Positions 1 to 64,000 of a stretch of 64,000 nucleotides of DNA are shown here, in pieces. Origin of the DNA: an uncultured Eubacteriales bacterium. GTDB lineage: Bacteria > Acidobacteriota > Aminicenantia > Aminicenantales > UBA8522. Position 1 is the first letter of the stretch; the number at the start of each line of letters is the position of its first letter. Location of the stretch: positions 6,614 to 70,613 of the forward strand of contig CAYUKK010000005.1 in NCBI GenBank assembly GCA_964445305.1, in the 5' to 3' direction. The position numbers were made by a program, and so were the translations under genes. The notes below the pieces were generated by a model. It did no database searches and was not told the DNA's origin. It worked only from the letters and a program-made list of their open reading frames with translations.

Positions 1-1379
1 TCGATTTCGACGAGGGCCTTTTCCTCCAGCCGGTCGAGGAGGTCATCGGCCTTGACGCCAAGGCCCTTCCTGCCTGAAACCTCGAGGAAATTCTTCTCTC
101 TTTCTTCAGCCGAGGCATCATAATCGAGCTCCTTGAGGCTCTTGGGTGAGAGGCCGACCATCTCGTAGGAAAAATGGATGGATTTTAACGCCTGTTCCAG
201 ATAGCCCAGAGACTTCAGCCCTTGGACGACGATCCGCTGGAGATAAGCCTGGCGTGAATCGATGACATTATAGACCCGGCTGGCCCGGCCGAAGGAGGTG
301 CGATTCTCGTTGGGTTCTGTCGTGGTGACCCAGATGGTTCGGCCATCCTCCTCCAAGAAAGGCTCGTAAAAGAAATCCCTGTCGAGGAGGCCGAATTTCC
401 AGAGTTGGTAGGCGATGTCCTTTCCGACATAAGTCACCGTCCCGTCCGAGCGGACGATGATTTTTTCTTTTTCCGTGTCTTCTTCGAGGCGCATAACCCA
501 GCAGCCAGCGTTCGGCCCGTCCTTGGCCAGCGTGATGGCGTTGCGGTCCTTGAGCAGGGTAAATGCTTTTTCCCAGAACTTGAGCCCGAGGATGCTGCTT
601 TCGCAAGGGAGCAGGTCGTAAGTGACACCGATTCGCCTCATCGTCCGAAGATGGGCCCGGAGAATGCGGCGGGAGACGGCATAGCCCATGGCTGCCTCCG
701 GGTCGAGGCCATGCTCGATTTTGCGGAGGATCTCAGCCTTTCGGGGTTGGGCTTCAGGGTGGCTCTCGAGGTACGCCGCCGTGCGCGCATAGAGGTCCCA
801 GCAGTAATAATCGAACTTGCCGTCCATTTTTTCCAAGTCCGCCAGGCTCTTTCCCTCGAGGTCCATAAGCCCGAAAACAACGTCGACCACCTGGACGCCC
901 GTGTCATCGATATAATTCTGAACTTCGACCTGTTCGCCCTTGTAGCGGAGACACCGGGCTAAGGTATCGCCGAGGCAAGCGTTGCGGAGATGACCAATGT
1001 GGGCGGCTTTGTTCGGGTTGATGTTGGTGTGCTCGATGATGATTTTCTTTTCTTGCGGCTCAAGTGAGGACAGGGAGACATCGGTGAGCTCACGCCGGAA
1101 AAAGGACTCTCGGTCGAGAAAGAGGTTGATATAGCCCGGACCAGCCACCTCCACCTTCTCCACGGCCTCGAGACCAGCGAAAAATGGCAGAAATTCCTGG
1201 GCCACCTGGCGGGGGTTAAGGGATTGCTGCTTGGCCAACTTGAAGGGGAAAGTAAGGCTCAAGTCTCCGAGCCTCTGGGTGGGAGTGTAGGTGATTTCTA
1301 TCTCACTGGGCGGCAGAGCTGAAGAATCTCCCATCCTTTCCAGAATCTGTTGCCTGAGTCGGCTCTTGAGTTTGATCAT
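1..1379 (-). CDS. argS: arginine--tRNA ligase (class I aaRS). N-terminal ~460 aa are present; the 3' end runs off the left window edge.
   Basis: Manual minus-strand translation from ATG at ~1379: MIKLKSRLRQQILERMG ... HTNINPNKAAHIGHLRNACLGDTLARCLRYKGEQVEVQNYIDDTGVQ. This shows the HIGH motif and the ArgRS-specific xGDxLARxL ... YIDDxGxQ block. Absent from the ORF track because the ORF is open at the window edge. Confidence 0.75.
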   Translation of the reverse strand, partial: MIKLKSRLRQQILERMGDSSALPPSEIEITYTPTQRLGDLSLTFPFKLAKQQSLNPRQVAQEFLPFFAGLEAVEKVEVAGPGYINLFLDRESFFRRELTDVSLSSLEPQEKKIIIEHTNINPNKAAHIGHLRNACLGDTLARCLRYKGEQVEVQNYIDDTGVQVVDVVFGLMDLEGKSLADLEKMDGKFDYYCWDLYARTAAYLESHPEAQPRKAEILRKIEHGLDPEAAMGYAVSRRILRAHLRTMRRIGVTYDLLPCESSILGLKFWEKAFTLLKDRNAITLAKDGPNAGCWVMRLEEDTEKEKIIVRSDGTVTYVGKDIAYQLWKFGLLDRDFFYEPFLEEDGRTIWVTTTEPNENRTSFGRASRVYNVIDSRQAYLQRIVVQGLKSLGYLEQALKSIHFSYEMVGLSPKSLKELDYDASAEEREKNFLEVSGRKGLGVKADDLLDRLEEKALVEI

Positions 1380-1391
1380 GGGTGGTTTCCT

Positions 1392-1419
1392 ATTATAGCA
1401 AAAGACTCGATTCGGACAA
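1392..1419 (-). promoter_or_regulatory. candidate sigma70-type promoter for argS (TTGTCC-N16-TATAAT). The -10 box lies ~14 nt upstream of the ATG, implying a very short or near-leaderless 5' UTR.
   Basis: Reverse complement of 1392-1419 reads TTGTCCgaatcgagtcttttgcTATAAT, followed by ggaaaccaccc and then ATG. Confidence 0.35.
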
Positions 1420-1641
1420 TAGCCGCCCAGCACCTCACTTGTATCCTCGAGGAGCATCATAGGATTGGACGCTCTCCTCGATTGCGGGGGAGTAGCGAAT
1501 CTTTAGGGCGGTTCGAATGATGTGTCTGAGTTCACCCGAGCTGACCCCCCTGATGTTTTGTTTCTTCGCAATTGCGGGAGTGGCTTGCATAGGGGGATGT
1601 TTCTGTGGTAGAAAAAGGTTTCTTCCCCAAAGAAGGCGATA

Positions 1642-2736
1642 ATGAAGAGAACGCGATTTTATGAGTGCCATGTCAGGCACAAAGCCCGGATGATCGAGTT
1701 TTTTGGCTGGGAGATGCCGCTCGAATTCAAGGGTATCGTCGATGAACACCTGGCCGTGCGCACCGCCGCCGGCCTGTTCGACGTCAGTCACATGGGCGAA
1801 ATCCTCATCGAGGGCAAAGATGCGCTGCCTTTTGTCCAGTACTTGACCCCCAATGACGCCAGCCGCCTGGCCGTGAACCAGGCCCAGTATACGGCCCTGA
1901 CAACCCCACAGGGAACATTTGTTGACGACCTTCTTGTCTATTGCCTCGCTCCGGACAGGTTTCTCCTGGTCGTCAATGCCGCTAATTCGGACAAGGACTA
2001 CGCCTGGATTCTAAGCCATCGGGGCTCCTTCGATGTCCGGGTGGAGAACGCCAGTGACCGTTTTTCCCAGCTGGCCTTGCAGGGACCGAGAGCGGCCGAG
2101 ATTCTTCAGTCGCTTACGGATATCAACCTTTCCGAGCTGAGGCCCTTCTGGGGTGGGTGGGGCAAAGTGGTCGGCGTCGAATCCTTTGTTTCGAGGACTG
2201 GCTACACGGGAGAGGATGGGTTTGAGATCTACACCCTTGCGCCTGACCCCGGTATCATATGGGAGGAAACCTTGAAGAAAGGCGAGAGCGCAGGGCTTTT
2301 GCCCGTTGGCCTGGGAGCGCGCGATACCCTGCGGCTTGAGGCCAAGCTCATGCTCTACGGCAACGACATCGACGAAACCACGACCGTGCTGGAGGCAGAC
2401 CTCAAGTGGATCATCAAGTTCAATAAGGGAGACTTCCTGGGCCGGGAGGCTCTGGCCAGTCAGCTTGAGCAGGGAATCAGGAGGAAAATCGTCGGTTTCG
2501 AACTCGTCGAGCGAGGCATCCCCAGGCGGCATTATCCTGTCTTTATCGGCGGTGAGAAAGTGGGCGAAGTAACATCAGGGACTTTCTCCCCTTACCTGAA
2601 AAAGAGCATTGGGCTGGTTTATCTTCCCGTCGAACATACAGCGCCAGGGACAGAGCTTGAAGTGGCCGTCAGGGAGAAGAGGGTTAAGGGTGTGGTCGTC
2701 CCGACGCCGTTTTATAAGCGTCCAGCTAAACTCTGA
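1642..2736 (+). CDS. gcvT: glycine cleavage system T protein (aminomethyltransferase)
   Basis: 364 aa. N-terminus RTRFYECHVRHKARMIEFFGWEMP and the GLFDVSHMG hallmark. RBS AAGAAGG upstream. Confidence 0.9.
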   Translation: MKRTRFYECHVRHKARMIEFFGWEMPLEFKGIVDEHLAVRTAAGLFDVSHMGEILIEGKDALPFVQYLTPNDASRLAVNQAQYTALTTPQGTFVDDLLVYCLAPDRFLLVVNAANSDKDYAWILSHRGSFDVRVENASDRFSQLALQGPRAAEILQSLTDINLSELRPFWGGWGKVVGVESFVSRTGYTGEDGFEIYTLAPDPGIIWEETLKKGESAGLLPVGLGARDTLRLEAKLMLYGNDIDETTTVLEADLKWIIKFNKGDFLGREALASQLEQGIRRKIVGFELVERGIPRRHYPVFIGGEKVGEVTSGTFSPYLKKSIGLVYLPVEHTAPGTELEVAVREKRVKGVVVPTPFYKRPAKL

Positions 2737-2845
2737 TGAGGGTTATCTCGGACGGCGAGCGGAGAAGAGGAATGACCAGGACGGAGAAATGGAAGGCAAG
2801 AGCAGAGCTCATGCCTTTGCTTGAATAATCCTTCAGGAGGAGATC

Positions 2846-3232
2846 GTGTATCCAAAAGATTTCTTTTTTACCCAAGACCATGAATGGCTGAAAATCGAAG
2901 GCGATGAAGCCCTCGTCGGGATCACGGACTTCGCTCAGAAGCAGCTTGGCGATGTTGTTTATGTGGAGCTTCCGGCAGTCGGGACACAACTGGAAGCCCA
3001 TCAGACCATCGGCGTCGTCGAATCGGTCAAGGCAGTCTCGGATATCTATTCACCAGTCTCCGGTGAAGTCATCGCCGTCAACGAAGAACTCAACAATTCA
3101 CCGGAGCTTCTCAACCAAGATCCCCATGGACAGGGATGGATCATCCGTCTTAAACTGAAGGATAAAGGCGAAGTGGAAAGGCTGATGACCGCCGTCGATT
3201 ATGAGAAATTCCTGGAAGGTCTCATGACCTGA
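2846..3232 (+). CDS. gcvH: glycine cleavage system H protein (lipoyl carrier)
   Basis: 128 aa. DHEWLKIEGDEALVGITDFAQ and the lipoyl-lysine context ESVKAVSD. GTG start preceded by AGGAGGAG. Confidence 0.9.
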   Translation: MYPKDFFFTQDHEWLKIEGDEALVGITDFAQKQLGDVVYVELPAVGTQLEAHQTIGVVESVKAVSDIYSPVSGEVIAVNEELNNSPELLNQDPHGQGWIIRLKLKDKGEVERLMTAVDYEKFLEGLMT

Positions 3233-3256
3233 AAGGGAGGTGCGAGGAGATATTGG

Positions 3257-4603
3257 ATGCGCTACATAGCCCTAAGCGAGAAAGATAAAAAGGAGATGAT
3301 GGCCGCTCTGGGCATCCATTCGCTGGACGACCTCTTCTGCTGCATTCCCTCCCCGTTGCGTCTCCATCGTGAGCTTGAGATTCCGTCGGCCATGAGCGAG
3401 ATGGAGCTCATCAGGCATTTTGAGGCTCTCGGGCGGAAGAATTCAGCCGACCACTTTCTTTCCTTTCTTGGGGGAGGGGCCTATCCCCATGTGATCCCTT
3501 CTCTCGTCGACTCCCTGAGCTCGAGAGGGGAGTTCGTTACCCCCTACACTCCCTACCAGCCCGAAGTCAGTCAGGGGACACTCCAAGTGATCTTCGAGTT
3601 CCAGACGCTCGTCTGTCAGTTGACGGGCATGGAAATTGCCAACGCCTCCCTCTACGAAGGAGCCTCGGCCACGGCTGAGGCCGTCCTCATGGCTTACCGG
3701 CTTCGGGGAAAGCCGAAAGTTCTGATGGCGAGGACGCTTCATCCCCAGTATAGGGAGGTCGTCCAAACCTACGTCAAGAACCTGTTCGTCGAGACCGATG
3801 AGATTGGCTACACCGAGGAAGGGAGGATAAACGTCAAGGACCTGGCTTCGAAAATCGACAGGGAGACGAGTGCTGTTGTGTGCCAGACGCCCAACTTTTT
3901 TGGTGTTATCGAAGAGCTGGAAGAGATCGCGGCCATCGCTCACGAGCACCAGGCGCTTTTTATTGTCGTCGTTTCGGAAGCAGCTTCGCTCGGCCTTCTC
4001 AAGCCGCCCGGCGCCTGTGGCGCAGATATCGTCGCTGGAGAAGGCCAGTCTTTTGGCCTCCCCCTCAGTTTTGGCGGGCCCTATCTCGGTTTTATGGCTT
4101 GCCGGAAGGATTTCCTGCGTCAATTCCCCGGCCGCATCGCTGGCCAGACTCAAGACGCAGAGGGAAGAAGAGGCTTCGTGTTGACGTTGTCGACGCGCGA
4201 GCAGCACATCCGCCGCGAGAGGGCAACGTCGAACATCTGCACCAATCAGGCCTGGTGCGCCCTGCGGGCGACGATTTTTCTCGAGACGATGGGGCAAGCC
4301 GGGATGCGGGAGCTCGCTTACCAGAACATCCAGAAAGCGAACTACGCCCTGGGAAGACTTGCCGCTTGCCAGGGCGTCAAGCGAAAGTTCAGCGGTCCGA
4401 TATTCAACGAGTTCGTGTGCGAGTTTGAGGCTGGCTGGGAAAAGATAGACGGCCATCTCCGGCGGAAGGGTATCTTGGGTGGGCTCAACCTTGAGACCTC
4501 TTACCCGGAGTTAAAAGGGTGTGGACTCCTTTGCGTGACCGAAGTCCATACCAGGGAGGAAATTGGCCGTCTGGTGGGCGCTGTCGAGGAGGTGCTCCAG
4601 TGA
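3257..4603 (+). CDS. gcvPA: glycine dehydrogenase (decarboxylating) subunit 1
   Basis: 448 aa. MRYIALSEKDKKEMMAALGIHSLDDLF is a typical GcvPA N-terminus; split P-protein architecture. Confidence 0.9.
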   Translation: MRYIALSEKDKKEMMAALGIHSLDDLFCCIPSPLRLHRELEIPSAMSEMELIRHFEALGRKNSADHFLSFLGGGAYPHVIPSLVDSLSSRGEFVTPYTPYQPEVSQGTLQVIFEFQTLVCQLTGMEIANASLYEGASATAEAVLMAYRLRGKPKVLMARTLHPQYREVVQTYVKNLFVETDEIGYTEEGRINVKDLASKIDRETSAVVCQTPNFFGVIEELEEIAAIAHEHQALFIVVVSEAASLGLLKPPGACGADIVAGEGQSFGLPLSFGGPYLGFMACRKDFLRQFPGRIAGQTQDAEGRRGFVLTLSTREQHIRRERATSNICTNQAWCALRATIFLETMGQAGMRELAYQNIQKANYALGRLAACQGVKRKFSGPIFNEFVCEFEAGWEKIDGHLRRKGILGGLNLETSYPELKGCGLLCVTEVHTREEIGRLVGAVEEVLQ

Positions 4604-6054
4604 TTCGAGAACCCTTGATTTTCGAGCTCAGCGCTAAGGGCAAACGCGCTTTCTTTTTCCCGACGCTTGACGTCCCGGAGAGGAAAGATTGCCTGGCTGG
4701 AATTTCTCTTCGTCATGAGATCCAGGGTTTCCCCGAAGTCTCGGAAATCGAGATCGTTCGCCACTTTACGCGGCTTTCACAGACGAATTTCTGCGTCGAC
4801 ACAAGCTTTTATCCGCTCGGCTCATGCACTATGAAATACAACCCCAGGGTCAACGAGAGGGTGGCCGCTCGGGAGGCCTGGCTCTCCTGTCATCCGAGCG
4901 CACCTGCCGAGCTTGTCCAGGGAAACCTGGAAGTCCTCAAGACGCTGGAAGACTTGCTGAGTGAAATTACGGGCATGGATGCCTTTACGCTTCAGCCAAG
5001 CGCCGGCGCTCAAGGAGAGCTCACCGGAATGTTGATGATTCGGGCCTGCCTCCAGGAAAGGGGAGATCCGCGCGAGGTCGTCCTCATCCCGGATTCAGCT
5101 CACGGCACCAATCCTTCGAGCGCTCATATCTGCGGCTACCGGGTCGTCGAAATCAAGTCGAATGAAAAAGGGACCATTGACCTGACCAGCCTCGATCAGG
5201 CTATGAACGACAGGGTAGCGGCTTTGATGATCACCAACCCCAATACCCTGGGAATTTTTGAGTCCGAGATAGATAGGATTGCGGGCATCGTTCACGAGCG
5301 GGGAGGTTTGCTCTACATGGACGGTGCGAATATGAACGCCCTCGTCGGGAAATTCAGGCCCGGCGATATGGGTGTCGATGTCCTCCACCTCAATCTCCAC
5401 AAGACCTTCTCCACGCCTCATGGTGGAGGGGGGCCCGGCTCGGGTCCGGTTGGGGTAAAAAAAGAGTTGGCTTGTTATCTTCCTGTCCCGGTCATCGAGA
5501 AAACTTCTGCTGGTTATACCTTGAATTTTGACCTTCCCAAGTCGATCGGCCGGGTGCGGAGTTTTTACGCAAACTTCTTAGTTCTTATCAAGGCCCTGGC
5601 TTACATCCTGAGCCTGGGTGGAGAAGGCTTGAAGGAAGTAGCTGAGGTTTCGGTGCTCAATTCTAATTATATCCGAAAAAGCCTGGAAGGCCTCTATCAC
5701 CTCAAGTACGATGCGCCAACGCTGCACGAATGTGTTTTTTCCGACAAATTCCAGAAAGAGCGCGGTGTGGCCAATATCGATATTGCTAAACGCCTCATCG
5801 ATTATGGGGTTCACCCGCCGACCATGTCCTTCCCTCTCATCGTTCCAGGAGCGTTGATGATCGAGCCGACAGAGACCGAGAGCAAGAGGGACCTCGACAC
5901 GTTCATCGAGGCGATGAAGGCCATCGCCAAGGAGGCTATCGAGAAGCCAGAACTCGTCAGGACTGCGCCTCATACTTCCTACGTCAAGAGACTGGACGAA
6001 ACGAAAGCCGCCCGCTATCCCGTGCTTCGCTGGGAGGGAGAAAAGGAGGAGTAG
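4600..6054 (+). CDS. gcvPB: glycine dehydrogenase (decarboxylating) subunit 2, PLP-binding
   Basis: The ORF track starts at 4519, but the GcvPB-like N-terminus VIREPLIFELS begins at GTG 4600, overlapping the gcvPA TGA stop (GTGA). The PLP-lysine region HLNLHKTFSTPHGGGGPG is present. Confidence 0.88.
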   Translation: MIREPLIFELSAKGKRAFFFPTLDVPERKDCLAGISLRHEIQGFPEVSEIEIVRHFTRLSQTNFCVDTSFYPLGSCTMKYNPRVNERVAAREAWLSCHPSAPAELVQGNLEVLKTLEDLLSEITGMDAFTLQPSAGAQGELTGMLMIRACLQERGDPREVVLIPDSAHGTNPSSAHICGYRVVEIKSNEKGTIDLTSLDQAMNDRVAALMITNPNTLGIFESEIDRIAGIVHERGGLLYMDGANMNALVGKFRPGDMGVDVLHLNLHKTFSTPHGGGGPGSGPVGVKKELACYLPVPVIEKTSAGYTLNFDLPKSIGRVRSFYANFLVLIKALAYILSLGGEGLKEVAEVSVLNSNYIRKSLEGLYHLKYDAPTLHECVFSDKFQKERGVANIDIAKRLIDYGVHPPTMSFPLIVPGALMIEPTETESKRDLDTFIEAMKAIAKEAIEKPELVRTAPHTSYVKRLDETKAARYPVLRWEGEKEE

Positions 6055-6062
6055 GCGAATAC

Positions 6063-6911
6063 ATGTCGCTCCAGAATCTCATCCTGAACCTCCACAAGTT
6101 TTGGGCTGGCCAGGGTTGCTACCTCGCCCCGTCCTACGACGTCGAGGTTGGCGCCGGGACGATGACACCCGACACTTTCTTCCGTGTTCTCGACAGGCGT
6201 CCGTGGCGGGTGGCCTATGTCCAGCCCTCGCGGCGCCCCACCGACGGTCGGTATGGCGAGAACCCCCACCGCGTTCAGAAGCATTTTCAGTACCAGGTCA
6301 TCATCAAGCCCTCGCCGCCAGACATCCAGGATATCTACATCCGGAGCCTCGTCTCTCTCGGCATTGACCTGGCCGAGCATGACCTCCGATTCGACGAGGA
6401 TGACTGGGAATCACCGACCATCGGCGCCTGGGGGGTGGGCTGGCAGGTCGTCCTGGATGGCCTGGAGATTACCCAGTTTACCTATTTCCAGCAAGCGGGC
6501 GGAATCGAACTTTTCCCTGTTCCGGCTGAAATCACATACGGCCTGGAGCGTTTGGAGATGTTTCTCGAGGGAAAGGACAACCTCTACGAGCTCGACTGGT
6601 CGGGCAAAGTCACCTACCGGGATTTGAGGCTGCGAGAAGAAAGAGAGTTTTCCGAATACAATTTCAACCAGGCGGATATTCGCCGGTTGCAGACGTTTTA
6701 CAGCTTAGCCCGAGAGGAAGCGGCTTCGCTTATCGAAAGGAACCTCCTTTTGCCTGCTTATGATATGTGTCTCAAGTGTTCCCATTTTTTTAACCTTCTT
6801 GACGCCAGGGGGGCCATCGGCGTGACGGAAAGGGTTAAGATGATTGGCGAAGTCCGAGCCCTCGTCAACTCCTTAGCTCAACGGTATATCCGGGCGGAGG
6901 AAAGCCGCTGA
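6063..6911 (+). CDS. glyQ: glycine--tRNA ligase alpha subunit
   Basis: 282 aa. LQNLILNLHKFWAGQGC ... YGENPHRVQKHFQYQVIIKPSP is the classic GlyQ sequence. Confidence 0.92.
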   Translation: MSLQNLILNLHKFWAGQGCYLAPSYDVEVGAGTMTPDTFFRVLDRRPWRVAYVQPSRRPTDGRYGENPHRVQKHFQYQVIIKPSPPDIQDIYIRSLVSLGIDLAEHDLRFDEDDWESPTIGAWGVGWQVVLDGLEITQFTYFQQAGGIELFPVPAEITYGLERLEMFLEGKDNLYELDWSGKVTYRDLRLREEREFSEYNFNQADIRRLQTFYSLAREEAASLIERNLLLPAYDMCLKCSHFFNLLDARGAIGVTERVKMIGEVRALVNSLAQRYIRAEESR

Positions 6912-8980
6912 TGGAGTTCTTGCTCGAAATCATCACCGAAGAGATGCCCGCTTCCCACATCAAAGCTGGATTGGCCCAGCTCGAAGAGAAGCTCAAAGCT
7001 GAGCTTATCGCGGCTCGCTTGCCCGTCCAGGGCCTCCGCACTTTCGGCACCTGCCGGCGGCTCGTGGTCGTTGCCGACATCCCGCCCCGGCAGGAGAGCA
7101 AGGAAGAAGTGGTCGTTGGCCCTCCCAAAGCCGTGGCTTATGGTGCTGATGGCTCGCCCACCGAGGCAGCCCGAGGGTTTGCCCGGGCTCAGGGAGTGGC
7201 CGTGGACAGGCTGGAGGTTATCCCGACGCCCCGGGGCGAGTATGTTGGAGTGAAGAAGGCCATCTCTGGCCGAGGGGCTGAAGAAATTTTGGCCGAGCTT
7301 CTCCCGTCCATCCTCTCTTCCCTCTCCTTCCCCAAAATGATGAGGTGGGGGGAGGGGACATTGCGGTTTTCGAGGCCGATCAGAAACATCCTCTGTCTCT
7401 TGGGAGGAGAGCCTGTCACCTTTTCACTGGCCGGCCTCGTTTCGACAGGTTTCACCACCGGCCATAAGCTCCACTCCCCCCACAAGCTTCCGGTCAAATC
7501 TTTTGCTGAATTCAAGAGCTTGCTCCGCCAAAACAAAGTCATTCTCGACCCCGCCGAAAGAAAGGAGATCATTTGTCGTAATATTGACAAGAGGCTGCGG
7601 CGATGGCGCGCCTCCCTCCATCCTGATGATGAACTCCTGGACAGGCTCGTCTATGATGTGGAAAATCCCTATGTGTTCATGGGCACATTTCCGTCCCCTT
7701 ATCTCAAGCTGCCGCTCGAAGTGCTGAGCGCGGCGATGCGCGAGGGCCAAAAGCTCTTTTCCGTGGTCAGAAGCGGTCGCCAGTTGCCTCATTTTATCGG
7801 CGTGGCCGACGCGCCCGGGGACCCGCGGTCGCTCATTCGCCAGGGAAATGAGAGGGTTCTCCTGGCCAGACTCGAGGACGCAAAGTTTTTTTGGGAACAG
7901 GACAGGAAAGTTCCCCTGGCCAAAAGAGGACCAGGGTTGGCCCGGATAATTTTCCAGGAGAAGCTTGGCACTTACAAGGACAAAGTTGGGCGATTGAAAG
8001 CACTGACCAGCTACATCTGTGAGAAGATTGATGAGCCCAAGTTGAAGAAAGATGCTCTCACGGCGGCTGAACTGTGCAAGGCCGACTTGCTTACGGAAAT
8101 GGTCAAGGAATTCCCGGCTCTCCAGGGCGTCGTGGGCGGCCTTTACGCCAGGGCGGAAGGATATCCGGAGGCCGTGGCTCAGGCCATCTATGAACACTAT
8201 AAACCTATTGGCCTGGAGGACAGCTTGCCCGCTTCCTTGGGAGGCGCGGTGCTTTCCCTGGCGGACAAGCTGGATTCTCTCGTCGGCGTCGTTGGTCTGG
8301 GCATCCTTCCCTCTGGCTCCAGCGACCCCTTCGGCATCCGCCGGAATGCCAACGGCGTTTGCCGAATCATCCTGGAAAAGAAATTTGTCCTTTCTTTAAA
8401 TCAGCTTCTAAGAAAGGCTCTTTCCCATTACGGCGAGCTTCCGCTCAGGCCGCCGGCCGAGGTCCTCGATGACTGTCTTAACCTCTTTAACCAGCGGCTG
8501 CGCTCCATTTTTGAAACGCAAGGTTACCGTTATGACCTTATCAACGCGGCCTTGGGCGCGGGCATCGATAACGTTTACTTTGCTGGTCGGAGGCTTAAGG
8601 CTCTGGAGACCCTCCGCCAGAGCCCTTCTTTTGTTCCCTACGTCCTCATGGCCAAACGGGTCAACAACATCATCCGGGACGCCCCTCGTTCCATGGTGAT
8701 TCCTGAGCTGTTCGAGGCCAGGGAGGAGAAGGAGCTCCATGCGATGTTTTCCATCATCGAAAAGAATGTCGGGCCTCTCCTCGAAGCAGGCGATTTTGGA
8801 AAAGCCCAGAGCATGATCCTCAAGCTCCATGGCCCCCTGACCACCTTCTTCAACCGGGTTCTCGTGATGGCTGAGGATAAGAAAACGCGGCGCAACCGCC
8901 TGGCCCTGCTTCAAGCTATCAGCCAGCTCTTGCTCCGCGTCGCGGACTATTCCCAGATCGTCGTTGAAGGCGAGAAGTAA
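6911..8980 (+). CDS. glyS: glycine--tRNA ligase beta subunit
   Basis: 689 aa. Overlaps the glyQ stop (TGATG). N-terminus MEFLLEIITEEMPASHIKAG is typical of GlyS. Confidence 0.9.
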   Translation: MEFLLEIITEEMPASHIKAGLAQLEEKLKAELIAARLPVQGLRTFGTCRRLVVVADIPPRQESKEEVVVGPPKAVAYGADGSPTEAARGFARAQGVAVDRLEVIPTPRGEYVGVKKAISGRGAEEILAELLPSILSSLSFPKMMRWGEGTLRFSRPIRNILCLLGGEPVTFSLAGLVSTGFTTGHKLHSPHKLPVKSFAEFKSLLRQNKVILDPAERKEIICRNIDKRLRRWRASLHPDDELLDRLVYDVENPYVFMGTFPSPYLKLPLEVLSAAMREGQKLFSVVRSGRQLPHFIGVADAPGDPRSLIRQGNERVLLARLEDAKFFWEQDRKVPLAKRGPGLARIIFQEKLGTYKDKVGRLKALTSYICEKIDEPKLKKDALTAAELCKADLLTEMVKEFPALQGVVGGLYARAEGYPEAVAQAIYEHYKPIGLEDSLPASLGGAVLSLADKLDSLVGVVGLGILPSGSSDPFGIRRNANGVCRIILEKKFVLSLNQLLRKALSHYGELPLRPPAEVLDDCLNLFNQRLRSIFETQGYRYDLINAALGAGIDNVYFAGRRLKALETLRQSPSFVPYVLMAKRVNNIIRDAPRSMVIPELFEAREEKELHAMFSIIEKNVGPLLEAGDFGKAQSMILKLHGPLTTFFNRVLVMAEDKKTRRNRLALLQAISQLLLRVADYSQIVVEGEK

Positions 8981-9007
8981 GGGGGGCGGCAGGAGAGAGG
9001 CTCCGCC

Positions 9008-9448
9008 TCAAATCTGGAATTCGTCCTTGTTCGAATCGGGCGGCTCTCCGCCCTCTTCTTTGTCGATGAATTTTTGCTCGAGGGCAATGATTTTGACCAG
9101 GTTAGCGGGGAGGTTCTGGCCCTTTGCTTCCCCGTAAGGATGGAATTGAACTCCAACTTGATACTTATAGGTTTTTCCTTCTGCCGGGGAAGCCCACTTG
9201 ACAGCTCCTTTCATGGTAAAAGGAATCCGCTCCCCGGGAATGGATATCTTGAGCTGGACTTCGGTATTCGGCTTGAGCGAGTTCTGAGCTAAGAAGCGCA
9301 CTCCACCGCGGCTGATATCGAGGAGAGGGCAGAATTCCTCGATGAAGCCAGGTTTGGTGAAGAACAGGCTCTTTTTCTGGTAGCTCACCGTTGCCCCGGG
9401 TATCTTGAACCGGACGCAGGCTCGTCTTTCGATTTTGCTTTCATCCAT
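9008..9448 (-). CDS. PilZ domain protein (c-di-GMP binding)
   Basis: RxxxR (RRACVRF) and DISRGGVRF (DxSxxG) PilZ motifs. The ORF-track start at 9628 is rejected: an internal ATG (MDESKIERR) has a strong SD (GAGGAGGGGGAGC) immediately upstream. Confidence 0.6.
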   Translation of the reverse strand: MDESKIERRACVRFKIPGATVSYQKKSLFFTKPGFIEEFCPLLDISRGGVRFLAQNSLKPNTEVQLKISIPGERIPFTMKGAVKWASPAEGKTYKYQVGVQFHPYGEAKGQNLPANLVKIIALEQKFIDKEEGGEPPDSNKDEFQI

Positions 9449-9852
9449 GCTCCCCCTCCTCGGGAAAAAGCTTCTCCCCAGCCAAGCATGCTCGAAAGAG
9501 AAGAGAAGGTCTCCGCCGACAACACGTCCTTTCGGCGATTGCCCTTCCCATGCTAAAAATCCAAGCTCAATGCATTGCTTATTTATATACACCAGGTGAG
9601 AGAGGATGTCAAAAATTTTCTTGTTCAAGCATCCGCTCTTGACATTAGGGGTGACGTCACGAAAGCAGCCCCTTATCTCTCCATCTCATCTTATCATCGA
9701 GGATGCGGGAACCCTTTCCTTCTCGGTCAGCTCCTGGACGGTAAAGTCAAGATAATCTCTATTATTCCCATTAAATCTATAGGAATAATATAATTAACCC
9801 AGAACCCATGAATCTCTATCTTGCTAAAGCTTGACGGACGACCGGCAATCGA

Positions 9853-11520
9853 TCAGCGCAGCGTGCCCTCGTAGTGGGCCGTAAGCTGGCGTTTGCGAAC
9901 CTCTTCGGGCGTGTAGGAAGGAAGGAGCACGGGGGCGATCCTGTCTGTCCTTATTCTGGCCTTCTTGAGCTCCTGTTCATAAGCTGCGACATGGTCGAGG
10001 GTCAGTTGGCCCAGAGTTACGGATTTCGCGTACTCGGCCGCAAAACGCCCGGCTCGCCGACCAAAGACGTTGTAATCAAGGACCGAGTTGCCCATCAGCC
10101 TGTTCCGGCCGTGGACACCGCCCGAGGCCTCGCCAGCGACAAAAAGGCCGGGGATATTCGTTTCGCACCGGTCGTTGATTTCGATGCCGCCGTTCTGGTA
10201 GTGAAGCGAAGGATAGACGAGCATCGGCTCCTTGGTAATGTCGATGTTGTAGCGGATAAACTGCCGGACCATAGCCGGGAAATTCTTGGCCAGGTAACCC
10301 GAGCCTCGGATGATTTCGATCAGGGGAGAGTCGAGCCAGACTCCCCATCGGCCGCTCGGTGTCTGGATGCCGTTCTTTCTTTCCAGGCATTCCCGGATAA
10401 AGGCCGCACTCTCAACATCGCGGGGCTCCCGAGGGAAAACAAAGAGCTCGCCAAACTTGTTAACCGGCTGGCCTCCGGCGCCACGGATTTTTTCCGTAAT
10501 GAGGAAGCCGGCAATTTGCTCCGGGAAAACCGCTCCCGTGGGATGGTACTGAACGGAATCCATGTAGAGCAGCTTGGCCCCTGCTCGGTAGGCGATGACC
10601 AGGCCATCGCCGGTGGCTCCGTAATGGTTGGTCGTGTCGAAGCCGCGAATATGGAGACGACCATAGCCGCCGGTGGCAATGATGGTCGCTTTCGCCTTGA
10701 CCGTAAAGTATTCCTCTGTTTCCATGTTGTAAAGTATGCCGCCGGCGCAGCGGCCGCGGGTGTCGAGAAGGAGCTCGACCGTGGGCATGAACTCGAGAAT
10801 GGTGATTTTGTCCGGATGGTTGCGGACCTCGTCCATCAGGGTGCGCATGATCATGGCCCCGGTATAATCGCGGCAGGAGTGCATCCTCTTGCGGGACGTA
10901 TCGCCTCCGTGGAGAACCTGCAAGGAGCCATCGGGGTTTTTATCCCAGACGACGCCGAGATCCTCGAGCCATTTCACGACTTCGGGTCCATCCTCAGTCA
11001 GAGCCCGAACGAGTTCAGGCTTGTTGTCAAAGTGGCCGCCGCCTATGGCGTCGAGGAAATGGCGGGTCGGCGAGTCCTGGGGTTTGACCGCGGCTTGCAT
11101 CCCGCCCTGGGACATCATCGAGTTCGCATCTCCGAGCCGTAGCTTGGTCGAGATGATGCTCCGGGCTCCGTTCTGCATGGCCAGGATGGCCGCTGCGCAA
11201 CCGGCGCCTCCGCCGCCAATGATGAGGATATCGGTCTCGAAATCAGGACGGGAGAGGTCGAAAAGCTCTGGCTTGATACGGCTGTGGGATTCGAGCATGT
11301 CGGCCACTTCGGTCGTGAGGAATTCACCCTTGTTGGGTCCGATCCGGACGACGCGCCTGGCCTCCGGCCTGTAATCGGGGTGAAACCTGTTGAGAACCTC
11401 CTCTCTTTCCTCGGCTGTCATGGGCGGGAAAACTGGCTTTCCCGATTTCTCGAGCTCCAGCCGATGCGGTCTCGTCTTTTCAACGAGGTTCAGGGATTCT
11501 CTCATATATTCGGGATACAT
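9853..11520 (-). CDS. fumarate reductase / succinate dehydrogenase-family flavoprotein (FAD_binding_2), probably non-covalent FAD, with a ~95-aa N-terminal extension
   Basis: 555 aa. Dinucleotide motif DILIIGGGGAGCAAAILA. The FAD region TKLRLGDANSMMSQGGMQAA lacks the covalent-FAD His seen in Sdh/Frd RSHTVAAQGG. Last gene of the hdr-like operon. Confidence 0.7.
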   Translation of the reverse strand: MYPEYMRESLNLVEKTRPHRLELEKSGKPVFPPMTAEEREEVLNRFHPDYRPEARRVVRIGPNKGEFLTTEVADMLESHSRIKPELFDLSRPDFETDILIIGGGGAGCAAAILAMQNGARSIISTKLRLGDANSMMSQGGMQAAVKPQDSPTRHFLDAIGGGHFDNKPELVRALTEDGPEVVKWLEDLGVVWDKNPDGSLQVLHGGDTSRKRMHSCRDYTGAMIMRTLMDEVRNHPDKITILEFMPTVELLLDTRGRCAGGILYNMETEEYFTVKAKATIIATGGYGRLHIRGFDTTNHYGATGDGLVIAYRAGAKLLYMDSVQYHPTGAVFPEQIAGFLITEKIRGAGGQPVNKFGELFVFPREPRDVESAAFIRECLERKNGIQTPSGRWGVWLDSPLIEIIRGSGYLAKNFPAMVRQFIRYNIDITKEPMLVYPSLHYQNGGIEINDRCETNIPGLFVAGEASGGVHGRNRLMGNSVLDYNVFGRRAGRFAAEYAKSVTLGQLTLDHVAAYEQELKKARIRTDRIAPVLLPSYTPEEVRKRQLTAHYEGTLR

Positions 11521-11532
11521 CGCACACTCCTT

Positions 11533-12285
11533 TTATTCGATGTCTCGAGCGTAGTATCTCTTCTTGAGCTCGTCTTTTTTCAAGGCCATCAGCTCCTTGT
11601 ATTCCCTGTCGAATTTCTTCTGGCGGATTTCCTTAATTCTCTGCTCGAGCTCAGGGCTTTTCTTGGCCAGATACCGGCCATAGAGCCTCTTGGCCAGCAG
11701 GCCGACGTTGTAATGGACAATCTCCGCTGGGCAGCGGATAGCACACAGCCCGCAGCAGAGGCAGTCGAAGGAAAGGTCCATGACCTTTTCGATGTCGCCT
11801 CGAATGGCGGCCTGGATGTAATCCATCACCTCCAACCCCTGGGGGCAGGCCTTAGTGCAGGTGTTGCAGGCGACGCAGCGAAAGATCTCCGGGTAGAGCT
11901 TCTGGAAAGCCGTGACGTTCGGCTCCAGCTTCTCGATGTCGTAGACAGGCTTCTGGGCCGGGATGACGGGAAGCTGGGAAAGCCACATGCCTTCCTGGAC
12001 GAGGGTGGTGCAGGCGAGGCCGGTATAGATTTTGTAATCCCCGGGGAGGCGATAGACGGTCGCGCAAGCCCCGCAAAAGCCTTCCCGGCAGCCAGCGCCC
12101 CGCTTGATCTGATAGCCGGCGTATTCGATGGCCCCCATGATGGTGGCCTCAGCCGGAACCTTATGGGCCTTGCCCATGATGTAGACGGTGACCATTTTCT
12201 TGGGGGGTTCAGCTGGCTCGGCCTTCTTTTTCATCGGCCGTACCGGCTTGGCATCTCTTCTCGGTGTCGCTTTCTTTTTAGCCAT
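11533..12285 (-). CDS. SdhB/FrdB-type iron-sulfur subunit (2Fe-2S plus two Cys-cluster motifs) with a Lys-rich N-terminal tail
   Basis: 250 aa. GCREGFCGACAT...LAC (2Fe-2S), then CVACNTCTKACP and CLCCGLCAIRCP. Strong SD (GGGAAGGAGA) before ATG 12285. Basic tail MAKKKATPRRDAKPVRPMKKKAEPAEPPKK. Confidence 0.7.
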   Translation of the reverse strand: MAKKKATPRRDAKPVRPMKKKAEPAEPPKKMVTVYIMGKAHKVPAEATIMGAIEYAGYQIKRGAGCREGFCGACATVYRLPGDYKIYTGLACTTLVQEGMWLSQLPVIPAQKPVYDIEKLEPNVTAFQKLYPEIFRCVACNTCTKACPQGLEVMDYIQAAIRGDIEKVMDLSFDCLCCGLCAIRCPAEIVHYNVGLLAKRLYGRYLAKKSPELEQRIKEIRQKKFDREYKELMALKKDELKKRYYARDIE

Positions 12286-12321
12286 CGTTTGATCTCCTTC
12301 CCGTTACTAAAGTCTTCGGTG

Positions 12322-13146
12322 TCAGTATTCTTGCGGCAACTTCTTGAGCTCCGCCCAGGAATAGACGGGACCGTCCTTGCAGACATAGTGCTGGCCGATG
12401 TTGCAACGGCCGCACTTGCCGATACCGCATTTCATTTTGTTTTCCACGGTCGTGTAAATTTGGTTATCGGCGAACTTGAGGTCCTGAAGCGCTTTGATGA
12501 CGAACTTGATCATAATGGGAGGGCCGCAGGTGATGGCGATGGTGTTGGAAGGATCGGGCTTCTTGTCCAAGACGTTCTGGGGAACGAACCCGACGAACTC
12601 TGTCCATTCTGGCTCGGCCACGTCGATAGACAAATGGACAGTCATCTGCTTCTTCAAGTCCGCCAGCTCCTCCTTAAAAACAATATCCTTCGACGTCCTG
12701 GCGCCGTAGATAAGGGTGAGCTCGCCGTATTCTTCCTTCTTGGCCAGGGCAGTCTGGAGCACAGACCAAATGGGAGCCAGGCCGATACCGCCGCCAATAA
12801 AGACCAGGTTTTTCCCCGTCCATGCTTCAACGGGAAAGCCGTTGCCATAGGGGCCGCGAATGCCGACCAAGTCGCCGACTTCCATCTCGTGGAGGGCCGT
12901 AGTTACCCTCCCCATCTTCAAGATGCTGAACTGGAGGTAGTCCTTAACAAGGGGGGAAGAGGAGATGGAGATCATGCTCTCACCCTTGCCAAAGACGGAA
13001 AGCATGGCGCACTGGCCACAGCGGTGGCTGAAGCCGTCGCCGTTGACGAAGACAGTCCGGAATGTCTTGATCGCCCTCGCCCCTCCCACTTCTTCCTTGA
13101 TATGGATGATCTTGGCCAGCTTGGGGATGTAGACGTTAGGCTCCAT
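12322..13146 (-). CDS. FAD/NAD(P)H-binding oxidoreductase with C-terminal 2Fe-2S (sulfhydrogenase gamma HydG / AsrB / PyrK-like; FlxA-like)
   Basis: 274 aa. GIRGPYGNGFP and LVFIGGGIGLAPIWS (NAD(P)-binding). C-terminal CGIGKCGRCNIG. Confidence 0.7.
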   Translation of the reverse strand: MEPNVYIPKLAKIIHIKEEVGGARAIKTFRTVFVNGDGFSHRCGQCAMLSVFGKGESMISISSSPLVKDYLQFSILKMGRVTTALHEMEVGDLVGIRGPYGNGFPVEAWTGKNLVFIGGGIGLAPIWSVLQTALAKKEEYGELTLIYGARTSKDIVFKEELADLKKQMTVHLSIDVAEPEWTEFVGFVPQNVLDKKPDPSNTIAITCGPPIMIKFVIKALQDLKFADNQIYTTVENKMKCGIGKCGRCNIGQHYVCKDGPVYSWAELKKLPQEY

Positions 13147-14191
13147 GGTTGCTTACCTTGTCCAGGACTTTGATGATGTCGATCCCAACCGGGCAGAGGC
13201 TGATGCAACGGCCGCAGCCCGTGCACATAACCTGGTCAAAATTCTCGACAAAATAGCGAAATTTATGGAGAACCCTCTGGCGAAGACGCGACGCCTTGTC
13301 CGGTCGGGGGTTGTGGCCGGAAGAATGCATGGTGAAATCGGGGAATTGGCAGTTGTCCCATGTCCGAACCCTCTTGCCGCGCAAGGGGGATATGGAGTCG
13401 ACTTCGTCGTTGATGTCAAAGCAATGGCAGGAAGGACAGAGATAGGTGCAGATGCCGCACTGGATGCAGCTCATCGATTCCTCATCCCAGAGAGACGAAT
13501 CGAACAGGCCCTGGAGAGCTGCGGCCCTCTCCTTTTTCGTCCCCTTGACCCCGCGGACGAGCTTTTTCCTCGCTTCGGCGTGCCTGGCCTGGACTTTCTT
13601 CTTGTCGTCCGGTTGGGGCTCTTTGAAGAGTTCTCTCGCCGCCTGGACGAGCTTTTCTCCGTTGGTCGAAAGGGTTTTTACATAATAGCTATCCCCTAAG
13701 TCGGTGAGCAAGATGTCAAGCCCTTCTTCGCCGTGGGGTGAACCCTCGACGGAAAGGCAAAAGCAATTCTCCCAGGGCGGCGTGTGGCAGGCCAAACCGA
13801 TGAGCGAAGCTTGGCTCCGACGCTTCCAGTAGTAAGGGTCGGTAAAGTCGCCGCCAAAAACTCTATCCAGGAGCCAGATAGCCCGGGCATCGCAGGGCCG
13901 GACGCCGAAAATAACGAATGGCTTGCCGTTGGGCAAGACTTCTCTGACCTCAAGGGTCTCGCGATTCCCCTCGATTGTTTTCGAGAATTCGAGGAAGACT
14001 TCGCGCTGAGGAAAGATAAGCGCTTTGGCCGGAAGTGTGGTTACGGCAAGCTCGAGGCTGGCGGGGGCATGGTCGATGATTTCGTAATTCCAGCGTTCGT
14101 TTTCATCTTTTCTCGGCGCATAAACCGTCCAAGCATTGAGCTTTTCCATCCACAGAGGCAAGGACTTTTTTTCAAGTATCTTGTCCATCAT
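13136..14191 (-). CDS. iron-sulfur oxidoreductase, sulfhydrogenase beta (HydB) / AsrA-like (FlxB-like)
   Basis: Start placed at MMDKILEKK (RBS GGAG...AGGT). CIQCGICTYLCPSC and CTGCGRCISLCP motifs. Overlaps the neighbouring hydG-like gene. Confidence 0.62.
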   Translation of the reverse strand: MMDKILEKKSLPLWMEKLNAWTVYAPRKDENERWNYEIIDHAPASLELAVTTLPAKALIFPQREVFLEFSKTIEGNRETLEVREVLPNGKPFVIFGVRPCDARAIWLLDRVFGGDFTDPYYWKRRSQASLIGLACHTPPWENCFCLSVEGSPHGEEGLDILLTDLGDSYYVKTLSTNGEKLVQAARELFKEPQPDDKKKVQARHAEARKKLVRGVKGTKKERAAALQGLFDSSLWDEESMSCIQCGICTYLCPSCHCFDINDEVDSISPLRGKRVRTWDNCQFPDFTMHSSGHNPRPDKASRLRQRVLHKFRYFVENFDQVMCTGCGRCISLCPVGIDIIKVLDKVSNHGA

Positions 14192-14192
14192 C

Positions 14193-15221
14193 TTACCTGA
14201 TGAAATCTCCAGGGTCATCGTCTTTGAAGGAGGATATGAGCGGCGGCTGGGCGGGGTCGAAGCCAACCTCGTAGCCGAAGAGCTCCTTGGCCTCCTTTTC
14301 CAGCTTCTTGTTGAGAAAGCGAAGGGGAATATCCAGCGGACAGGCCCTTTCGCATTCACCGCAGTCGATGCATCGGCCAGCCAGATGAATGGCCCGAACG
14401 AGGTGGTAGACGAAATTCTCGGATGACTCGGCTGACCTCTGGATCCACTTCACCTTGTGGGCTTTTTCCTCAGCCGTCGTGTCGGCTGTGACAGCCAGGT
14501 TGATGCTGTCGACGACGCATTCATCGCAGTAACACATCGGACAAACCGACCGACAGGCATAGCAACGGATGCACTTGTCGAGTTGCTCTTTCCAGAAACG
14601 CCACCTTTCTTCCTGGCCGAGCGCTTCTATTTTCTCGACGGACCCGAAGGGCTTGTCCACCGCCTTCCTGGTTTTTTCGCCCGCCAGGATGTCGTAGAGG
14701 ACTGGAAAGTTGGCCTGGCATTCCAGGCAACGCTCGGCCAGGAGCTCCTCGACCGGGAATTCGACCTTTCCGTCCGCCGTCGTGATGAGGAACCGGTCGG
14801 CGGCCAGCTCGATTTTCTTGGGTTTTTTCCCTCCCAGCTTTCGGGCAAGCTTGTGGTCATCGATGACGCCGGCTTTCTCGCAAGAAACGCCGAGGACGTA
14901 GATATCCTGACGGTCGATGAATTTTTCTTGGAGGAGAACGACGATGGCCCGGCTGTCGCAGCCCTTGACTACTACCCCCACCGGCCTTTTGTCGGGTTGC
15001 TTCTGCCTGGCTTTTCTTCTCTTCTCGTCAACGAGGAAGCGCGCCAGGTTGTGAACGCACGTCGGGTCCCAGACGAGCTTCTCGACATCCTCTGGAGTCT
15101 TGATGAACACGGGAATGGCCTGCCAGCCGTTGCCGCCCGTCCCATAGCCGATGAGGTATTTGATTTTCCCTTCACGCAGGAGCTTCCTCGCCTCCTCCTT
15201 GAGGTCCTCGAAATTAGCCAT
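14193..15221 (-). CDS. FrhB/FdhB-family-like iron-sulfur protein (FlxC-like) with two C-terminal 4Fe-4S ferredoxin motifs
   Basis: Start at MANFEDLKEEARK; its ATG shares one base with the mvhD stop (TGATG). CIRCYACRSVCP and CIDCGECERACP. Confidence 0.5.
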   Translation of the reverse strand: MANFEDLKEEARKLLREGKIKYLIGYGTGGNGWQAIPVFIKTPEDVEKLVWDPTCVHNLARFLVDEKRRKARQKQPDKRPVGVVVKGCDSRAIVVLLQEKFIDRQDIYVLGVSCEKAGVIDDHKLARKLGGKKPKKIELAADRFLITTADGKVEFPVEELLAERCLECQANFPVLYDILAGEKTRKAVDKPFGSVEKIEALGQEERWRFWKEQLDKCIRCYACRSVCPMCYCDECVVDSINLAVTADTTAEEKAHKVKWIQRSAESSENFVYHLVRAIHLAGRCIDCGECERACPLDIPLRFLNKKLEKEAKELFGYEVGFDPAQPPLISSFKDDDPGDFIR

Positions 15222-15643
15222 CAGGGGTTTCTCCTCAATTTTGCCTGGGGACCCAGCGGTTTGAGCTCTTTGACGAAATCCTTGATCACCTGGGTATATT
15301 TGGTGCCCTCGGCAGCCGAGACCCAGGACATCTGGAACCTCTCTGGCTCCAGCCCGATGAACTCCAGGAGTTTCTTGACAAAATAGATGCGCCGCCGGGC
15401 GTAGTAGTTTCCTTTGATGTAATGGCAATCGCCAGGATGGCAGCCCGAGACGAGCACACCGTCAGCGCCCTTATTGAAGGCGGTAAAGATGTAGAGAGGG
15501 GAGACGCTCCCGGAGCACATGACCTGGATGGGGATGACGTTGGGCGGATATTCCATCCGTGATACACCGGCCATGTCGCTCCCGGCCGAGGAACACCACT
15601 TGCACAGAAAAGCAACAATTTTCGGTTCGAATTCCTCCGCCAT
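15221..15643 (-). CDS. mvhD: MvhD / FlxD-like protein (methyl-viologen-reducing hydrogenase delta-subunit family; 2Fe-2S electron-transfer partner of HdrA)
   Basis: Start at MAEEFEPKIVAFLCKWC (ATGA overlap with the hdrA stop). Conserved CKWCSSAG ... VMCSG ... SGCHPGDCHY cysteines. Confidence 0.75.
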   Translation of the reverse strand: MAEEFEPKIVAFLCKWCSSAGSDMAGVSRMEYPPNVIPIQVMCSGSVSPLYIFTAFNKGADGVLVSGCHPGDCHYIKGNYYARRRIYFVKKLLEFIGLEPERFQMSWVSAAEGTKYTQVIKDFVKELKPLGPQAKLRRNP

Positions 15644-15645
15644 CC

Positions 15646-17592
15646 TCAGCCTCCCAGACACGCGCTGATCATATCGTGAACCTGGCTCAAAGTCAGGTTC
15701 TTCACCTGGATGGCCGCCCGCAAGCAGGTGGCCGAGCAGGTTCCGCATCCCTCGCAGAGGACTTCGTTGACCTCTGCTTTATCATCCTTCAAGGCGATCG
15801 CATCATAGGGACAGACTTGGACGCACATCCCGCAGCCTGTGCAGAGGGTGGGGATGACTTTGGCCACGGTTGGGGAGTGGTAGAGTCTCTCCTGGGAGAG
15901 AACAGCCACCGCCTTGGCGGCAGCACCGCTGGCCTGGGCCACGGCCTCAGGGATGTCCTTGGGAGCTTGCGCGGCTCCCGCCAGGAAAACGCCCGAGGTG
16001 ACGCTTTCGACTGGCCGCAGCTTGGGATGCGCTTCCGCCAAGAAGCCGTCCTTGTCCAGGGCCAGTTTGAGCTTCTTGGCCAGTTCTTGGGCTCCTTTGG
16101 CCGGACGCATCGCCTGGGCGAGAACAACCATGTCGGCGGCAATTTCGATGTGTTTGCCCGTCAGCGTATCGACTCCCCAGACTTTGAGCTTGCCCTTATC
16201 TTCGAAAACCTTCGACACTTTGCCCCGCAGGTAGACGACGCCATCCTCTTCGATGGCTCTCTGGACAAATTCCTCGTAGCCTTTGCCGCCAGAGCGGATG
16301 TCAATGTAAAAGACGTACGCTTGTCCGTCATGGACATGATGCTTGTAGAGCATGGCGTGCTTGGCTGTATACATGCAGCAGATTTTGGAGCAGTAAGCGC
16401 AGTGGTTTTCAGGGTCACGCGAGCCCGAGCACTGGATGAAGACGACTTCTTTGGGTTCCTTGTGGTCAGAGGGACGGAGAATCTGGCCTCTCGTGGGGCC
16501 TGACGCAGAGCAAAGTCGCTCGAACTGAAGCCCGTCGAGAACATCAGGGTACTTCCCGTATCCATATTCGGCCATGTTCTCTTTATCATAAAGGTCATAG
16601 CCAGTGGCCACGATAATCGCCCCCACTTCTTCTTCGATGATTTGTGGCTTCATATCATAGTCAATGGCCTTGGCCTCACAGACGTCGGCGCACTTGCCGC
16701 AGGCGATGGGCAAAAGGCCGGGGCACGCGTTGATGTCGAGGGTGTAGGAAGCCGGAATGGCTTGAGGAAAGGGGATATAAATGGCTCTTCTTCCCGTCAG
16801 CCCGAGTTCAAACTCGCTGGGGACAACGATGGGGCAGACCTTCGTGCACTCATCGCAGAGGTTGCACTTATCGGGGTCGACGTAAGTCGGCTTCTTCAGG
16901 ATCTTGACTTTGAAATTGCCCACATACCCGGAGACATCCTGGACTTCGCAGTAGGTCATCAGCCTGATTTTTGGATGCTTGGAAGCCTCGACCATTTTGG
17001 GAGTAAGGATGCACTGGGAGCAATCCAGGGTGGGGAAAGTCTCGGAAAGCTGGATCATATGGCCGCCGATGGAGGGGCTTTTCTCCACGAGAATGACGTC
17101 AAACCCGCTATTGGCCAAATCAAGAGAAGCCTGGATGCCGGCAATCCCCCCGCCGATGACAAGGGCCTTGCGCGTCACGGGGACGCTGACGGCCTCGAGG
17201 GATTCATTCCGATGGACTTTTTCTACAGCGCTCTTGGTGATTTTGATGGCTTTCTGGGTGGCTTTGTCTTTTTCCTTGTGGACCCAGCTACATTGCTCCC
17301 GGATGTTGGCAATTTCGCAACGATAGGCATTCAGTCCAGCCAACCCCGAAGCCTTGCGAAAGGTTGTCTCGTGGAGAGTCGGCGAGCAGCAGGCGACGAC
17401 GACGTTGCTTAATTTTTTCTCTTTGATAGCCTGGACAATGAGGTTTTGCCCCGGGTCCGAGCACATGTAGACATAATCCTCGGCATGAACAACACCGGGA
17501 TGTTTGATGAGCTCCTGAGCGACTTTCTTGACATCCACTGTACCGGCGATATTGATGCCGCAGTGGCAGACAAAAACTCCTGTGCGTTTCAT
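15646..17592 (-). CDS. hdrA: heterodisulfide reductase subunit A (FAD, multiple Fe-S clusters)
   Basis: 648 aa. Near-colinear with methanogen HdrA: GVFVCHCGINIAGTVD, VIGGGIAGIQASLDLANSGF, CNLCDECTKVCP, FIQCSGSRD, and C-terminal CTGCGMCVQVCP / CEGCGTCSATC. Confidence 0.88.
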   Translation of the reverse strand: MKRTGVFVCHCGINIAGTVDVKKVAQELIKHPGVVHAEDYVYMCSDPGQNLIVQAIKEKKLSNVVVACCSPTLHETTFRKASGLAGLNAYRCEIANIREQCSWVHKEKDKATQKAIKITKSAVEKVHRNESLEAVSVPVTRKALVIGGGIAGIQASLDLANSGFDVILVEKSPSIGGHMIQLSETFPTLDCSQCILTPKMVEASKHPKIRLMTYCEVQDVSGYVGNFKVKILKKPTYVDPDKCNLCDECTKVCPIVVPSEFELGLTGRRAIYIPFPQAIPASYTLDINACPGLLPIACGKCADVCEAKAIDYDMKPQIIEEEVGAIIVATGYDLYDKENMAEYGYGKYPDVLDGLQFERLCSASGPTRGQILRPSDHKEPKEVVFIQCSGSRDPENHCAYCSKICCMYTAKHAMLYKHHVHDGQAYVFYIDIRSGGKGYEEFVQRAIEEDGVVYLRGKVSKVFEDKGKLKVWGVDTLTGKHIEIAADMVVLAQAMRPAKGAQELAKKLKLALDKDGFLAEAHPKLRPVESVTSGVFLAGAAQAPKDIPEAVAQASGAAAKAVAVLSQERLYHSPTVAKVIPTLCTGCGMCVQVCPYDAIALKDDKAEVNEVLCEGCGTCSATCLRAAIQVKNLTLSQVHDMISACLGG

Positions 17593-18212
17593 GGCTTACC
17601 CTTCTTGGCTTTAGCTGGAGCGAGCTTGGCCGTCGGGGTTTCTGCCTTTTCTTCAACCTGCGGTTGACCCGTCTGGCGCAGCTGTTCCAGGCCATAATCG
17701 TAACCTCTCTCGAAGGCTCGGATATTTAATTCTAAGAATCTCTTGGGGACAAGGCCAGGTAACGCCTTTTTCATCGCCTCGGGTGTGACGGCCTTCGTTA
17801 TCGCCGTGAAGAACCCGAGCATCACCAAATTGGCAAAAATCCGGTTGCCCATTTCTTCGGCGAAGCGGGTCGCGGGAATGCTGAAGACTTTGATCTTGGC
17901 CCGAGGAGGACGGATTTTGACGAGGTCCGTGTCGATGATGAGGATGCCGTCTTCCCTCAATTCGGGCTCGTATTTTTCATAGGCATCCTGGGACATAGCC
18001 ACCAAGATTTCTGGCCGAGTGATGTAGGGATAAAGAACGCGGTCATCAGAAATGACGAGCTGGGAGCTGCAGGCGCTTCCCCTTGCCTCGGGTCCGAAGC
18101 TCTGAGTCATCGTGCCGTATTTATTATCAAACAGGGAAACCGCTTTGCCGGTGATGAGGCCGCAGCGGATGATTCCCTGCCCGCCGTATCCAGAGAAACG
18201 AATTTCTTTCAT
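17589..18212 (-). CDS. 2-oxoacid:ferredoxin oxidoreductase gamma subunit
   Basis: 207 aa. MKEIRFSGYGGQGIIRCGLITGKA is the POR/KOR gamma hallmark. 4-nt overlap with the hdrA start. Confidence 0.8.
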   Translation of the reverse strand: MKEIRFSGYGGQGIIRCGLITGKAVSLFDNKYGTMTQSFGPEARGSACSSQLVISDDRVLYPYITRPEILVAMSQDAYEKYEPELREDGILIIDTDLVKIRPPRAKIKVFSIPATRFAEEMGNRIFANLVMLGFFTAITKAVTPEAMKKALPGLVPKRFLELNIRAFERGYDYGLEQLRQTGQPQVEEKAETPTAKLAPAKAKKGKP

Positions 18213-18215
18213 GGC

Positions 18216-19079
18216 TCACTCTCCATAGGGCTGATATTTATCGCCCAGGACTTTCTTCAAATGGGTATTCATGCATTCCAGGAAAGTCGGTTTTTCTCGG
18301 TCGATGAACTTACCGACAATAATCTTGCCCTGGTAGCTGATGTCCAGAGTGCGCGTATCCGCGCCGTGCTGGATGTCCGAATTCTCGTAGTAATACTTGA
18401 GGAGGTTGAGGCCGTCGCCGAGACGGTTACGGCGGGCGTAGAGGGTGACGCAGGGGGTGATGACCTCGATGAAGGAGAAACCCTTCTTGGCCAGGGCTTC
18501 CTGAATGGATTTAGTTACCCGCCGCAAGTGGAGTGCCGTCCAGCGAGCGACATAAGTAGCGCCACAAGCATCGGCTAAGTAAGGAAGATTGAAGGGATAT
18601 TCATAGTTCCCGTAGGGAGCGGTGGAAAGGTTAGCCTGGATGGGGGTGGTCGCGGCCACCTGGCCGCCGGTCATCGCGTAATTGAAATTATTGACGCAAA
18701 TGACCAGTATGTCCATGTTCCGCCGGGCGGCATGGATGAAGTGATTGCCGCCAATGCCAACAATGTCTCCATCACCGCTGAAGACAACGACCTTGAGCTC
18801 AGGGTTGCCCAGCTTCAAACCTGTGGCGAAGGGAATAGGCCGGCCATGGGTGGTGTGGAAAGAATCGAGTCGGACATAGCCGGCCACTCTCCCCGTGCAG
18901 CCGATGCCCGAAACGATAGCCACCTTATCCAGGTTAATGTTGCTCTTGCGCAGGGCGCTAGCAAAGGAGCTAACGACCGTTCCGATGCCGCATCCCGGAC
19001 ACCAGATGTGAGGAATCCGGTCCATGCGCAAGAATTCTTCCATCGGGTTTCTTTCTTCGAGCCGATCCTCTTCCCTCAT
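18216..19079 (-). CDS. 2-oxoacid:ferredoxin oxidoreductase beta subunit (TPP-binding)
   Basis: 287 aa. WCPGCGIG...GIGCTGRV...FSGDGD TPP motif. ATGA overlap with the alpha-subunit stop. Confidence 0.85.
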   Translation of the reverse strand: MREEDRLEERNPMEEFLRMDRIPHIWCPGCGIGTVVSSFASALRKSNINLDKVAIVSGIGCTGRVAGYVRLDSFHTTHGRPIPFATGLKLGNPELKVVVFSGDGDIVGIGGNHFIHAARRNMDILVICVNNFNYAMTGGQVAATTPIQANLSTAPYGNYEYPFNLPYLADACGATYVARWTALHLRRVTKSIQEALAKKGFSFIEVITPCVTLYARRNRLGDGLNLLKYYYENSDIQHGADTRTLDISYQGKIIVGKFIDREKPTFLECMNTHLKKVLGDKYQPYGE

Positions 19080-20242
19080 CGAGCTGCCTCCTTGATTGCT
19101 TTTAAAATATCATTAGGGTCATGGACCCAGCCGCCGCAGTGGGGAACACCGATGGCCGGCGCTTGGCCGAAAGCGCAGCGTTCAACCTCACGACGAATTT
19201 GGCCGAGGTTGATTTCCGGAACGACAAAAGCCTTGATTTTTTTTGCCAGTTCCCTTATCCGTTCCTCGGGGAAGGGCCAGACGGTGATCAACCGGAGTGT
19301 GCCAACTTTGATGCCCGCCTTTCTCGCTTCCTGGATCGCCTTAACAGCCACTCGCGAGGTGATCCCGTAGGAGACGACCACTACTTCAGCGCCATCTGTC
19401 TCTTCTTCCCTGTATTCAATGATTTTGTGGGCGTTTTTTCGGATTTTATCGTTGATGTGTCGGACGCACCAATCCTGGCATTCGGCGTTGATGATGGGGT
19501 AGCCTCTTTCATCGTGGGTTAAGCCGGTCGTGTGGAAACGGTAGCCATCGCCGGCTTTAACCATAAACGGCACGAGGTCTTTGTCCGGCTTGTAGGGTCG
19601 GTACTTATCCTTGGGGCCCTCATACCATTTTCTCTCTACGACCTCAATTTCGTCAGCGGGGGGAATGACAACTTTCTCGTGCATATGGCCGACGCACTCG
19701 TCGGTCATGAGGAATGTCGGCACTCGATACATTTCCGAGAGGTTGAAAGCCTTGATGGTCAGGTCGAAACACTCCTGCGGCGAATCAGGGGAGAGGGCGA
19801 TGATTTCGTAGTCGCCGTGAGAGCCCCATCTGACCTGCATCATGTCCGCTTGGCCTGTCAGAGTCGGCAGCCCCGTCGATGGGCCTCCTCGCTGGACGTT
19901 GGCGATGACGATGGGGACTTCCATCATGGCGGCGAGGCCGATGTTTTCCATCATTAAGGAAAAACCGGGTCCAGAAGTGACGGTCATGGATTTTACGCCA
20001 GCCCATGAGGCTCCGATGAGGGCGGCGACAGAGGCAATTTCGTCCTCCATCTGGATGAAAACTCCACCCACGTAGGGGATTCTTTCGGCGAATCTTTCCG
20101 CCGTTTCGGTCGAGGGGGTAATGGGATAGCCGGCGAAAAAGCGGCAACCGGCAGCTAAGGCTCCCTCGGCGATGGCAAAATCGCCGTCGAGGTAATGGGC
20201 GCCGGTGAGAACACCCTTAGGATCGGCTTTCACTTTTTTCAC
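19076..20242 (-). CDS. 2-oxoacid:ferredoxin oxidoreductase alpha subunit
   Basis: 388 aa. VLTG...AIAEGALAAGCRFFAGYPITPSTE and FLMTDECVGHMHEKV. Confidence 0.85.
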   Translation of the reverse strand: MKKVKADPKGVLTGAHYLDGDFAIAEGALAAGCRFFAGYPITPSTETAERFAERIPYVGGVFIQMEDEIASVAALIGASWAGVKSMTVTSGPGFSLMMENIGLAAMMEVPIVIANVQRGGPSTGLPTLTGQADMMQVRWGSHGDYEIIALSPDSPQECFDLTIKAFNLSEMYRVPTFLMTDECVGHMHEKVVIPPADEIEVVERKWYEGPKDKYRPYKPDKDLVPFMVKAGDGYRFHTTGLTHDERGYPIINAECQDWCVRHINDKIRKNAHKIIEYREEETDGAEVVVVSYGITSRVAVKAIQEARKAGIKVGTLRLITVWPFPEERIRELAKKIKAFVVPEINLGQIRREVERCAFGQAPAIGVPHCGGWVHDPNDILKAIKEAAR

Positions 20243-20492
20243 CTTCTTCCTCCTCTTTCATGAGAGTCACGTAGAGGGCAAATTCTGGGCAGATGGCCTC
20301 GCAAAGCTGGCAATAGCAGCAGTTTTCTTCGTGGACAATGCGGGGCGGGTGATAGCCTTTTCGGTTGAATTCCTCAGAAAGCTCAAGGACATCGCGGGGA
20401 CAATACTCAACGCAAAATCCGCATCCCTTGCAGCGTTCTCTATCGATGTGGATCTTGCCCTTTTTCGGTTTGAGGTCACCAAAATAAACCAT
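20217..20492 (-). CDS. 4Fe-4S dicluster ferredoxin, delta subunit of the four-subunit oxidoreductase
   Basis: Start at MVYFGDLKPKK (SD GAGAGGAAAC). CKGCGFCVEYCP and CCYCQLCEAICP. Confidence 0.7.
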   Translation of the reverse strand: MVYFGDLKPKKGKIHIDRERCKGCGFCVEYCPRDVLELSEEFNRKGYHPPRIVHEENCCYCQLCEAICPEFALYVTLMKEEEEGEKSESRS

Positions 20493-20500
20493 GTTTCCTC

Positions 20501-21382
20501 TCACATCAAGCTTTTTTCGACGAGCAAAGGCTTGGGGTCAATATAATGGAGGTCGAGACGCAAATCTTTCTCCGCGCAGCCGAGCGCCATAGCCAGGAGT
20601 TGAGTGAAATAGAGAACGGGCATCGTCTTGAATTCGGGATACAAGCGAGCTGTCTCTTTCTGCCGGTGGTCAAGGTTAAAAGCGCAAAGAGGGCAACTGA
20701 CAGCCACGACTTCGGCACCCTGCTCGCGAGCCGAGTTGAGGATCCTGTAAGTCCGCTCGGCCACCACCTCCGGCTTGTCGACTGTCTGGTAAGAAGCGCA
20801 GCATTCGGTCTTGTAAGGGAAGTCGACGGGCTGAGCGCCCAGAGCGGCCATCAGGTGTTCTAAAATCATCGGGTTCTCGGGATCATCGAGGCCAATTTCT
20901 TTGGGGCGGACGAGGAGGCAACCGTAGTAGCTGGCGACCTTCAGGCCCCTTAGGGGCCGCCGGACCTTCTGGGCGATCGTGTCCAGCTTGATGTCGTCGC
21001 GGAGAAGCTCGAGAAGATGGCGGATGCGGATATCCCCAGCATAGGCGATTTTCTCCTCATCCATGAACTTGTGGATTTTCGTCAAACTCTCCGGGTCGGC
21101 CTTGATTCTTTCATTGACTCTTTTGAGGGTGTTGTAGCACATCGCACAGAGGGTGAGGACGGAATCCGAGCCGCTTTCTTTAACCCGGATGAGGTTACGG
21201 ATAGAAGCAAGATGATGGATCAGGTCATCAGCAGCTAAGGAGTAAACCGTGCCGCAGCAGTTCCAGCGCTTGAGCTCTTCGACCTCAAGGCCGAGCTCTT
21301 TTAGGGAGCATAATGTCGAATCTTCAAAATTCTTAGCATTGCTCTTCAGAGTGCAGCCCGGATAATAACTTATTTTCATCAT
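20501..21382 (-). CDS. hdrB: HdrB-like CCG-domain protein (two cysteine-rich CCG domains; the second reads CCAS)
   Basis: 293 aa. YYPGCTLKS...RWNCCGTVYS...LCAMC and YYGCLLVRP...ECCASYQ...CPLCAF. Confidence 0.78.
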   Translation of the reverse strand: MMKISYYPGCTLKSNAKNFEDSTLCSLKELGLEVEELKRWNCCGTVYSLAADDLIHHLASIRNLIRVKESGSDSVLTLCAMCYNTLKRVNERIKADPESLTKIHKFMDEEKIAYAGDIRIRHLLELLRDDIKLDTIAQKVRRPLRGLKVASYYGCLLVRPKEIGLDDPENPMILEHLMAALGAQPVDFPYKTECCASYQTVDKPEVVAERTYRILNSAREQGAEVVAVSCPLCAFNLDHRQKETARLYPEFKTMPVLYFTQLLAMALGCAEKDLRLDLHYIDPKPLLVEKSLM

Positions 21383-21423
21383 AATTTCCTAAAAATATGA
21401 ATTGAACTGTTATGATGGCCATT

Positions 21424-21831
21424 TTACGAAGTGAACTTACGGAAATTGCTGATGAGGGCAATCGGTGGAACGCTCGCTTTTTCCTCATCGGAGAGCTCAC
21501 GCACCTCAACATGATCGCATCGCTTGCGGAGCAGAATCTGACGAACGGCTTCCATGACCTCAGCGATCTTGATGCCCTTTGGGCAACGCACATTGCATGT
21601 ATAGCAGGAAGCGCAGACCCAAACGGATCGAGATTGAAGGAGCTCATCTTTTAGGCCAAGCTGAGCGAACCGGATAATTTGGTTGGGCAAAATGTCCATC
21701 TGGGAAACAGCCGGACAGCCGGCCGAACACTTGCCGCACTGGTAGCAGGCCAGAAGTTTTTGGCCGCTCAATTCCTCCACTTTTTCAACAAAACTATCCC
21801 TAATCTTTTTCTTGGATAGGGTAACTCTCAT
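21424..21831 (-). CDS. hdrC: HdrC-like 2x[4Fe-4S] subunit
   Basis: CYQCGKCSAGCP and CASCYTCNVRCP. ATG at 21831 (MRVTLSKKK) is preferred over the GTG at 21849. Confidence 0.75.
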   Translation of the reverse strand: MRVTLSKKKIRDSFVEKVEELSGQKLLACYQCGKCSAGCPAVSQMDILPNQIIRFAQLGLKDELLQSRSVWVCASCYTCNVRCPKGIKIAEVMEAVRQILLRKRCDHVEVRELSDEEKASVPPIALISNFRKFTS

Positions 21832-21956
21832 TGTTATTTCTCTTTCCACCCCAAAAATTCAAGTTGGCTTGGTTTTGATGCATTTTCCTGGCCAAAAATG
21901 ACCCTTCAGTAAACCACAATTTGAATTTGCTGTCAAGAAAATCAGGAGGTGAAGTG

Positions 21957-24128
21957 CTAATGCCCCCCAAAAAACAGAAGAAGAAAGAGACACATGAGGT
22001 TGAGCAAGAAGATGCTTATCAAAACGAAAGGCAAGCCCGTCAGAGGGATGAGCAAGGTGCTCGTGAGCAAAGCCCCTCCAAAAGAACCGAGAAGGTCCAG
22101 CCCGTAGCCGAGACCGTAATCGGCTTTGGATTTAAGATAGAGCTGGTTCGAGACAATGAAGAGGTCGCCTCCCAGATAACCCAGGGCGAAGAGGATGAGA
22201 AAAGCCAGAACCTCGGGCGGTCTTGCCCGCATCATTATTAGGAAAACGAGAAGAAGGAAAAGAAATCCAGCCTGGATAAGAGCCAACTGGCGGAAGGAGA
22301 AACTCCGTTTTTTCGACCTGACCCAGCTTCCTATATAAAGCCCGAGCATAAAAATGGAGAGGAGGAGGGCAATAGCGCCATAAAGGTATCCATAAAGAGC
22401 TTGAAACCAGACGAGGAGGATGATTTCTGTGATGATCGTCGTAAAACCCATGACGGCCAAGGGGACAAGCGGCAATGGACTTTTCTTCTTCCGGATGAGC
22501 AGCCAAACGGAAACAAGGCAAAAAAAGGCCAGGGGGAGAGTAAGAAGCCAGAGGGGAGAGAGTTGGGAGAAATACTTGAGGCCCTTGACTTCGAGACCGC
22601 GGAAATGCGCGCTCCAGAGCATGATCTGGAAATAGAAACTGATGGGGGCCAAGTCCGTGTTGACCCGGCTCTGTCTCGATTTCATCGCTGTCTCCAGTCG
22701 GTCGCGGCGCAGAGGATGGAGCCGGGATAAAAGAGAAGAGCGAGTGAAATACAGGGTCTCGAGGCCAAGGGCTTCCACCCTTTGGGCGAGCACTTCAGGC
22801 TCCACCTGAATCGACTCCGAGGAGCCAAGGAAAACATTCCTGGCGCCAGGAATGACTTCGACATGGGGAAAGACTTCTTTCAGGGTGTGGTAAAGAGAAG
22901 CTAAGAATAGCTCCAGCTCGCCTCCGATGTAGTCTTCCGCCGAGGCGACAATGAAGGAGAGAACCCCAGCTGAAGTGAGCTTTCTCTTGGCCAGGCGGAA
23001 GAATTCAAGGGTATAAAATCGATTGAGTTGGGCCGTGCTGGGATCGGGCAAGGAAATGAGAATGCCATCGTAGGAATTGTCGGCCTTTTGGAGGAAAGCG
23101 CGTCCATCCTCAAAGAAAAGATGAACCCGGGCGTCGCTCAAGGCCCTTTTTTCTTCTTCAGGGAGGAAGAGCCTGGAGAGTTGGATTACTTCCGGGTCGA
23201 GTTCGACATAATCGACCCGGGCTATGGGGTATTTGAGGATCTCCATCAACGTTCCTCCAGCCCCGCCGCCAATGAGGAGGATTCTTTCAGCTTCCGGTTT
23301 CTGAAGGAGGGCGAAATGGACAGATTCTTCAGCCGAAGCCCGATCAGGATGGGAATAAACAGGCGCGCTATTGCTATAAAGAGAGGTCTGTTCCTCGGTC
23401 TTGATGACCTGAAGCTTTCCGTACCGGGTGTCCCGGCTGGCCAGAAGATGGTAGGGCCGCCAGTAAAGCCTTTGTGTGGGCATATCGAGAAAGATGAACA
23501 CGGTGAGAACAAGTGTCAGAAGAGCCGGGATAACCAGCCTTTTCTTTTTGTCGACGAGCGAAAAGAGAAGCCACGTCCCCGCTCCTCCAATTAAGGCGGC
23601 TGCCTGCCAGGCACTGAAATGGGGCAGGAAGAGAAAATAGACCGTTAGCCCGGCGATGGTGGCTCCCAGTGATTCGAGCCTGTAAACGTCGTTGATTCGT
23701 CCGGAAGCTTTCCCAACGTTGAGGACAAAGAGCATTCCGAGAGGGAAACTGACGAGAAGACAGAGGCCGAAAGAAAGCCCGAGGACGGGCAGGAGGCCTA
23801 TGAGTTCACCTGGGAGGACCCGCATGATGAAACGGAAAACCCGCACCCCGGCCAGAGAAAGGACGATAAAAAAGATGACCCCATAATAGATTTGGGAGAG
23901 GTTTTTTTGAAGGAAAGACCAGCGGGAAGCAAGAATGCTTCCCAAGCCCCCCCAGAGGAGCCAGGATGCCAAGACGACCCCGAAGGTCAGCTCATTGCCG
24001 TAGAAATGGGCACTGAACTCCCGAAGGAGGAGAATCTGGGAGGAGGTTGCCAAAAATCCCAGGAGAAAAGGGGGGAAGGAATCCTTTAAGCCCAGATTCC
24101 AGGGATGGGGTTTTGGCAGAAGCGGCAT
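21957..24128 (-). CDS. polytopic membrane protein with a central spermidine-synthase-like (SpeE / class I MTase-fold aminopropyltransferase) domain
   Basis: 723 aa with many predicted TM helices at both ends. Central ILLIGGGAGGTLMEILKYP...VDYVELDPEVI...LISLPDP matches the SpeE-fold dinucleotide motif. Confidence 0.6.
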   Translation of the reverse strand: MPLLPKPHPWNLGLKDSFPPFLLGFLATSSQILLLREFSAHFYGNELTFGVVLASWLLWGGLGSILASRWSFLQKNLSQIYYGVIFFIVLSLAGVRVFRFIMRVLPGELIGLLPVLGLSFGLCLLVSFPLGMLFVLNVGKASGRINDVYRLESLGATIAGLTVYFLFLPHFSAWQAAALIGGAGTWLLFSLVDKKKRLVIPALLTLVLTVFIFLDMPTQRLYWRPYHLLASRDTRYGKLQVIKTEEQTSLYSNSAPVYSHPDRASAEESVHFALLQKPEAERILLIGGGAGGTLMEILKYPIARVDYVELDPEVIQLSRLFLPEEEKRALSDARVHLFFEDGRAFLQKADNSYDGILISLPDPSTAQLNRFYTLEFFRLAKRKLTSAGVLSFIVASAEDYIGGELELFLASLYHTLKEVFPHVEVIPGARNVFLGSSESIQVEPEVLAQRVEALGLETLYFTRSSLLSRLHPLRRDRLETAMKSRQSRVNTDLAPISFYFQIMLWSAHFRGLEVKGLKYFSQLSPLWLLTLPLAFFCLVSVWLLIRKKKSPLPLVPLAVMGFTTIITEIILLVWFQALYGYLYGAIALLLSIFMLGLYIGSWVRSKKRSFSFRQLALIQAGFLFLLLVFLIMMRARPPEVLAFLILFALGYLGGDLFIVSNQLYLKSKADYGLGYGLDLLGSFGGALLTSTLLIPLTGLPFVLISIFLLNLMCLFLLLFFGGH

Positions 24129-25207
24129 TTACCGTTTTCCAGCTCGATTTTTTCGACGTCGAAACCAAGACGCCGGATGATGAGGTTCTGGCAGCGCGGG
24201 CAGTACGTGTGCTCACCCATGTGGCCGGGGACATTCCCAATGTAAACATAATTGAGGCCTTCTTCCCTGGCCACATTCCGGGCTTTCTCCAGAGTCGACA
24301 CCGGAGTGGGAGGGAGGTTCTTGATGAGATACATGGGGTGAAAACGGGAGAAGTGGAGGGGAATATCGGGTCCAACCTCCTTCCTGATCCACCGACACAT
24401 GGCCCGAATTTGTTCCATGTCGTCGTTGAGCTGGGGAATGACCAGGTAGACAAGCTCCAGCCAGACTTGGCTCTGGCGGACGATCTTGATCGCCTCGAGG
24501 ACGGGCTTGAGCTCTCCCCGGACATAGGTCTTATAGAATTCCTCCGAGTAAGCCTTGAGGTCAATCTTAATAGCTTCCACGACTTTGGTCAGGTCGAGGA
24601 GGGGCTCAGGGCTGATGTGCCCACCGGTGACGACACAGTTTTTAATTTTATGACGACGGGCCTCGATGGATGTGTCGTACATGTACTCAAAGAAAACGAT
24701 GGGTTCTGTGTAGGTATAAGAAATGGATGGACAATCGAACTTGAGGGCGGCGTTGACGACAGCGGTGGGGGGTAAATCGAAATGGCGGACTTGCTCAGGC
24801 CGGACCTGGGAGATTTGCCAGTTCTGGCAGAACTTGCAGTTGACATTGCAGCCAGCCGTAGCGATGGATAGGGATTTCGTTCGCGGCAAAAAATGGAAGA
24901 AAGGCTTTTTCTCGATGGGGTCGACGTTCATCGTGCAGGCTTTCCCATAAACGAGCGTGTAATAAATGCCCCCATCGTTTTCCCGGACACCGCAATAGCC
25001 CCGCTCCTTGTCACCGAGGCGGCAGAGTCGGGGGCAGAGTAAGCATTCGATTTCCCTGTCCGGGAGTTTCTTATAGTATCGGGCCTCGACTCGAGAGAGG
25101 TTGGGCTCGGCTTGGAAAGCGAAAAGGTTCCACAACGATTCTCCTGTTCCTGAACCCAAAAGCAAGCTCGAACCGGCCAGAGTCTTGACGAAATTCCTCC
25201 TCTTCAT
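24086..25207 (-). CDS. AmmeMemoRadiSam-system-type radical SAM enzyme (AmrS-like) with an N-terminal twin-arginine (Tat)-like signal
   Basis: 373 aa. ECLLCPRLCRLGDKERGYCGVRENDGGIYYTLVYGK...VDPIEKKPFFHF...AGCNVNCKFCQNWQISQ (CX3CX2C). N-terminus MKRRNFVKTLAGSSLLLGSGTG...AFQA. Confidence 0.72.
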   Translation of the reverse strand: MKRRNFVKTLAGSSLLLGSGTGESLWNLFAFQAEPNLSRVEARYYKKLPDREIECLLCPRLCRLGDKERGYCGVRENDGGIYYTLVYGKACTMNVDPIEKKPFFHFLPRTKSLSIATAGCNVNCKFCQNWQISQVRPEQVRHFDLPPTAVVNAALKFDCPSISYTYTEPIVFFEYMYDTSIEARRHKIKNCVVTGGHISPEPLLDLTKVVEAIKIDLKAYSEEFYKTYVRGELKPVLEAIKIVRQSQVWLELVYLVIPQLNDDMEQIRAMCRWIRKEVGPDIPLHFSRFHPMYLIKNLPPTPVSTLEKARNVAREEGLNYVYIGNVPGHMGEHTYCPRCQNLIIRRLGFDVEKIELENGKCRFCQNPIPGIWA

Positions 25208-25230
25208 GAGTAGCCTACCGTTTAATATTA

Positions 25231-26127
25231 TTATACCTCATCCTCAAGAATTTGTATTTCCTTGAGGCTGGCCACTCCGAGCCCCATTTTTTCAGCTGTC
25301 GATAGGTATTCGGGCTTTCGCCTTTCTTCCTCGAGGGAGGGAAGCCCTTTGCGGGCGCGAAGATCTTCGATCACCCGCCAGCCGACCGAATCGGCCGCTA
25401 CCGGGTCGACAGCAAAAATGAGCATCCCGCACGGTTCGGCCCACTGAGCATGGAAGCTCGGACCCCGGTGATACTGGACACGGAGAGCATCGAGGATGGA
25501 AAGTCGGTGCTTGTTCTTTATGGGCGGGGTGTCGAACAGTTCCGCCACATAAGGATTGCAGTGGGCATCGTGGTATTTGTTTGGATTATGGATGGCGCCG
25601 AAGTAATTCTTCAGGCTGGCCGTGATACCCGCCAAACCATGGTCTTTGAGGATAGCCAGGCTGATCGAAGCCGTGACAAAGTTAGTCTGGATGGTCGAGA
25701 AAAGGCTGCCGATATTGGCGTGGGAAATGAGCTCTGTTTCGTAGCCAGCTCCTTCTGTGTCGGTGGCGAAAACCTTAAGCCGTTGACTGTCCAGGCTTAG
25801 CCGGAAGCCAGCTTCACGAAGTTCCCGATTGCTCCTGTCCCAGATGATGATATTTTTTTCCTGCAGACCCGACCTCGTCAGCAGGGTTACGAGGGCGAGG
25901 CAGACTTCGGGCCGAGTCGAAAGAAGCCGGCCAGCAATCGTGTTGATCTTGATGCCGACTCTATCCGAAGGCTTAAAGACCAGGCGCAGCGCTTCCTTGG
26001 CCTCATGGGAGCCAAAGAGTCGCGACAGGCCGCGCTCGACCATCAAAGCCACCTGGGAAGGGTTGAGCTCACCAGCGGCGCTGAGCACCCCGGGGCTGCG
26101 GATAACGGCGACTCGAGTTGGCTTCAT
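25231..26127 (-). CDS. DUF362-family protein
   Basis: 298 aa. RVAVIR...FKPSDRVGIKINT...TRPEV...IIIWDRS is the DUF362 pattern. Confidence 0.55.
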   Translation of the reverse strand: MKPTRVAVIRSPGVLSAAGELNPSQVALMVERGLSRLFGSHEAKEALRLVFKPSDRVGIKINTIAGRLLSTRPEVCLALVTLLTRSGLQEKNIIIWDRSNRELREAGFRLSLDSQRLKVFATDTEGAGYETELISHANIGSLFSTIQTNFVTASISLAILKDHGLAGITASLKNYFGAIHNPNKYHDAHCNPYVAELFDTPPIKNKHRLSILDALRVQYHRGPSFHAQWAEPCGMLIFAVDPVAADSVGWRVIEDLRARKGLPSLEEERRKPEYLSTAEKMGLGVASLKEIQILEDEV

Positions 26128-26238
26128 TTTCCAATTCCATAATTACTCCACATCAGAGACTCTGTCAATCGCCGTGCCCGGTGCTGAATTGAAAATAGAT
26201 TCTTTCTATTGTAAATTGTATAAGCTCAAATAAGGAGA

Positions 26239-27189
26239 ATGAAGATAATGAACAGAAGAGGCGCGTTCAACCTCGGCTGGTTTCTTGCGTTCTTCCTCTT
26301 TCTTGTTTCTCCGCTTGACTCACGGCCTTCCTCTTCTCTTCTCGCCCTCCTCCCCGAAGTTCCCGGTTGGGAGCTGGCGGAAGAGCCCCGGCTCTATCAG
26401 CCTGATAACTTGTTCGAATACATCGATGGCGCGGCTGAATCCTATTTGAGCTACGGATTCAAAGAGCTTGTTGTTGCCCAGTATAAAAGGCCTGATGGGC
26501 CAGGCACTTTGACCCTGGAAATTTATCGCCTGGATTCGACCAAGGCTGCCTTCGGCATTTATAGTGCGGAAAGATACCCGGAAAGTCGATTCCTCGATGT
26601 CGGGGTTCAGGGATACATAGAAGACGGAAGCTTGAACTTCGTCCTAACCGATAAATATGTCAAGCTCCTCAGCTTCGAGATGGGGGAGGCCGCAGAGAGA
26701 GTGCTCATGCTTTTTTCCCAAAAGGTAGAGAAATTGGCCGGCGAAAAAGGAGCGTGGCCAGAGGCACTTCAGTTGTTCCCACGCGCGGGGCTTATTGCCA
26801 ACAGCGAGAAATTTATCCTTCGTAACTTCCTGGGATACGGTTTTCTTCACGACGGCTACTTGGCCAGCTACCGGGTGAACGGACAGGAATTCGAGCTTTT
26901 CCTCGTTGAAGGGAATAGCGACGAGGAAGCTAACGTCATGCTTGAGGAGTTCTTGACTCAGTCCGCCCGACGGGGGAGCTTGACCGAAAGGGTGGAAGCC
27001 GGCTATCATATCCAGGATCGATATATCCAGCACATATACTTGGCAAAAATGAGGAATTTCTTAGCCGGAGTTATACGCGTCCGCGACGAAGCAAGAGAGA
27101 CAGGATATCGCTATCTTAATTTACTCCTTGAATCCTTGAAGAAAAAGGCGGCAGCTTCCCACGAGTTGCCGCGTCCCGGCCTTTTTTGA
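26239..27189 (+). CDS. secreted hypothetical protein (N-terminal signal peptide)
   Basis: 316 aa. MKIMNRRGAFNLGWFLAFFLFLVSPL hydrophobic leader. No recognisable catalytic motif. Confidence 0.5.
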   Translation: MKIMNRRGAFNLGWFLAFFLFLVSPLDSRPSSSLLALLPEVPGWELAEEPRLYQPDNLFEYIDGAAESYLSYGFKELVVAQYKRPDGPGTLTLEIYRLDSTKAAFGIYSAERYPESRFLDVGVQGYIEDGSLNFVLTDKYVKLLSFEMGEAAERVLMLFSQKVEKLAGEKGAWPEALQLFPRAGLIANSEKFILRNFLGYGFLHDGYLASYRVNGQEFELFLVEGNSDEEANVMLEEFLTQSARRGSLTERVEAGYHIQDRYIQHIYLAKMRNFLAGVIRVRDEARETGYRYLNLLLESLKKKAAASHELPRPGLF

Positions 27190-27202
27190 TTGGCCAGACG
27201 AA

Positions 27203-27580
27203 TCAGTCCTCCTCAGGTCGGGGAGGGTTCTGCTGAAGGTAGTCCTTGAGCTTGGCGAATTCTGTTTCCAGGCAAGCGAGCGCTTTCTGGGCTTGGACCA
27301 GGTTCTCGTCCCGGCCGGCCAGTTCGAGAGCCAAAGAAGCCTTCTGAAGAGAGGCCAAGCTCAAATTAGCCGAAGAACCTTTCAAGCTGTGGCCCAACTT
27401 CTGGACGGCAACGAAATCCTGGCGATGGATGGCGTCCTTGATAAGTCGGGATTTTTCATTGTAGTCGTCGATATACATCTTGAGGAGCTCTTCGAGAAAG
27501 CTGGCGTCGCCCCCGACTCTTTCGAGCACCTCCTGGTAGTTGATAGTAAGATTCCAATCTGGATGAGCATGGTTAGGCAT
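27203..27580 (-). CDS. Hpt (histidine phosphotransfer) domain protein
   Basis: QKLGHSLKGSSANLSL is the Hpt active-site His motif. Downstream of and overlapping the REC-GGDEF gene. Confidence 0.55.
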   Translation of the reverse strand: MPNHAHPDWNLTINYQEVLERVGGDASFLEELLKMYIDDYNEKSRLIKDAIHRQDFVAVQKLGHSLKGSSANLSLASLQKASLALELAGRDENLVQAQKALACLETEFAKLKDYLQQNPPRPEED

Positions 27581-28514
27581 TCTTGACCTCCCCAAAGGTT
27601 TCTACGGCCAAATCGTGGACGACAGTGCAGTTCCGTCCCTGATTTTTTGCCTGGAGAAGAGCGGCGTCAGCCGAACGAATGAGCTTTTCGGCGGATGGCG
27701 GCGAAAGGCTGTCGCTCGACGCGCAGCCTGCTGAAATAGTTACGGGCAGGAGCTCTGTTCCAGCTTTGATTCCACGCCGAGCTACGGAAGTGCGCAAGCG
27801 TTCAGCAATTTTACGGACCTCGAGGACATTGCAATTTGGAAGAACGATGAGAATTTCATCGCCCCCGTATCGACCTATTTTGTCCGATTTGCGGACTTTT
27901 TTGGCGATTCGGGAAATGATTTGCAGGAGGGCCTCGTCGCCGAGGTCATGGCCGTAAAAATCGTTAATCTTTTTGAAATAGTCGATGTCCAGCATGATGA
28001 CCCCCACCGGCTTCTTCTCCCGGTGACTGCGCTCTAGCTCTTCCCGCAGAAACCTGGCAATCTCGACGCGATTCCAGAGTCTGGTTAGGCTATCGCGACT
28101 GGCCAGGTCTTTAAGTTGCCGCTGGACAAAGAGAAGCTTGTCTTCGAGGTCAATGATGCGCCGGCCTGTCTGGAGGCGGGCACGGAGCTCAAGGAAATTG
28201 ACGGGCTTGGTCATATAGTCGTCGGCACCAGAGGAGAGACCGGCGATGATATCCTGTTTCCGGTCTTTGGCCGAAAGGAGGATGATGTAGGTGTACCTGT
28301 AATTTTTCCGCCGGCGGATTTTTTTGCAGATTTCCGTCCCATCCATACCTGGCATCATCCAATCGAGAATGGCCAGCCGGAGAGTCTCATCCTGGAGGCA
28401 TTCCCAAGCTGCCTCACCGCTTCGGGCGATGACAACCTCATAGCCCCAGTTCTTCAAATTTTTTTCGAGAATTCTCGAGTTAATCAGGTCGTCTTCAGCG
28501 ACAAGGATTTTCAT
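27573..28514 (-). CDS. response regulator with receiver and GGDEF (diguanylate cyclase) domains
   Basis: 313 aa. MKILVAEDD...[13 protein letters not shown] receiver with phospho-Asp. GGDEF-domain motif RYGGDEIL. Confidence 0.8.
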
Positions 28515-31500
28515 GTCATGTTTCCTTTTGCGGCATCCGTGTGCTTGCTCTTGGCGCTCATGGATTGTCTCTCGCTCATGACCTGAGCAATCGTTTCAGC
28601 CAGTTGCTGGGAATTGAGCGGCTTGGAGATATAACCGTCCATGCCCATGGCCAAGCATTTTTCCTTATCGCCCTTCATGGCGTGGGCGGTCATGGCGATG
28701 ATCGGCGTGTAATTTCCCGTCTGCCTATCTTTCTCGCGAATGGCTTTGGTCGCTTGGAATCCATCCATGACGGGCATCTGGACGTCCATCAAGACGAGCT
28801 CGAAATTTCCCTTTTCCAGGGCCGCCAATGCCTCCTGGCCATTCATCACGCCTGTTACTTGATGACCCTGCTTCTCGAGCATGTAGATGGCCACCTTCTG
28901 GTTAACCAGGTTGTCCTCGGCGATGAGAATCCGAAACGTCTGGCGGGGAAGCGACGTCTGGGGAGGGCGCTCAGCCGGCGGAGATGGTTGCTCGGGCTGG
29001 ACAGTGGGCACGCTTGGCCAAGGGAGGCCGAGTACTTCGAGGAGGCTTCTCTTCAGTTCAGATGGCTTGATGGGCTTAGTTAAGCACGCTCGAATCCCGA
29101 GCTTGAGCCAGGGAGTGGTTTCGATGCGACTGTTGTTCGAATTCATCATCACCAGCGTCGATTTGGCGATAGAGGGGTTGTTCTTGATGTAGTCGAGAAT
29201 GAGGAAGCTATCATGGCCGGGCAAGTTGGCGTCGAGGAGAATGAGAGGAGTAGCCTTTTCCTTGTCCCGGATTTCGTCGAGGAGGACAGTAACTTCGTCA
29301 GCGCTCTCGGCGCAGGTGACATCGAATCCCCAGAAGGAGGCCATTCTGTTTAAGAAATGGAGAGAAGCTCTGTTGTCTTCAACCAGGAGAAGGCGGTTTT
29401 TCTCTCCTTGCCAATGGAGAGGCGAGGAGAGTTTCTCGGCTGATTCCTTGACCCGCCGAAAGCGAGTCGTGAAATAGAATTTGCTTCCTTTTCCGACCTG
29501 GCTCTCTACCCAGATCTTCCCTCCTAAGAGCTCAACCAGTTGGGAGGAGATGGATAGGCCTAGACCGGTGCCGCCAAACTTGCGTGTCATCGAGCTATCG
29601 GCCTGGGCGAAAACATCAAAGATGATTTTTTGCTTATCTTCGGGAATCCCTATGCCTGTGTCGGCAATGGTGAAAAGAAGCATCGTTTCTTCGGAGGAAC
29701 TGCTGACTTCCTCGACCCGGACGACAATCTCGCCTTTTTGTGTGAACTTGATGGCGTTTCCAACGAGGTTGATGAGAATCTGGCGGAGCCGGCCAGGGTC
29801 GCCAATGAGTTGGGCATCCAGCTCGGGGTGGATATCGACAATGAGGTCGAGCTTATTTCGATGTGCCTGGATAGCTAACGGGGTGAGCGTTTCAAAGATG
29901 AAATCCTCCAGGCGGAAGTTTGTCCATTCGAGCTCGACCTTTCTTGCTTCAATCTTGGTAAAATCGAGGAGGTCGTTGATCAAGTTCAGCAGGCTCTCGG
30001 CAGAGGACTTGATGCCCCGGATGTATTCTTTTTGCTCGGGCGTGAGTGAGGTGTCCAGAGCCAGTTCCGTCATCCCGAGGATCCCGTTCATCGGCGTTCG
30101 GATCTCGTGACTGATGTTGGCCAGGAACTCGCTTTTGGCCTTGTTCGCTTCCTGGGCTTGCCGCCTCGTCCGGACGAGCTCGGTCACGTCGATCAAGTTA
30201 AGCAGAAGTCCGTTGTAATGGCCGTTCGAATAGATAGGCTTGACTCGAAAAATTAGTTCTTTTTGGCCGATGGCTTTCTGTATCTCAAAGGGGGCTGAGG
30301 ATACGTTTTTCTTGAAAGTGTCGATACACGCTCTCAGGTTGTCAGCTGTCTGCTTACCGTGGAATTCCCAGATCGGGCGGCCAATGACTTCCTCGCGTTT
30401 CTTGTTGAAGAGGTTCAAGAAATAATCATTGACCTCAAGGATAATGTCCTGGCTGTTGGCAAAAGCAATGCCCTCCTCAATTCCCGAGATAATGGCCATG
30501 AGCTTTTCCGATTCGTTCTGGATGGCCTTTTCTGTTCGCCTCCGGCTGAGGGCTTCGATAAAGATGGCGGCCAGCGATTCGACGGCCGCTTGGTCATCTT
30601 CGTCATAACCACCTTCTTTATTGGCTAAGACGAGAACGCCAGCCACCCTGTCGACCTGTTTCATTGGAACGCAGAGGAGAGAGGTAAGAACAGGATGGCC
30701 AGGAGGCGTTCCCACGCGTAAGGGATGGGTGGAGGGAGTATTGATGATATGGGAATGCCCATCCTTGAGGGGAAGGCTCCATAAGCCACGGATTCTCATA
30801 TTCTTGAGAAGAGAAGAGGCCTCATCCTGGGGGATGCGGCAACCCTCGTAACCCGCCGTGTTCATAGTAATGACGTCCAGGTGTCCGCGGCTGTTAATTT
30901 CTCCAATGAACCCAAGGGGACTCTCTGTTAGCTCTTCGGCGATGTCGAGGCAGGCAAGAGCGATGTCGGCGTCTGATTCGGCAAAAAGCACTTTCTGAAG
31001 GAGTTTATTGATTCCCTCGAGAAGCTTTTTCTGCTTCAGGATTTGGCTTTCGGCTCTTTTTCTTTCCGTGATGTCCTTGTCCATGCCCCGGTAGCCGAGG
31101 AGTTCGCCCTTCGCATCGAGGATGGGCAGGGCATTGGTCAACAAACATACGAGTCGTCCATCTTTGGTGAGGTTCCAGTTTTCGAAATCAAGGATGGGCT
31201 TTTTTTCTGCTCGAGCTTGAGCGAAAAAGGCCGACGCTCGCTCCGCCTCACTTTCCGGCATCAGGTCAAAAGGCCTTTTCCCCAGGATCTCTTCAGGTTC
31301 GTATCCAAGAATTTGTTTAACCCTGCCGGAAGCAAACGTGTAGACCGCGTCGGCGTCGACTTCCCAGACCCAATCGGCCGAGCTGAGGACGATGTCTTCA
31401 AAGCGCTTCTGGGATAAACGAAGGTCTTCGTGGATTCTCTTTTGCCCAGAGATGTCGCGATAGATGCCGAAAATCGCCTTGAGCTGGCCATCGACGATGA

Positions 31501-31804
31501 TGGGCGAGACGATGACGGAAACCTGGACAGCCGGCCCATCATTGGCCTGGCGGGTTGTTTCAAAAGAAACCCGCTCGCCGTTGGCCACTCTCTGAGTGAT
31601 AGATACGGCTGAGTCGAACTCCTCGGGTGGAACAATGAGGGTATCGATCTTTTGGCCGAGAATTTCCCCGGGCTCAAACCCGAACATCCTTCTGAACTCT
31701 TGGTTAAACCTGAGGATATGGCCCTCCCGGTCGGCGATGACCATTCCTTCCCGAGCGTCTTCAAAAACCTTTTCAAAACAGAATTCTTCTTCCGGCCGGC
31801 TCAT
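28511..31804 (-). CDS. hybrid sensor histidine kinase (multiple PAS and GAF domains, HisKA, HATPase_c, two C-terminal receiver domains)
   Basis: 1097 aa. His[16 protein letters not shown]. ATPase G-boxes DTGIGI and [10 protein letters not shown]. Receivers LLVEDN...DANLPGHDS and ILIAEDN...[11 protein letters not shown]. Confidence 0.85.
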
Positions 31805-32133
31805 ATTTTACTCACAACGAGTATACAAAACGGGGTTTTTCCTTTGAAAAAACATCTCACTCCAGCGCTCTTCAGGAGCTAGCTCCGATTTTATTCGGGC
31901 CCTGTGACCGGTCAATCGCCTTTGCGGGTGAAAGGAAGGGTGATTTTCCCTTCCTTCCCGTCATCGCTGGAGGTGAAAAGCGCCACGGCCATTAACGAGC
32001 CTATAGAGAAGTTCCCCCGATGGGGATTTGTGAAGCCTCGGGTTGTGCCGCCTCGAGGCTCCCTTATCCCATACGCTTAAAAATTCATCCTCTCGATTTC
32101 CCCATCGGGAAGCCAATTCTTGCAAGGGCGTCG

Positions 32134-32162
32134 CCTGCAGCATTATCAATTGGGATGAAAAA
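32134..32162 (+). promoter_or_regulatory. candidate promoter (TTATCA-N17-TATAAT) for the AI-2E transporter gene
   Basis: ttatcaattgggatgaaaaaatgTATAAT, about 20 nt upstream of ATG 32182. Confidence 0.3.
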
Positions 32163-32181
32163 ATGTATAATAAGGGCCTCC

Positions 32182-33201
32182 ATGGAGGGTAATAAACTTT
32201 TCGCCGTCTCATCTACGCTCATCCTCCTCTTCTTGACCGGTCTCATTCTCAAGCTGGCCAAGCCAGTCATTTTCCCCTTCTTCCTGGCTATCTTTTTCTA
32301 TTTTATCCTTTCCCCTGTCTTTGAATTGATGACGCGAGCAAGGATTCCCCGCTCCCTGGCCGTGTTTTTGATTATCATCATTACCTTTTTTGTTATCTAT
32401 CTTTTGGGCGTCGTCATCTATTCAAGCGGAAAGATGTTGGCCGCTTCTTTTCCTCAGTATGGGCAGAAGTTAAATGCTTTTCTCTCTGCCCTCAGGGCTA
32501 AGCTTATGGAAGCGAACGTAAGCTGGGACCCCCTCACTTGGACCAAGAGTCTTGACCTAAACCGACTGGCCTCGCTTCTTCTATCCTCCCTGGACAGGTT
32601 TATTTCTTTTCTTTCCAACCTTGCCCTTGTCCTGGTTTTTCTGATTTTCATGCTGGCCGGTCGGGGCAAACTCAAGGGTAAGATCAACAAGTCTTTCAGC
32701 CCGGAGAAATCATCCCAGATCAACCGGGTTTTGGACAACATCGACCGCCAGGTCCAGCGCTATCTGGCCATCAAGACACTGACGAGCCTGCTTGCGGGCC
32801 TCGTCACCATGGCCGTTTTGTTCCTTTTCCGGGTTGATTTTGCCTTCGTCTTTGGGTTTCTGATCTTTCTTCTCAATTTTATTCCCAGCCTGGGGTCCAT
32901 TCTCGGCTTTCTCATTATTTTTCTCGCTGCCGCTTTTCAATTTGGTAGCTTCTGGCCGGCTCTTTGGATGTTACTCATCCTCATCGGCCTAGACCTTTTG
33001 ATCGCCAATTTTCTTGAGCCGAAACTCATGGGTTATGGGCTCGGGTTGAGCCCGCTGGCCGTCCTGTTTTCCCTTTTTTTCTGGGGCTGGCTGTGGGGAG
33101 TGCCAGGAATGTTCTTGGCTGTTCCTCTGCTCGCCGTCATCAAAATCTCCTGCGCTAATATCCCTTCCCTCCAGTTCGTTTCAGAAATCCTGAGCAAATG
33201 A
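32182..33201 (+). CDS. AI-2E family transporter (UPF0118/PerM-like membrane protein)
   Basis: ~8 predicted TM helices. C-terminal FFWGWLWGVPGMFLAVPLLAVIK. Start set at MEGNKLFAV, downstream of the candidate -10 box, rather than the ORF-track start at 32020. Confidence 0.62.
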   Translation: MEGNKLFAVSSTLILLFLTGLILKLAKPVIFPFFLAIFFYFILSPVFELMTRARIPRSLAVFLIIIITFFVIYLLGVVIYSSGKMLAASFPQYGQKLNAFLSALRAKLMEANVSWDPLTWTKSLDLNRLASLLLSSLDRFISFLSNLALVLVFLIFMLAGRGKLKGKINKSFSPEKSSQINRVLDNIDRQVQRYLAIKTLTSLLAGLVTMAVLFLFRVDFAFVFGFLIFLLNFIPSLGSILGFLIIFLAAAFQFGSFWPALWMLLILIGLDLLIANFLEPKLMGYGLGLSPLAVLFSLFFWGWLWGVPGMFLAVPLLAVIKISCANIPSLQFVSEILSK

Positions 33202-33223
33202 GGAGGGAAAACAGAGCGAAGAC

Positions 33224-33853
33224 CTAAGAAGAGCGGATGATTTTTCTGTTCTGGCTCAGGGCCTTGAGCTTAGAGAAACGGCGGCTCAATTCCCGGATAT
33301 AATTTCGGCCTTCCCAATCTTTAGCTGCCAGGTGCTTCAAGTCGAGGATAACTTTGTCCAAGCATTTGAGCTTTTCTTCTTTCTTATAGTCAGCCACGTG
33401 GCTGGGAAGGACTATTTTCCTTTGGTATCGGCATGCCTCGATGCTCTCGAAAATCGCCTCTCCCGTTTCATTGCCGAGGGAAGCCTTTTCGCGGGGGAGG
33501 AGGAGCCGGCTTTTTTCTTTTTCGATTTTTCCCCGGGCATATTCGAGGGCGAGGAGGGCTTCCTTGTCAGTAAAAGATGGGTCTTTCTCGGCCCGGTCAG
33601 CGATTGGCGCTTCGATGTGGAGGAGCAGCCAGGTTAGCCTTTCGTCGGCCAGCATATCCTCCGCCGAAGTCTGTTTCCTGTCGATGATTCTCTTTTCCTG
33701 GTATGGCTTATGCTGGACGAGGTGAGGGCACGTTGCCGGACAGTGGATTTTTTTCTCGCGCACCAAGCCGCAACAGAGAGGGCAGAGCTCAATCCCCAGG
33801 GCGGGGCAGGCCCTTTTGGCTTTCCTGACGTGGCATCGGGCACATTTGTCCAT
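33224..33853 (-). CDS. hypothetical protein with an N-terminal Cys-rich (zinc-ribbon-like) region
   Basis: 209 aa. MDKCARCHVRKAKRACPALGIELCPLCCGLVREKKIHCPATCPH carries 10 Cys in 45 aa. The rest is charged/helical. Confidence 0.45.
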   Translation of the reverse strand: MDKCARCHVRKAKRACPALGIELCPLCCGLVREKKIHCPATCPHLVQHKPYQEKRIIDRKQTSAEDMLADERLTWLLLHIEAPIADRAEKDPSFTDKEALLALEYARGKIEKEKSRLLLPREKASLGNETGEAIFESIEACRYQRKIVLPSHVADYKKEEKLKCLDKVILDLKHLAAKDWEGRNYIRELSRRFSKLKALSQNRKIIRSS

Positions 33854-33869
33854 GGGATGGCTTCCCGCT

Positions 33870-34208
33870 CTAACAGGTTAAATGAAAAGCGCCCGCCGTC
33901 CTCTTCTGGAGAGCAAGTTTGTTAAAAGTCTCGACGGCCTGGCTTGTTTTTTCGGCGAGGAGAACAGTTCCTTTGGCCTGAAAGGCTGCCCTGACCTCTG
34001 GATGGACTTTCATCAACCCCATAAAACCTGTTCCGATAACAAGGACTTCGATCTTCTCGTTGAGGAGGTCGGCGAGGTCCTCCGCACACACGCTGTGTCC
34101 TTCCTTTCGCCACCAGGATGGTATGACCCTTTCGGGGAGGATGATGAGGTCGGCTGTGTATTTCTTCCCGTCAACGACCATCATCCCGAACTTGTAGTTC
34201 TCGATCAT
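33870..34208 (-). CDS. Mth938-like domain protein (DUF498 family)
   Basis: 112 aa. MIENYKFGMMVVDGKKYTADLIILPERVIPSWW pattern. Confidence 0.5.
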   Translation of the reverse strand: MIENYKFGMMVVDGKKYTADLIILPERVIPSWWRKEGHSVCAEDLADLLNEKIEVLVIGTGFMGLMKVHPEVRAAFQAKGTVLLAEKTSQAVETFNKLALQKRTAGAFHLTC

Positions 34209-34948
34209 TTCTTCATCAGGAAAGTTTCCCGGGTCAGGCCTTTCATTTTTCGCCCGACAAGGCTGAGAAGTGCTTTCTTGGCCGCGTTCTGTTCGGCCGC
34301 CTTTTTTGAATTCCCTCGCGCCTTGGCCAAAGGAACCGAGCCGGCGTAGACTTCGACGGTAAAAACTTTCTCATGGTCAGGCCCGGCTGAGGTTACGACC
34401 TTGTACGTGGGCGGAGCCAAGTTTTCTCGCTGGAAGTACTCCTGGAGGGCCGATTTATAGTTATCGATCAAGAATTTCCGGCTGTCGACTTTCTTGAAAA
34501 ATTCTCCAAGGAGGGGAGACAGAAATTTCTTGGCGGCATCATATCCTTGGTCGAGATAGATAGCTCCGAGCAAGGCTTCGAAAGCTCCGGCCAGGATAGT
34601 TCTCTTTTTCCGTCCACCGCTTTTTTCTTCGCCCTTGCCGAGAAGAATTTTTTTGTCCAACCTGATTTTCCTGGCCAGGCGGGAAAGTGAGTCAGCGCTG
34701 GCGGCGGCCGATTTTAGCTTCGATAATTCCCCCTCGCTCAGGTCGGGCCAGCAAGAATAGAGAAAGTCGGCCATCGCCAGCCCAACGACAGAATCCCCGA
34801 TGAATTCGAGGACTTCATTATCCCGCGGGTTATCGGGGTGTTTCTCGAAGGCATAAGAACTGTGTGTCAAGGCCTGCCGGAGTAATTCCTTATTCTGGAA
34901 ATGAAAGCCGAGCTTTTTCTCCAGGTTATCGGGTTTGAATTCGGCCAT
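34205..34948 (-). CDS. rnc: ribonuclease III
   Basis: 247 aa. LGFHFQNKELLRQALTHSSYA and ERLEFLGDS-type signature NEVLEFIGDSVVGL. C-terminal dsRBD. Confidence 0.88.
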   Translation of the reverse strand: MAEFKPDNLEKKLGFHFQNKELLRQALTHSSYAFEKHPDNPRDNEVLEFIGDSVVGLAMADFLYSCWPDLSEGELSKLKSAAASADSLSRLARKIRLDKKILLGKGEEKSGGRKKRTILAGAFEALLGAIYLDQGYDAAKKFLSPLLGEFFKKVDSRKFLIDNYKSALQEYFQRENLAPPTYKVVTSAGPDHEKVFTVEVYAGSVPLAKARGNSKKAAEQNAAKKALLSLVGRKMKGLTRETFLMKK

Positions 34949-34955
34949 GTCTGTT

Positions 34956-36239
34956 TCAGGAGAAAGGGTAGACGACTTTCCCGGCGACGATGGTCATCAC
35001 GGGGGCACCTTTGAGTTTCCAGCCATGGAAGGGATTGTTGCGGCTCTTCGATGCGAATTTGAAAATGTCGACAACGATTTCTTTATGGAGATTGAGGATC
35101 GTTATGTCGGCGTCCTTACCCACGGCCAGACTTCCTTTGTCCTTCAGACCGAGAATCCGCGCCGGGTTGGTCGACATGAGCTCGATGAAACGGGCAAGGG
35201 AAATAGCGTTCTTGTTGACTAACCTATCCAGCATCAGAGAAACGGCTGTCTCCAAGCCGTTGATGCCAAAAAGAGCGCGATCGAACTCAACGTCCTTCTC
35301 CTCGGTCGTATGGGGAGCGTGGTCCGTAGCCAGAGCATCGATCACTCCTGATTTGAGAGCGGACAGAAGAGCCTGCACATCCTCCTGACTTCTCAGGGGC
35401 GGGTTGACCTTGAGTCGAGTATCATAATTGGTCAGGGCTGAGTCGGTGAGCGTCAGATGGTGGGGAGTCACTTCAGCCGTTACCCTGACTCCTCGTTTCT
35501 TGGCCTCCTCAACGAGCCGGACAGCCCCCCGCGTGCTCAGGTGGGCGATGTGAACCCGAGCTCGGGATTCCTCGGCTAAGATGAGGTCTCTGGCCACCAT
35601 CACCTCCTCGGCTGAGGCGGGGATTCCCTTGAGTCCGAAAAGGTAGGAATAAAACCCTTCGTGCATGAGTCCGTCTTGGCTGAGGCTAAAATCCTCGCAA
35701 TGGTCGATGAGGACGACCCCGAGGAAGTTGGTATATTCCAGAGCTCGACGCATGAGCTGGTTGTTCTGGATGCAGCGGCCATCGTCAGAGAAAGCCACAA
35801 CCCCAGCGCTGCGCAGGTCCGCCATATCGGTGAGCTCTTCGCCGCGCAAACCCATGGAAATGGCGGCGATGGGGAAAAGGTTGACGATGGCCCTTTTTTT
35901 TGCCTCAGCGAAAAGATATTCGGTGACGCCTCGATTGTCGTTGACCGGGTTGGTGTTGGGCATAGCGCAGATAGAAGTAAAGCCCCCCTTGGCTGCGGCC
36001 CGGGAGGCAGTTTCGATATCCTCCTTTTCTTCCTGACCGGGTTCGCGAACATGGGTGTGCATATCGATGAAGCCAGGTGCGACGACGAGTCGGGATGCAT
36101 CAATAACCTTCCAGTCCTTGCTCGCTTCGACCCTGGGCTTGATATCGATGATTTTGCCGCGGTCAACCAGGATATCCATGGTCTCATCCATGGCAGAAGC
36201 AGGGTCCACCACCCGTCCGTTTTTAATCAGCAGTTTCAC
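34956..36239 (-). CDS. pyrC: dihydroorotase
   Basis: 427 aa. [14 protein letters not shown] ... metal-binding His/Asp pattern. Confidence 0.85.
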
Positions 36240-37161
36240 GCTCTTTTCCTCCCAAGAGAAGGTAGAGGACAGCCATGCGGATGGCGATGCCGTTTTCGAC
36301 TTGCTTGAGGATGACCGACTTAACGGAATCAGCCATCTCCGAGGAAATTTCGACTCCTCTGTTTATCGGGCCTGGATGCATGATGATAGCGTCTTTCTTG
36401 GCCAAGCGGAACCGCTCTCGGGTTAGACAATAGAGGTTTCGGTATTCCCGGAGGGAGGGGAAATAGTTCGCCTTCTGTCTTTCTCTCTGGATGCGGAGCA
36501 TCATGATCACGTCCGCACCCTCCAGGGCTTTGTCCAGGTTATGTTCGATTTGCACGCCGAGTTGGCCGAACTCTGGGGGAAGGAGCGATGGAGGCCCAAC
36601 GAGAGTGACACTCGCCCCAACCTTTTGGAGGAGAAAAATATTTGAGCGGGCAACGCGACTGTGGAGGATGTCCCCGACGATAACGACCTTGAGGTTGGGA
36701 AAATTCTTCTTATGTTGACGGATTGTCAAGGCATCCAACAACGCTTGGGTCGGGTGTTCGTGGCTTCCGTCGCCGGCGTTGATGACATGGGAGCGACAGA
36801 AGGTAGAAACGAAATGCGGCGCACCGGAGCACGAATGGCGGATGACGAGAGCATCTGGATTCATGGCCTCCAAGTTCAAGACGGTGTCCTTCAAACTTTC
36901 TCCTTTGACGACGCTGCTTGTCTGTTGACTGAAGTTGACGATGTCCGCGCTCAGCCTCTTGGCCGCCAGCTCGAAGGAACTCCGGGTCCGCGTGCTGGGT
37001 TCAAAAAAAAGGTTGATGATCGTCTTGCCGCGAAGGGTCGGGACTTTCTTGACCTCTCGGGTGGAAATCTCGGACAGGGATTCAGCCGTGTCCAGGATAG
37101 TCATGATCTCGGAAACCTCGAGCTCTTGGATGCCGAGCAGGTGCCGTCGTTTGAATTCCAA
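36223..37161 (-). CDS. pyrB: aspartate carbamoyltransferase catalytic subunit
   Basis: 312 aa. [13 protein letters not shown] and HPTQALLD motifs. Confidence 0.9.
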
Positions 37162-37170
37162 GGGGCTCTC

Positions 37171-37725
37171 CTATTTTAGCTCGGCCGGTTCGGTGATGAG
37201 GACTTCATCCACGTCGTCGACTTCGGTGAGACGGACCTGGACTACTTCTCGCTTCGAAGTTGGAAGAACTTTGCCCACATAGTCGGGCCGGATGGGGAGT
37301 TCGCGGTGGCCGCGGTCGATGAGGACGAGAAGCTGGACAGTCTGAGGCCGGCCGAGGTCGAACAAGCTGTCCATAGCCGCGCGGATGGTCCGACCGGTGA
37401 AGAGGACATCGTCTACGAGAAGGACATCCTTTTTGGAGATGGGAAAGTCGATTTCCGTTTTCTGGACCATATGCTGGGTTTCGAGCTCTGCGAAGTCGTC
37501 CCGGTAGAGGGTGATGTCCAGAACGCCAACGGGGATTTCCACATTCTCCAGGTCCTTGATCAGTTTGGCAATCCGCTTGCCCAGATAAATGCCGCGAGTT
37601 CTTATGCCGATGATGACCAGGTTCTTCAGGTTACGATTGCGCTCCAGAATCTCCGTCGTCATCCTGTCCAGAGACCTCTTGATCTTGGCGGCATCCATCA
37701 CTCGAGCTTTGATTTTTTCAGCCAT
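37171..37725 (-). CDS. pyrR: bifunctional pyrimidine operon regulator / uracil phosphoribosyltransferase PyrR
   Basis: 184 aa. LLVDDVLFTGRTIRAAMD PRPP-binding motif. Typical PyrR length. Confidence 0.85.
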   Translation of the reverse strand: MAEKIKARVMDAAKIKRSLDRMTTEILERNRNLKNLVIIGIRTRGIYLGKRIAKLIKDLENVEIPVGVLDITLYRDDFAELETQHMVQKTEIDFPISKKDVLLVDDVLFTGRTIRAAMDSLFDLGRPQTVQLLVLIDRGHRELPIRPDYVGKVLPTSKREVVQVRLTEVDDVDEVLITEPAELK

Positions 37726-37749
37726 GTTCAGTCTCCTCCGCTGCCGGGT

Positions 37750-37810
37750 TCTCCGTAAGAATGAGTGGGAAACAGGTTTTCCTATTGAACATGCCCTAAC
37801 TTACGGAAAA
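37750..37810 (-). promoter_or_regulatory. inverted repeat / stem-loop in the pyrR 5' leader (candidate PyrR-responsive attenuator element)
   Basis: TTCTCCGTAAG (37750-37760) pairs with CTTACGGAAAA (37799-37810), 10 of 11 bp, with a ~38-nt loop. Located 25-85 nt upstream of the pyrR start. Confidence 0.3.
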
Positions 37811-37812
37811 AG

Positions 37813-38751
37813 TCAACTTCTCATTCTTTGGCCTTGGTTTTCGAAATACTCGCGCGCCACCTCCACATCCTGGCGAATTTGGTTGACCAGGAGCTCGGGA
37901 GTGGCAAATTTCTTTTCGTCCCTGATTTTGCGGAGAAAGCGGAGGCGAATCCTCTGACCGTAAATGGACCGCTGGAAATCAAAGAGGAATGCCTCCACCT
38001 GGAGGAAATCCTGGTTGAAGGTGGGGCGGAAGCCGATGTTGGTAACCGAGGGGAAAATTTCCTTGCCCAGCACGGCTTCGGTTACAAAAACCCCCGGGGG
38101 AGTGATTTCGTTCTTGGTCAGGATGTTGGCCGTGGGAAAGCCAAGCGATTTGCCTCGCGCCGAGCCGGGTCCCACCTTGCCCTCGATTTCATAAGGCCGG
38201 CCGAGCAGGCGGCGAGCTTCCTCGACATCGCCGCCTTCGAGCAGGGAACGAATAAGGCTGCTGCTCACGGTCTTGCCGCCAACTTGGACTGGCGGCACTG
38301 GATGGACACCAACATCTCTGTCGGCGCCCAACCGGCGCAGCTCTTCCACATTGCCTTGGCGGTTGCGCCCGAACCGGAAATCCTGGCCGATGATAATTTC
38401 TTTGGCCCGGAGTCGGGAAAGGAGAATATCCTCGAAGAACTCTCGGCTGGTCATCCGAGAGAGTGCCCGGTCAAAAGACGCGACGAGGACAGCTTCAATG
38501 CCCAATCTCCGCAGCCCGGCCAGCCTCTGAGCCAACGTCTGGATCATGAGGACCTTTTCTCCGCCGAGGATTTTTTCTGGATGGGGGGAGAAGGTCAGCA
38601 CAAGGGAGAGGAGGTGAGAGGCGGCGGCCCGCTCAACCAGGAGGCGGAGTATGGCCTGATGTCCCAAATGGAGCCCGTCGAAATTCCCGATGGCCACCGC
38701 TGTCGGCCCTGGAAAGCCATGGAGCTGGTTAAGGCCCTTCAAGATGATCAT
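37813..38751 (-). CDS. ribF: bifunctional riboflavin kinase / FMN adenylyltransferase
   Basis: 312 aa. AVAIGNFDGLHLGHQAIL (FAD synthetase) and C-terminal flavokinase PTANI-type region GFPTANIL. Confidence 0.85.
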   Translation of the reverse strand: MIILKGLNQLHGFPGPTAVAIGNFDGLHLGHQAILRLLVERAAASHLLSLVLTFSPHPEKILGGEKVLMIQTLAQRLAGLRRLGIEAVLVASFDRALSRMTSREFFEDILLSRLRAKEIIIGQDFRFGRNRQGNVEELRRLGADRDVGVHPVPPVQVGGKTVSSSLIRSLLEGGDVEEARRLLGRPYEIEGKVGPGSARGKSLGFPTANILTKNEITPPGVFVTEAVLGKEIFPSVTNIGFRPTFNQDFLQVEAFLFDFQRSIYGQRIRLRFLRKIRDEKKFATPELLVNQIRQDVEVAREYFENQGQRMRS

Positions 38752-38755
38752 CGTT

Positions 38756-39052
38756 TCAGAGCTTGATCACTTTGGCTTTTTCAAGGTAGTGGACCTTCAG
38801 TTGCTGGAGGCAACCCTCAAGGAATTTCTCCTCGTCGGGTTGAAGGTTCCCTTTGGTTCGGTCTTTGAGAAGGTCGAGGATATCGATCAGACGTCGAGCC
38901 AGCTCCAAATTTTCTTCTTGGGGCTGAGAGGGGTCTTGGAGGACGCCGAGTTTCATCAAAGCTTGCGTGTAGAAAGGGAAGACGATGGAGCTAAAATCGA
39001 GAGGGGGGAGGAATTCTTTCAAATTCTCATCCTTGGTATCGTCATTTTTCAT
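38756..39052 (-). CDS. small acidic hypothetical protein (DUF1844-like)
   Basis: 98 aa. LDFSSIVFPFYTQALMKLG pattern resembles DUF1844. Confidence 0.4.
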   Translation of the reverse strand: MKNDDTKDENLKEFLPPLDFSSIVFPFYTQALMKLGVLQDPSQPQEENLELARRLIDILDLLKDRTKGNLQPDEEKFLEGCLQQLKVHYLEKAKVIKL

Positions 39053-39178
39053 TTTTTAACCTCATGCGGGAATATCGTCTCTTCTGGTGAAGTAAAGATT
39101 GCTATTTCACTTTGTCTGAGCTATTTTTTTAGGAAAAAAGTTTAGCCTTTTCGTGGCCAGATTGCAAGGGAGCGAACG

Positions 39179-39583
39179 ATGGAATATGCGGGGTCTATCG
39201 GGAAAAAGTTTGAGCAGCTCATCGAGATCATTGCTCTTCTTCGAAGTGACAGGGGCTGCCCTTGGGATAGGGAGCAGGATGAAGAATCGATCCTCCACTA
39301 TTTCCTGGAGGAAGTCTATGAGGTGGTCGAGGCTGTTGACAAGGGAGATGTTCAGGCGCTGGCCGAAGAGCTGGGCGACGTCTTTTTTGCCCTGGCTAAC
39401 TTGAGCCGTCACCTCGGCTTAAACCCGGAGCTGGTTTTAAGGCAGGCCAATAAGAAATTCCGGGTTCGTTTTTCTGCTTTGGTGACAGAGCTCAAGAGGA
39501 AGAAGAAAAAGCTCGGTCAAGCCAGCCCCGGGGAAATGGAGGTCATCTGGCAGAAACTGAAAAAAGAGCACCGGTCTGCCTGA
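39179..39583 (+). CDS. mazG: MazG-family nucleoside triphosphate pyrophosphohydrolase
   Basis: 134 aa. LRSDRGCPWDREQDEESILHYFLEEVYEVVEA MazG core. Confidence 0.65.
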   Translation: MEYAGSIGKKFEQLIEIIALLRSDRGCPWDREQDEESILHYFLEEVYEVVEAVDKGDVQALAEELGDVFFALANLSRHLGLNPELVLRQANKKFRVRFSALVTELKRKKKKLGQASPGEMEVIWQKLKKEHRSA

Positions 39584-39591
39584 GGTGGAGG

Positions 39592-40744
39592 CTAAGGGGT
39601 TGGCGCTGAGGAACTGACCAGCGACCTTGCCCGCTGGACAAGACTGGCCCGGATAAACTCATCCAGTTCACCGTCCAGGACTTTGTCCACTTCGCCCGTT
39701 TCGATTTTGGTCCGGAGGTCTTTAACCAGTCGGTAGGGATGGAGGACATAGGAGCGAATCTGGTTTCCCCACGCAATCTCCGTTTTTCCCTCTTCCATCC
39801 TCTCGTATTTTTCACGCTGTTTCCGCTTCTCGAGCTCATAGAGGCGCGCTCTCAGCACCTTCATCGCCGAAGCTTTGTTCTTGTGCTGGGATCTCTCGCT
39901 CTGGCATTGGACGACAATGCCAGTGGGAAGATGGGTGATCCGAACGGCCGAATCCGTAACATTCACATGCTGGCCGCCCCGACCAGAAGAACGATAGGTG
40001 TCGATGCGAAGGTCTTCCGGGTTGATTTCGACTTCGATGTCCTCCTCTATTTCAGGAAAGACAAAGACAGCAGCGAAGGAGGTGTGCCGCCTTTTGTTGG
40101 CGTCGAAAGGGGAAATGCGGACAAGGCGGTGGACGCCAGATTCTTGGCTGAGGATGCCGTAAGCATAATCTCCTTCGACGCGGATAGTGACGCTTTTCAG
40201 GCCCGCTTCCTCGCCGGGCAAGTAATCGAGGATTTCAGTCCGAAACCCCTTCCGCTCCGCGTATCGGAGGTACATGCGGAGGAGCATCTGCGCCCAATCC
40301 TGGGATTCCGTTCCTCCGGCTCCTGGATGGATGGTCAGAAGAGCGTTTCGACTATCGTCTTCCCCGATGAAGAGCGCCTGGAGCTCGGCTTCTTCGAGCT
40401 TGACCCGGAAGGACTCTACGGCTCTTGCTAACTCGTCAGTAACTTCTTCCCCTTCATTGGCCAGCTCGCAGAGGACCTCGACTTCTTCTTTCTTTTCTTT
40501 CAGGGTGCTAAAAAATTCAAGGTCACGGTCAAGCTTTTTCTTCTTTCGCTGGAGGGTCTGGAACTTCTTCTTGTTTTCCCACGTTTCGGGGAGGGAAAGC
40601 TGTCGGTTGAGGGATTCGACTTCCGCCGTTTTGTGGTCGAGGTCAAAGAAAGCCTCTGAGCTCTTCAAATTTGGCCAGCTCTTCTTTGGCTCTTGTCTGG
40701 AGCTCAGACAATCGTTCGACGGAAGCGGGTTTTTTTTCTCTCAT
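39592..40744 (-). CDS. prfB: peptide chain release factor 2, expressed via a programmed +1 ribosomal frameshift (frame 0 from ATG 40744 to CTT-TGA at ~40645; the +1 frame then continues to 39592)
   Basis: Frame 0 reads MREKKPASVERLSELQTRAKEELAKFEELRGFL, then CTT TGA C preceded by an SD-like AGAGG. The +1 frame continues DLDHKTAEV... The SPF tripeptide and GGQHVNVTDSAVRITHLPTG (GGQ motif) are present. Confidence 0.85.
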
Positions 40745-42263
40745 GGGCTCTTTTCACTCTTGCCAGCATAAGGGAGATGCCGGTCAATGTCAAGCTCCCG
40801 TAGGGAAGAAAATCGCCGTAGCGAGCATAAACCGAGAGGTCACGGCGTGGGCTTACCTTGGCCGTGAGGACAGTTTTAGTCATCAACGAAGAACGAGCCA
40901 CGACGCGGCCGTAAGGGTCGACGATACCGCTGATTCCGGTCGTGGCCGCCCGAAGAAGATATCGGCGATTTTCGACAGCCCGGAAGATGGCGATCTGGAA
41001 ATGCTGATACGGGGCTGAACTCCGGCCATACCAGCCATCGTTGGTGATCGTCACAAGAAAGCGGGCCCCTCGGGCGGTGAATTTTCGGACGAGAGACGGA
41101 AAAATAATCTCGTAGCAAACGGGAGAACCAAAGGGTTTCCCCTCGAATCGGTGCAAGGTGTACTCGCGGCCTGGAGTGACATCCCCGATGGCGTGGGTAA
41201 CCTTTTCGATGAAGGAGAAAATCTTCTTGTAGGGTGTGTATTCCCCGAAGGGCACAAGGTGCATTTTGTAGTATTGAGTAATGGTCAGGTCGGGTGAGAG
41301 GCAGAGGGCGGTGTTGTAATAGAGGTTTTCTCCGTCCCGGCGACTCGTCTCGTTGGTTCCCAGAAGAAGCGTGCATTGCGTTTCCTGGACGAACTGATAG
41401 AGCTTTGTCTTGAATTCCTGATAGAGGGGTTGGGGGCAGCTGAAGCACAGGGGCACAGAGAATTCAGGCCAGATAACCAAGCGCGCGCCCCCGCTCTGAG
41501 CCTGGCGGCTGAGTTCGAGATGTTCCTGGAAAAGGGCTTCGACCTCCTCCCGGGAAATCCGGTCCCAGTAAATGTCCGAGGACACGTTACCTTGAATCAC
41601 CCCGGCCGTAAACGCTTCGACGGAGGCGGGTTCGTTTTTCAAGATCAACCCTCCCCACAGATGGAGGAAAAGGACGATGGCCAAAGCCAGGAAAAAAGGA
41701 CTCTTTTTCCGGCTGACGAGGGAAAGGAGGAAGCATCCCTGAAGGAAGACAAGAAAGAAGGACAATCCATAGACGCCCGTTGTAGCGGCGAGTTGAAGGA
41801 AGGGAAGATTCTTTGCCTGACTGTGACCCATGAGTCCCCAGGGAAAACCAGTCAGGACATGGGTAGCTGCATATTCCATGGCCACCCAGATGAAGGGAGC
41901 CAGGAGAAAGCAAAGCCGAGGGAAAAAGGGGCTGATCTCGGCATGAAGGAGGGCAAAAAAGGCCCAGAAAAGAGACATCAAGGCGACGAGAAGAAGAAAA
42001 ACGAAGAAACTTAAGGCAGGGGATAGATTTCCATAATGGGCCGGAACAGCAGGGATCCAGTAGAGGAGGATGGCATAAAAAACGAACCCGGCCACGAATC
42101 CGAGGCCAAACGCCTGACCCGGTCTTTGACCGAGGAGGGCAAAGAGTAAAGGGATGAGGAAGACCCAGCCAAGAAAAAAAAGGCCAAACTTGGGAAACGT
42201 GAGAGCCGCCAGGAGTCCGCTCAAAACGGACAACCCAAGAGCCTCTTTTCGCCTAGAATTCAT
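40704..42263 (-). CDS. lnt: apolipoprotein N-acyltransferase
   Basis: 519 aa. N-terminal polytopic region plus CN-hydrolase domain (LVIWPEFSVP ... catalytic Cys context LCLSPD). Confidence 0.78.
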   Translation of the reverse strand: MNSRRKEALGLSVLSGLLAALTFPKFGLFFLGWVFLIPLLFALLGQRPGQAFGLGFVAGFVFYAILLYWIPAVPAHYGNLSPALSFFVFLLLVALMSLFWAFFALLHAEISPFFPRLCFLLAPFIWVAMEYAATHVLTGFPWGLMGHSQAKNLPFLQLAATTGVYGLSFFLVFLQGCFLLSLVSRKKSPFFLALAIVLFLHLWGGLILKNEPASVEAFTAGVIQGNVSSDIYWDRISREEVEALFQEHLELSRQAQSGGARLVIWPEFSVPLCFSCPQPLYQEFKTKLYQFVQETQCTLLLGTNETSRRDGENLYYNTALCLSPDLTITQYYKMHLVPFGEYTPYKKIFSFIEKVTHAIGDVTPGREYTLHRFEGKPFGSPVCYEIIFPSLVRKFTARGARFLVTITNDGWYGRSSAPYQHFQIAIFRAVENRRYLLRAATTGISGIVDPYGRVVARSSLMTKTVLTAKVSPRRDLSVYARYGDFLPYGSLTLTGISLMLARVKRAHERKKTRFRRTIV

Positions 42264-42317
42264 CCTTTTTTATCTTTTTCCTATCCGGGGTCAACCCAAT
42301 GCCAGGAGGTCGAAGCT

Positions 42318-42923
42318 TCAGTCTCGAACGATGAAATAATCCTTTCGCCCCGAACCGGCTCCCAGCTTGTTCTTGGTCGCTTCTGCTTCTGCTTTCGTCG
42401 CGAACCCGCCGATGCGGACCCGATAGTAAGGAGTCCTGTCTGTCGGCAACGGGTCAAGCACAACGACGGGATAACCCTGATTCTTGAATTGCTCGGCTAA
42501 AGCCAGCGCGGCAGGCTTTTCAATGAGAGCACCAACCTGGACATAGTACAAGTCTTTTTGAGGAGGGGGAGAAGCGATTGGAGCGGAGGTCTTCTCTTGA
42601 GCTTTGAGCTTCTGAGTATCCAAGAGCGGTTGTTTAGCTTCGGGGACGGCTTCTTTCTTCGCTTGGAGCTTCTCTTGCGGAGCGATTTTGGGGGTTGGTT
42701 GCCCGGTCGGAGGAATAACTTCTGGCGTCACGACCTTGTCCTTCAGCGCCTCAGGCTCTTTCGTTACGGCCAGCGTCGCTTTCTCTGCCTCCTGAGCGTG
42801 CCTCTTTCCCACCGATACACCGAGCAAGAAAATGACGACTCCCAGGACGAGGATGCCGAGGAAAATGATGGCTAATTGGGCACTCGAGACCTGAAGCTCT
42901 CTAAACTCTCTCTCTTTCATCAT
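42318..42923 (-). CDS. SPOR-domain membrane protein (peptidoglycan-binding)
   Basis: 201 aa. One TM helix, Pro/Lys/Glu-rich linker, C-terminal [28 protein letters not shown]...[21 protein letters not shown] fold. Confidence 0.6.
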
Positions 42924-43684
42924 GCTTTTTCGGCTTTAGGTCTTTCGTAGGTGAAGGCCTTGAGGAGCTCGAGCGGCAGGGGGAAGATGATGGTCGAGTT
43001 CTTTTCGCTCGCGATCTCGGTCAGAGTGCCAAGGAAGCGAAGCTGTAAAGCTTGAGGGTTGGTGGAAATGATCTCGGCTGCCTGGGTCAACTTGGCAGCG
43101 GCCTGGAATTCGCCGTCAGCATGGATAACCTTGGCCCGTCTTTCCCTCTCCGCCTCTGCCTGTCTGGCAATGGCCCGGATCATCGTTTCCGGCAGGTCGA
43201 CGTGTTTGACTTCGACGAGCTGAACTTTGATTCCCCAGGGGTCGGTGTGTTTGTCCAGAATTTCCTGAAGCTGAACGTTGAGTTTTTCCCTCTGGGAGAG
43301 AAGCTCGTCGAGTTCCACTTCGCCCAGAACGCTCCGTAGGGTTGTTTGGGAGAGGAGGGAGGTGGCATAGAGATAGTCCTGGACTTCGATGACCGCCTTG
43401 AGTGGGTCCATGACGCGGAAGTAGACGACAGCGTTGACCTTCACGGATACGTTATCCCGGGTGATGATATCCTGAGGGGGGACATCCAGGGTGACAAGCC
43501 TCAGGCTTATGCGCACCATGCGGTCGATGGGGGCGAAGACAAAAATGAGGCCTGGACCCTTGGGCCGGGAGAGGACGCGGCCAAGACGAAAAATAACGCC
43601 GCGCTCGTATTCCCTCAAGATCTTGATCGAGTTCAAGAGATAGAGAACGATCAGCCCGATAATGATCACCGGGAAAGTAAGCAT
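42920..43684 (-). CDS. SPFH / band-7 (stomatin-like) protein
   Basis: 254 aa. [12 protein letters not shown]...[17 protein letters not shown] stomatin signature. Confidence 0.75.
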
Positions 43685-43764
43685 TTTTTCCTCCTTATTT
43701 TTTTATCCTTTATTTTTTATCTTAATCCCTTATCGGCCAAGAGATATGGGATTCGGAAGGAAAT

Positions 43765-45129
43765 TCAAAGTTTCTCGACGCGAACTTTCAGTCCCTCCAG
43801 AACGGCGACGACCTTCACTCGACTGCCCCGAGGGATCATGGTCGTCGCTTCGGCGTTCCAGATCTCCCCATGGACAAAGACTTTCCCCTCCGGGTTCAAA
43901 TCTGTTCGGGCCACCCCAACTTCGCCGATGAGTCCCTCCCGGCCGGTGTGAACTTTGCGTGTATGGGCCCGGATGACGAGGAAAACCAGGAAGAGGAAAA
44001 TGAGCGAGAGAGCTACGGCCATGGGGACGATGAACCTTAGGCTTGGCCGAAGCTCTGGGACCGGGGCGTTGATGAGCATGATCGAGCCGAGGACCATGGC
44101 GATAATCCCTCCTACGGATAGGATTCCATAACTTTGAACTTTCACTTCGAGGATAAAAAGGCCGATGGCCAGAAGAATTAAAATAAGGCCGACATAGTTG
44201 ATGGGCAGGATCTGGAAGGAAAAGAAAGCGAGCAAGAGGGAGATCCCGCCCAGGACGCCGGGAAGGATAGCGCCCGGGTTAGCAAACTCAAAATAAAGGC
44301 CGAGGAGCCCGAGCATGAGAAGGATATAAGCCAAGTTAGGGTTGGAGATGGTGAGAAGGAATTTTTGGCGGGTGGACATCGGGATGTTGAGGACAGGCTC
44401 TTCCTTGAGGCGAAGGGTAAGCTCTTGTCCGTCAAAGCGCCGGATGGTCTTCTGGTCAAAGTGGGTGAAGATTTCCTGTTCGCTGCTGGCGATAAAGTCG
44501 ATGAGGCCCTTATCCAGCGCTTCTTTTTCCGTGTAGGACAAGCTCTGGCGGACAGCATCTTCGGCCATGCGGACGTTCCGCCCTCTTTTCTCGGCCAAAG
44601 TCTTGATGTAGGCTGCGGCGTCGTGGGTGATTTTCTCCTCCATCGTCTTATCCATGGTCTGTCCGGTGATGGAGATCCCGACAGGATGAGCTGCCCCCGT
44701 GCTTGTTCCTGGAGCCATGATGAACAGGTCGCTGGCGATAGCAATGAAAAAGCCAGCCGAGGCAGCCCGGGCACCGCTCGGGCTGACGTAAACGGCCACC
44801 GGCGTTCGCGCAGCCAGGATGCGGGTGATGATCTCGCGCATCGAACTATCGAGGCCGCCGGGGGTGTTCAAGACGATGAGCACCAGGCGGGCGTTCTCTT
44901 TTTCTGCTCTGTCGATGGTCATGGTGATGTATTCTGAAGTAATCGGGTGGATCGGCGCGTCGACCGTGATTTTCAGGATCGAGGCGAGGCTGGGAAAAGA
45001 ACAGAAAAACAGAAGAAAAAGGAAACACAGCAGCCAGGAATTCTTTCTCACTCTATTTCCATTATAGGAGGTGCAACAGGTCAAGTCAACAACAATCGCT
45101 GATAAGAGTATTCGGATGATTTCATACAT
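43765..45129 (-). CDS. NfeD-family membrane protein (ClpP-class serine protease domain plus C-terminal OB-fold), stomatin partner
   Basis: 454 aa. LNTPGGLDSSMREI (ClpP-like) and C-terminal GSRVKVVAVEGLKVRVE OB domain. Adjacent to the SPFH gene as in nfeD-stomatin operons. Confidence 0.7.
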   Translation of the reverse strand: MYEIIRILLSAIVVDLTCCTSYNGNRVRKNSWLLCFLFLLFFCSFPSLASILKITVDAPIHPITSEYITMTIDRAEKENARLVLIVLNTPGGLDSSMREIITRILAARTPVAVYVSPSGARAASAGFFIAIASDLFIMAPGTSTGAAHPVGISITGQTMDKTMEEKITHDAAAYIKTLAEKRGRNVRMAEDAVRQSLSYTEKEALDKGLIDFIASSEQEIFTHFDQKTIRRFDGQELTLRLKEEPVLNIPMSTRQKFLLTISNPNLAYILLMLGLLGLYFEFANPGAILPGVLGGISLLLAFFSFQILPINYVGLILILLAIGLFILEVKVQSYGILSVGGIIAMVLGSIMLINAPVPELRPSLRFIVPMAVALSLIFLFLVFLVIRAHTRKVHTGREGLIGEVGVARTDLNPEGKVFVHGEIWNAEATTMIPRGSRVKVVAVLEGLKVRVEKL

Positions 45130-45462
45130 ACAGTCCTAGAAGTGCCCCACAAAAAAGGGCGATCTTTCGCTGACTCATTGGATATCTGCCAGAGACATCG
45201 ATTTTCATCTGGATAGGCTAAATTTGGGCTGATTTTTTGGTTACAATGGGGTCTACTCACTAAATGAGAGGAGAATCTCACTCGGAGAGTTTCCAGAGGA
45301 AAGCCCATGGATTGTGCCAGAATCGCCGCAAAATTGCGAGAGCAAATCGTCCAATTCTCGGGGGAACTTTCTTCTGGACTTCCGAAGGGCGGGCCTGGAA
45401 CCCGCGGACAAGCAAAAAGCGCCGGAAATCACCCTGACTTCTCCATTCGGTTAAAGAGAGAA

Positions 45463-45783
45463 TCACAAAAAATATTCAGCGGGGGCCTCGGTGGCCATCA
45501 GAAGCTCCTGATAGACGATGCGGTGGGGGATATAGAGAAGAAGTGTCTCCTGCATCCACTCACTTGACACTCCTCCAGCCTCTCGGCGTGGCAAGAAAGA
45601 CAGAACCCCCGGGTGCGGTAGGAGAAAATCATGAGGCGCTCCACATGGCATTAGGGACAGCGAATGCGGGAAACCCACGACTCGGGTGGCCGCAGTCAGG
45701 CGTCGTTGCGAGGGGCGAAGCGACGCGGGAATCTTGTTTCCCGGGCGAGGCACGACGGGATTACGATGGCTCTGTGGCCTCAT
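45463..45783 (-). pseudogene. remnant of an IS200/IS605-TnpA- or RAYT-like Y1 transposase gene (copy A; C-terminal end only)
   Basis: Ends ...LLLYIPHRIVYQELLMATEAPAEYFL*. This shares the (I/V)VYQE(L/F)L...AEY C-terminus with the copy at 53485-53889 and with fragments at ~51095 and ~60050. No intact HUH motif. Confidence 0.3.
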
Positions 45784-46178
45784 GATGACCTGCGGTCAGT
45801 TCTATAATGGCCGGCCGAAGGAACTCATAATCCTTCTCGAAGCGCGACTTATACCCAGCAAGAAATTTATCCAAGTAATGAAACAACACTCGGTAGAGGA
45901 TCGTCTGTTTGGGGTGCCGAAGGCGATAGTTTCCAACTATGACAGGAGAATGGCCTCAAGAAAGGGGCCATTGTTATGGGGCCAGCCGCTCTTCCTGAAA
46001 AGAGGGAAGGAGTCCCCCTCAGGAAAACAGATTCCAAGCCATAAACTATCCACCTAAATTGACGCCCAGCCTAGAGAATAGACACGCTAGCAGACTAGCG
46101 GAATCGTCATCGGCGTCGAGGCCATAGACGCTAAGGCTGAACGAGGATGAATGCATCGTCATTGAAATCAGGTACAGC

Positions 46179-46739
46179 TTACATGTTTAGCAATAACCTC
46201 CGGAGTTCGTTGCCCAAATCTTGAACCCTAGTCACTTTAAGGGCTTTGCAAAGGGCCTTGATAAAAGGATCGCTCATAACATCTTCTAAAGCCTCAGGTG
46301 AAAAAAGGCTGGGCTCCATAACCACTCCTCGGCTTTGTTCCCCGCACGAATTAATGGGACATGACTTCAGCCCCCTGCAATCCTGTTGGCCGCAACCGTT
46401 TTTATCACAAGATTTTAGAGGGATGGAAAGAGTCGTGCCACTACGCAGCTCGATGAAGAGACCACATTTCTCACCACCACCAGGATCGGGAATAAAGCCG
46501 GTCGGGAGGCCACCGAATTCGCTCAAGAAAATCTCATCCCTCGGGAAAAGTAGCGCTTTGATCATTTTTGCTTTAGTCGATAGAGCGCCGATGCGGACCG
46601 TAGCTTCCAATTCGGCTTTTGAGACTCGGGTTTGAGCTGAGATCAGACCAGCTTTTGTGGCACCCACGCCTGCTAGCCCAGCCGAAAGCTGCGCCAACTT
46701 GCTGAGAACTTCTCTTCTCGTCAATCGATTGTTTTTCAT
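46179..46739 (-). CDS. Tat-signal Cys-pentad-repeat protein, paralog 1 (putative substrate of the adjacent radical SAM/SPASM enzyme)
   Basis: 186 aa. N-terminal RREVLSKLAQLSAGLAGVGA (twin-Arg plus hydrophobic region). Repeats CDKNG/CGQQD/CRGLKS/CPINS/CGEQS. Conserved C-terminal SDPFIKALCKALKVTRVQDLGNELRRLL. Confidence 0.6.
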   Translation of the reverse strand: MKNNRLTRREVLSKLAQLSAGLAGVGATKAGLISAQTRVSKAELEATVRIGALSTKAKMIKALLFPRDEIFLSEFGGLPTGFIPDPGGGEKCGLFIELRSGTTLSIPLKSCDKNGCGQQDCRGLKSCPINSCGEQSRGVVMEPSLFSPEALEDVMSDPFIKALCKALKVTRVQDLGNELRRLLLNM

Positions 46740-46778
46740 TGTTTTCGCCTTTAAAGATTTTTGTCTTATTAGATTCGA

Positions 46779-47336
46779 TTAACGGACCAAAAGCCTTCGG
46801 AGCTCGTAGCTCAGACCTTGCGCTGTTGTCACCTTAAGTTGCCTGCAAAGGGCAAGAATGAACGGGTCGTTCATGATCTGTGATAATTCTCTTTCGGAAA
46901 AAATGTTTGATTCACCCGTGAGCATCCCTTGCTTCGGGCAGTAATTTTCCTCACACCCTGACAACTTCGAGCATTTCTGATCTTCGCACCAGTTATAATC
47001 ACAGTCGGCCAGATTGCCACATTTCTGTTTAGAACACGTCTGGCCCTCGAAAAAAAAGTCACATTTTTCTCCTCCCGGGAATGCAGAGAACATGCCCAGA
47101 GGAACACGGCCGAATTCCGCCTGGAAGACATCACGTTGGGGAAAGAGCAGCACTTTGATCGCCTTAGCCATCGCCGCTTCGGCTTTGACGCCAGTGAGGC
47201 TTTCCAAGTCCTTTATTCCGATTCGCGTCTGAGCCCATGAGCTTGCAGGCTTGAGACTGCTGACGCCGCCAAGCAGAGCCAGAAGCTCCATCAATCGCTT
47301 AAAAGCTTGACGCCTGGTAACCTTTTGATTTCTCAT
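46779..47336 (-). CDS. Tat-signal Cys-pentad-repeat protein, paralog 2
   Basis: 185 aa. TRRQAFKRLMELLALLGGVS. Repeats CSKQK/CGNLAD/CDYNW/CEDQK/CSKLSG/CEENY/CPKQG. C-terminal NDPFILALCRQLKVTTAQGLSYELRRLL. Confidence 0.6.
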   Translation of the reverse strand: MRNQKVTRRQAFKRLMELLALLGGVSSLKPASSWAQTRIGIKDLESLTGVKAEAAMAKAIKVLLFPQRDVFQAEFGRVPLGMFSAFPGGEKCDFFFEGQTCSKQKCGNLADCDYNWCEDQKCSKLSGCEENYCPKQGMLTGESNIFSERELSQIMNDPFILALCRQLKVTTAQGLSYELRRLLVR

Positions 47337-47339
47337 TAT

Positions 47340-48734
47340 TTACCCTCCTTTGAAATTTAGTTTTTTTAGGTTGCGGTCCTTATCGGCTGCCTGATATAGC
47401 TCGACAAGGGCCCAAAACTTTTGCGATATCTCCAATTCTCTGCTCATTCTTTTCAAGCAGTAATAAAAGAAAATATTTTCATCAAGATAATATTTCCAGG
47501 TGTGGCAGCTCACTTTCCCCGTCTTTCCGTAGACATAAGGACATCCTCCCATGCAGATTGGCAGGAGCTTGCAGGAGGCGCATTCGAGGTCAAATGGGTT
47601 TCGCTGCCGCCACCTTTCGAGATTCTTCTGCCAGTCTGCCGAGGCCGACTCGAGGAGGTGTCCGACCTCTGCGTGCGATTCAGCTACCTCGTTCCAGCAT
47701 TTAACAATGCCGCCGCGCGGGGTGATGGCGTAGGCGCATTCATGATCCGCCATACAGAAAATATTTCGGCTTTTCGGCACACCAAAAGAGCGGAAGCCCC
47801 GCCTCGCCATTTCGATAGAGGTTTCGAGCTCGAGCAGGGAAAAGTCGTCCTCGCTTAGGCACCATCCGGAGATATCCTGGCAGACCGATGTATAAGCGTA
47901 CGTACGACCTATGTAGAAGCCAACACGCTCTTTTAATGCCTCGCTCTCCAGGATCTCCATTAGATCTAGAATATGATCCTTGTTTGTTTCATCGACGTTC
48001 ATCCGGATGTGGATTTTGAGCTTCGAAGTCGCCTCATGAATATTTTTTAAAATTCTATGGAATGTTCCTCTGCCGTCGGCGAGCGGCCGCCTCCGGTTAT
48101 GAACCGCGGGGGGCCCATCGAGCGTGACTTGGATATGGCTGATCTTGAGTTGGGCCAGCTTTTCAGCGGTCTTGAGGTCAAGCAGGTATCCATTAGTCAC
48201 CATGTCAGCGCTGTAATCAGCTCCGCAGTTCTGGCAGATTTCGATAAACTTTTCCGAAAGGCGTTCGATTAACGACCGGAAGAGCAACGGCTCGCCCCCA
48301 AACCAGGTGACATTGAGCGATTTATGGCTGAACATCCTTTCTTGGACAAATCGGATAACCGCGTCTTCAACGTTTCCGGCCATCGAGGCCGGGTTCCTCT
48401 CTTGGTAACAATAGACGCACCTGAAATTACAGGCCAGGGTGGGGATGATGGTCATGCTCAGGACGCTCTGATCGGTGCACCCCATCTTGTAGTTCTCCTT
48501 CAAAGAGGCGATTTCATCGGCGTCGTCAGGGATCAGGAATCCGTGGTTGATCAGAGCATTCAGAATTTGCGTTGAATTCTTTGCTTTCCAATCTCGGTTG
48601 GGGTTATATAGAATCCGTTTAGCCAGACCAGCTTCGTAGCCTCTTAAAGCAAGGAGCGAAAGAGTATAGAAATTTAGGAAGAGCGTTGTTCCATTGGGAA
48701 GTCTAAGACAATAGTTATACAAAGAAGCTTTCAA
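47340..48734 (-). CDS. radical SAM / SPASM-domain peptide- or protein-modifying enzyme with a ~95-aa N-terminal RRE-like extension
   Basis: 464 aa. CNFRCVYCYQ (CX3CX2C). C-terminal SPASM cysteines CASCKLLPICMGGCPYV. 3-nt and 7-nt gaps to the flanking paralog genes. Confidence 0.8.
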   Translation of the reverse strand: MKASLYNYCLRLPNGTTLFLNFYTLSLLALRGYEAGLAKRILYNPNRDWKAKNSTQILNALINHGFLIPDDADEIASLKENYKMGCTDQSVLSMTIIPTLACNFRCVYCYQERNPASMAGNVEDAVIRFVQERMFSHKSLNVTWFGGEPLLFRSLIERLSEKFIEICQNCGADYSADMVTNGYLLDLKTAEKLAQLKISHIQVTLDGPPAVHNRRRPLADGRGTFHRILKNIHEATSKLKIHIRMNVDETNKDHILDLMEILESEALKERVGFYIGRTYAYTSVCQDISGWCLSEDDFSLLELETSIEMARRGFRSFGVPKSRNIFCMADHECAYAITPRGGIVKCWNEVAESHAEVGHLLESASADWQKNLERWRQRNPFDLECASCKLLPICMGGCPYVYGKTGKVSCHTWKYYLDENIFFYYCLKRMSRELEISQKFWALVELYQAADKDRNLKKLNFKGG

Positions 48735-48741
48735 AGTCCGG

Positions 48742-49299
48742 CTACCTCCGAGCGCTCATCATGTTGAGGAGCTCCTGCGAAAGCTGTTCAGCCGTAGTGA
48801 CATTGAATTCCTTGAAGAGGGCTTTGACAAACGGGTCGGATTTGTGCATGTTCAAAAAATCCTTTGAGCTTGAATCGATATACATCGTGCAGGTCAGGCC
48901 AGTGCAGTTCTGTTTTGAACAATCATTCTCATCGCAGGACTTCAGACCGCAGGTCTGGTTCACACATCCATTTTTCCCACAGGAAGAAGACTGCATGGAG
49001 GATGGTGTCGGCGAGAAAAAGTCGTCACATTTTTGAATCACCCCAAGATCTCCCGATCCCGCCATCAAGGGTGCTCGTCCGAACTCATTGATATAGATTT
49101 CCCGCGTCCCTATAACCAAGATCTTGAGAGATTTTGTCTCTCTGGATAGGGCCTGTGCTTTGGCCAGAGCATCGAAATTGATGCGTCTCGTCTGAGCGAG
49201 AAAGGCCCGAACCTGGGTAGCACTCAGGCCAGCGGCCAGACCGATGATCTTGATCAGACGAGAGATGGCTTCTCTTCTTGAAAGGTGGTTAACTCTCAT
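48742..49299 (-). CDS. Tat-signal Cys-pentad-repeat protein, paralog 3
   Basis: Start set at MRVNHLSRREAISRLIKIIGLAAGLSA (SD AAGGAG 9 nt upstream), giving 185 aa. Repeats CGKNG/CVNQT/CGLKS/CDEND/CSKQN/CTGLT/C. C-terminal SDPFVKALFKEFNVTTAEQLSQELLNMM. Confidence 0.6.
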   Translation of the reverse strand: MRVNHLSRREAISRLIKIIGLAAGLSATQVRAFLAQTRRINFDALAKAQALSRETKSLKILVIGTREIYINEFGRAPLMAGSGDLGVIQKCDDFFSPTPSSMQSSSCGKNGCVNQTCGLKSCDENDCSKQNCTGLTCTMYIDSSSKDFLNMHKSDPFVKALFKEFNVTTAEQLSQELLNMMSARR

Positions 49300-49789
49300 C
49301 AGAATGCTCCTTGGTGAATCATAATGAATCCTATTAATAAGAGACAGAAAACCGCTTTCCCATCTCACTCGAAGGAGAAAATTTTGTTGATTAGGACTTC
49401 ACAACTATCCACCGTTTGGCTCTGAATTTGCTGCTCGGCCCAGAAGATTAGATATTGGGAAAATGATGATTTGATGCCTCTCCTCGGCAAATATAGGAGA
49501 TTTCTTTTCGGCTGTGGTAACTGGGAGGCATCTTAATTATCATTTTCCTGTTTAGCCATCGCCAAGAGATATGAATCACGAAAAAAATGGATGTCAAAGA
49601 CAATTAAAAGCAGTACCTAGTGGGCGAAAATGCATCATAAGCCGCCTCGGCGCCGGGAAAATGCTGAAAATCAGGGGGACATTTCCTTCTGGTCAAAGGA
49701 AAGATTATGAAAAATAATAGGCCGAAGCCTTGGAGTCCAAGAAGAATCCCGGGAGACCCTATGAGGCGGTGGGGGCTTCGAGGCGATAA

Positions 49790-50150
49790 AGGTCAGGTTG
49801 AGGTGGTTGATGTTCCTGTTCACGACCGCAGTGTCTGTCAAGAAGGCGATGATCTTCATCATGGCGCCCCACTTGGGGCAGGTCGAGGGGTCGATTTCAA
49901 AAACCTTGAGGATCATCTCGGCCCAGCCTCGGCGGGGACGGGCTGGAGCTCCTCTTCGACAATACAAAGAGGAAAGAGTGCGAGGCTTGACTTGCGGACC
50001 TTGCCCTGATGGGCGTTGGCATACAACCCGTAATAACGCACCGCGACCTGACCCTTGTCGGGAATGTGGGAGGCGACCCGGGCGATGAACTCTGGGTAGT
50101 CTATCTGCTTCGCCTCTTGGTTGCTTTCCCCACATCCGTGGCAGGAGCAT
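49790..50150 (-). pseudogene. IS91-family (Y2 HUH) transposase C-terminal fragment, frameshifted and N-terminally truncated
   Basis: Two overlapping frames give ...DYPEFIARVASHIPDKGQVAVRYYGLYANAHQGKVRKS and then ...WAEMILKVFEIDPSTCPKWGAMMKIIAFLTDTAVVNRNINHLNL. This matches the IS91-type C-terminus (RYYGxYxN ... CPxCGxxMxIIAxI ... HLGL). No HUH/Y2 catalytic part remains. Confidence 0.5.
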
Positions 50151-50436
50151 CTGTTGGCGGCTCTTCTTGATGAACCCGGCATCGCTCGCGACGTCCCCGT
50201 CTGGAAGTTCATGTTTCCTGCGACTGGAGGGGAAATCAGATTTTTCGACCCCCTCGGTGTCATTCCCAGGCGTGAGTGAGGGTCCGCCCACCAGGATTTT
50301 TTTCGAGATCTTCTCCCGTTTTTCCAAAGATTTGGAGATTGTTAAGGCGTGACCCTAAAATTTGACAAATTAAATAATTTTAATATGAAATAATTGTATA
50401 ATAAAATTAATATTTCCTTAGTTGCGAGGTTATCAG

Positions 50437-50931
50437 ATGGAAATAGAAAAAATCCGATTTCTCAGAGAGAAGCTCCGTTATATGGAACGGCAGATGAGCG
50501 ACGCCTTCGGCCGCGATTCAGGTTGCTGCGGCCTGACCCTGGCCCAATGCCACAGCCTTCTCGAAGTCGGCTACAAAGGCAAGGTTTCGCTCGTCGAACT
50601 GGCCTCGAGCTTAAGTCTTGACACAAGCACGCTCAGCCGGATGATCCAGGGTCTCGTCCTCCTCGGCTTGGTCAATCGGGAGACAAGCGAGAAGGACCGC
50701 CGTTATGTCGTCATCTCCCTCACGAACCAGGGTCGCACAGCATTCGACGAAATCGAAGCGAGATTCAATTCCTACTTCACCCAGGTCATGGAGTTTATCC
50801 CTGCGGAAAAGCGGGAGGCCGTGATCGAGTCGATTGGGCTCTTCTCCGATGCGGTCAGAAAGCAGAGCGAGTTTTCCAGCTGTTGTCAGGCCGACGACGA
50901 TTTGAGCGAAAACGGAAACGCCACAGGATAA
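50437..50931 (+). CDS. MarR-family transcriptional regulator
   Basis: Start at MEIEKIRFL (SD GAGGT). Winged HTH LVELASSLSLDTSTLSRMIQGLVLLGLVNRETSEKDRRYVVISLTNQGR. Preceded by an ~80-nt AT-rich promoter region (50340-50420). Confidence 0.7.
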   Translation: MEIEKIRFLREKLRYMERQMSDAFGRDSGCCGLTLAQCHSLLEVGYKGKVSLVELASSLSLDTSTLSRMIQGLVLLGLVNRETSEKDRRYVVISLTNQGRTAFDEIEARFNSYFTQVMEFIPAEKREAVIESIGLFSDAVRKQSEFSSCCQADDDLSENGNATG

Positions 50932-51530
50932 AGGCGACCATCATGGAGGATTCAGAGATGGACCAAGAAAAAAGTCCCACCCTGGGTGAAAAAGGGGATA
51001 AGAAATTCGTTTTTCTGCTGTGCTGGCTAACTGAGTATCCGGGCATCAATTTCGCCTCATCCCATCGGAGGTGATGATAAATAGGGGCATCTTCGGATTC
51101 TACCAAGAACTGGTCGAAGTAATAGAACAACACCCGGTAGAGGAGGGGGCGCTCTTGACGCCGAGGTCTGGAGACTCCTGCCACAATAGAAGCCATAAAT
51201 CAAAAAACGGGCCAAGCCCAGGGACAGGACCTTCTCTGCCTGAGAGAGCGGCAAGAGCCCCAACCCGGAAGGACAAACCAGGTCTATGAAATGTCAAAAA
51301 AGCTCTTATATTGCAATCAAACGACTGGATCCCGCTTTCCCAATCAAATGTGAGAATCGTTCTTTGAGCGGCCGGTCTCTCTTTGCGGAGATGGTCGGAC
51401 GGTGATTGTCGACGGCAGGCCGAAGAGAGTCGTCTTCACGGTGACTGAACAATTTGCTCTCAAGTGATTTCCCTCCCAACGGATAGCATGAGCCCGAAAG
51501 GAGGGACGGCCAATTAGAGTGTATCCCGCG

Positions 51531-52787
51531 CTAAAAGATGCGGAAGATGTTGAAACCGACCCGGAAATCGCCGTCTCTCAGACTCAAATCGCCCCCGGGG
51601 AGGTATTGAGCAGCGGTCAGGCCGATCGAATTGGTGACAAAAAACTGGAATACATGCCCGCCAATATTCTTTTCAACGCCCAGTCCCCAGCCAGGATAAC
51701 GATCGTTGTAGCCGGCCAGATGTGGAACCCATTCTGCGATGACGGAGACTTCGTCGAAGACCACGAAGCGCCCTCCGATCCCCAGGGCGAAGGTGCCTTC
51801 CGAATCCGGTTCCCAGAAATTGGTATTGGAGGAAAACGCCGGAACGAGCAGGAGTGAGACCCGGTCGTTGAGCTGGCAGGACAGGCTCACCAGCGCACTG
51901 AGCCGGAACCGGCCTGACCATTCTGCCCCGGGGGGCTCATCCTGGCTAACCAGGCTTCCCCCGGTGTGGAGAGAGGCTGAAAAGGGGAGGGAGCCGTTTC
52001 CTCCCTGTTCAAGGAAGGCCCAATCGACGTTGAATTCCCATTCCTGATAGAGCCTGCTTCGTCCGATCGTCATCATCAGGTCATCTGTTATGCCGTAGCC
52101 GAAGCTGAAGAGGATGTAGGCCGTTCCGTCGAGACCGAAGAAAGAATTCCAACCGCTGGAGACAGCCGGTTGAAAACGGTGCGATATGCGAAACAGGAAA
52201 TCCCCTTTGCCTGGGGTTACGGTTGTCGGTAGGTTGACCAGCCTGGTTCCCCAGAAGACGGGTCTGGAATATCGTCTGGGATTGGAGCTTTGGGCTGGGC
52301 TCTTGCTTTTTAGATTCGGCTGTCTGAACTCGGGGCCGCGGCTAATGAAACCGGGATTGAGAATACCGTTTGCGTCGGTGGAGCTTGCGGCCAGGCTCTT
52401 TATCCACTCCTCGATTTGGCGGATTTGCTCCTCAGTCAAGGGATCATGGTTTAGGGGCATGCGCTTGCCGACAATCCCGGCCGCTCCTTTGACCTTTGCG
52501 ATTAGGTCGCTTTTTTCGGGCGCACCTGGTTCGACAATCTTGAGTTCAGCCTTCTTCAGGCTTGATATCCCGAGAACCGAAGCGAGGAGCGTTTCTTGTT
52601 CCAGGCTTAGGTTGGCCGAAGGGTTTTTGCCCGAATGACAACCTGCGACACTGCAACTTTGCTTCATTATGCTCTTGACTGTGGCCAGAAGATTTGTCGG
52701 AGAATCTCCAGGCCCCTGGCTGTAAAGAGGCGAGCTCAGTGCGAAAAGCACCGTGACCTTGATAATCAACAGGACCTTGGTTTTCAT
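51531..52787 (-). CDS. exported protein with an N-terminal PSCyt1-like cytochrome-c-type domain (CX4CH) fused to a C-terminal beta-barrel (terminal Phe)
   Basis: 418 aa. Signal peptide MKTKVLLIIKVTVLFALSS. MKQSCSVAGCHSG ... GKRMPL ... EEQIRQIEEWIKSLA. Glycine/aromatic-rich C-terminal half ending GFNIFRIF. Confidence 0.5.
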   Translation of the reverse strand: MKTKVLLIIKVTVLFALSSPLYSQGPGDSPTNLLATVKSIMKQSCSVAGCHSGKNPSANLSLEQETLLASVLGISSLKKAELKIVEPGAPEKSDLIAKVKGAAGIVGKRMPLNHDPLTEEQIRQIEEWIKSLAASSTDANGILNPGFISRGPEFRQPNLKSKSPAQSSNPRRYSRPVFWGTRLVNLPTTVTPGKGDFLFRISHRFQPAVSSGWNSFFGLDGTAYILFSFGYGITDDLMMTIGRSRLYQEWEFNVDWAFLEQGGNGSLPFSASLHTGGSLVSQDEPPGAEWSGRFRLSALVSLSCQLNDRVSLLLVPAFSSNTNFWEPDSEGTFALGIGGRFVVFDEVSVIAEWVPHLAGYNDRYPGWGLGVEKNIGGHVFQFFVTNSIGLTAAQYLPGGDLSLRDGDFRVGFNIFRIF

Positions 52788-52859
52788 CCGGCTACTCCTG
52801 TCATGGGGACTTTATTTTGCCAAGTAATCATTCCGGAAATTCGAGCCTTCCCCAAGGGT

Positions 52860-53294
52860 TCAATTATTCTTGGCCCCTTTGTTGATCCAGTTCTTAATGT
52901 TCTGGACGGAATTGGCGTTGAGAGCTGATCCGCCAAGGGGCATCCGGCCGCCGTTTGTCTGCCGGCCTTCGAGTTTGATGACGAGATAACTATTCGTAGC
53001 GTCGTTGGGGATAACCCGCCTTTTCCCCGGTTCTTGGGTTGAGGGCACGTCGACGAGGTTGGCATAAGACTGCCCCTGGAGAAGAATCAATCCCGCCGCA
53101 GCGCTGTTACCGTGGCAGCTTGATGAAATGCAGCTCTGGCTGAAGATCGGCTGAATATCTGAGGCGAATGAGGGATCCTCTTTGACTATGGAGGGGGGCT
53201 GGGGACTGGTGGGGGAATAGCTGCCACAGTGATAGAGAATGACCGCTGCAAGGATAGCTAGGATTGCTATAACGGGCCACGATTTTATGTTCAT
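52860..53294 (-). CDS. exported PSCyt1-like cytochrome-c-type domain protein (CX4CH), paralogous to the N-terminal domain of the upstream gene
   Basis: Start at MNIKSWPVIAILAILAAV (SD AAGGAG), 144 aa. FSQSCISSSCHGN ... GGRMPL ... VQNIKNWINKGA. Confidence 0.5.
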   Translation of the reverse strand: MNIKSWPVIAILAILAAVILYHCGSYSPTSPQPPSIVKEDPSFASDIQPIFSQSCISSSCHGNSAAAGLILLQGQSYANLVDVPSTQEPGKRRVIPNDATNSYLVIKLEGRQTNGGRMPLGGSALNANSVQNIKNWINKGAKNN

Positions 53295-53484
53295 CAGGAG
53301 ACTCCTTATAAAATCTACAAATATTATAGGAATACTAGGAAAAAAAATCAAGTAGCCCTGGCAGAATAGTGGAGGACGGGTCAGGAAGCCGCAGATAGGT
53401 CTAAGAGCCCGGTAATCAGCCAGACCTTTCCTTTCGGGCGAACTGAAGATCATGAACAGTATTCAGCTAAGGTCTCAGCAGCCG

Positions 53485-53889
53485 TCAGAAATTCCTGATA
53501 GACGATATGCGGCACATGGGGCCTCTTGGCGATGAAGGCCAGCTTGAGGCAATGATTGATTTTGACCACCATGGATAATCAGTGGGGAAGGAGATGACCC
53601 ACATGATGCCTCTGCACTGGGCACAAATCAAGAGATTATCGTCGTCCACTTTTCGGACCATTTCGGCCCGGCTTTTGGTGGGGAGACCCAGGAGTATGAC
53701 CTCGAAGACCAGGAAAAGGATTCTTCGTTTCGGCAAAAAAGCCATGTAGTGAAGACCAACTCTCTTGAAAAGGATGGAAGCGATTCGATAAAGTTTGATG
53801 TATTCATCAGAAAAGTCTGCCGCATGGAAGACGGAAGCCCCATCACTACTGGATCCTGTTGGAATCCTATAGGACGGCAGGTGGGCCAC
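53485..53889 (-). pseudogene. degenerate IS200/IS605-TnpA- or RAYT-like Y1 transposase gene (copy B): HUH degraded to HYM, 1-nt indel before the catalytic-Tyr region
   Basis: 134-aa ORF. GLHYMAFLPKRR (cf. HVHLLVSIPPK). YPWWSKSIIASS (cf. LWSRSYFAGS). After a 1-nt frame correction the C-terminus reads ...PHIVYQEFLTAAETLAEYCS*, matching copy A. Confidence 0.35.
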
Positions 53890-54149
53890 TTCAGCGCTTT
53901 GTTGACAATAAAGGATATAGACCTAAAGAATCTTCAAATTTGTCGAACTTTGGTTAAGCCAAGGGCCCCGAATTTTCGATTACCAAGGGCTGCCCGTTTC
54001 GACTGCTGTGATTCGGTTACTGTTTGGGAAAGTGGCCGCCGCTTTGAGTCTTCGACAGAAGAATTAAGGTAAAAACACAAAAAACAAAAGGATAAAGGCG
54101 GCAAGAAATTTATACAGCCGAAGTCTGTGTCTCGCAAGTCTTCAGGAAA

Positions 54150-54332
54150 TCAGCGTGATAAATAGGCTAAGACTGCATGAATAATGGCCGTAACGAGCAG
54201 GAGAAGTCCCAGGCGGCGGTGCAAGATGAAATTCACTTTCAGATACCTTTTCCCGCTGCCGATTTGAAAAAAAATCAGCAGCAGGTTGATAATACCCAGA
54301 ATCAGGACAAAAGAAACTCCCCCGATGGTCAT
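54150..54332 (-). CDS. small two-TM membrane protein (hypothetical)
   Basis: 60 aa, two hydrophobic helices. Immediately downstream of the SOR-like gene. Confidence 0.3.
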   Translation of the reverse strand: MTIGGVSFVLILGIINLLLIFFQIGSGKRYLKVNFILHRRLGLLLLVTAIIHAVLAYLSR

Positions 54333-54350
54333 TTTATTTTCCTCGTTTTT

Positions 54351-54722
54351 TTATTCCTCAATTTTTATTTTTACTCTGGCCGGGCCGGCGCTGCCGTGCA
54401 GGTTGCAGTTAGCTTCAGCCTCTATTTCCGTTTCTTCTTTAACAATCAGTTTGACTTCTCGGGTAAAGTTCTCCGCCTCCGGCCGGCTGTTTGAAGAAAA
54501 ATTCCAGCGGGCGATTTCCTTCTTGTTGGACATGACTACAAGCCGGTTGGTGTGATGGAGGCTACTGTTTCCCCGGTGGGTGACGTGGATGATGATGGTC
54601 ACTTCCTCACCGGCTTTAACTGAGGCCGGCGCCTTGATGGAGACCGCTGACTTATTGGCCAGGACCGGCGTTATCAGCAGACTTAAAATAAGCAAGGAAC
54701 CGAATAAGAATCTCTCTTTCAT
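54351..54722 (-). CDS. signal-peptide protein with a superoxide-reductase (desulfoferrodoxin Fe-domain)-like fold
   Basis: 123 aa. Leader MKERFLFGSLLILSLLITPVLA. GEEVTIIIHVTHRGNSSLHH aligns with SOR GELVKVKVQVGKEIPHPNTTEHH. C-terminal CNLHG matches the SOR CN(I/L)HG Cys/His ligand motif. Confidence 0.45.
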   Translation of the reverse strand: MKERFLFGSLLILSLLITPVLANKSAVSIKAPASVKAGEEVTIIIHVTHRGNSSLHHTNRLVVMSNKKEIARWNFSSNSRPEAENFTREVKLIVKEETEIEAEANCNLHGSAGPARVKIKIEE

Positions 54723-54986
54723 GCCATCTCCTTTGTAATTGCTAAAAATTGTCGTTGAAGTGATATTATACCCGACTTTCGCTTATGACGAATAGATCGC
54801 ATTCAATCAGGTAAAATGTTACCGAAAGACGCGCCGCCCCGCCACTGCTCTTAGCTTCATCCACTCTGCCTTCAGTCACCGAGAAAATCTCCATCTTCTC
54901 TAATAAACTTGGGATTTCGGTTCAGCCGTTTGCCGAAGAAATCCGCTGGCCAGGGCCAAAGATTGGACTGATATTTTTTAGAGTTG

Positions 54987-56069
54987 CTATCTCTTAGGGA
55001 CCGGCGGGTAGTAGATCAAAAGATAAGAGACGCGCTCGGATTCGCCGATGTAGATTTCGCCGTTCGGTCCGACGGCCAGAGCGCTGATGTCATAGCAGAC
55101 CCAGTTTTTGGGGAAATGGACCATCGGGATACCCAGGTCCTTGACTTCTCCGGTCCGGGGATTCCAGCGAAAAAGATGAGAGTTCTTTCCCGGGCTTCCG
55201 GCGGCACCGTAGAGGACTCCCTCTTTCCCAAAAGCCAGGGCTCTGATCCGGTGGTCGGAAATTGGCCGGCCGTAGCCGATGATTTTAAGAGTCTTGGTGT
55301 TCAGGCTGAAGATTGTTCCCAGGAGCGTACCGCCGTAAATCGTTTTCTGGCCATCGAACACGGTAGAGTCAAGAGCATTGAGGAACTCCATTCCCTTCGG
55401 CGACGGAAGCTGGAGGTCAAGCGTCTCCACCCTTTCGTTGGCGATCGAATAGCGGAAGATATGACCGTTTTTCGCCGAGCCGAAGATATGGCCGCGGCTG
55501 TCGAGGGCCATAGCATTGGATTTTTCAGCGCCCTCGATGGCCTGAATCTTCCGGCTCGTCCTTTTTTCTATATCGATTTCGACGAGAGCGGATGTCTTCC
55601 GGGTCAGAGCGAAAATCTTTCCAACCCCTGGCTCCAAGACAGCACAGGCCGCATCTTCATCCAGCGCAAAATCAAGGAATTCGATAGGATTGACTTGGTA
55701 TTTCCAAAGGACGGAGAACTCACCTTCAGGAGAATAACGAAAGAGTCGTCCGGAAGGGTTGACGATTCCCCAGATGACTCCGCTCCCGTCTTTCATCAGC
55801 AGCCGGCATTCCGCATCTTCTCCCAGAACGCCGATGTCGACAACGTGTTCGGCTGCCGGGCTCGGATCATAATAAAACAAATGGGATTTTTTTCCTGAAG
55901 TTGCGCCGTAGATTTTTTTCTGCTTCTCCCCGGGGACAAGCGCCGTGATCGCCGATTCGCCGTTCGGGATGGGTGGCGTAACTCCATAATGGCCGAGTTC
56001 TCGGAGGGCCAGCGTTCCTTCGGTGATGAAAGCGAAGGCCCCATCGCGAAAATCGGCTGTGCCGGTCAT
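54987..56069 (-). CDS. beta-propeller-fold hypothetical protein (paralog 1)
   Basis: Start at MTGTADFRDGAF (SD AAGGAG). Repeated ~45-aa blades with G-x-hydrophobic patterns (IYGGTLLGTIF, VLYGAAGSPGK). Confidence 0.4.
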   Translation of the reverse strand: MTGTADFRDGAFAFITEGTLALRELGHYGVTPPIPNGESAITALVPGEKQKKIYGATSGKKSHLFYYDPSPAAEHVVDIGVLGEDAECRLLMKDGSGVIWGIVNPSGRLFRYSPEGEFSVLWKYQVNPIEFLDFALDEDAACAVLEPGVGKIFALTRKTSALVEIDIEKRTSRKIQAIEGAEKSNAMALDSRGHIFGSAKNGHIFRYSIANERVETLDLQLPSPKGMEFLNALDSTVFDGQKTIYGGTLLGTIFSLNTKTLKIIGYGRPISDHRIRALAFGKEGVLYGAAGSPGKNSHLFRWNPRTGEVKDLGIPMVHFPKNWVCYDISALAVGPNGEIYIGESERVSYLLIYYPPVPKR

Positions 56070-56153
56070 GATTTCCGACTCCTTAAGGTGGTAGCTCGGC
56101 TCGGCCCCACGTTCGTTTTCGCGCTGGGGATGATTTTTTTCTTTATTCGTCAT

Positions 56154-57329
56154 TCATCTCCTCCAGTCGAGAGAGTCAAGATCGACCATGAGAAGTCGGG
56201 GAACGGCCTTCATGTTGACCTCGGCAAAATAAAGGGTCCGGCCGTCTGGTCCCAGGGCTCCCTCAGAAAGCCAGGCAGTCGCATTATCTCCGAAATCGAG
56301 ACGCGCAACGACCCTGCGCTGACCACTCTCGATATCCAAGACCACAAGGTTCGTCGGTTCCCAGATGGTGTTGCACCCGTAAAAAAGCCAGCGGTTTTCA
56401 TAAAGGACCGGAGCCTGGACATAAGGGGGCGTCCAGTCGCGGCCGTTCCATCCCCCCGGCCAGCCGAAGCCGTAGTCCTCAATAGCCGGCACGGGTCCCG
56501 CATCCGGGTTAATCCGGAAAATATGGCCGTCGTAATATCCCGTAGCACAGATGAAATCGTCCCGAAATCTTTTGGCGTTGAAAAAGAAATTGTAGAGGCG
56601 CTCGCGGCCCGGAATGCCAGGGACGCGAAGCGGGAGGTCCTCGAACTCATCTTTTTCGGGCGAATAGCGGAAGAAGCGGCCTTCGTCGTAGGATCCGTAG
56701 ATGAGGCCTCGCGCATCGGCGAAAATTTCGAACCCGCCCCAGGTTCCAATTCGGCCCACAAGCCGTGACTGACAGGAGGCAAGGTCGTATTCATAGAGAC
56801 AGTGCCGCGGGTAGCTAACGAGATAGGCCCTGTTCAGGCGTTCGTTGATCTCCATTGATCGGCAGCCCTCATGAGGGATGGCGAGGCCAACGTATTCGGC
56901 TTCACCCGTGGCCAGTTTGACCCGGAACATCTGCGCTCCGCGAAACCCGTAAATCGGGTCGCCAAAAGTCCCGTTCACCTCGAAAAGCTTTTCCCCTAAG
57001 CAAGGGGCCGTACAGTGGCTGACTCCGTAGAGAAAGCCGTCTTCTGTTTCCCGAAGGCAGGTGTGGATCTTGCTCTGAGGGACCCGGCCAGAGTCATAAG
57101 GATCGTCGGCCAGCTCGCCGATATCGAAAAGGTCCCAGAGGCGTTTCTCCTCCGGGTCGAAGCGGAGAAGATGAGCGCTCGAAGCCCGGCCCTCGCTACA
57201 GCTTGAAAAGTAGATCCGACCGTCGCTGGCCGAATGGACGGCCCAAAGGCTGTCGTGGTTCGGGTCGACACTCCAGGTCGAAATTTTGAAAGCGCCGAAT
57301 TCAGAAAGATGAAATTCAACCCTTTTCAT
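56154..57329 (-). CDS. beta-propeller-fold hypothetical protein (paralog 2)
   Basis: 391 aa. Colinear with paralog 1 (FHLSEFGAFKIST vs DFRDGAFAFITEG). Confidence 0.4.
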   Translation of the reverse strand: MKRVEFHLSEFGAFKISTWSVDPNHDSLWAVHSASDGRIYFSSCSEGRASSAHLLRFDPEEKRLWDLFDIGELADDPYDSGRVPQSKIHTCLRETEDGFLYGVSHCTAPCLGEKLFEVNGTFGDPIYGFRGAQMFRVKLATGEAEYVGLAIPHEGCRSMEINERLNRAYLVSYPRHCLYEYDLASCQSRLVGRIGTWGGFEIFADARGLIYGSYDEGRFFRYSPEKDEFEDLPLRVPGIPGRERLYNFFFNAKRFRDDFICATGYYDGHIFRINPDAGPVPAIEDYGFGWPGGWNGRDWTPPYVQAPVLYENRWLFYGCNTIWEPTNLVVLDIESGQRRVVARLDFGDNATAWLSEGALGPDGRTLYFAEVNMKAVPRLLMVDLDSLDWRR

Positions 57330-57342
57330 GGCTCGGCGAGTC

Positions 57343-58200
57343 TTATTTTAGCATCAGGAGGACGATGCCTGCCAGGCCGATGACAATTCCGAGATAGCCT
57401 GTCGGTCTGATTTTCTCTCTAAAAAAAAGAAGAGAGAGGAGCACAGCGGCGACGACCGGAGCCGAAAGGACGACGGGAAAGACAATAGTCTCCGGAAGCT
57501 TCGTCAGGGCTTTGAGGGTAAAAAAGTTACCGGCCACGCTTCCGGCTGCCGCCAGCGCTCCGAAAGAGAAGACGTTTCCGTCCAGCCGGATCTTCTTCGC
57601 GGCGAAAAAAATCATGAATGCGAGCGCTCCGAAAAGAAAGGTCAGGAAAAGGTAGAACCATAAATTGAGGGCGCTCAGCCGCACAGCCGCGGCCTGAGAT
57701 AATTGAGGAATTCCGGCCAGCAAGAACGCCGCCGCCAGGAAGAGCAGCCACCTTAGCCAAAGCCCTGTCCTTTTATTTTCAGCCGTCGAGCCGGAGGTTG
57801 AAATAAGGGCGATGCCGATGACGATAAAGATGATCCCGAGAGCCAGGATTGTCCCGAATGATCTCTTCCAGAAAATGACAGAAAAGACGACGGGGATGAG
57901 GAACGTCATCGTGTAAATCGAAATGGTCAGAGCATAATTTCCGATTTTGAGAGCACTGAGGAAAAAGAAATAGGCTACCGCGCCGCCGACGCCTCCTCCG
58001 GCGGCGAGGAGGACGACCGGAAGCGAGATGTGGAGCGGTTGGCGCAGGAAAAGGAGAAAAAGACAGCAGAAAAAAGAGGCCATCGCGAACAATGAGCCTG
58101 TCAGCGTGGCTGAGGAGTGTCCTTTGAGGCTTCCCATTTTCATGACGAAATTCGTAACGACAAACCCGGCGACAACCAGCGCGAGAAAGACCCAGCCCAT
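57343..58200 (-). CDS. DMT-superfamily (EamA-like) transporter
   Basis: 285 aa, ~10 TM helices, two EamA-like halves. Confidence 0.65.
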   Translation of the reverse strand: MGWVFLALVVAGFVVTNFVMKMGSLKGHSSATLTGSLFAMASFFCCLFLLFLRQPLHISLPVVLLAAGGGVGGAVAYFFFLSALKIGNYALTISIYTMTFLIPVVFSVIFWKRSFGTILALGIIFIVIGIALISTSGSTAENKRTGLWLRWLLFLAAAFLLAGIPQLSQAAAVRLSALNLWFYLFLTFLFGALAFMIFFAAKKIRLDGNVFSFGALAAAGSVAGNFFTLKALTKLPETIVFPVVLSAPVVAAVLLSLLFFREKIRPTGYLGIVIGLAGIVLLMLK

Positions 58201-58313
58201 GTTCTCTCTCTCCTTTTCAAGCCGAGATCGACCAGGATTTCGTTTTCAATTCGTGCCTCCCGCCAAATTTTCCCGGAGGCAAGAAAATGGGCCACCGCTC
58301 TTCGCCCCGGATC

Positions 58314-59057
58314 TCAGTCATCGAAGTTCACCAAAGTCATGATGTTTTCCGAAAAGACCATCCGACGTTCTTTTTCCGTTAGCGGCAGGAGACGGATCTT
58401 TTCGATTTCGAGCAAAACCTCCTCCTTCTGGGAAAAGCCGAGGTCAGTGCCAAATAAAAGTTTTCCGATAGGAATAGTAGATATCATCTCTTTGACCGCG
58501 GAAAAGGGAGAAGCAGCCGGGCAGAGATAGATATTCTGATACTTCTTGGCCACGGCCAGGGCATCGAGCCAGAGGTCCTTAAGCCCCGCCTCGCCGAGAA
58601 TGAGTTTGGCTTCGGGAAATTTTCGGGCCAGGTTGCCGATCTGAGTCGGGCAAGCATAGGGAGGGCTACCGCTGTGGAAAATAATTGGAATGTTGAGGCG
58701 AATCGCCTCCTCGACGACCTTGAGGAAATAGGCATTGGTCAATGAAAACGCCTGCAGCCAGGGATGGACCTTGAGTCCCCTCATCCCTAACTTGAGGACC
58801 GCTCGCCGCAGGTCTCTTACCGCCTGATCCCCCATGTGAGGATCCACCGTAGCGAAAGGATAAAGACGGCCTTCGAATCCCCTGGTTAGAGAAAGAAGAC
58901 GATCGTTTGCGCCCCGGGCGTCAAAGAACCCCTCCAGAGTGAAGACGCAGGCCTTCTCGATTCCGGTCTCGTCCATGATGCGCACGAAATCGCGCGGTCG
59001 GATCCCCCGGAGATTCAGCCAGCGGCCGAAAAGATGGGTGTGGCAGTCGATGATCAT
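58314..59057 (-). CDS. amidohydrolase-2 family metal-dependent hydrolase (TIM barrel)
   Basis: 247 aa. MIIDCHTHLF... metal-binding His-x-His start, with downstream His/Asp. Confidence 0.65.
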   Translation of the reverse strand: MIIDCHTHLFGRWLNLRGIRPRDFVRIMDETGIEKACVFTLEGFFDARGANDRLLSLTRGFEGRLYPFATVDPHMGDQAVRDLRRAVLKLGMRGLKVHPWLQAFSLTNAYFLKVVEEAIRLNIPIIFHSGSPPYACPTQIGNLARKFPEAKLILGEAGLKDLWLDALAVAKKYQNIYLCPAASPFSAVKEMISTIPIGKLLFGTDLGFSQKEEVLLEIEKIRLLPLTEKERRMVFSENIMTLVNFDD

Positions 59058-59770
59058 CGGCTTTTCCCCAGAGCGCGGAGGATGTTGCGCCGAAAAATCC
59101 GTTGCTTGTCGACCGCCTCCCCGAGGAGGTTGATCTTTTTGATCTCCAGGTCGAGCGAGGAAAAGGGAAAGTCGCTACCGAAGACGAATTTCATGATTCC
59201 CGCCTCCTTGATCCAGGCGGAGATCTGCGAGGGCAAAACATAAGAAGTTTCGATGAAAAGGTTCGGGCAGCGGCTGAGCGCATCGGGGATGTCGTTCCAG
59301 AAATCGCAAAATCCGCCGTGGCCCATGATAAAATTGACCCCTGGATACCGTTCCGCCAGTTCCGCAAGCTGAAGAGGCATGGCACAGATCGGGGTTCCGG
59401 TAACGCAATAGACGGGCCAGCCGACTTTCTCGGCAAATTCGATAAGCGGGAAAATCTGGGGGTCGGCTAAAATGAAACCCTGAACAGCCGGGAAAATCTT
59501 CAGGCCGGAGAGGCCAAGCTCAAAGGCTCTTTCGAGCTCCGCCACAGCTTTGCGGCCATACCATGGAGAGGCGACGGCGAAACCGATCAGCCGGTCCGGG
59601 TGGTGGCTGACGGCGGCGGCAACATAGGAATTTCCGGACTTGTTCTCAACGGCGATAAAATTCCTCTCGGGTGCGATGATTGCCCGTTCAATCCCGTGAC
59701 GATCCATCTCGACAAGCAGCTCCCGAACGCGGCCTTTCAATAGAGTGCAAGCGCAATCTATAATGTCCAT
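59054..59770 (-). CDS. amidohydrolase-2 family protein (paralog; N-terminal HxH replaced by CAC)
   Basis: 238 aa. MDIIDCACTLL... Colinear with the downstream paralog. ATGA overlap. Confidence 0.6.
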   Translation of the reverse strand: MDIIDCACTLLKGRVRELLVEMDRHGIERAIIAPERNFIAVENKSGNSYVAAAVSHHPDRLIGFAVASPWYGRKAVAELERAFELGLSGLKIFPAVQGFILADPQIFPLIEFAEKVGWPVYCVTGTPICAMPLQLAELAERYPGVNFIMGHGGFCDFWNDIPDALSRCPNLFIETSYVLPSQISAWIKEAGIMKFVFGSDFPFSSLDLEIKKINLLGEAVDKQRIFRRNILRALGKSR

Positions 59771-60220
59771 GTCCTATCTCTTCCTTCAGCCTGATGTTCG
59801 GGTTCCGAAAGTCCGAATCACAGGCCGCTCATACTGATTTTTCCTCCAGCAAACAGAGAGGCCGGATATCCTTCGCCGCATAGCCCAGATGACTGGGCTG
59901 ACGCCATCCCTCAGCGTACTCAAACCGTTCCGACATGTCACCGACTTTGCGACTCATTTCTTTCATCGTCATGGGATAGGAACCCAGGCCATGGCTTCGA
60001 TCCAGCCAATCCTTTTGAAATGACAGCGGCCACCCGGCTGATTAGCTCCTGATGATAAAAGACGGCCAGGTCATCGACGAGGCTTTCGTGATAAACAGCT
60101 CCGATGGCGAAAATAACCATCTTTCCTCTTCACTCAAACCATCCTGCTTCTTCGTCGCCGGCATGGCTTCTTTCCTGATCCCACCTCATTCTCCTTTCCT
60201 GTCTGTCGAGAAAAGAGGAA

Positions 60221-61483
60221 TCATTTGGCGTAGGCCGCGGCCACTTTTTCAAAAGCAGCAACCATGAGCTCCACGTGCTTCTCCGTATAAACCGGGTGAG
60301 TGAAAAAGGAAAAGGTCCGGTCAGTCAGCCAGCGGGCGGTTGGACAACTCACGGTCGAATAATCAATCCGGCGGGCCAAAGGGTCATCGAACGGGTAATT
60401 AGCTTTTCCAAACCCTCGTCTCGCCACATAGGCTTCTTCTTTGTACATTTCAGGCCACAGCACCGTGTAGGCGGGGACGCCCTCAGCGTTGATGGCGGCA
60501 ACAAGTTCCTTGGCCGAACAGGAGAGCTTTTCGATGTCGATAACAAAAGGGCACCACCAGAAGGCATTCTTTCTCTCCGCCGTGTCGGGGGGAACATGGA
60601 GGATGAGTGGATGGTCTTTGAGTGCCTCGATCAGCATCCTTCCGTTCCGGCGACGGGCAGGCAGATTCCAGGTTTCAAACCTTTCCAGCTCGGCCAGCCC
60701 GATAGCGGACTGGACTTCAGTCATCCGGTAATTGAACCCCACACGCGTATGGATGTACATCAGCCTGGACTCGAGCTCCAGGAGGTTGAGTCTCTTCTGA
60801 ACATCGTAACCGTGGTCCCTGAACGACCTACACCGCCAAGCGAGTTCCTCATCATCGGTGACGACGGCGCCACCTTCACCGGCCGTCGTGAAATGCTTGC
60901 TCTGGCAAAAGCTGAAGCAACCGACATGACCGATCGTTCCAGCCTTTTTCTCTTTGTATTCGCCACCGTGGGACTGGGCGCAATCTTCGATCACGAAAAG
61001 CCCATGTTTGCGGGCAATCTCCATGATCGGGTCCATGTCGGCGATGATTCCGTAGAGGTGGACGACGCTGATGGCTTTCGTTCGCTCGGTAATTTTCTTT
61101 TCCACATCTTCCGGCGAGATGACATGATCATAGCCGGTGTCGGCAAAAACAGGCAGGGCGCCGGCCTGAAGAATACAGAAGCTCGAAGCGATGAAGGAGT
61201 AGGATGGACAGATGACTTCGTCGCCCGGGCCGATGCCCAGTGAGGCGATGGCCGTGTGGAGAGCCGACGTTCCGTTCGACGTCGAGATGGCGAAACGAAC
61301 GCCATTATACTCGGCCCATTTTTTCTCGAATTGCATCCCCAACGGCCCAGTCCAGTAATTGACTCGGCCCGAACGCAAGACCTCAGATGCCATCTGAATC
61401 CCCTTTTCAGACAGGCTTGGCCACATGGGAAACGGCTCTTGGACCAATTTCTGGCCACCGTGAATCGCTAATTTCTCCGGCAT
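60221..61483 (-). CDS. DegT/DnrJ/EryC1/StrS-family PLP-dependent aminotransferase (sugar aminotransferase)
   Basis: 420 aa. GDEVICPSYSFIASS...FSFCQSKHFTTAGEGGAVVT (PLP-Lys region). Confidence 0.8.
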   Translation of the reverse strand: MPEKLAIHGGQKLVQEPFPMWPSLSEKGIQMASEVLRSGRVNYWTGPLGMQFEKKWAEYNGVRFAISTSNGTSALHTAIASLGIGPGDEVICPSYSFIASSFCILQAGALPVFADTGYDHVISPEDVEKKITERTKAISVVHLYGIIADMDPIMEIARKHGLFVIEDCAQSHGGEYKEKKAGTIGHVGCFSFCQSKHFTTAGEGGAVVTDDEELAWRCRSFRDHGYDVQKRLNLLELESRLMYIHTRVGFNYRMTEVQSAIGLAELERFETWNLPARRRNGRMLIEALKDHPLILHVPPDTAERKNAFWWCPFVIDIEKLSCSAKELVAAINAEGVPAYTVLWPEMYKEEAYVARRGFGKANYPFDDPLARRIDYSTVSCPTARWLTDRTFSFFTHPVYTEKHVELMVAAFEKVAAAYAK

Positions 61484-62562
61484 AAGCTCCTCCCTCCGGT
61501 GATTCTGATTTCCTGACCACCCGCGGCAGCGGATTGATAGGCCGCTAAGACGAGTCGCAAATTGTGAACCCCTTCCTCTCCGGTCTGCCTTTTTCTCTTG
61601 CGGATAGAAGCGGCGTGGTCAAGGATTACTCTCTGGTAGATGTTTTCAACCCGTTCTGGATAGATCATCTCTACATTTCCGGATCCCTCGAGTTCGACCC
61701 TGATTTTTACCGGCTCATCGGCATGCCCGGACAGCTGGAACATCGTGCCATAGCTACGGAGGACCTTATTTGTTCCGTAAATCTCATAACCCAAGTTGAG
61801 AAGAGTGCTTTCCAGCGAACCGCGGGCGTCGTTGAAAGAGACGCGGGCGCTTCCTGTCAGACCGCTCTGGAGGCGAAAACGGATAAAGGCCCCGTTCTCC
61901 GCCCTGATGGGAAGCGTCCGCGGAGTGAAAGTGGCGGCGATGGCGACAATCCGGGAGCCGGTCAGAAATTCCGCCATGTAGAGGCAGTGGCTTCCTACAT
62001 CACCAATCGGACCGCCCAGCTCAGCTGGATCGGCACAGCGCCAGGACGACGCTTCTTCAGGCGTTGAGCCATAAGAGAATTCCATGTGCAGGCAGATGTC
62101 CTTCACCTCACCCAGAACCCCCTTTGCTACCAGCTTTCTGGCCATCTGGTTGAGGCCATTGTGAGTCATCATGTGATCGACGGCCAAGGACAGTCCTCTC
62201 TGGGCTGCAAGGGCTACCAAATGTCTGGCCTGGACGAGGCTCGTCGCCATCGGCTTCTCGACGATGACATGTTTGCCGGCGACGAGAGCGTTCTTGCTCA
62301 AGATAAAGTGGGTGGCATTATCGGAGGCGATAAAAACGGCGTCGATGGTCGAGTCGGCAAAAACAGCCTCTGCCGATTCGTACCATTTTAGCCCCAGGCT
62401 CTCCGCGGCGCTCCGCCTTAACTCCCGGATATCTGTCGCCCCTACCAGTTCTACGCCTGGAATGGGCGCAAACCTTTTCTGATCACGAGCAAAACCCTCT
62501 CTGGCCAGACGATTTTCCGCAATTCCTCCGAATCCGATGATCGCGTAACGGATCGCCTTCAT
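61468..62562 (-). CDS. Gfo/Idh/MocA-family NAD(P)-dependent oxidoreductase
   Basis: 364 aa. IRYAIIGFGGIAEN Rossmann start. EKPMATSL family motif. Confidence 0.8.
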   Translation of the reverse strand: MKAIRYAIIGFGGIAENRLAREGFARDQKRFAPIPGVELVGATDIRELRRSAAESLGLKWYESAEAVFADSTIDAVFIASDNATHFILSKNALVAGKHVIVEKPMATSLVQARHLVALAAQRGLSLAVDHMMTHNGLNQMARKLVAKGVLGEVKDICLHMEFSYGSTPEEASSWRCADPAELGGPIGDVGSHCLYMAEFLTGSRIVAIAATFTPRTLPIRAENGAFIRFRLQSGLTGSARVSFNDARGSLESTLLNLGYEIYGTNKVLRSYGTMFQLSGHADEPVKIRVELEGSGNVEMIYPERVENIYQRVILDHAASIRKRKRQTGEEGVHNLRLVLAAYQSAAAGGQEIRITGGRSLCRRN

Positions 62563-62699
62563 GCCGCGGTCTCCTTTTGTCGGACGCGCCAGGACGCATC
62601 CGGATTCTTAAGTCTATTCAAGGGTAAGGGAGGATGTCAAACTCTTCGACACCACAGCTGCGCTTGCAAACCAAGCCGATTCTGATATTTTGGCGGAGA

Positions 62700-63142
62700 C
62701 AGGGTGAAGGATACACAAAGATTCAGCCGCTCGCATCCTGGACACAGAGAGATGGGGGGATTATTGCCTCCACTGTCTCGAGTTGTCCAAAATCGCCAGT
62801 GAGGCCTGGCCGGGGCAATTCTTGATGGTCCCGGTGAGCAACCAGCCCTTTCCTCTTCTCCGCCGCCCCTTCAGCATTCATACCATCGATGAAGAAAAGG
62901 GCGTGGTAGAAATCTTTTTTGCCCGGACTTGAATCGGCACGACAATTCGAGCCGAAAGAAAAACGGGTGAGATGATTGACCTCATCGGACCGCTGGGAAA
63001 GGGCTTCCTCGAAAGGGGAAGAGGCGAGGATTCAGACTCTGATAAAGAGGGCGGGAAAGCGAGGAGCTTCGCAAACTCAAGGCGATTCCGATTATTTTTT
63101 ATGGGGGAAAGAAAGATCGTGACCTTCCGCTTCCGGCTTTAG
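62700..63142 (+). pseudogene. degraded dihydroorotate-dehydrogenase electron-transfer-subunit (PyrK)-like gene with an in-frame TGA and a truncated C-terminus
   Basis: Frame reads ...EAWPGQFLMVPVSNQPFPLLRRPFSIHTIDEEKGVVEIFFART*IGTTIRAERKTGEMIDLIGPLGKGF... This is colinear with PyrK PGQFLHLKV...PLLRRPISI...GELVDVLGPLGNGF. The TGA (~62930) sits where a Gly codon is expected. No FAD/NAD or 2Fe-2S C-terminal part. Confidence 0.45.
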
Positions 63143-63396
63143 CCAGCAGCGCGGTTCTTAATCCTCTGCCCGGGCTTCCTATTATCTATCGACTTGGTCA
63201 GTTGATGACGCACATGACTCTCTCTGTTCATGGATCCTACCCATCCATCTATTCATGCAGGAGATAGAAATTATCCCGCTTCCCTGGCGGAAGAGGATAG
63301 ATAGGAGCGGGCCCAAACTTTATGGCGTTTGCTTCCGGGAAGCGTAAGGTGCTATATACAGGTGAGAGTTGTTTCATCCATGAAGGAGAAAATCCC

Positions 63397-64000
63397 ATGA
63401 AGAAACTCTCACCCGGTCAGATCGAACAGATCCAAATGGCAACGGAGCAAATTCTCGAAAGGGTCGGCGTCCAGGTTTGGCATGAGCCGATACTGAATAA
63501 AGCCCGGCGGGCGGGGGCCGCGGTCGATGAGACGAGCGGAACCGTCCGTTTTCCCGCGCCCTTGCTCCGCGAGCTCCTCTCCTCGGTCCCCAGGCAGTAT
63601 TCTGTCTGTGGTGTGAACGGAAAGAAGTTGTTGATCGGTGGCGGTGAGCAGTCCTGTCTGGCTATCGTCACCGATCCCTGGATTGTCGATTATGCAACGC
63701 AGCTTCCGCGGCGCCCAGTTCTCGAGGATGTCCGGCGCCATTCTATCATCGCCCAGGAGCTCGAGCCGGTCGTCATGGTCAGTCGGATGGATTATCCCGT
63801 GGCCGATGTTCCCGGGCCGGCGTCGAGCCTCCGTGCCCTGGAAATCCACCTCCTCCATCATGCCAAACATAACTATGTCCTGCCGGCGACGCTGGAGAGC
63901 TATAGGGAGTGGCTGGAAATCCTCGGAAATCTCGAACAGAGCACTGGATTGGCTCAGAACCTGCTGATGACGGTGGGAATTCCGGTCCTTTCACCTCTGC
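63397..64000 (+). CDS. MttB-superfamily (trimethylamine methyltransferase-like, COG5598) corrinoid-dependent methyltransferase; N-terminal 201 aa, 3' end off window
   Basis: Manual translation from ATG 63397 (SD GAAGGAGA): MKKLSPGQIEQIQMATEQILERVGVQVWHEPILNKARRAGAAVDETSGTVRFP...VCGVNGKKLLIGGG... Open to the window end, so not in the ORF track. Confidence 0.55.
   Translation, partial: MKKLSPGQIEQIQMATEQILERVGVQVWHEPILNKARRAGAAVDETSGTVRFPAPLLRELLSSVPRQYSVCGVNGKKLLIGGGEQSCLAIVTDPWIVDYATQLPRRPVLEDVRRHSIIAQELEPVVMVSRMDYPVADVPGPASSLRALEIHLLHHAKHNYVLPATLESYREWLEILGNLEQSTGLAQNLLMTVGIPVLSPL

Follow-up and report, generated by a model that had tools for sequence, protein, structure and literature searches.

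The window, the 64-kb stretch of DNA that was analysed, harbors three consecutive genes on the minus strand, encoding a DUF362 protein (25231–26127), an AmrS-type radical SAM enzyme (24086–25207) and a 723-aa membrane protein (21957–24128). The gene content and positions agreed with the sequence-only reading, and its 43-nt overlap of the AmrS and membrane genes, its placement of DUF362 upstream of AmrS and its gap of 107 nt to hdrC were all reproduced. The AmrS ATG at 25207 lies 23 nt past the DUF362 stop, and the membrane gene begins inside AmrS, sharing its last 43 nt. A sigma-70-like match, TTGACA-18-AATTAT (26139–26168, minus strand), 12 nt upstream of the DUF362 start is a candidate operon promoter by consensus only, with 3 such sites found versus 3.0 expected in shuffles. 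In the 107-nt spacer (21850–21956) neither terminator-like nor promoter-like sites were detected. It is followed on the minus strand by hdrC (21424–21849) and hdrB (20501–21382; both genes together 20501–21849), and then by genes for a ferredoxin, OFOR, hdrA and FlpD. An Rfam scan of 20000–27500 gave no match except a chance miRNA. On the other side of the trio a DUF6599 protein of 316 aa (26239–27189, plus strand; PF20244, E 1e-43) is divergently transcribed and starts with the signal-like sequence MKIMNRRGAFNLGWFLAFFLFLVS.

The AmrS protein (373 aa) scored 369 bits against TIGR04337 (cutoff 220, aligned residues 42–372) and also matched PF04055. It was aligned with 54 homologues (67–86% identity) and with 28 divergent cluster representatives (37–54% identity). 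In both alignments the radical SAM cluster motif C120-x3-C124-x2-C127 (CNVNCKFC; 24827–24850, minus strand) was invariant, and the Cys motifs C55/C58/C62/C72, C120/C124/C127 and C336/C339/C361/C364 were conserved. The nearest solved structure by sequence was PflA (E 3e-6, residues 118–275). PflA (PDB 3c8f, 8fo0) and AmrS have the radical SAM core in common. PflA, however, is cytoplasmic, has 245 aa and activates a glycyl radical enzyme; AmrS carries additional Cys4 motifs at both ends as well as a leader, and a glycyl radical partner is missing. The canonical AmmeMemoRadiSam system consists of AmrS (TIGR04337), AmrA/AMMECR1 (TIGR04335) and AmrB/Memo (TIGR04336), and to our knowledge no function has been assigned to it. 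The protein in the window scores above the cutoff of the AmrS model and retains all Cys motifs. Canonical members are leaderless and presumed to be cytoplasmic (P0139 and P0141; triple fusions P0173 and P0194), in contrast to the window AmrS with its twin-arginine (RR) leader. Radical SAM enzymes normally stay inside the cell, where the cytoplasm provides SAM, Fe-S assembly and low-potential donors. We found no exported radical SAM enzyme in the searchable literature.

The leader, MKRRNFVKTLAGSSLLLGSGTGESLWNLFAFQA, comprises residues 1–33 (25109–25207, minus strand). R3, R4 and F6 were invariant among the 54 homologues; among the 28 divergent representatives R3 did not vary and R4 was conserved to 90% or more. 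The leader was present with invariant RR in 120/120 of the best homologues, and of 82 loci examined, 58 had an AmrS with an RR leader. These loci span Acidobacteriota, Eisenbacteria, Zixibacteria, Planctomycetota, KSB1, Omnitrophota, Bacteroidales, deltaproteobacteria and two archaea, so that an AmrS with such a leader is not a one-gene oddity. The sequence-only reading had allowed for an uncleaved anchor that is common in the family; given 58/82 loci, this was borne out as to the frequency of the leader. Relatives in 14 loci have Sec-like signal peptides or plain transmembrane (TM) anchors and would cross the membrane unfolded, an observation that counts against export, as we know of no Fe-S insertion route outside the cell. 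AmrS was leaderless in 9 loci.

The leader had been called a textbook twin-arginine signal. Its conservation marks it as genuine and selected, but it is not textbook, as its TIGR01409 score is below threshold, its h-region is polar and an AxA site is missing. It reached 13.8 bits against TIGR01409 (cutoff 16.7) and did not match PF10518; this TIGR01409 cutoff was passed, with 17.6–26.7 bits, by a paralogue and by two relatives of different lineage. The h-region is rich in Gly and Ser, and no 19-residue window reached a Kyte-Doolittle hydropathy of 1.6, so it lacks TM-grade hydrophobicity. Residues 1–35 had pLDDT values below 50 in the AlphaFold model, i.e., the leader is modelled as disordered. 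AFQA, named in the sequence-only reading as part of the signal, is not an AxA site because Phe occupies position -3. LFA|F is the better candidate; the leaders of several relatives have AxA-type sites.

The DUF362 protein (298 aa; PF04015, 63.8 bits) has no leader, and only 5 open codons precede its ATG. DUF362 and LarA/DUF2088 belong to the same Pfam clan, CL0471 (PMC11770544). DUF362 adjoined AmrS in 21 of the 58 RR-type loci versus 0 of the 24 others (Fisher p=2e-4). In 13 loci the AmrS-adjacent DUF362 had its own RR leader, and DUF362 outside Aminicenantes and locus L009, hence in the majority of other lineages, carries one. Tat hitchhiking of leaderless partners with RR-leader Fe-S enzymes is well established. 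By analogy, the Aminicenantes pair of an RR-leader Fe-S protein and a leaderless DUF362 would resemble the small and large subunits of [NiFe] hydrogenase or DmsAB. In other lineages both AmrS and DUF362 carry leaders. One difference is that the hydrogenase and DmsAB need no cytoplasmic co-substrate after export, whereas a radical SAM enzyme needs SAM in each turnover.

The third gene had been read as a polytopic protein with a central spermidine-synthase fold, which was confirmed by PF01564 (residues 269–391) and by structure matches. The AlphaFold model (pLDDT 87.8, pTM 0.87) comprises, by DSSP, a bundle of 7 TM helices (residues 14–222; 23463–24089, minus strand), a SpeE-fold domain (residues 227–484; 22677–23450, minus strand; assigned by Foldseek and residue alignment) and a second 7-TM bundle (residues 525–722; 21963–22556, minus strand). 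The SpeE-fold domain matched 1uir, 3anx and 7xif with a TM-score of about 0.74 on the target (Foldseek). It keeps the adenosyl-binding residues E309, D341 and R370, but has other residues in place of the dcSAM-specific acid and of the catalytic Asp (GGGAGG and ISLPDP). GGG[VLAI]GG stands where GGGD/EG would be expected, and most of 33 homologues have N, S or G at the position of the catalytic Asp. Over 33 homologues the mean number of K+R per loop was 5.1, 0.06, 3.2, 0.33, 2.2, 0.45 and 2.7 in the N-terminal bundle and 3.2, 0.18, 3.5, 0.73, 2.1, 0.24 and 1.0 in the C-terminal bundle. The strict alternation assigns the SpeE-like domain to the side poor in K and R; from the positive-inside rule and the model it is thus predicted to face outward. 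Since the loop acid and the catalytic Asp are absent and the domain is predicted to be outward-facing, a spermidine synthase function is unlikely, despite the NCBI name of its homologues, 'fused MFS/spermidine synthase'. It shares the SpeE fold and N-terminal TM helices with the membrane-bound polyamine aminopropyltransferase PRK03612 and with NF037959 ('fused MFS/spermidine synthase'), but stays below the curated cutoffs (149 vs 472 and 36.8 vs 40) and differs by its second 7-TM bundle, GGG[VLAI]GG and the predicted outward domain. In 46 of the 82 loci, from different phyla, AmrS had a SpeE-like membrane protein as its neighbour.

Unlike canonical AmrS, the window AmrS has DUF362 and the 14-TM SpeE-like protein as partners, with no Memo or AMMECR1 in the 64 kb. 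These partners do occur elsewhere: in Aminicenantes a signal-peptide-bearing AMMECR1/Memo fusion at another locus adjoins a second AmrS paralogue, likewise with an RR leader. Members of this AmrS clade also adjoin Memo and AMMECR1 in many related loci. Memo, usually fused to AMMECR1, had a signal-peptide-like or lipobox N-terminus in 32/35 loci and 115/120 homologues, the Aminicenantes copies included; the fusions carry Sec or lipoprotein signals, unlike the canonical system. DUF6599 was found by tblastn in L004, L011 and L019 (47–52% identity) and in L005, L007 and L018 (19–29%), there with signal peptides or lipoboxes. It thus adjoins the cluster repeatedly in Aminicenantes and weakly in Terriglobia loci.

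Some AmrS relatives are themselves fusion proteins. P0126 and P0123 have a signal peptide and a CBM11 or propeller domain before AmrS, and P0145 and P0153 one N-terminal TM helix, FMN_bind with the SGAT flavinylation motif and AmrS, with no further TM helix. P0137 and P0134 consist of FMN_bind, six NapH-like TM helices and then AmrS. Relatives thus fused to or adjoining FMN_bind plus Fer4_5 (NapH-like) or DsbD_2 recall NapH/NosR-like flavinylated conduits. Such neighbours occurred only with non-RR AmrS (9/24 vs 0/58 RR-type loci, p=4e-6), as would be expected of dedicated electron conduits. The window contains none of these modules, nor can any transmembrane electron conduit be seen in it. In NapH-like proteins the FMN_bind domain lies outside the cytosol (PMC8238504); that paper makes no mention of radical SAM, Memo or AMMECR1.

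We consider it somewhat probable (about 0.6) that the window holds the Aminicenantes form of a widespread, Tat-exported AmrS/DUF362/SpeE-like module working outside the cytoplasm. An enzyme type that is normally interior would then be equipped with a conserved leader for export, both in the window and in dozens of lineages of bacteria and archaea. AmrS would fold and gain its Fe-S clusters in the cytoplasm and, to judge from leader and context, enter the Tat pathway; the leaderless DUF362 probably travels as its bound partner. On the outward side of the membrane AmrS would act beside the 14-TM protein from the overlapping gene. The outward SpeE-fold domain more likely binds or handles SAM than makes spermidine, because the adenosyl-binding residues are kept and those defining aminopropyltransferases are gone. 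The substrate is probably a cell-envelope component, and for the partner proteins, too, a location outside the cytoplasm is predicted. The context pointing there comprises the DUF362 RR leaders, the Memo-AMMECR1 and DUF6599 signals, the outward SpeE-like domain and the AmrS fusions.

The leader could instead remain uncleaved and serve as a tether or docking peptide, keeping AmrS at the cytoplasmic side of the membrane, possibly in contact with the 14-TM protein; substrates would be modified there before export. We regard this as unlikely, although the cytoplasmic location of SAM, reductant and Fe-S assembly favors it. The sub-threshold TIGR01409 score and the missing AxA site likewise speak for a tether and count against export. 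In five of the leaderless loci (L057, L067, L070, L072, L084) AmrS lies beside signal-bearing Memo-AMMECR1, so that action from inside on export-bound partners is plausible and apparently within the reach of AmrS. However, the h-region is neither long nor hydrophobic enough for a TM helix, RR-specific invariance is a hallmark of Tat recognition, and DUF362 partners independently bear RR leaders of their own. In the fusions AmrS shares a side of the membrane with the FMN_bind, CBM and propeller domains, from which no TM helix separates it, and a tethered AmrS would be across the membrane from the outward SpeE-like domain.

It is quite improbable that AmrS is a genuine Tat substrate while the three proteins are independent syntenic envelope proteins that form no single machine. 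Within the available DNA, 37 of the 58 RR-type loci lacked DUF362 and 25 lacked the SpeE-like gene, but presence counts are only lower bounds because many contigs are short. The association is kept over more than 15 phyla with varying gene orders and strands, and the window shows the 43-nt overlap and 23-nt spacing. A functional link between the three genes is supported by the restriction of DUF362 to RR-type AmrS and by the adjacency of the SpeE-like protein across phyla. An annotation artefact with a true start further downstream, named in the sequence-only reading as a refutation, was rejected as practically ruled out, because the leader is conserved as protein in the 120 closest homologues and in distant phyla, and the ATG is only 23 nt from the DUF362 stop.

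HdrB was found close by in 4 of the 58 RR loci, namely the window, L004 and L011, which are of the Aminicenantes type with window synteny, and L060. Judged from gene order, the position of hdr/OFOR next to the trio is an adjacency specific to the Aminicenantes lineage and not part of the conserved module.

The cluster consists of three genes on the minus strand. The DUF362 gene (25231-26127) encodes a protein of 298 aa, which matched PF04015 with 63.8 bits (gathering threshold 24) over positions 1-199 of the 200 profile positions. The AmrS radical SAM gene (24086-25207; 373 aa) starts 23 nt past the DUF362 stop codon, and its end overlaps by 43 nt with the start of a gene for a 723-aa polytopic protein (21957-24128), which harbors a PF01564 spermidine-synthase domain at residues 269-391. 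A spacer of 107 nt separates these genes from hdrC, followed by hdrB, a ferredoxin gene, genes for three OFOR subunits, hdrA and a FlpD/MvhD gene. The DUF6599 gene (26239-27189, plus strand) is divergent from the trio. ORFs and profile matches confirmed the arrangement described in the sequence-only reading in its coordinates, the upstream position of DUF362, the overlap of about 43 nt and the gap of about 107 nt to the hdr operon. The nearest homologues carried Candidatus Aminicenantes MAG names, and judging by these names the window most likely belongs to that lineage.

The AmrS protein matched TIGR04337 with 369.3 bits (curated cutoff 220) over residues 42-372 and PF04055 with an E-value of 1.6e-17. 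The radical SAM cluster motif CxxxCxxC is present (C120/C124/C127) and was invariant in the alignments. While canonical AmmeMemoRadiSam systems have AMMECR1 (AmrA) and Memo (AmrB) adjacent or fused to AmrS, the AmrS of the window is accompanied by neither. Homologues of 1019-1152 aa with long C-terminal extensions were considered as AmrS-SpeE fusions; this was rejected, as they are AmrS-AMMECR1-Memo triple fusions.

The sequence-only reading had described the AmrS N-terminus as a textbook twin-arginine (RR) leader. K-R-R-N-F-V-K at aa 2-8 fits the n-region motif S/T-R-R-x-F-L-K, and the h-region comprises 14 uncharged residues (TLAGSSLLLGSGTG). All 120 best homologues (67-100% identity) showed M-x-R-R-x-F-[FLI]-K, a Gly/Ser/Ala/Leu stretch and then a conserved L-Y/F-A-F. 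R3, R4 and F6 were invariant in an alignment of 54 sequences. When the window protein was compared to 28 representatives at 37-54% identity, R3 was invariant and R4 was conserved to at least 90%, with the remaining leader being variable. A true start further downstream, which had been named as a possible objection, is contradicted by the conservation of the leader at the protein level in 120/120 best homologues, since moving the start would discard conserved protein sequence. In the AlphaFold model, residues 1-35 had a pLDDT below 50, as expected of a signal peptide, and the fold was confident beyond them.

The leader is real and its arginine pair is conserved as protein, but it is not textbook: TIGR01409 gave 13.8 bits (cutoff 16.7), no 19-residue window reached the hydrophobicity of a TM helix, and AFQA has Phe at position -3. 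A possible cleavage site lies between LFA and F. The PF10518 profile did not match the window leader. Many relatives have AxA-type sites (AYA, AMA, AQA), and the three that were compared with TIGR01409 all exceeded its cutoff of 16.7 bits: the proteins of the related AmrS loci L009 (17.6 bits) and L083 (26.7 bits), and a paralogue at locus L085 (20.9 bits). Among the larger window ORFs, which were compared with Pfam, none matched Tat machinery.

By sequence comparison, the RR leader characterizes a large clade of AmrS proteins. When representatives of clusters at 50% identity were compared, 28 of the best 150 had leaders of the [ST]-R-R-x-F-L type. A locus scan with a 10-sequence alignment as query and one genome per species resulted in 80 loci; the window and the Aminicenantes-type locus L004 were added. 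In this set of 82 loci, which was chosen by similarity to the leader-bearing clade and does not give frequencies for the whole AmrS family, 58 AmrS proteins had an RR leader and 14 had either a Sec-like signal peptide or a TM anchor, while 9 were leaderless and 1 was unclear. The 58 RR loci came from Terriglobia, Eisenbacteria, Zixibacteria, Planctomycetota, KSB1, Poribacteria, Latescibacterota, Omnitrophota, Bacteroidales and several deltaproteobacterial groups, and from the archaeal Aenigmatarchaeota and Altiarchaeota. In some relatives from Omnitrophota, Elusimicrobia and other MAGs (L041, L043, L044, L030), the RR leader is replaced by a classical Sec-type signal peptide or a lipobox-like N-terminus; with Sec-type export, this Fe-S enzyme would cross the membrane unfolded.

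Neighboring genes were counted by local tblastn with the window proteins and Memo/AMMECR1 domains against the 82 loci. The SpeE-like membrane protein adjoined AmrS in at least 46 loci, AMMECR1 in at least 40, Memo in at least 37 and DUF362 in at least 21, all of them lower bounds because many contigs are short. DUF362 occurred only beside AmrS of the RR type (21/58 versus 0/24 non-RR loci; Fisher p=2e-4). Thirteen loci had a DUF362 neighbor with an RR leader of its own, and DUF362 lacks a leader in Aminicenantes and one Zixibacteria locus. In the window, only five open codons lie upstream of the DUF362 start. The idea that DUF362 might act in the cytoplasm as a chaperone of the AmrS leader for Tat was rejected, as outside Aminicenantes and locus L009 DUF362 has its own RR leader. 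DUF362 (PF04015) is grouped with LarA/DUF2088 in Pfam clan CL0471 (PMC11770544).

Memo is usually fused to AMMECR1. Its N-terminus was signal-peptide-like or contained a lipobox in 32 of 35 assessable loci, and among 120 homologues of a single Memo-AMMECR1 fusion, 115 had the same kind of N-terminus. The DUF6599 protein of the window has a signal-like N-terminus containing an RR pair (MNRRGAFNLGWFLAFF), and the DUF6599 proteins at related loci have signal peptides or lipoboxes. Weak DUF6599 homologues with lipoboxes were present in the same position at the Terriglobia loci L005, L007 and L018.

As to whether Memo and AMMECR1 exist elsewhere in the genome, tblastn at E 1e-4 gave no match in the 64-kb window, and none was found within about 8-10 kb of AmrS in the Aminicenantes-type loci L004, L011 and L019. 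Aminicenantes MAGs do, however, encode a Memo-AMMECR1 fusion with signal peptide (P0415, P0444) at a separate locus. On an Aminicenantes metagenome contig (L085, 10001-12597; also L086 and L087), the end of the fusion gene shares 4 nt with the start of the gene for a second, 368-aa AmrS, which has an RR leader (MSPDRREFMRFSLAAGAGLVLGAG) and 46% identity to the window AmrS. This type of locus adjoins another OFOR operon. Terriglobia and other lineages have a single AmrS between DUF362 and Memo-AMMECR1, and in a rough neighbor-joining tree all DUF362-linked AmrS proteins, including that of the window, fell into one large RR clade. Considering the two AmrS loci in Aminicenantes and this clade, the window AmrS looks like the DUF362/SpeE-linked paralogue that remained after a duplication.

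The AlphaFold model of the 723-aa SpeE-like protein (pLDDT 87.8, pTM 0.87) showed a SpeE fold at residues 227-484, flanked on each side by seven TM helices. We derived its topology from DSSP segments of the model and from charge counts. In 33 homologues from many phyla, the mean number of K+R per loop was 5.1, 0.06, 3.2, 0.33, 2.2, 0.45 and 2.7 before the SpeE-like domain and 3.2, 0.18, 3.5, 0.73, 2.1, 0.24 and 1.0 after it. According to the positive-inside rule, this alternation predicts that both termini are inside and the SpeE-like domain is outside; TM7 and TM8 agreed independently on the outward placing. Foldseek aligned the domain to the aminopropyltransferase structures 1uir/3anx (E 2.5e-13; TM-score about 0.74 on the target). 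SpeE structures were the sole matches in the PDB, and no match classed the TM bundle as MFS or otherwise.

The SpeE-like domain (PF01564, 96.9 bits) retains E309, D341 and the invariant R370. The acidic residue of the GGGD/EG loop, which selects dcSAM in SpeE, is missing in the window, where the loop reads GGGAGG; at position 290, 26 of the 33 homologues had V/L/A/I, and the four most frequent residues included no acidic one. The catalytic Asp position of D-x-x-D-P is S359 in the window and was N in 15, D in 4, G in 4 and S in 3 of the 33 homologues. All scores for SpeE equivalogs were below the cutoff (PRK03612 149/472, PRK00811 117/260, TIGR00417 92/250, NF037959 36.8/40). With the adenosyl residues kept and both the loop acid and the catalytic Asp lost, this is a predicted adenosyl-ligand-binding domain, and the protein is probably not a spermidine synthase.

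AmrS fusions are independent evidence on the topology of AmrS. In two homologues (P0145, P0153), AmrS stands behind one N-terminal TM helix and an FMN_bind domain that contains an SGAT flavinylation motif; no hydrophobic segment occurs after the helix. In P0126 and P0123, AmrS is preceded by a signal peptide and a CBM11 or beta-propeller domain; an apparent internal leader in P0123 was only an alignment extension with neither RR nor hydrophobic segment. In P0137 and P0134, FMN_bind is followed by six NapH-like TM helices and AmrS comes last; the even number of helices places AmrS and FMN_bind on the same side. In NapH-like proteins, the N-terminal FMN_bind domain is extracytosolic and thought to pass electrons across the membrane, and most such systems are without known function; the same paper makes no mention of radical SAM, Memo or AMMECR1 (PMC8238504). 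FMN_bind/NapH-like (Fer4_5) and DsbD_2 modules were fused to or located beside AmrS in a number of relatives (proteins P0145, P0153, P0137, P0162, P0134, P0132; loci L047, L061, L063, L070, L071, L084), always with an AmrS that lacks an RR leader. These modules would be candidates for a dedicated supply of electrons to the radical SAM enzyme. As neighboring genes, NapH-like/FMN_bind or DsbD_2 occurred only beside non-RR AmrS (9/24 versus 0/58; p=4e-6).

Every localization given here is a prediction. We favor genuine Tat export of AmrS, with the leaderless DUF362 as probable hitchhiker, at a probability of about 0.6. Several observations favor this: two different cluster proteins carry RR leaders, Memo-AMMECR1 and DUF6599 bear Sec or lipoprotein signals, the SpeE-like domain is predicted to face outward, AmrS occurs in fusions with extracytosolic domains, and sister lineages have dedicated modules for transmembrane electron transfer. 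For a protein that needs its Fe-S clusters before export, Tat is moreover the expected route. The main rival, which we consider unlikely, is that the leader acts as a tether holding AmrS at the cytoplasmic face. A tether would leave the enzyme where SAM and Fe-S assembly are located, and their cytoplasmic location counts against export. Further main counter-arguments to export are the leaderless AmrS proteins beside exported Memo, the score of the window leader below the TIGR01409 cutoff, and the Sec-type leaders of some relatives, for which an explanation is difficult.

If AmrS is exported, the outward-facing, SAM-adapted SpeE-like domain might obtain SAM through its own transmembrane bundle and hand it to AmrS and DUF362. 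Such a role of the 14-TM protein as SAM supplier outside the cell is speculation, which fits the loss of the dcSAM-specific acid. In sister lineages, electrons would come from NapH/FMN_bind or DsbD-like conduits. Together with the secreted Memo-AMMECR1, exported AmrS and DUF362 could then modify a molecule of the cell envelope and constitute the first extracytoplasmic radical SAM system, a proposal we make only tentatively. To our knowledge, radical SAM chemistry is taken as strictly cytoplasmic because of its requirement for SAM, for Fe-S assembly and for a strong reductant. A module in multiple phyla, in which the enzyme and all partners have export signals or face outward, would challenge this assumption and imply routes for SAM and electron delivery to the envelope that are not yet known. 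Memo and AMMECR1 both have human homologues, and their molecular function is unresolved. The module links them to a membrane-associated context and to DUF362, DUF6599 and the SpeE-like 14-TM protein as new partner families; if the proposal is true, it would be the first functional handle on both families, and the question of their function becomes one of feasible localization and binding experiments. The searchable literature, a scope outside which Burroughs et al. 2019 falls, contained nothing on radical SAM enzymes that are exported or periplasmic, on an exported AmrS or on these partners, nothing on AmmeMemoRadiSam function and nothing on AMMECR1 together with spermidine synthase. That study (J Biol Chem 294:10211) is said to be the main comparison of the gene contexts of Memo, AMMECR1 and radical SAM and may already cover some of these neighborhoods.

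The hdrCB-OFOR-hdrA genes were found beside the trio in Aminicenantes-type loci (L004, L011 and the window) and elsewhere only in L060. No terminator-like or promoter-like site was present in the 107-nt spacer. The sole promoter-like site near the cluster is located directly upstream of DUF362, and promoter site counts were not above those of shuffled sequences. The sequence-only reading had suggested that the trio and the hdr genes may be co-regulated; their co-transcription is possible but unsupported. Rfam revealed no riboswitch or other element around the cluster. Just upstream of DUF6599, genes for an Hpt protein, a GGDEF response regulator and a 1097-aa PAS/HisKA hybrid kinase (27203-31804, minus strand; the same in L002 and L004) may be a regulatory neighbor. 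Downstream of hdr/OFOR (9853-17592, minus strand), genes for an HdrA-like protein, FlpD/MvhD, two polyferredoxins, a NAD_binding_1/DHODB Fe-S protein and a 555-aa FAD_binding_2 flavoprotein, whose ORF runs about 96 residues upstream of the domain, resemble those of a flavin-based electron-bifurcating complex.

A second radical SAM protein of 464 aa is encoded at 47340-48734 on the minus strand (PF04055, E 1e-16). The flanking ORFs (46179-46739, 46779-47336, 48742-49368) gave no Pfam match and may form with it a separate maturation or peptide-modification cluster. The plus-strand genes at 1642-8980, gcvT, gcvH, gcvPA and gcvPB for glycine cleavage directly followed by glyQ and glyS, represent an ordinary housekeeping context.

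Follow-up and report, generated by a model that had tools for sequence, protein, structure and literature searches.

The 64-kb window (the whole stretch of DNA analysed here) contains, at 45130–54986, a lineage-specific mosaic accessory region of ~9.9 kb in a Candidatus Aminicenantes chromosome. It marks the meeting point of two core gene blocks, both conserved, which are not next to each other in related genomes. The left block (...prfB-lnt-SPOR-SPFH-NfeD) and the right block (propeller pair-EamA-amidohydrolases-DegT-GFO) each keep their gene order across related Aminicenantes. Between them lie at least four unrelated cargo modules, set apart by four defective IS91-family copies (relics A–D; Table 1). 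From 28 to 62 kb the minus strand carries nearly all genes, and a MarR-family regulator is the sole plus-strand gene in the block.

Table 1. Features of the accessory region and its borders (window coordinates; a point denotes no strand).
Feature	Position	Strand	Basis
Left junction, intergenic, from NfeD start (last left-block gene) to relic A 3′ end	45130–45384	.	
Relic A, IS91-family, internally deleted “mini” element, both non-coding ends kept	45385–46090	−	
Cys-repeat protein 1, 186 aa	46179–46739	−	Paralogy, weak CefA match
Cys-repeat protein 2, 185 aa	46779–47336	−	
Radical SAM/SPASM peptide maturase, 464 aa	47340–48734	−	Pfam Radical_SAM, E = 1e-16
Cys-repeat protein 3, 185 aa from the Met of two independent gene callers	48742–49299	−	
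Relic B, IS91-family, 3′ transposase part only	~49610–50267	−	Pfam Y2_Tnp, NCBIfam IS91, tblastn
AT-rich block in the relic B–MarR interval, 21% GC	50345–50425	.	
MarR-family regulator	50422–50931	+	Pfam MarR, E = 3e-11
Relic C, IS91-family, 5′ non-coding region and first 42 transposase codons	51065–~51390	−	
DUF5777 protein, 418 aa	51531–52787	−	Pfam DUF5777, E = 2e-54
Small cytochrome-c-like protein with CISSSCH, 144 aa from independent callers' Met	52860–53294	−	
Relic D, IS91-family, transposase C-terminal ~77 aa and ~90 nt of conserved 3′ non-coding end	~53365–53750	−	
Two-helix membrane ORF, 60 aa	54150–54332	−	Weak ferric-reductase-TM similarity
SOR-like protein, 123 aa	54351–54722	−	Pfam Desulfoferrodox, 30.8 bits (cut-off 22.2)
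Right junction, intergenic, before first right-block gene	54723–54986	.	
Propeller gene, first of right block	54987–56153		

All four transposase remnants are of the IS91 family (Zn_Tnp_IS91 and Y2_Tnp), on the minus strand and intergenic. Relics A and B, spliced into one query, gave 930 protein matches (best E = 1e-65); among the best-scoring matches listed, most had PF04986, many also had PF14319, and several were annotated as Aminicenantes transposases. Nine of these homologues, compared with the 64 kb by tblastn, returned four minus-strand fragments and nothing else; within the window, IS91 relics are confined to the island block. Relic A retains transposase residues 1–58 (45940–45767), the Zn-finger at residues 58–96 (45686–45570), residues 93–114 (45588–45514) and a C-terminal tail of residues 315–334 (45528–45469), in differing frames and with stop codons inside, and matches proteins with PF14319 and PF04986 at summed E-values of 1e-23 to 1e-27 (tblastn). 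Its ~85 nt of 3′ non-coding sequence align with relic D and an independent element (L105), and its ~190 nt of 5′ non-coding sequence with relic C, L105 and a further sequence (L106). A 1-kb stretch here, which the first-pass annotation had described as lacking any convincing gene, is thus mostly an internally deleted IS91 relic with both conserved non-coding ends.

The IS91-family C-terminal fragment previously noted in two frames at 49.79–50.15 kb is real (49.75–50.26 kb) and corresponds to relic B. Measured against a 335-aa reference, it spans residues ~190–315 with one frameshift and still contains the Tyr motif RYYGLYAN; it is matched by Pfam Y2_Tnp (E = 3e-7), by NCBIfam IS91 at positions 272–322 of 356, and by full homologues at 50143–49749 (tblastn, E = 1e-38 to 1e-41). 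Relic C was placed at 51184–51065 (tblastn, E ~ 1e-6), is 87% identical to relic A across a 31-nt stretch, and has a 5′ non-coding region that aligns with L105 and L106 (~190 nt). The coding part of relic D (53685–53456) has one frameshift and reaches E = 4e-11 (tblastn); its upstream limit is approximate. The 3′ ends of relics A and D align with L105 for ~85–90 nt beyond the stop codon, and the degraded 3′ non-coding end of relic B does so more weakly. Among themselves, the relics are 68–87% identical over 31–96 nt. Their identity, positions and defective state are direct observations: the HUH region is deleted from all four copies, and neither a full-length IS91 copy nor an intact transposase or HUH motif is left in the block, so that IS91 activity cannot be shown. 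No shared target tetranucleotide was recognised beside the putative oriIS ends, short palindromes at these ends were no more stable than shuffled sequence, and no flanking or bounding direct repeats were found.

The cargo between relics A and B comprises a radical SAM/SPASM maturase and three Cys-repeat paralogues, as had been proposed. Cys-repeat protein 1 begins with a twin-arginine-like sequence, contains a C-x4/5-C repeat and ends in a conserved helix-like domain; it shares 35–41% identity with both paralogues; its homologues flank the rSAM gene in three other loci (L096, L098 and L099). The longest ORF for Cys-repeat protein 3 extends to 49368. The NCBIfam models that fit the maturase best, TIGR04334, TIGR04463 and CefB, do not reach their equivalog cut-offs. 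The system resembles known Cys-rich-peptide maturation systems (CefA/CefB “Cys-every-fifth”, TIGR04463, Clo7bot TIGR04334 and the ranthipeptide PapB type) in the end-to-end alignment of the maturase with these families (E = 1e-94 to 1e-63) and in substrates with C-x4-C repeats and weak CefA matches. It differs in that the scores fall far under the equivalog cut-offs (315 vs. 600, 311 vs. 525, 213 vs. 600), and in that its substrates are proteins of ~185 aa whose N-terminus looks twin-arginine-like (judged by eye) and whose repeat is flanked on either side by conserved domains, whereas those of the known systems are short leader-core peptides.

Horizontal acquisition of this cassette is well supported, and its foreign character can be seen directly. 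Amongst 5.8 billion clustered proteins, the closest homologue of the maturase outside its own population is 54% identical, while neighbouring core genes have a graded series of Aminicenantes homologues at 70–81% (maxima for flanking genes: propeller 81%, NfeD 85%). The cassette has a GC of 0.48–0.50 and a codon fit of about 0 (0.494 and −0.07 for Cys-repeat protein 1), compared with 0.542 and 0.104 ± 0.05 in the flanks, and coincides with a 4-mer peak. The precursor-rSAM-precursor arrangement recurs in unrelated contexts, one of them bracketed by Transposase_mut genes, and the substrate family is rare (71 representatives in 1.84 billion clusters).

Between relics C and D lies a pair of genes predicted earlier to encode two PSCyt1-like CX4CH proteins. 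The motif is strictly conserved in 14 of 14 metagenomic homologues (nine of nine that include the N-terminal domain of the DUF5777 protein, and five of five for the small cytochrome), but the PSCyt1 assignment is sub-threshold (E = 0.058), as are matches to cytochrome c families (E ~ 0.05–0.07). The DUF5777 protein has a hydrophobic N-terminal leader (judged by eye), a cytochrome-c-like domain with CSVAGCH and weak cytochrome c, PSCyt1 and c551 matches, and then the DUF5777 beta-barrel. The 197-aa ORF of the small cytochrome-c-like gene continues into relic D. The two genes recur as a pair in five metagenomic loci, without other island genes. Further right, the SOR-like protein, annotated at first pass as carrying a signal peptide, scores above the Desulfoferrodox cut-off, retains a CNLHG motif and has a hydrophobic N-terminal leader by eye; it had no match among PDB sequences. 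The adjacent membrane ORF, which JGI assemblies annotate as a gene, matches Pfam Ferric_reduct below the cut-off (E = 1e-3) and may be a truncated gene.

The MarR gene, listed among the cargo before, was confirmed, as was the ~80-nt AT-rich block ahead of it, which has the lowest GC of any 80 nt in the 64 kb. Three overlapping sigma-70-like matches on the plus strand (50333–50407) are found there, and the block is probably the MarR promoter/operator region. Neither the rSAM cassette nor the cytochrome/DUF5777 pair was found beside a MarR gene elsewhere.

Composition across the block is not uniform. GC is 53.7% for the window, below the ~58% previously given for the genome, 50.6% for the originally flagged block and 54.2% for the rest. 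Island genes differ from the flanks in GC (Mann-Whitney p = 0.006) and in codon-usage fit (p = 0.0016; flank mean 0.104 ± 0.050), and the 4-mer signature peaks at 46–49.5 and 52–56 kb. Departures in GC as well as in codon usage are seen in the rSAM cassette, the SOR-like gene (GC 0.497) and the small cytochrome. The MarR gene (GC 0.545, codon fit 0.142) and the DUF5777 gene (GC 0.552; codon fit 0.066, within about one standard deviation of the flank mean) are host-like; either could be native DNA caught in a rearrangement.

The boundaries of the region are read directly from gene order in relatives. The gene order from NfeD leftwards is retained in 58–80 of 80 related genomes. In all 80, no island gene lies within 10 kb of NfeD, and no gene from 45130–64000 lies that close to the left block. 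The order of the right block is retained in three relatives (L101, L103 and L104). Beyond the propeller gene, the three relatives whose contigs continue (L101, L102 and L104) carry unrelated genes and no island genes, and the contig of a fourth (L103) stops about 86 nt past it. In no relative examined does an island gene adjoin either block, or do the two blocks adjoin each other; nucleotide similarity to relatives was detected in the propeller gene alone, the query having reached only to window position 55100. With its flanking blocks apart in relatives, the region is no simple insertion, and rearrangement was involved. The right limit given before, 54130, moves about 850 nt further right, as synteny and composition both change at 54987. 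The earlier description of an old, eroded, horizontally acquired island thus withstands both refutation tests set for it, on gene order and on composition, as an old, eroded, mobile-element-associated island with accessory cargo; it is for the rSAM cassette alone that horizontal acquisition has good support.

The junctions could in principle be products of metagenomic mis-assembly that joined unrelated contigs at repeated IS fragments. Several independent contigs do end at ~55.6 kb, within the propeller gene that comes first in a tandem pair of paralogues, and one relative's contig stops just past the orthologous propeller gene. Both junctions were nevertheless found without gaps, at 99.2–100% identity, in four independent ENA and JGI assemblies (the left spanned by L081 and L082, the right by L081–L084, with L084 reaching 56.6 kb), and the absence of any repeat of at least 25 nt indicates that the IS fragments are too diverged to serve as assembly repeats; we regard this explanation as very improbable. 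Equally hard to sustain, and given almost no weight here, is a graveyard of several families, with one IS91 fragment and at least three IS200/RAYT (Y1) remnants. Three sites (45.46–45.78, ~51.10 and 53.49–53.89 kb) had been assigned to IS200/RAYT; transposase remnants are indeed present there (45.46–45.94, ~51.1 and 53.46–53.69 kb), but their family is IS91. Of the Y2-type IS91 proteins, the first site matches the N-terminus and Zn-finger, the second again the N-terminus and the third the C-terminus, and each aligns to IS91 non-coding ends. Pfam gave no Y1_Tnp (PF01797) signal in ORFs of the relic sites (E ≤ 0.1) or, at E ≤ 1, in the minus-strand translations scanned, which took in all three frames for gaps A and D and a single frame for each of B and C. 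IS200/IS605 and RAYT (Y1_Tnp) and IS91 are all HUH-superfamily single-strand transposases, which may explain the confusion.

IS91-family elements are HUH, rolling-circle insertion sequences. On insertion their oriIS comes to lie beside a short target, which survives, and failed termination mobilises exactly the DNA beyond terIS (one-ended transposition). They have no terminal inverted repeats and make no target-site duplication, their target tetranucleotide sits beside oriIS, and one-ended transposition past terIS accounts for 1–14% of events (PMC13181058). In the region described here, the rSAM cassette lies directly beyond the 5′ (terIS) end of relic A and abuts the 3′ (oriIS) end of relic B on its far side, and the cytochrome pair is placed in the same way between the 5′ end of relic C and the 3′ end of relic D. 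Cargo on the terIS side with the next oriIS at its far border is the layout expected from one-ended transposition. From this layout, we propose, at a probability of roughly 55%, that IS91 elements built the island. Cargo beyond terIS would have been mobilised when termination failed, and successive “cargo + IS” units would have stacked head-to-tail at a single site, as survival of the target beside oriIS permits. Internal deletion, truncation and frameshifts would later have removed the transposase genes, leaving the island frozen. Against this proposal, the shared orientation of all four relics has a 1-in-8 probability by chance, in a stretch where most genes point that way anyway, and stacking gives no explanation for the MarR gene on the opposite strand between relics C and B. 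The unrecognised target tetranucleotide, the unremarkable palindromes, the native-like composition of MarR and DUF5777, the lack of IS91 relics beside cargo homologues elsewhere and the distance of the closest relative also weigh against it.

It is also possible, though we think it less probable, that the accessory region came first, by another route of assembly or as rearranged native DNA, and that IS91 elements inserted later and delivered no cargo; intergenic insertions would then have been tolerated and have decayed. The intergenic position of every relic would agree with this, as would the host-like GC and codon use of MarR and the host-like GC of DUF5777, with its lower but in-range codon fit. 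The limited identity between relics points to separate old copies and not to one recent event. None of the cargo-module homologues in other genomes has an IS91 relic beside it, which makes the IS-cargo link specific to this locus. Later insertion leaves unexplained both the recurrence of terIS-side cargo with the next oriIS at its far border in the two complete units and the restriction of relics to the block. An ancestral region, lost or relocated in the sampled relatives, is unlikely. The closest sequenced relative has core proteins only ~80–89% identical, a distance at which synteny loss is not rare and distant nearest genomes could create the look of an island; part of the block is also native in composition, and the island is fixed in the four independent samples. 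Ancestry is at odds with the remoteness of the maturase from all homologues while neighbouring core genes have graded Aminicenantes series, with the atypical composition of the genes named above, and with transposon relics at each module border.

The closest known parallels are the insertion sequences IS91, IS801 and IS1294 and their ISCR relatives, with their capture of genes by one-ended transposition. The relics are a distant subgroup, 28–37% identical to plasmid-borne IS91-family transposases, and differ from these systems in that all copies are dead, no target tetranucleotide is recognised, the cargo lacks resistance and virulence genes, and its mobilisation is deduced from layout. They share with the family full homologues with Zn_Tnp_IS91 (PF14319) and Y2_Tnp (PF04986), ends that are distinct, non-inverted and each conserved between copies, and a lack of flanking direct repeats. 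The same-orientation copies with cargo beyond their 5′ (terIS) ends resemble ISCR arrays in complex integrons. Classical genomic islands are tRNA-linked, encode an integrase and are bounded by direct repeats; here, the whole window has no tRNA, no Pfam-searched ORF matches an integrase, no bounding repeats were found, and the site is a rearrangement junction instead of an insertion between conserved neighbours. In its lineage specificity, partly atypical composition, accessory genes and mobile-element debris, the 9.9-kb region is nonetheless an ordinary kind of genomic island, tidily organised.

The NfeD homologues assign the window to Candidatus Aminicenantes, a phylum for which we know of no cultured members, and the nearest species representative is 80–85% identical in NfeD. 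The side of NfeD with SPFH, SPOR, lnt, prfB and further genes is conserved, its nearest genes being found in 58–80 of 80 related loci with 10-kb flanks. Window genes between 45130 and 64000 were found in none of these NfeD loci with their 10-kb flanks (0/80). Upstream of NfeD, the relatives share another conserved gene set, which is absent from the entire window. On the right, the first propeller gene has graded homologues (81, 80, 78, 77, 75, 74 and 73% identity), some carrying an Aminicenantes label, and the gene order of the window (propeller pair, EamA, two amidohydrolases, DegT, GFO/IDH) is found in the related contigs L101, L103 and L104. Past the propeller gene, relatives with continuing contigs do not match the window, nor do the two gene sets found there match each other. 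Island genes lie beside the propeller block in none of the three relatives that continue past it (L101, L102 and L104); the contig of L103 ends there. The left and right blocks are non-adjacent in relatives; instead, other genes, including housekeeping ones, adjoin them over at least ~18 kb. The synteny on both sides thus sets the bounds of the accessory region at 45130 and 54987, and the region marks a rearrangement junction rather than a simple insertion.

Mis-assembly was rejected given the agreement of four other, independent assemblies, in which the arrangement is the same, without indels, at 99.2–100% nucleotide identity (ENA 62-kb, JGI 19.6-kb, 3.7-kb and 5.3-kb contigs, jointly covering both junctions). 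Contigs L081, L082 and L083, from three samples, end at ~55600 within the first of the two tandem propeller paralogues, and the 184-kb contig of L103 ends 86 nt past the orthologous propeller gene. The recurrent contig ends near 55.6 kb are probably an assembly break caused by the paralogy of the propeller genes or by strain variation.

Genes of the region were taken from the ORF listing together with Pfam and NCBIfam searches, and all but the MarR gene lie on the minus strand (see table). These sources showed the cargo named in the first-pass annotation, an rSAM and Cys-repeat system, a MarR regulator, two CX4CH proteins and a SOR-like protein, to be essentially correct; its "PSCyt1-like" label reflects merely a sub-threshold resemblance (E=0.058).

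Features of the island and its borders. Positions are those of the window; relic positions are from tblastn, and relic borders from conserved non-coding ends.
Feature	Position	Strand	GC	Codon-usage fit to flanks	Remarks
NfeD	43765–45129	−			
Relic A	45940–45469; borders ~45385 (3′), ~46090 (5′)	−			aa 1–58, 58–96, 93–114 and tail 315–334; internal deletion
Cys-repeat proteins, three paralogues	46179–46739, 46779–47336, 48742–49299/49368	−			~185 aa
Radical SAM/SPASM maturase	47340–48734	−			Between second and third Cys-repeat paralogue
rSAM cassette	46179–49368	−	0.48–0.50	−0.07 to 0.035	
Relic B	50143–49749; border ~49610 (3′)	−			aa ~190–315; one frameshift
AT-rich block	50345–50425		21%		5′ of MarR; extreme of the window; overlapping promoter-like matches
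MarR regulator	50422–50931	+	0.545	0.142	Sole plus-strand gene of the block; host-like on both measures
Relic C	51184–51065; border ~51390 (5′)	−			aa 1–42
418-aa protein (DUF5777 gene)	51531–52787	−	0.552	0.066	Cytochrome-c-like N-domain (CSVAGCH) and DUF5777 beta-barrel (E=2e-54); GC host-like, codon fit ~1 sd or less from flank mean
144-aa small cytochrome	52860–53294	−	0.51	0.012 (low)	Cytochrome-like domain as in 418-aa protein; CISSSCH
Relic D	53685–53456; border ~53365 (3′)	−			aa 258–334; one frameshift
60-aa membrane ORF	54150–54332	−			
SOR-like protein	54351–54722	−	0.50	0.030 (low)	N-terminal hydrophobic leader by eye; Desulfoferrodox (PF01880) 30.8 bits, cut-off 22.2
Propeller paralogues	54987–56153, 56154–57329				Tandem
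Flanking genes (mean)			0.542	0.104 ± 0.050	

GC content is 53.7% in the window, 50.6% in the flagged block and 54.2% in the remainder, so that the ~58% previously given for the genome is wrong. The block differs from its surroundings in both GC (Mann-Whitney p=0.006) and codon fit (p=0.0016). The 4-mer signature peaks at 46–49.5 and 52–56 kb, with a host-like dip at 49.5–53.5 kb, and remains somewhat high to 59.5 kb, a deviation that extends over the propeller paralogues. Two further GC dips (0.47–0.50) with strong AT-skew changes lie outside the block, at 21000–22500 and 31500–33000. Operationally, a horizontally acquired island is defined by its absence at that position in relatives and by a distinct composition, and both were found here. 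The rSAM cassette, along with the small cytochrome and the SOR-like gene, stands out in composition; MarR does not, and the DUF5777 gene does so weakly, by codon fit only. Of the first-pass annotation, the observations hold in part, and so does the interpretation as an eroded, acquired island with mobile-element debris: absence from relatives and the atypical rSAM cassette speak for acquisition, the host-like MarR does not, and the IS200/RAYT assignment of the debris is wrong.

Four IS91-family relics, A to D, account for this debris. Searches by tblastn with nine IS91 homologues returned exactly four minus-strand fragments and nothing else in 64 kb. Relic B directly matches PF04986 Y2_Tnp (Pfam E=3e-7) and positions 272–322 of the NCBIfam IS91 model, which bears out the earlier claim of an IS91 C-terminal fragment. 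Relics A, C and D align to proteins with PF14319 and PF04986, the Zn-binding N-terminal and Y2_Tnp catalytic architecture of the IS91 family. By eye, the six-frame translation contains IS91-type N-termini at 45.9 kb (YRLRHPKQTILYRVLFHYLDKFL) and 51.1 kb (RRQERPLLYRVLFYYFDQFL), an IS91 zinc finger (RIRCP*CH...FSYRTRGFCLSCHAERLEE) and an IS91 C-terminus at 53.6 kb (CAQCRGIMWVISF); a stop codon interrupts the Zn-finger piece of relic A (RIRCP*CHVERLMIFSYRTRGFCLSCHAERLEE). A query spliced from the relic pieces matched 930 proteins (best E 1e-65), some annotated as Aminicenantes transposases; PF04986 is present in most of the best-scoring matches listed, and PF14319 in many of them.

Since every one of the four copies is damaged by deletions, frameshifts or stop codons, they are relics rather than active members. 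The HPHLH (HUH) region, as in the homologous transposase P0084, is covered by no relic fragment, and the RYYGLYAN tyrosines are kept in relic B alone. The relics, just 68–87% identical to one another over 31–96 nt, are old or derived from diverged copies. Pfam searches of stop-masked minus-strand translations (all three frames for the A and D gaps, one frame each for B and C) detected no IS91 domain and no Y1 domain; profiles cannot recognise relics this damaged, and close homologues were needed. The first-pass annotation had read three of these remnants as IS200/RAYT-like. Members of IS200/IS605/RAYT carry a Y1_Tnp domain with HUH and one catalytic Tyr, and Y1_Tnp (PF01797) had no match at E<=1 in the same translations or at E<=0.1 in the ORFs there. 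As tblastn maps IS91-family pieces to these sites, the remnants are not Y1 transposases, and the annotation is corrected to a single IS91-family lineage.

Most near homologues of this IS91 subgroup (among proteins P0001–P0120, the metagenomic element L105 and the reference copy L106) are likewise defective. Some are internally deleted 300–335-aa forms without the HUH region, L105 is itself internally deleted and the L106 copy is frameshifted; no intact element giving full length and exact termini was recovered. Many distinct 166-aa ORFs, all starting at the internal Met of "KYMIRPLL", span the C-terminal third alone; this form may stem from 5′ truncation in rolling-circle transfer, from the splitting of a gene or from domestication of a fragment. 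In the complete Aminicenantes chromosome OY970261.1, two identically scoring NfeD loci (L007 at 0.43 Mb and L008 at 2.26 Mb) each contain, at 12545–12636, ~92 nt that match the tail and 3′ end of relic A at 75%, and this stretch lies ~1.2 kb downstream of NfeD; L008:1899–2141 is an IS91 N-terminal fragment ~8 kb upstream of NfeD. IS91 debris close to NfeD may recur in this group.

The non-coding ends of the relics are also conserved. The 3′ regions of A and D can be aligned to each other for ~85–90 nt past the stop codon before they diverge, B aligning more weakly, and the same 3′ ends (again B more weakly) align with the independent element L105. On the other side, ~190 nt 5′ of the start codon are conserved among A, C, L105 and L106. 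Because both ends of relic A are preserved, the 1-kb stretch previously described as having no convincing gene is in fact a ~705-bp mini-IS91 plus short intergenic spacers. Short palindromes are visible at relic ends; their folding is no better than that of shuffled sequence (z = −0.35 to +0.5), and a structured origin at the oriIS end is therefore not claimed. Past the ends of A, D and L105, at the oriIS borders, no shared target tetranucleotide was recognisable. Searches for flanking or island-bounding direct or inverted repeats gave only chance-level matches, apart from a 31-nt trace common to A and C; the absence of flanking direct repeats is consistent with IS91-type insertion without target-site duplication.

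A classical integrase-type island, with a tRNA or tmRNA site, an integrase and direct repeats, was rejected: there are no tRNAs in the 64 kb, no Rfam match at 44–56 kb and no integrase match by Pfam in any ORF scanned. Variable regions at synteny breakpoints marked by decayed insertion sequences are common in bacteria, and as an island the region is ordinary.

The cargo is more interesting than the island itself. For the rSAM maturase, which has a TTG start codon, a database of 5.8 billion clusters contains no homologue more than 54% identical apart from those of its own population, and the only taxon labels seen on its homologues, most of which lack names, are Desulfobacteraceae, Deltaproteobacteria and Myxococcota. 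Elsewhere, the arrangement "Cys-repeat protein – rSAM – Cys-repeat protein" occurs in unrelated settings of 44%, 54% and 64% GC, and one foreign copy is flanked on both sides by Transposase_mut genes. Similar rSAM and flanking-protein loci were seen at L096:5371–7986, L098:5412–8027 and L099:5211–7356; across these loci and the window, the neighbours of the maturase are proteins of ~185–250 aa, not short peptides. Although related to the CefA/CefB, TIGR04463 and Clo7bot rSAM peptide systems, the system falls outside them: the maturase scores below the equivalog cut-offs of these families (315.5 vs. 600, 311.5 vs. 525 and 212.9 vs. 600), and the precursors match CefA at 16–21 bits (cut-off 30).

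The Cys-repeat proteins share a twin-arginine-like N-terminus (LTRREAxxRL...AAGLS...AQ), a conserved domain (AKxIKxLxFPRRDVFxxEFGRxP), a C-x4/5-C repeat (NxCxxQxCxxLxxCxxNxCGxQ) and a conserved C-terminal segment (DPFVxALxxELNVTTSQxLSxEL). This architecture is unusual for an rSAM substrate. The family is also rare: at E<=1e-3, a set of 1.84 billion clusters includes 71 representatives. The layout suggests proteins that are cross-linked in the cytoplasm and then exported by Tat.

Five metagenomic loci contain the small cytochrome and DUF5777 genes together, at 60–80% identity, and no other island gene. An invariant C-x3-[GS]-C-H (CX4CH) motif is present in all 14 metagenomic homologues having the domain (nine large, five small). 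The two-gene module is conserved (loci L085–L094), and a c551-like Met-Pro region is also present. The pair may form a haem module of the outer membrane in which the haem-attachment site has a non-canonical spacing. Superoxide reductases and desulfoferrodoxins are recognised by PF01880 above the gathering score and a His4-Cys iron site; the SOR-like protein exceeds the PF01880 cut-off and contains a CNLHG motif. Sequence searches of the PDB with the SOR-like and DUF5777 proteins returned no significant match. The 60-aa ORF, which closely follows the SOR-like gene and precedes relic D, encodes two helices with weak similarity to a ferric-reductase transmembrane profile (positions 13–56 of 121, E=1e-3), and could be what is left of a membrane partner with haem b that was cut by the IS insertion. 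MarR is found with neither cargo module elsewhere. On this evidence the island is a mosaic whose modules are independent of one another.

In minus-strand direction, the region consists in turn of SOR-like gene and 60-aa ORF, D (3′ part and 3′ end), small cytochrome and DUF5777 gene, C (5′ end and 42 codons), MarR (on the opposite strand), B (3′ part and 3′ end), precursor 3, rSAM, precursors 2 and 1, A (the mini-element) and NfeD. In both complete units, the cargo lies within 90–150 bp of the 5′ (terIS-side) end of a relic, and its far side adjoins the 3′ (oriIS-side) end of the next. Were C and B one element, MarR would sit in the middle of an IS91 copy. No IS91 similarity was detected between them by tblastn at E<0.01 and their spacing is uninformative; MarR either replaced a transposase core or separates two IS91 copies.

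IS91-family elements have no inverted repeats and make no target duplications; their transposition starts at oriIS and ends at terIS, termination fails in 1–14% of events so that DNA beyond terIS is carried along, and insertion places oriIS beside a short target (PMC13181058). "Cargo + IS" units stacked at one site in this way would give the observed layout. A bolder reading, to which we give a probability of roughly one in four, is that the island is the fossil of serial one-ended IS91 transposition, in which each "cargo + IS91" unit was placed beside the surviving oriIS and target of the previous copy, and that one such unit imported a rare system whose rSAM/SPASM enzyme cross-links ~185-aa Cys-repeat proteins while they are still in the cytoplasm, ahead of export by Tat. 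More speculatively, the 5′-truncated B and D, along with the many C-terminal-only database ORFs, might be products of premature termination. Also compatible with the data is the main rival explanation, that IS91 copies simply inserted between the genes of an accessory region that was already there; foreign loci carrying the cargo modules contain no IS91 relics. The layout, with cargo on the terIS side of IS91 relics in the same orientation, is unusually legible.

The region is an IS91-associated, decayed, mosaic genomic island in Aminicenantes, of a type already known. Two of its parts are little-known, candidate mobile and modular units that deserve study: the rare Tat-signal Cys-repeat/rSAM cassette and the CX4CH cytochrome-like/DUF5777 barrel pair. 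If the bolder reading is true, the rSAM system would amount to an exported counterpart, at the scale of whole proteins, of ranthipeptide/CefA RiPPs. The layout is a possible natural example of IS91/ISCR-style gene capture beyond Proteobacteria and antibiotic resistance.

Follow-up and report, generated by a model that had tools for sequence, protein, structure and literature searches.

Transposase remnants in the window

A DNA profile built from 13 full elements of other genomes was run with nhmmer over the 64-kb window (the whole stretch of DNA analyzed here). It detects four remnants and nothing else in the 64 kb; all four lie on the minus strand, with E values from 1e-8 to 6e-123 (Table 1). 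These remnants, none of them intact, are very probably separate copies, now inactivated, of a single insertion-sequence family akin to IS91 and ISCR, the HUH rolling-circle transposons to which the family is related. They lie between intact genes, as the initial annotation had said of its copies, and that annotation was right in kind in seeing here eroded HUH-type tyrosine transposase copies of a once-proliferating insertion sequence.

Table 1. Features in the window, and parts of the intact element as found in other genomes
Feature	Position	Strand	Content
Remnant A	45351..46146	-	left end, 5′ UTR, codons 1-~114, C-terminal tail, 3′ stub
Remnant E	49461..50145	-	codons 278-423 and complete 3′ region with intact ori end
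Remnant B′	50998..51317	-	5′ part joined to ori end; contains the earlier copy B
Remnant C	53323..53730	-	codons ~335-423 and promoter-like site
Copy D (outside the feature)	59938..60120	-	60-aa ORF in 450-nt gap, no detectable transposase relation
Intact element			about 1.6-1.8 kb (~1.65 kb)
Left end			ter-like, subterminal palindrome CGTCAAC-N4-GTTGACG
Transposase			423 aa, N-terminal zinc domain, HPHLH, single catalytic Tyr
3′ region			~205 nt, conserved outward-facing promoter-like TTGACA-N18-TATnnT
Right terminus			...GAAAAGgAAATTCYTAT, conserved; position corresponds to oriIS of IS91/ISCR

In remnant A the nhmmer matches span model positions 85-408, 428-604 and 1485-1629 (E 1e-40, 2e-39 and 1e-23), and tblastn recovers residues 3-58, 58-96, 99-114 and 403-422 spread over three frames, with a Pfam Zn_Tnp_IS91 match at E 4.5e-5. 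Codons 1-~114 occupy 46119-45801 and 45697-45520, and codons ~114-404 were removed by an internal deletion whose joint falls at 45518-45528, where a CCC CAC (Pro-His) is common to both sides. Past the joint (45518-45375) come codons ~404-423 with their stop at 45463-45465, then ~90 nt of 3′ sequence. Frameshifts and an in-frame stop damage the copy, which has no promoter/ori module. Remnant E is the strongest match (model 1101-1748, E 5.9e-123), with tblastn identities of 72% and 62% to the full-length relative P0001 and hits to Pfam Y2_Tnp (1.9e-6) and NCBIfam transpos_IS91 (2.7e-11); it is frameshifted and its CPKCG motif carries a Cys-to-Trp change. Its ~205-nt 3′ region keeps a promoter-like TTGACA at 49597-49592 with a degraded -10 element, and its ori-type terminus, ...GAAAAGAAATCTCCTAT, stops at 49493 and is followed by ATTT.

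Remnant B′ matches the model at 157-360 (E 2.7e-29) and 1646-1769 (E 1.3e-8), and is an internal-deletion derivative with the ori end kept: the 5′ UTR and codons 1-31 (51297-51093) run straight into the final ~100 nt of the element (51095-50998), with the terminus ...GAAAAACGAATTTCTTAT at 50998. Its minus-strand peptide, GVSRPRRQERPLLYRVLFYYFDQFLVESE, aligns by tblastn to residues 3-31 at 69%, and its DNA matches the N-terminal part of A at 45870-45970. Remnant C spans model positions 1271-1642 (E 2.2e-55), with tblastn matches to residues 338-383 and 384-423, a single frameshift at 53572 and a stop at 53450-53452; it carries a promoter-like TTGATT-N17-TATAAT at 53351-53323, and all sequence beyond the -10 element is gone. 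Within the window, blastn matches the tails of A and C to each other at 69% over 134 nt (45386-45519 against 53373-53506, E 4e-18), and both tails correspond to residues ~384/403-423 of the 423-aa transposases. The "shared peptide" of the initial annotation is the conserved C-terminal tail of these proteins, ...PPPPHIVYQEVLMAAETSAEYFS.

This map redraws the four copies of one gene first proposed. The two at 45463-45560 and 53485-53560 are homologous and on the minus strand, within A and C. The copy at 51095-51145 (B) belongs to the same element family, but its strand had been misassigned: the plus-strand peptide, GIFGFYQELVEV..., does not resemble the transposase, and the true sense is minus. 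The copy at 60040-60090 (D) was a chance match, with no hit by blastn, tblastn or nhmmer at E<=10, or by BLASTP. We also asked whether D could be the N-terminal part, lost by frameshift, of the amidohydrolase at 59054-59770 and rejected this, as that protein starts normally with MDIIDC. Remnant E, the 5′ two-thirds of A (45520-46146) and the 3′ ori module of B′ had been missed.

Family assignment of the transposase

The ancestral transposase was a 423-aa protein with Pfam domains Zn_Tnp_IS91 (PF14319) and Y2_Tnp (PF04986). The search returned 941 homologues, the best of them 423 aa long, carrying both domains and 61-73% identical to the window fragments; the full-length relatives come mostly from Aminicenantes MAGs. 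These relatives score 208.8 bits against NCBIfam transpos_IS91 (cut-off 125), 90 bits against Y2_Tnp (cut-off 20.9) and 79.8 bits against Zn_Tnp_IS91 (cut-off 26.3), and the window fragments match the IS91 models partially (A, Zn_Tnp_IS91, 23.8 bits, below 26.3; E, Y2_Tnp, 28.5 bits). The HUH motif is HPHLH at residues 174-178 (H174/H176/H178), invariant in 12 relatives and aligned with the HPHIH of IS91. Alignment of the full-length relatives with IS91 and ISCR1 places a single catalytic Tyr at Y257 in the context ERVGKY. The Y-x3-Y pair is absent, as the first Tyr of IS91 (VYFGSY) is replaced by Arg, as it is in ISCR1 (ERLCRY). The region holding the HUH motif and catalytic Tyr is gone from all four window remnants.

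The initial annotation had favored eroded IS200/IS605-type Y1 transposase genes or RAYTs, a reading that shares with ours the HUH superfamily, a single catalytic Tyr and single-stranded DNA chemistry. We regard it as almost certainly wrong. Fragments and relatives match only Zn_Tnp_IS91 and Y2_Tnp or transpos_IS91, with no match to Y1_Tnp (PF01797) for the window fragments at E<=1 or the full-length relatives at E<=0.01; IS200/IS605 TnpA and RAYTs share no sequence or profile similarity with the family and differ in size and domain architecture, the ancestral protein having 423 aa and a zinc domain against ~140 aa. The motifs cited for that assignment (HYM...FLPKRR as HUH, WSKSIIASS and Tyr-x-Glu) are frame artefacts, out of frame or non-homologous, and the real motifs fall in the missing part. 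No REP-like repeat family, palindromes included, was found near the copies, and the family forms no REP arrays. The label "Y1" is nevertheless mechanistically apt for the single Tyr of ERVGKY, though not in the IS200 sense.

The gene is thus IS91/ISCR-like, in an architecture known from the literature (PMC13181058). The transposases of ISCR1, ISVsa3 and IS91 on plasmids are 26-33% identical to the family over >90% of their length. With ISCR the family has in common the single catalytic Tyr in an ER(V/L)xxY context, an N-terminal extension Y-x-R-x-x-P-x-x-T-x-LY, unrelated adjoining cargo genes, and a post-gene region of ~200-230 nt with outward promoter-like hexamers, candidate promoters in this family, and an ori terminus; in ISCR1 the oriIS region measures 232 bp and carries POUT promoters (PMC6218425). 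The family differs from ISCR in that full-length relatives score 137 bits against NCBIfam ISCR_clade_Ia, below its cut-off of 925, in its conserved left end with a palindrome where ISCR1 has no recognizable terIS, and in its uncultured, mostly Aminicenantes hosts, cargo other than antibiotic resistance and dead window copies. With IS91, IS801 and IS1294 it shares Zn_Tnp_IS91 and Y2_Tnp, a transpos_IS91 score above cut-off, the aligned HPHxH motif, an element size of about 1.6-1.8 kb, and apparently asymmetric ends, the left one with a subterminal palindrome and the right one with a terminus of its own. It differs from IS91 in having one Tyr in place of YxxxY, no orf121, an ori flank loosely biased to CYYT/ATTT against CTTG/GTTC (PMC13181058), and no predicted conserved hairpin at the ori end.

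The ends are conserved across genomes. The left palindrome shows compensatory variants (TGTAAAC/GTTTACA, GACAAC/GTTGTC). In ~80 ends a TTGACA conserved at >=90%, with N18 spacing to TATnnT, lies ~100 nt before the right terminus, conserved as ...AAATTCYTAT, past which ~70 ends show a loose bias to CYYT/CTTT/ATTT.

Number and history of insertions

Two observations bear on how many insertions the remnants record. Window copies are mutually 47-67% identical, against 65-80% to copies in other genomes, and being closer to those than to each other they represent separate old insertions. A, C and E all hold model positions 1485-1629, B′ and E both hold 1646-1748, and A and B′ both hold 157-360, an overlap that requires at least three to four element copies. 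The copies therefore entered a stretch of ~8.4 kb, in one orientation, as separate events. In the decay that followed, A and B′ suffered internal deletions, E and C were cut short at the 5′ end and A and C at the 3′ end, and frameshifts and stops arose. A 99.7%-identical contig carries three further remnants just past the end of the window.

The proposal that the pieces derive from one original gene, split by later cargo insertions or multiplied by recent local segmental duplication, and with it the earlier description of remnants of one gene, meets the same two observations, and we consider it highly improbable, even though all pieces fall on one strand in 8.4 kb, the end of C (model ~1667) is near the start of the B′ 3′ module (1646), and the MarR gene lies between B′, which has a 5′ part, and E, which has a 3′ part. 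We rejected a pairing of B′ and E as one copy with MarR replacing the middle, as B′ has its own ori end, 47% identical to that of E. C and B′ were also considered as a single element interrupted by 2.2 kb of inserted DNA; the two have no overlapping segment. An exact site-specific breakpoint, suggested by the model ends of A (1629) and C (1642) and the B′ restart (1646), was dropped because C runs through the -10 element (53323), B′ starts between the -35 and -10 elements, and A stops before the -35.

The synonymous-site divergence reported initially was built on the spurious codons of B. Genuine pairs differ about equally at the three codon positions (A-C 5/6/8, E-C 17/12/17), so there is no synonymous excess; the A-C tail has 3 synonymous against 9 non-synonymous codon changes.

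Across 79 loci of the family we counted 18 full, 56 5′-truncated and 22 3′-truncated copies, with neighboring fragments in the same orientation in 36 cases and in opposite orientation in 6 (p=3e-6). Rolling-circle insertion beside ori-adjacent target sites would account for such same-orientation clustering. A preference of single-stranded DNA transposons for one replication strand, and not targeted insertion, would explain the shared orientation equally well. Copies that are 5′-truncated but keep an ori end, together with same-orientation clusters, are circumstantial evidence for rolling-circle or one-ended transposition.

The 3′ modules and neighboring operons

Solo 3′ modules occur in other genomes and start sharply at TTGAC. 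In the window the lipoprotein-DUF5777 operon has its SD/ATG (53294) 29 nt downstream of the promoter-like site of C, and a radical-SAM/Cys-rich peptide operon lies exactly between the ori end of E and the left end of A. By analogy with ISCR1 POUT, the 3′ modules may act as promoters of downstream operons, in which case that of C would drive the lipoprotein/DUF5777 pair and that of E the radical-SAM peptide operon. Across genomes, genes downstream of ori ends were co-oriented in 29 cases against 19, which is not significant (p=0.19); for the short remnants alone the downstream co-orientation was ~13 against 5, counted by eye. The proteins neighboring the window remnants were found beside the transposase in none of 84 other loci, which places the cargo genes outside the element, and between the window and Aminicenantes loci there were no nucleotide matches apart from the IS.

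Could the conserved segment instead be functional in itself, as a regulatory RNA, an operator or a domesticated small protein? The strong conservation of TTGACA-N18-TATnnT, the solitary modules and the position of the C version upstream of an operon start speak for this. Nonetheless, in hundreds of intact 423-aa transposases the shared-peptide region codes for the C-terminus, the reading frames are broken, an Rfam scan of 44-62 kb at E<=1 returned no match, and RNAalifold gave no consensus fold for the left end, the block after the stop codon or either strand of the 3′ module. Any putative promoter role belongs to the non-coding 3′ module and does not involve the YQEL segment flagged initially, and we judge the proposal highly improbable.

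The window remnants, long dead, are ordinary genome debris of an IS91/ISCR-like insertion sequence. A broader model, which we offer tentatively and consider rather doubtful as a whole, is that a single-Tyr ISCR-like branch, abundant in uncultured Aminicenantes-type genomes, gives rise to same-orientation arrays by inserting repeatedly, in rolling-circle or one-ended fashion, next to resident ori ends, bringing in cargo operons (radical-SAM/Cys-rich peptide; lipoprotein-DUF5777) and leaving ~110-nt ori/promoter modules as exapted, possibly trans-mobilizable outward promoters. ISCR-like elements with outward promoter-like sites and same-orientation fragment clusters occur well beyond clinical Proteobacteria, and if the capture and promoter readings are true, the ISCR gene-capture paradigm would extend to environmental phyla, a modest advance.

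For the window itself the main gain is a cleaner annotation. The region at 46-54 kb is a low-GC, IS-scarred accessory region. Three ORFs (45463-45783, 49671-50327 and 53485-53889) are readings of pseudogenes. The gene called at 52860-53453 with 197 aa over-extends into IS debris, and its true start is probably M54, at 53294.

Identity of the transposase

The initial annotation proposed four homologous remnants of a Y1 transposase gene of the IS200/IS605 TnpA or REP-associated (RAYT) type; that these are the debris of an HUH transposase holds, whereas the family must be reassigned. Fragment peptides were rebuilt across frameshifts before family scans. Upstream of copy A (45463-45560) the rebuilt peptide reads YRLRHPKQTILYRVLFHYLDKFLAGYKSRFEKDYEFLRP...RIRCP.C...FSYRTRGFCLSCHAERLEE.SEWMQETLLLYIPHR and matches Pfam Zn_Tnp_IS91 (E 4.5e-5), and that at 49.7-50.1 kb reads ...EFIARVASHIPDKGQVAVRYYGLYANAHQGKVRK...WAEMILKVFEIDPSTCPKWGAMMKIIAFLTD.... 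and matches Y2_Tnp (1.9e-6) and NCBIfam transpos_IS91 (2.7e-11). A database search returned 941 relatives, the best being 423 aa long with PF14319 and PF04986 and deriving mostly from Candidatus Aminicenantes MAGs. Because these end in ...ERPPPPHIVYQEVLMAAETSAEYFS, the shared peptide originally noticed is the conserved C-terminal tail of the transposase. Full-length relatives score above the curated cut-offs for transpos_IS91, Y2_Tnp and Zn_Tnp_IS91, have no Y1_Tnp match in the domain scan, and are 26-33% identical over >90% of their length to the transposases of plasmid ISCR1, ISVsa3 and IS91. When aligned with canonical IS91 TnpA (with its orf121) and ISCR1, their HPHLH lines up with the HUH motif of IS91, while their single-Tyr motif, ERVGKY, resembles ERLCRY of ISCR1 and differs from YFGSY of IS91. 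The window remnants are IS91/ISCR-like elements, not IS200/RAYT.

Translations at all four originally listed positions could be reproduced, but only copies A and C are homologous. In a window-wide blastn with short words, 45386-45519 and 53373-53506 were 69% identical over 134 nt (E 4e-18), the similarity continuing beyond the stop codon, and both resembled 49658-49927, a copy previously overlooked (E). Copy B was misread: its region showed no similarity to the tail region in this search, and 51114-51214 matched 45870-45970 on the same strand. Copy D (~60040-60090) is a chance resemblance, with no blastn match within the window and no DNA-profile hit even at E <= 10; neither its ORF nor the plus-strand reading of B had BLASTP similarity to the transposase. 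In the genuine pairs all three codon positions differ to a similar extent, which fits neutral decay and argues against the synonymous-site divergence first suggested. The 60-aa ORF of copy D, which has no family match, is the sole content of a 450-nt gap (59771-60220) that separates an aminotransferase from two amidohydrolase genes in tandem; this gap is identical in a related contig and so gives no information on constraint.

Remnants in the window and their age

A DNA profile built from 13 full elements (the model, 1797 positions) found only four remnants in the 64 kb, each of them on the minus strand. Remnant A, which lacks the promoter/ori module, has an internal deletion fusing codon ~114 (…LLLYIPH) to codon ~404 (PH-IVYQE…) at a common CCC CAC, and a promoter scan lengthened remnant C to TTGATT-N17-TATAAT at 53351-53323. 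By tblastn every remnant carries frameshifts or stops and residues ~115 to ~277 survive in none, so that the HUH motif and Tyr257 are missing from all four.

Coordinates of IS91/ISCR-like remnants, solo modules and the peptide operon
Feature	Coordinates (model positions)	Strand	Basis
Remnant A	46119-45801 (85-408), 45697-45520 (428-604), 45518-45375 (1485-1629)	minus	DNA profile
Remnant E	50142-49485 (1101-1748), terminus 49493	minus	DNA profile, E 6e-123
Remnant B'	51297-51093 (157-360) fused to 51095-50970 (1646-1769), terminus 50998	minus	DNA profile
Remnant C	53718-53347 (1271-1642)	minus	DNA profile
Three L088 remnants	1500-1645, 4870-5555, 7209-7633 (= ~64.9-71 kb, past window end)		
Solo ~110-nt 3' modules, loci of other assemblies	L066 1227-1354, 3867-3999, 7608-7721; L049 7789-7901; L014 6474-6589; L071 1511-1632		
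Cys-rich paralogues, 185-208 aa, RR in N-termini	46179-46739, 46779-47336, 48742-49368	minus	
Radical SAM/SPASM maturase	47340-48734	minus	best NCBIfam hits Clo7bot 315 bits, TIGR04463 311 bits, both below cut-off

Because several remnants cover the same model positions, no fewer than three to four distinct copies must have been present. Identity among the window copies is 47-67%, compared with 65-80% to copies from other genomes, which rules out local duplication as their origin and implies descent from different lineages of the family. Three more remnants lie directly past the window end in L088, a contig of the same metagenome sharing 99.7% identity, giving seven or more within ~26 kb of the source genome; they comprise a solo 3' module, an internally deleted copy and an inverted fragment. 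L088 also diverges at window ~58056, inside an EamA gene (57343-58200), where it carries an IS1634/IS4-like transposase (L088 14507-15472), a strain-level insertion polymorphism.

Element anatomy and family-wide behaviour

Across 84 loci from genome assemblies, conservation extends from ~165 nt upstream of the ATG, near a palindrome with compensatory variants (CGTCAAC-N4-GTTGACG), to ~205 nt downstream of the stop. A block directly after the stop is followed by TTGACA (>=90% conserved), 18 nt, TATnnT and, ~75 nt further, the terminus ...GAAAAGgAAATTCYTAT, past which the flanks are mutually unrelated, mostly CYYT or ATTT. This agrees with the IS91/ISCR layout, in which terIS lies upstream of the gene and the oriIS region, with outward promoters, downstream (PMC13181058; PMC6218425).

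The 79 other loci hold 18 full-length copies, 56 5'-truncated copies retaining the 3' terminus, and 22 3'-truncated pieces, many representing halves of copies that, like A and B', carry an internal deletion. Several solo modules begin right at TTGAC and comprise the promoter-like site and ori terminus, with a sharp 5' boundary and unrelated upstream flanks; two of the L066 modules are nearly the same in sequence. These features hint at a module that may be mobile by itself or arise independently. In L032 an element (1838-2915 and 4351-4471) is split by a 1.4-kb insert, and the 8-nt overlap (model 1622-1629) resembles a target duplication made by a nested IS; in L019 (978-2817) the post-stop block is tandemly duplicated.

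Fragments >300 nt from the main copy in these 79 loci share its orientation in 36 cases and oppose it in 6 (p = 3e-6), making the window's array typical of the family. Shared orientation may stem from repeated rolling-circle insertion at a tetranucleotide persisting beside a resident ori end, or, in a variant, from integration of one-ended transposition products. Replication-strand bias, known for other ssDNA transposons, may alternatively underlie it.

Genomic setting and predicted promoters

The remnants dot a stretch (46000-56000) with GC 0.49-0.51, against 0.53-0.58 elsewhere in the window, which would fit accessory or horizontally acquired DNA. The minus-strand order is C, lipoprotein and DUF5777 genes, B', MarR (opposite strand), E, three Cys-rich paralogues with a radical-SAM/SPASM maturase, A, and NfeD. 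The IS-derived -35/-10 in C sits 29 nt upstream of AAGGAG-ATG, and E's 3' module, its -10 element degraded, faces into the peptide operon. This placement resembles that of the POUT promoters of ISCR1 (PMC6218425), and we infer that the predicted C and E modules could serve as POUT-like promoters of the downstream operons. Across genomes, ori ends were co-oriented with the downstream gene in 29 cases versus 19, which is not significant. We regard the feature as ordinary genome archaeology, a further example of known IS91/ISCR-like elements, with ISCR-like arrays and predicted promoter modules in an uncultured lineage a mildly interesting side issue.

The RiPP-like operon (46179-49368, minus strand) occupies exactly the interval bounded by the ori end of E and the left end of A, and its three Cys-rich paralogues give weak 'Cys-every-fifth CefA' matches. 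The 197-aa lipoprotein ORF (52860-53453, minus strand) overlaps the IS remnant only through over-extension; its true start is probably M54 at 53294, from which it has a lipoprotein-type signal. The last ~95 aa of this protein show 29% identity to the N-terminus of the adjoining DUF5777 beta-barrel protein (region 51531-53453).

Follow-up and report, generated by a model that had tools for sequence, protein, structure and literature searches.

To our knowledge, nearly all known radical SAM/SPASM enzymes that form thioethers make short-peptide natural products; QhpC and the sulfatases are rare whole-protein substrates. In the CteB/SCIFF and PapB/freyrasin systems, an enzyme composed of an RRE, a radical SAM core, and a SPASM domain that carries two auxiliary clusters acts on peptides of ~45 aa, in which repeated Cys motifs are located at the C-terminus and polar acceptors, of the Asp/Thr type, lie a few residues off. 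PapB, for example, joins Cys to Asp or Glu inside such repeated motifs (PMC9413430). QhpD, also a radical SAM/SPASM enzyme, introduces several Cys-to-Asp/Glu thioethers into QhpC in the cytoplasm, and QhpC, which needs a 28-residue leader that QhpE, a dedicated protease, removes and which is exported through the ABC transporter QhpF, then works as a periplasmic protein and not as a released peptide (PMC7876137).

An enzyme of the same plan as CteB and PapB is encoded in the window, the whole 64,000-nt stretch of DNA analysed here. Positions 46179-49299 hold four tightly spaced minus-strand genes in the order paralog 1, radical SAM/SPASM enzyme, paralog 2, paralog 3 (Table 1), and the open reading frames and their translations confirm both this arrangement and the gaps of 7, 3, and 39 nt given in a preliminary description of the sequence. 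The four genes make up one translationally coupled unit, and the paralogs are the probable dedicated substrates of the enzyme encoded between them. Paralog 1 is an 'upstream-type' precursor protein and paralogs 2 and 3 are 'downstream-type' precursors; the TTG start of the enzyme agrees with the homologue consensus MKxSxYNY. Genes for Band 7, NfeD, Lnt, MarR, a transposase fragment, and DUF5777 surround the operon. The reading toward which we lean, at somewhat better than even confidence, is that of a cross-linking system of ranthipeptide type with its core transferred into a protein scaffold, such that the enzyme modifies three protein-sized substrates that are probably exported by Tat.

Table 1. 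Genes and sequence features of the four-gene unit (positions in the window)
Feature	Position (nt)	Strand	Residues	Details
Paralog 1	49299..48742	-		185 aa; ATG start; AAGGAG ribosome-binding site
Paralog 1, RR	49273-49278		8-9	
Paralog 1, Cys loop	48889-49029		91-137	CGKNGCVNQTCGLKSCDENDCSKQNCTGLTC
Paralog 1, C-terminal helices				begin at DPF155
Radical SAM/SPASM maturase	48734..47340	-		464 aa; TTG start; GGAGG upstream
Maturase, RRE-type domain (predicted)	48477-48734		1-86	
Maturase, CX3CX2C	48408-48431		102-109	
Maturase, SPASM Cys motif	47505-47756		327-410	
Paralog 2	47336..46779	-		185 aa; GGAGG upstream
Paralog 2, RR	47310-47315		8-9	
Paralog 2, Cys loop	46938-47063		92-133	
Paralog 3	46739..46179	-		186 aa
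Paralog 3, RR	46713-46718		8-9	
Paralog 3, Cys loop	46344-46466		92-132	

The CX3CX2C motif and C-terminal SPASM Cys cluster first noted in the enzyme are borne out. The cluster motif C102-X3-C106-X2-C109 is followed by a full seven-Cys SPASM arrangement (C327-X13-G341-X4-C346; C385-X2-C388-X5-C394-X3-C398; C410), as judged by the pattern CX9-15GX4C ... CX2CX5CX3C ... C, and all of these Cys are invariant among 34 homologues. Pfam Radical_SAM (PF04055) matches at 62 bits against a cut-off of 29.5. When compared with the SPASM subfamily HMMs, as had been proposed, the enzyme finds its top NCBIfam matches among peptide maturases acting on Cys-rich peptides: Clo7bot (TIGR04334, 315.5 bits, cut-off 600), TIGR04463 (311.5 bits, cut-off 525), CefB (NF038107, 212.9 bits, cut-off 600), and PapB (NF047865, 135.3 bits, E 3e-39, cut-off 340). 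The first three align end to end, the SCIFF maturase model TIGR03974 scores 64.8 bits (cut-off 425), and every named maturase model in NCBIfam scores far under its curated cut-off. CteB, at ~20% identity, is the top PDB match by sequence and by fold: for the AF2 model of the enzyme (mean pLDDT 90.5), Foldseek places CteB (5WHY/5WGG) first at E 2e-18 over ~435 columns, and SuiB, TigE, SkfB, ChlB, and EpeE are also among the fold matches. This whole-length alignment takes in the RRE of CteB. The RRE-like N-terminal extension claimed earlier is likewise upheld by the AF2 model, in which strands 7-11, 16-21, and 26-31 precede helices 32-43, 54-63, and 74-86, all at pLDDT >90; this β3-α3 topology predicts an RRE-type (PqqD-like winged helix) domain, and Pfam PqqD does not match. 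Together, the profile and fold matches support assignment of the enzyme as a SPASM peptide or protein maturase whose nearest relatives are thioether-forming or Cys-rich-peptide maturases, a function that we infer by transfer over 20-36% identity from the named maturases.

Two systems that modify whole proteins bear comparison. Anaerobic sulfatase-maturating enzymes (anSMEs) are also SPASM enzymes that modify a protein in the cytoplasm before export, and anSME is the third-best fold match of the window enzyme; unlike the window enzyme, however, they are without an RRE domain. An anSME, the identity that the preliminary description had set against its own proposal, is rejected: TIGR03942 scores 64.6 bits against a cut-off of 349, the C/S-x-P/A-x-R motif is absent from all three paralogs, and no sulfatase gene was found near the operon. 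The likeness to QhpC drawn earlier stands as an analogy only. The QhpD model scores 68.7 bits (cut-off 453), no qhp genes were found near the operon, and, in contrast to QhpC/QhpD, the window system has no linked protease, transporter, or dehydrogenase subunit and its precursors bear their own Tat-like N-terminus.

The three paralogs are 35-42% identical to one another and match a family profile at E 1e-49 to 1e-60 (1e-59 for paralog 1); their similarity is therefore far beyond chance. Pfam and NCBIfam contain no model for them, in keeping with the earlier remark that the family was not recognised, and searches of both yielded only sub-threshold matches to CefA (NF038108, cut-off 30). CefA matches residues 104-138 of paralog 1 at 21.6 bits and paralog 3 at 16.5 bits, and does not match paralog 2; weak matches that align the Cys loop with the CefA core occur in 12 of 41 family members. 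A profile search of 1.84 billion proteins recovered 72 relatives; the family, with proteins of 185-345 aa, is rare. The LLFP(R/Q)D and ELRRLL motifs originally assigned to all three paralogs hold for paralogs 2 and 3, but paralog 1 reads LVIGTREIY...ELLNMM; conserved family-wide are a mid-segment, K-x-[IL]-K-[VI]-L ... [VI]F-x-x-EFGR-x-P, and a C-terminal pattern, DPF/Y-[IV]-x-x-L ... V-T-T ... L.

A search of other genomes for such proteins beside radical SAM genes, suggested at the outset, proved fruitful. A family member directly adjoins an enzyme of the present subfamily in 14 distinct loci (window/L002, L001, L003, L005, L006, L008, L088, L089, L090, L091, L013, L092, L095, and L096), wherever the contig reaches far enough, and all five informative loci reached from the substrate side are among them. 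In 79 genome loci with enzymes of ≤36% identity, no family members were found save one distant member in L013. These observations support a strict linkage of the family to the present enzyme subfamily. The sister enzymes (≤36% identity) adjoin tandem arrays of Cys-rich peptides with MK(F/Y)I(V/K)KP leaders, present in several copies as are the precursors of the window, and these sister systems are classic RiPP loci. Against their peptides of 36-66 aa, the window paralogs, at 185, 185, and 186 aa, agree with the size of about 185 aa first given for each and are indeed far larger than typical RiPP precursors.

Cys residues at fixed CX4/CX5 spacing, 6-17 per substrate, are the dominant conserved feature of the family. 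There are 241 CX4C and 157 CX5C intervals, and in the CX4C units the third position after Cys is mostly Gln (37%) or Asn (35%). Seven Cys of paralog 1 keep the CX4 spacing exactly. Of the five to seven CX4/CX5 units originally attributed to each paralog, six consecutive units are present in both paralogs 1 and 2, but only four in paralog 3. The predominance of CX4C, with Cys at every fifth residue, recalls CefA; the CefA profile, however, spans 65 positions and the sister precursors 36-66 aa, and the window precursors are three to five times longer and add the RR N-terminus and a helical scaffold. In the AF2 model of paralog 2, residues 41-80 and 148-184 are helical (pLDDT >90), and the Cys loop is predicted to be a disordered insertion that splits a helical domain in two, as judged from this one model, which was built from a 41-sequence alignment and in which residues 82-142 and the Cys loop with them have pLDDT <50. 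A Cys core situated internally between predicted helical halves, in proteins of 185-345 aa with candidate Asn/Gln acceptors and an invariant N-terminal RR, distinguishes the family from the substrates of CteB and PapB.

Tat commonly carries cofactor-bearing proteins, and the loop is rich in both Cys and Gly; the loop could on these grounds be a metal or Fe-S site, with Tat serving its typical cofactor-bearing cargo and the radical SAM enzyme in an accessory role or none. We regard this as highly improbable in view of the strict neighbourhood with an RRE-bearing peptide maturase across the 14 loci, the classic RiPP character of the sister systems, and the motif itself, since CX4C/CX5C with Asn/Gln corresponds to no known Fe-S or zinc-finger motif and Pfam returns only single stray matches.

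Under the cross-linking reading, the RRE-type domain of the enzyme would dock in the cytoplasm onto a conserved precursor segment, for which the RR-containing N-terminal helix and the K-x-I-K-V-L...VF-x-x-EFGR-x-P segment are candidates. By analogy with CteB and PapB, the CX3CX2C cluster would cleave SAM, the 5'-deoxyadenosyl radical would take a hydrogen from an acceptor side chain, and a Cys thiolate held at an auxiliary SPASM cluster would then close the thioether, several times along C-x-x-N-x-C-x-x-Q-x-C-x-x-L-x-x-C. Asn or Gln at the third position past each Cys would be the likeliest acceptor. Some other radical chemistry on the paralogs, such as sactionine thioethers to the α-carbon, cross-links of the C-C or C-O type, epimerisation, or a different modification of Cys, Asn, or Gln, seems to us decidedly unlikely. 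The acceptor residue is not provable by sequence, all named families score under their cut-offs, and maturases of similar fold, such as those listed above from SuiB to EpeE, carry out varied reactions; yet the regularly spaced Cys dominate the substrates, the nearest characterised (CteB, PapB) and annotated (CefB and other Cys-rich-peptide maturases) relatives all act on Cys, and the loop lacks a conserved aromatic residue for a cyclophane (Trp 0.6%, Tyr 1.4%, Phe 3.3% of the core). With the stapled loop predicted to sit inside a small helical domain, separating its halves, the product would be a cross-linked protein and not a released peptide.

The N-terminus may supply the route of export. 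RR is invariant in all 41 aligned and all 60 full-length members, lying at residues 6-19 of the latter with one outlier at residue 2. The residue before RR is T/S/N in 83% (T or S in 72%), the second position past it, Phe in the Tat consensus S/T-R-R-x-F-L-K, is mostly Ala (80%) and seldom Phe (8%), and the third is M/L/I/V in 87%. An uncharged stretch of mostly 11-16 residues with a mean Kyte-Doolittle hydropathy of mostly ~1.0-2.3 follows, and then L-L-A. Before Q36 the window paralogs read SWA, ISA, and FLA. Of the earlier claim of a twin-arginine leader, the invariant RR stands, but the Tat HMMs fail to recognise it: with TIGR01409 just 2 of 41 members give a match, at E 0.13 or worse, and Pfam TAT_signal matches none of the 41. 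The Ala after RR, the shortness of the uncharged stretch, and the acidic residues common beyond it also speak against a Tat signal. We consider a Tat signal plausible from the sequence features. The host encodes Lnt and is therefore a diderm, and the RR N-terminus would send the cross-linked, and so unthreadable, protein via Tat to its periplasm, with signal peptidase cleavage around residue 35, near ..A↓Q. The family loci share no recurrent protease or transporter, which would be explained because general Tat export would suffice. The mature protein might, as a guess, be a protease-resistant periplasmic or surface protein that possibly binds a metal or another ligand.

Alternatively, with enzyme and substrates unchanged, the RR segment could be all or part of an RRE-bound leader, a helix-turn-helix RREAMxRLxK..AxAAG-LS-xxEVxxLLA with no export signal, and the product would remain cytoplasmic or leave by an unlinked route. 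The RRE-type domain of the enzyme needs some leader, 39 of 41 members are missed by the Tat HMMs, and conservation extends well past RR (A12, A14, G16, the S-x-x-E/D cap, and L25/L26), which is unusual in signal peptides. In about half of the members Asp/Glu comes just past 'AAGLS', and this S-x-x-E pattern resembles a helix cap more than the c-region of a signal peptide; stray weak matches to LacI/PurR HTH models fit an Ala-x3-Gly-hydrophobic HTH pattern. We nevertheless find this alternative unlikely, if the most serious of those considered. Divergent members retain RR within canonical RRxFL(K/R) motifs (SNRRSFLRSLVLAPLGAALLWSAGAVFQATAFA (RRSFLRS) in L013; (R)REFLKR in L091) followed by a long hydrophobic stretch and AxA, even as the segment changes elsewhere. 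Where the 'second helix' would lie, paralogs 2 and 3 instead have Pro/Gly-rich sequence that runs up to SWA↓Q and ISA↓Q. The KxIKVL...EFGRxP segment is moreover free to serve as the RRE site, and the family has no conserved exporter or protease, though cross-linked products like QhpC need both (PMC7876137).

The leader might also do double duty as a Tat signal and as the element bound by the maturase RRE, a combination that we rate as rather improbable. Equally doubtful is its extension, in which the enzyme would act as a Tat 'proofreading' chaperone, keeping hold of the signal peptide while thioether stapling of the Cys loop is completed and letting go only afterwards of a knotted protein that Tat alone could export, in the manner of TorD, DmsD, and NapD, the Tat proofreading chaperones of cofactor enzymes. 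If the dual role is true, cross-links and not cofactors would set the export route of a new class of Tat cargo, and a step in the evolution of a RiPP peptide into a post-translationally stapled protein would be documented.

It looks as if a RiPP-type Cys-repeat core had been inserted, as a loop, into a folded protein. The family would add a widespread though sparse whole-protein case in environmental bacteria, one that would escape genome mining geared to short precursors and in which general Tat export may take the place of a dedicated protease and transporter. As a simple two-gene system, it offers a means to study an RRE-bearing maturase on a folded, protein-sized substrate and to test if covalent cross-linking is a reason for Tat use, and it is a possible scaffold for the display of enzymatically stapled loops. 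The precursor copies themselves have been maintained as distinct lineages: paralog 1 corresponds in position to its orthologue, the upstream copy of L003 (46% identity), paralog 2 is 57% identical to P0002 at the same position in L001, and paralog 3 shares 60% identity with the second of the downstream copies in L001, such that upstream- and downstream-type copies are kept as separate orthologues across loci.

Sequence and predicted structure assign the operon to the radical SAM/SPASM cross-linking systems, in the ranthipeptide or 'Cys-every-fifth' class. Neither the enzyme (rSAM) nor its probable substrates, the three Cys-repeat proteins designated paralogs 1–3, reach the curated cut-off of any named family. 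The substrates combine a protein-sized precursor, a predicted internal core within a helical scaffold, an invariant twin-arginine (RR) N-terminus, and the lack of a linked protease or exporter. This substrate architecture is absent from the libraries searched and from the searchable literature, and no literature on the paralog family was found.

Translation placed the four minus-strand open reading frames exactly where the preliminary description had them (see table). They are separated by gaps of 7, 3, and 39 nt, and ribosome-binding sites (AAGGAG or GGAGG) lie ahead of paralog 1, the rSAM gene, and paralog 2. Judged by this layout, the genes fit a single translationally coupled operon; a chance cluster of ORFs was rejected as a reading of the unit. 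Initiation of paralog 1 further upstream, at the GTG at 49368, is improbable, since the RR pair lies ~8 residues from the start in all full-length relatives.

Features of the cassette, its surroundings, and related loci (window coordinates unless a homologous locus is named)
Feature	Position	Strand	Remarks
Band 7/SPFH gene and membrane NfeD (ClpP-class) protease gene	42920-45129	minus	same strand as cassette, directly downstream
Paralog 3	46739..46179	minus	ORF, 186 aa
Paralog 2	47336..46779	minus	ORF, 185 aa
rSAM enzyme	48734..47340	minus	ORF, 464 aa, TTG start
Paralog 1	49299..48742	minus	ORF, 185 aa
Y2-type transposase fragment	49913-50263	minus	Pfam Y2_Tnp, E 3e-7; adjoins cassette
MarR-family regulator gene	50422-50931	plus	adjoins cassette
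DUF5777 membrane beta-barrel protein and neighbour	51531-52787; 52860-53453		CxxCH-like or CH motifs near N-termini (SCSVAGCHSG; SCISSSCHGN)
Short Cys-rich peptides	L021 3057-3858; L011 2981-3890; L018 5405-5797; L032 5461-5661		beside sister rSAMs (34-36% identical); 1-5 each, tandem where several
Divergent family members	L013 3146-3928; L091 5107-5976		adjoin rSAMs 35-39% identical; canonical Tat motifs

The rSAM protein carries a Radical_SAM core (Pfam), a CX3CX2C motif (C102/C106/C109), and a complete SPASM signature (C327..G341-X4-C346, C385-X2-C388-X5-C394-X3-C398, C410), and both Cys sets are invariant across 34 homologues of 39–54% identity. Its top NCBIfam matches extend end to end and are maturases of Cys-rich peptides: Clo7bot TIGR04334 (315 bits, cut-off 600), TIGR04463 (311 bits, cut-off 525), the 'Cys-every-fifth' maturase CefB (213 bits, cut-off 600), and PapB (135 bits, cut-off 340). 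Because every score lies far below its curated cut-off, rSAM stands outside all named families. The QhpD model (68.7, cut-off 453) and that of the anaerobic sulfatase maturase (64.6, cut-off 349) match only distantly, and at these scores both a QhpCD system and an anaerobic sulfatase-maturating enzyme (anSME) with a distant substrate were rejected as readings. CteB is the closest solved relative by sequence and again the top Foldseek match of the AlphaFold model (mean pLDDT 90.5), aligning over ~435 columns, with TigE and anSME next. The modeled N-terminus comprises three strands followed by three helices, a predicted order that is the RRE topology. A PADLOC match of rSAM to pVip reflects generic rSAM-core similarity and is no evidence for a role in defence.

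No model in Pfam, NCBIfam, or PADLOC describes the paralogs, which share 35–42% identity with one another; the only Pfam or NCBIfam matches are sub-threshold hits of the Cys loop, the region of CX4C/CX5C repeats, to CefA (21.6 and 16.5 bits, cut-off 30). A word-indexed search with paralog 2 recovered two proteins, an identical metagenome copy (L002) and one relative at 56% identity, and the same type of search with the family alignment recovered nine. Exhaustive profile searching of 1.84 billion cluster representatives raised this to 72 proteins at E ≤1e-3, 54 of them at E ≤1e-10, with full-length members mostly about 180–345 aa. The family is real but rare, and only this exhaustive search and a reading of the neighbours of rSAM homologues brought it to light. 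A tblastn search for plasmid homologues found none. In the public gene calls for L002 (JGI 3300010284), the rSAM gene (2591-3973) begins 4 residues late and paralog 2 (4022-4534) begins 15 residues late, with loss of its RR motif; late starts of this kind would conceal the leader from database surveys.

Conserved adjacency makes it very likely that rSAM and the paralogs are enzyme and substrates. Starting from rSAM homologues of 39–54% identity, one to three family members directly flank the enzyme at every locus examined (L003, L005, L006, L008, L088, L089, L090, and L091). From the substrate side, an rSAM gene adjoins in all five informative loci (L001, L002, L092, L095, and L096), a count that leaves out two uninformative contigs of <2 kb; a metagenome locus scan with a narrower alignment yielded four loci. 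Among 79 genome loci whose rSAM is ≤36% identical, a single one, L013 from an Acidobacteriota genome, has a family member, and it is divergent. Identity is 46% between paralog 1 and the upstream copy of L003, and 57% and 60% between paralogs 2 and 3, respectively, and the copies at the same positions in L001. Copies upstream and downstream of the enzyme gene are kept as separate orthologues across loci; each therefore seems to be maintained in its own right instead of being redundant. Apart from these genes, no further gene, whether for a protease, a transporter, or something else, is a recurring neighbour in the examined loci.

An alignment of 41 members has five invariant positions (R8, R9, C92, C112, and L175) and further near-invariant ones (G24, K58, K61, E74, G76, R77, P79, four more Cys, D157, and L163). 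The RR pair, preceded by [LMI][TSN], is present in 60 of 60 full-length members and is followed by the consensus [EDKN]-A-[MLIV]-x-[RK]-[LIV]-x-K-..-A-x-A-A-G-L-S, an uncharged stretch of mostly 11–16 residues, and L-L-A. The members further share a segment in mid-protein, K-x-[IL]-K-[VI]-L...[VI]F-x-x-EFGR-x-P, and a motif of the C-terminal helices, DPF/Y-[IV]-x-x-L...V-T-T...L. The Cys loop varies in length and holds 6–17 cysteines, spaced chiefly as CX4C (n = 241) and CX5C (n = 157). Within CX4C units, Gln occupies position 3 in 37% and Asn in 35%, giving rise to the super-repeat C-x-x-N-x-C-x-x-Q-x-C-x-x-L-x-x-C in 43 of 64 members. The substrate model, built from a shallow alignment, places this putative internal core inside a predicted helical scaffold.

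By analogy with the closest characterised relatives, thioether-type chemistry is the somewhat favoured assignment for rSAM. Both of these relatives, CteB and PapB, join Cys to side-chain carbons through thioethers. The targets of PapB are repeated Cys/Asp motifs (PMC9413430), and QhpD also installs Cys-to-side-chain thioethers, within a protein subunit (PMC7876137). In the paralogs, the candidate acceptors would be the Asn/Gln conserved at the third position after Cys. A multiply stapled loop would not be threadable through Sec, so Tat would be the logical route. For QhpC, the export problem is met by the leader protease QhpE and the ABC exporter QhpF (PMC7876137), whereas the present system has a counterpart of neither.

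On balance, the N-terminal sequences lean toward Tat export of the paralogs. The RR pair never varies and in every case lies near the N-terminus, the uncharged stretch after it is moderately hydrophobic, and the window copies have small residues near residue 35 (SWA|Q, ISA|Q, FLA|Q). The two most divergent members alter the rest of the segment but keep RR in textbook motifs: in L013, SNRRSFLRS with an extended hydrophobic run and AFA; in L091, (R)REFLKR. The host encodes Lnt and is therefore a diderm, and no dedicated exporter is conserved across the loci. Against Tat, of 41 members TIGR01409 picks up only 2 (E 0.13) and Pfam TAT_signal none; the residue after RR-x is Ala, not Phe or Leu, in 80% of members; and about half have, after AAGLS, an acidic residue with S-x-x-E spacing. 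This spacing resembles a helix cap, a hint that the leader may fold as a helix-turn-helix. A lipoprotein reading was rejected, as there is no lipobox Cys.

The other sister loci (rSAM ≤36% identical) are classic RiPP loci, with tandem arrays of 36–66-aa Cys-rich peptides bearing MK(F/Y)I(V/K)KP leaders. Some of the peptide cores in L021, L011, L018, and L032 read C..NC.NDC..QC, an echo of the Asn/Gln pattern in the window family. The L013 and L091 proteins, whose Cys regions are organised differently, e.g. CKKLSCTGMHCKGQDCGEFGCEVVSCKGAEC, may constitute a second subfamily.

The cassette lies in a stretch (46000-50400) with a G+C of 0.49, compared with about 0.53–0.55 in neighbouring segments, and it may be a horizontal acquisition. 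The interval of ~1.05 kb that separates the NfeD gene from paralog 3 (45130-46178) contains overlapping small ORFs without a Pfam match and no convincing gene; Rfam gave no match anywhere in the window, this interval included, and promoter/terminator and repeat scans yielded nothing informative. The homologous system in L006, too, has an NfeD gene nearby, probably a coincidence with two loci only. On the other side of the cassette, the CxxCH-like or CH motifs of the DUF5777 protein and its neighbour could be haem-binding sites.
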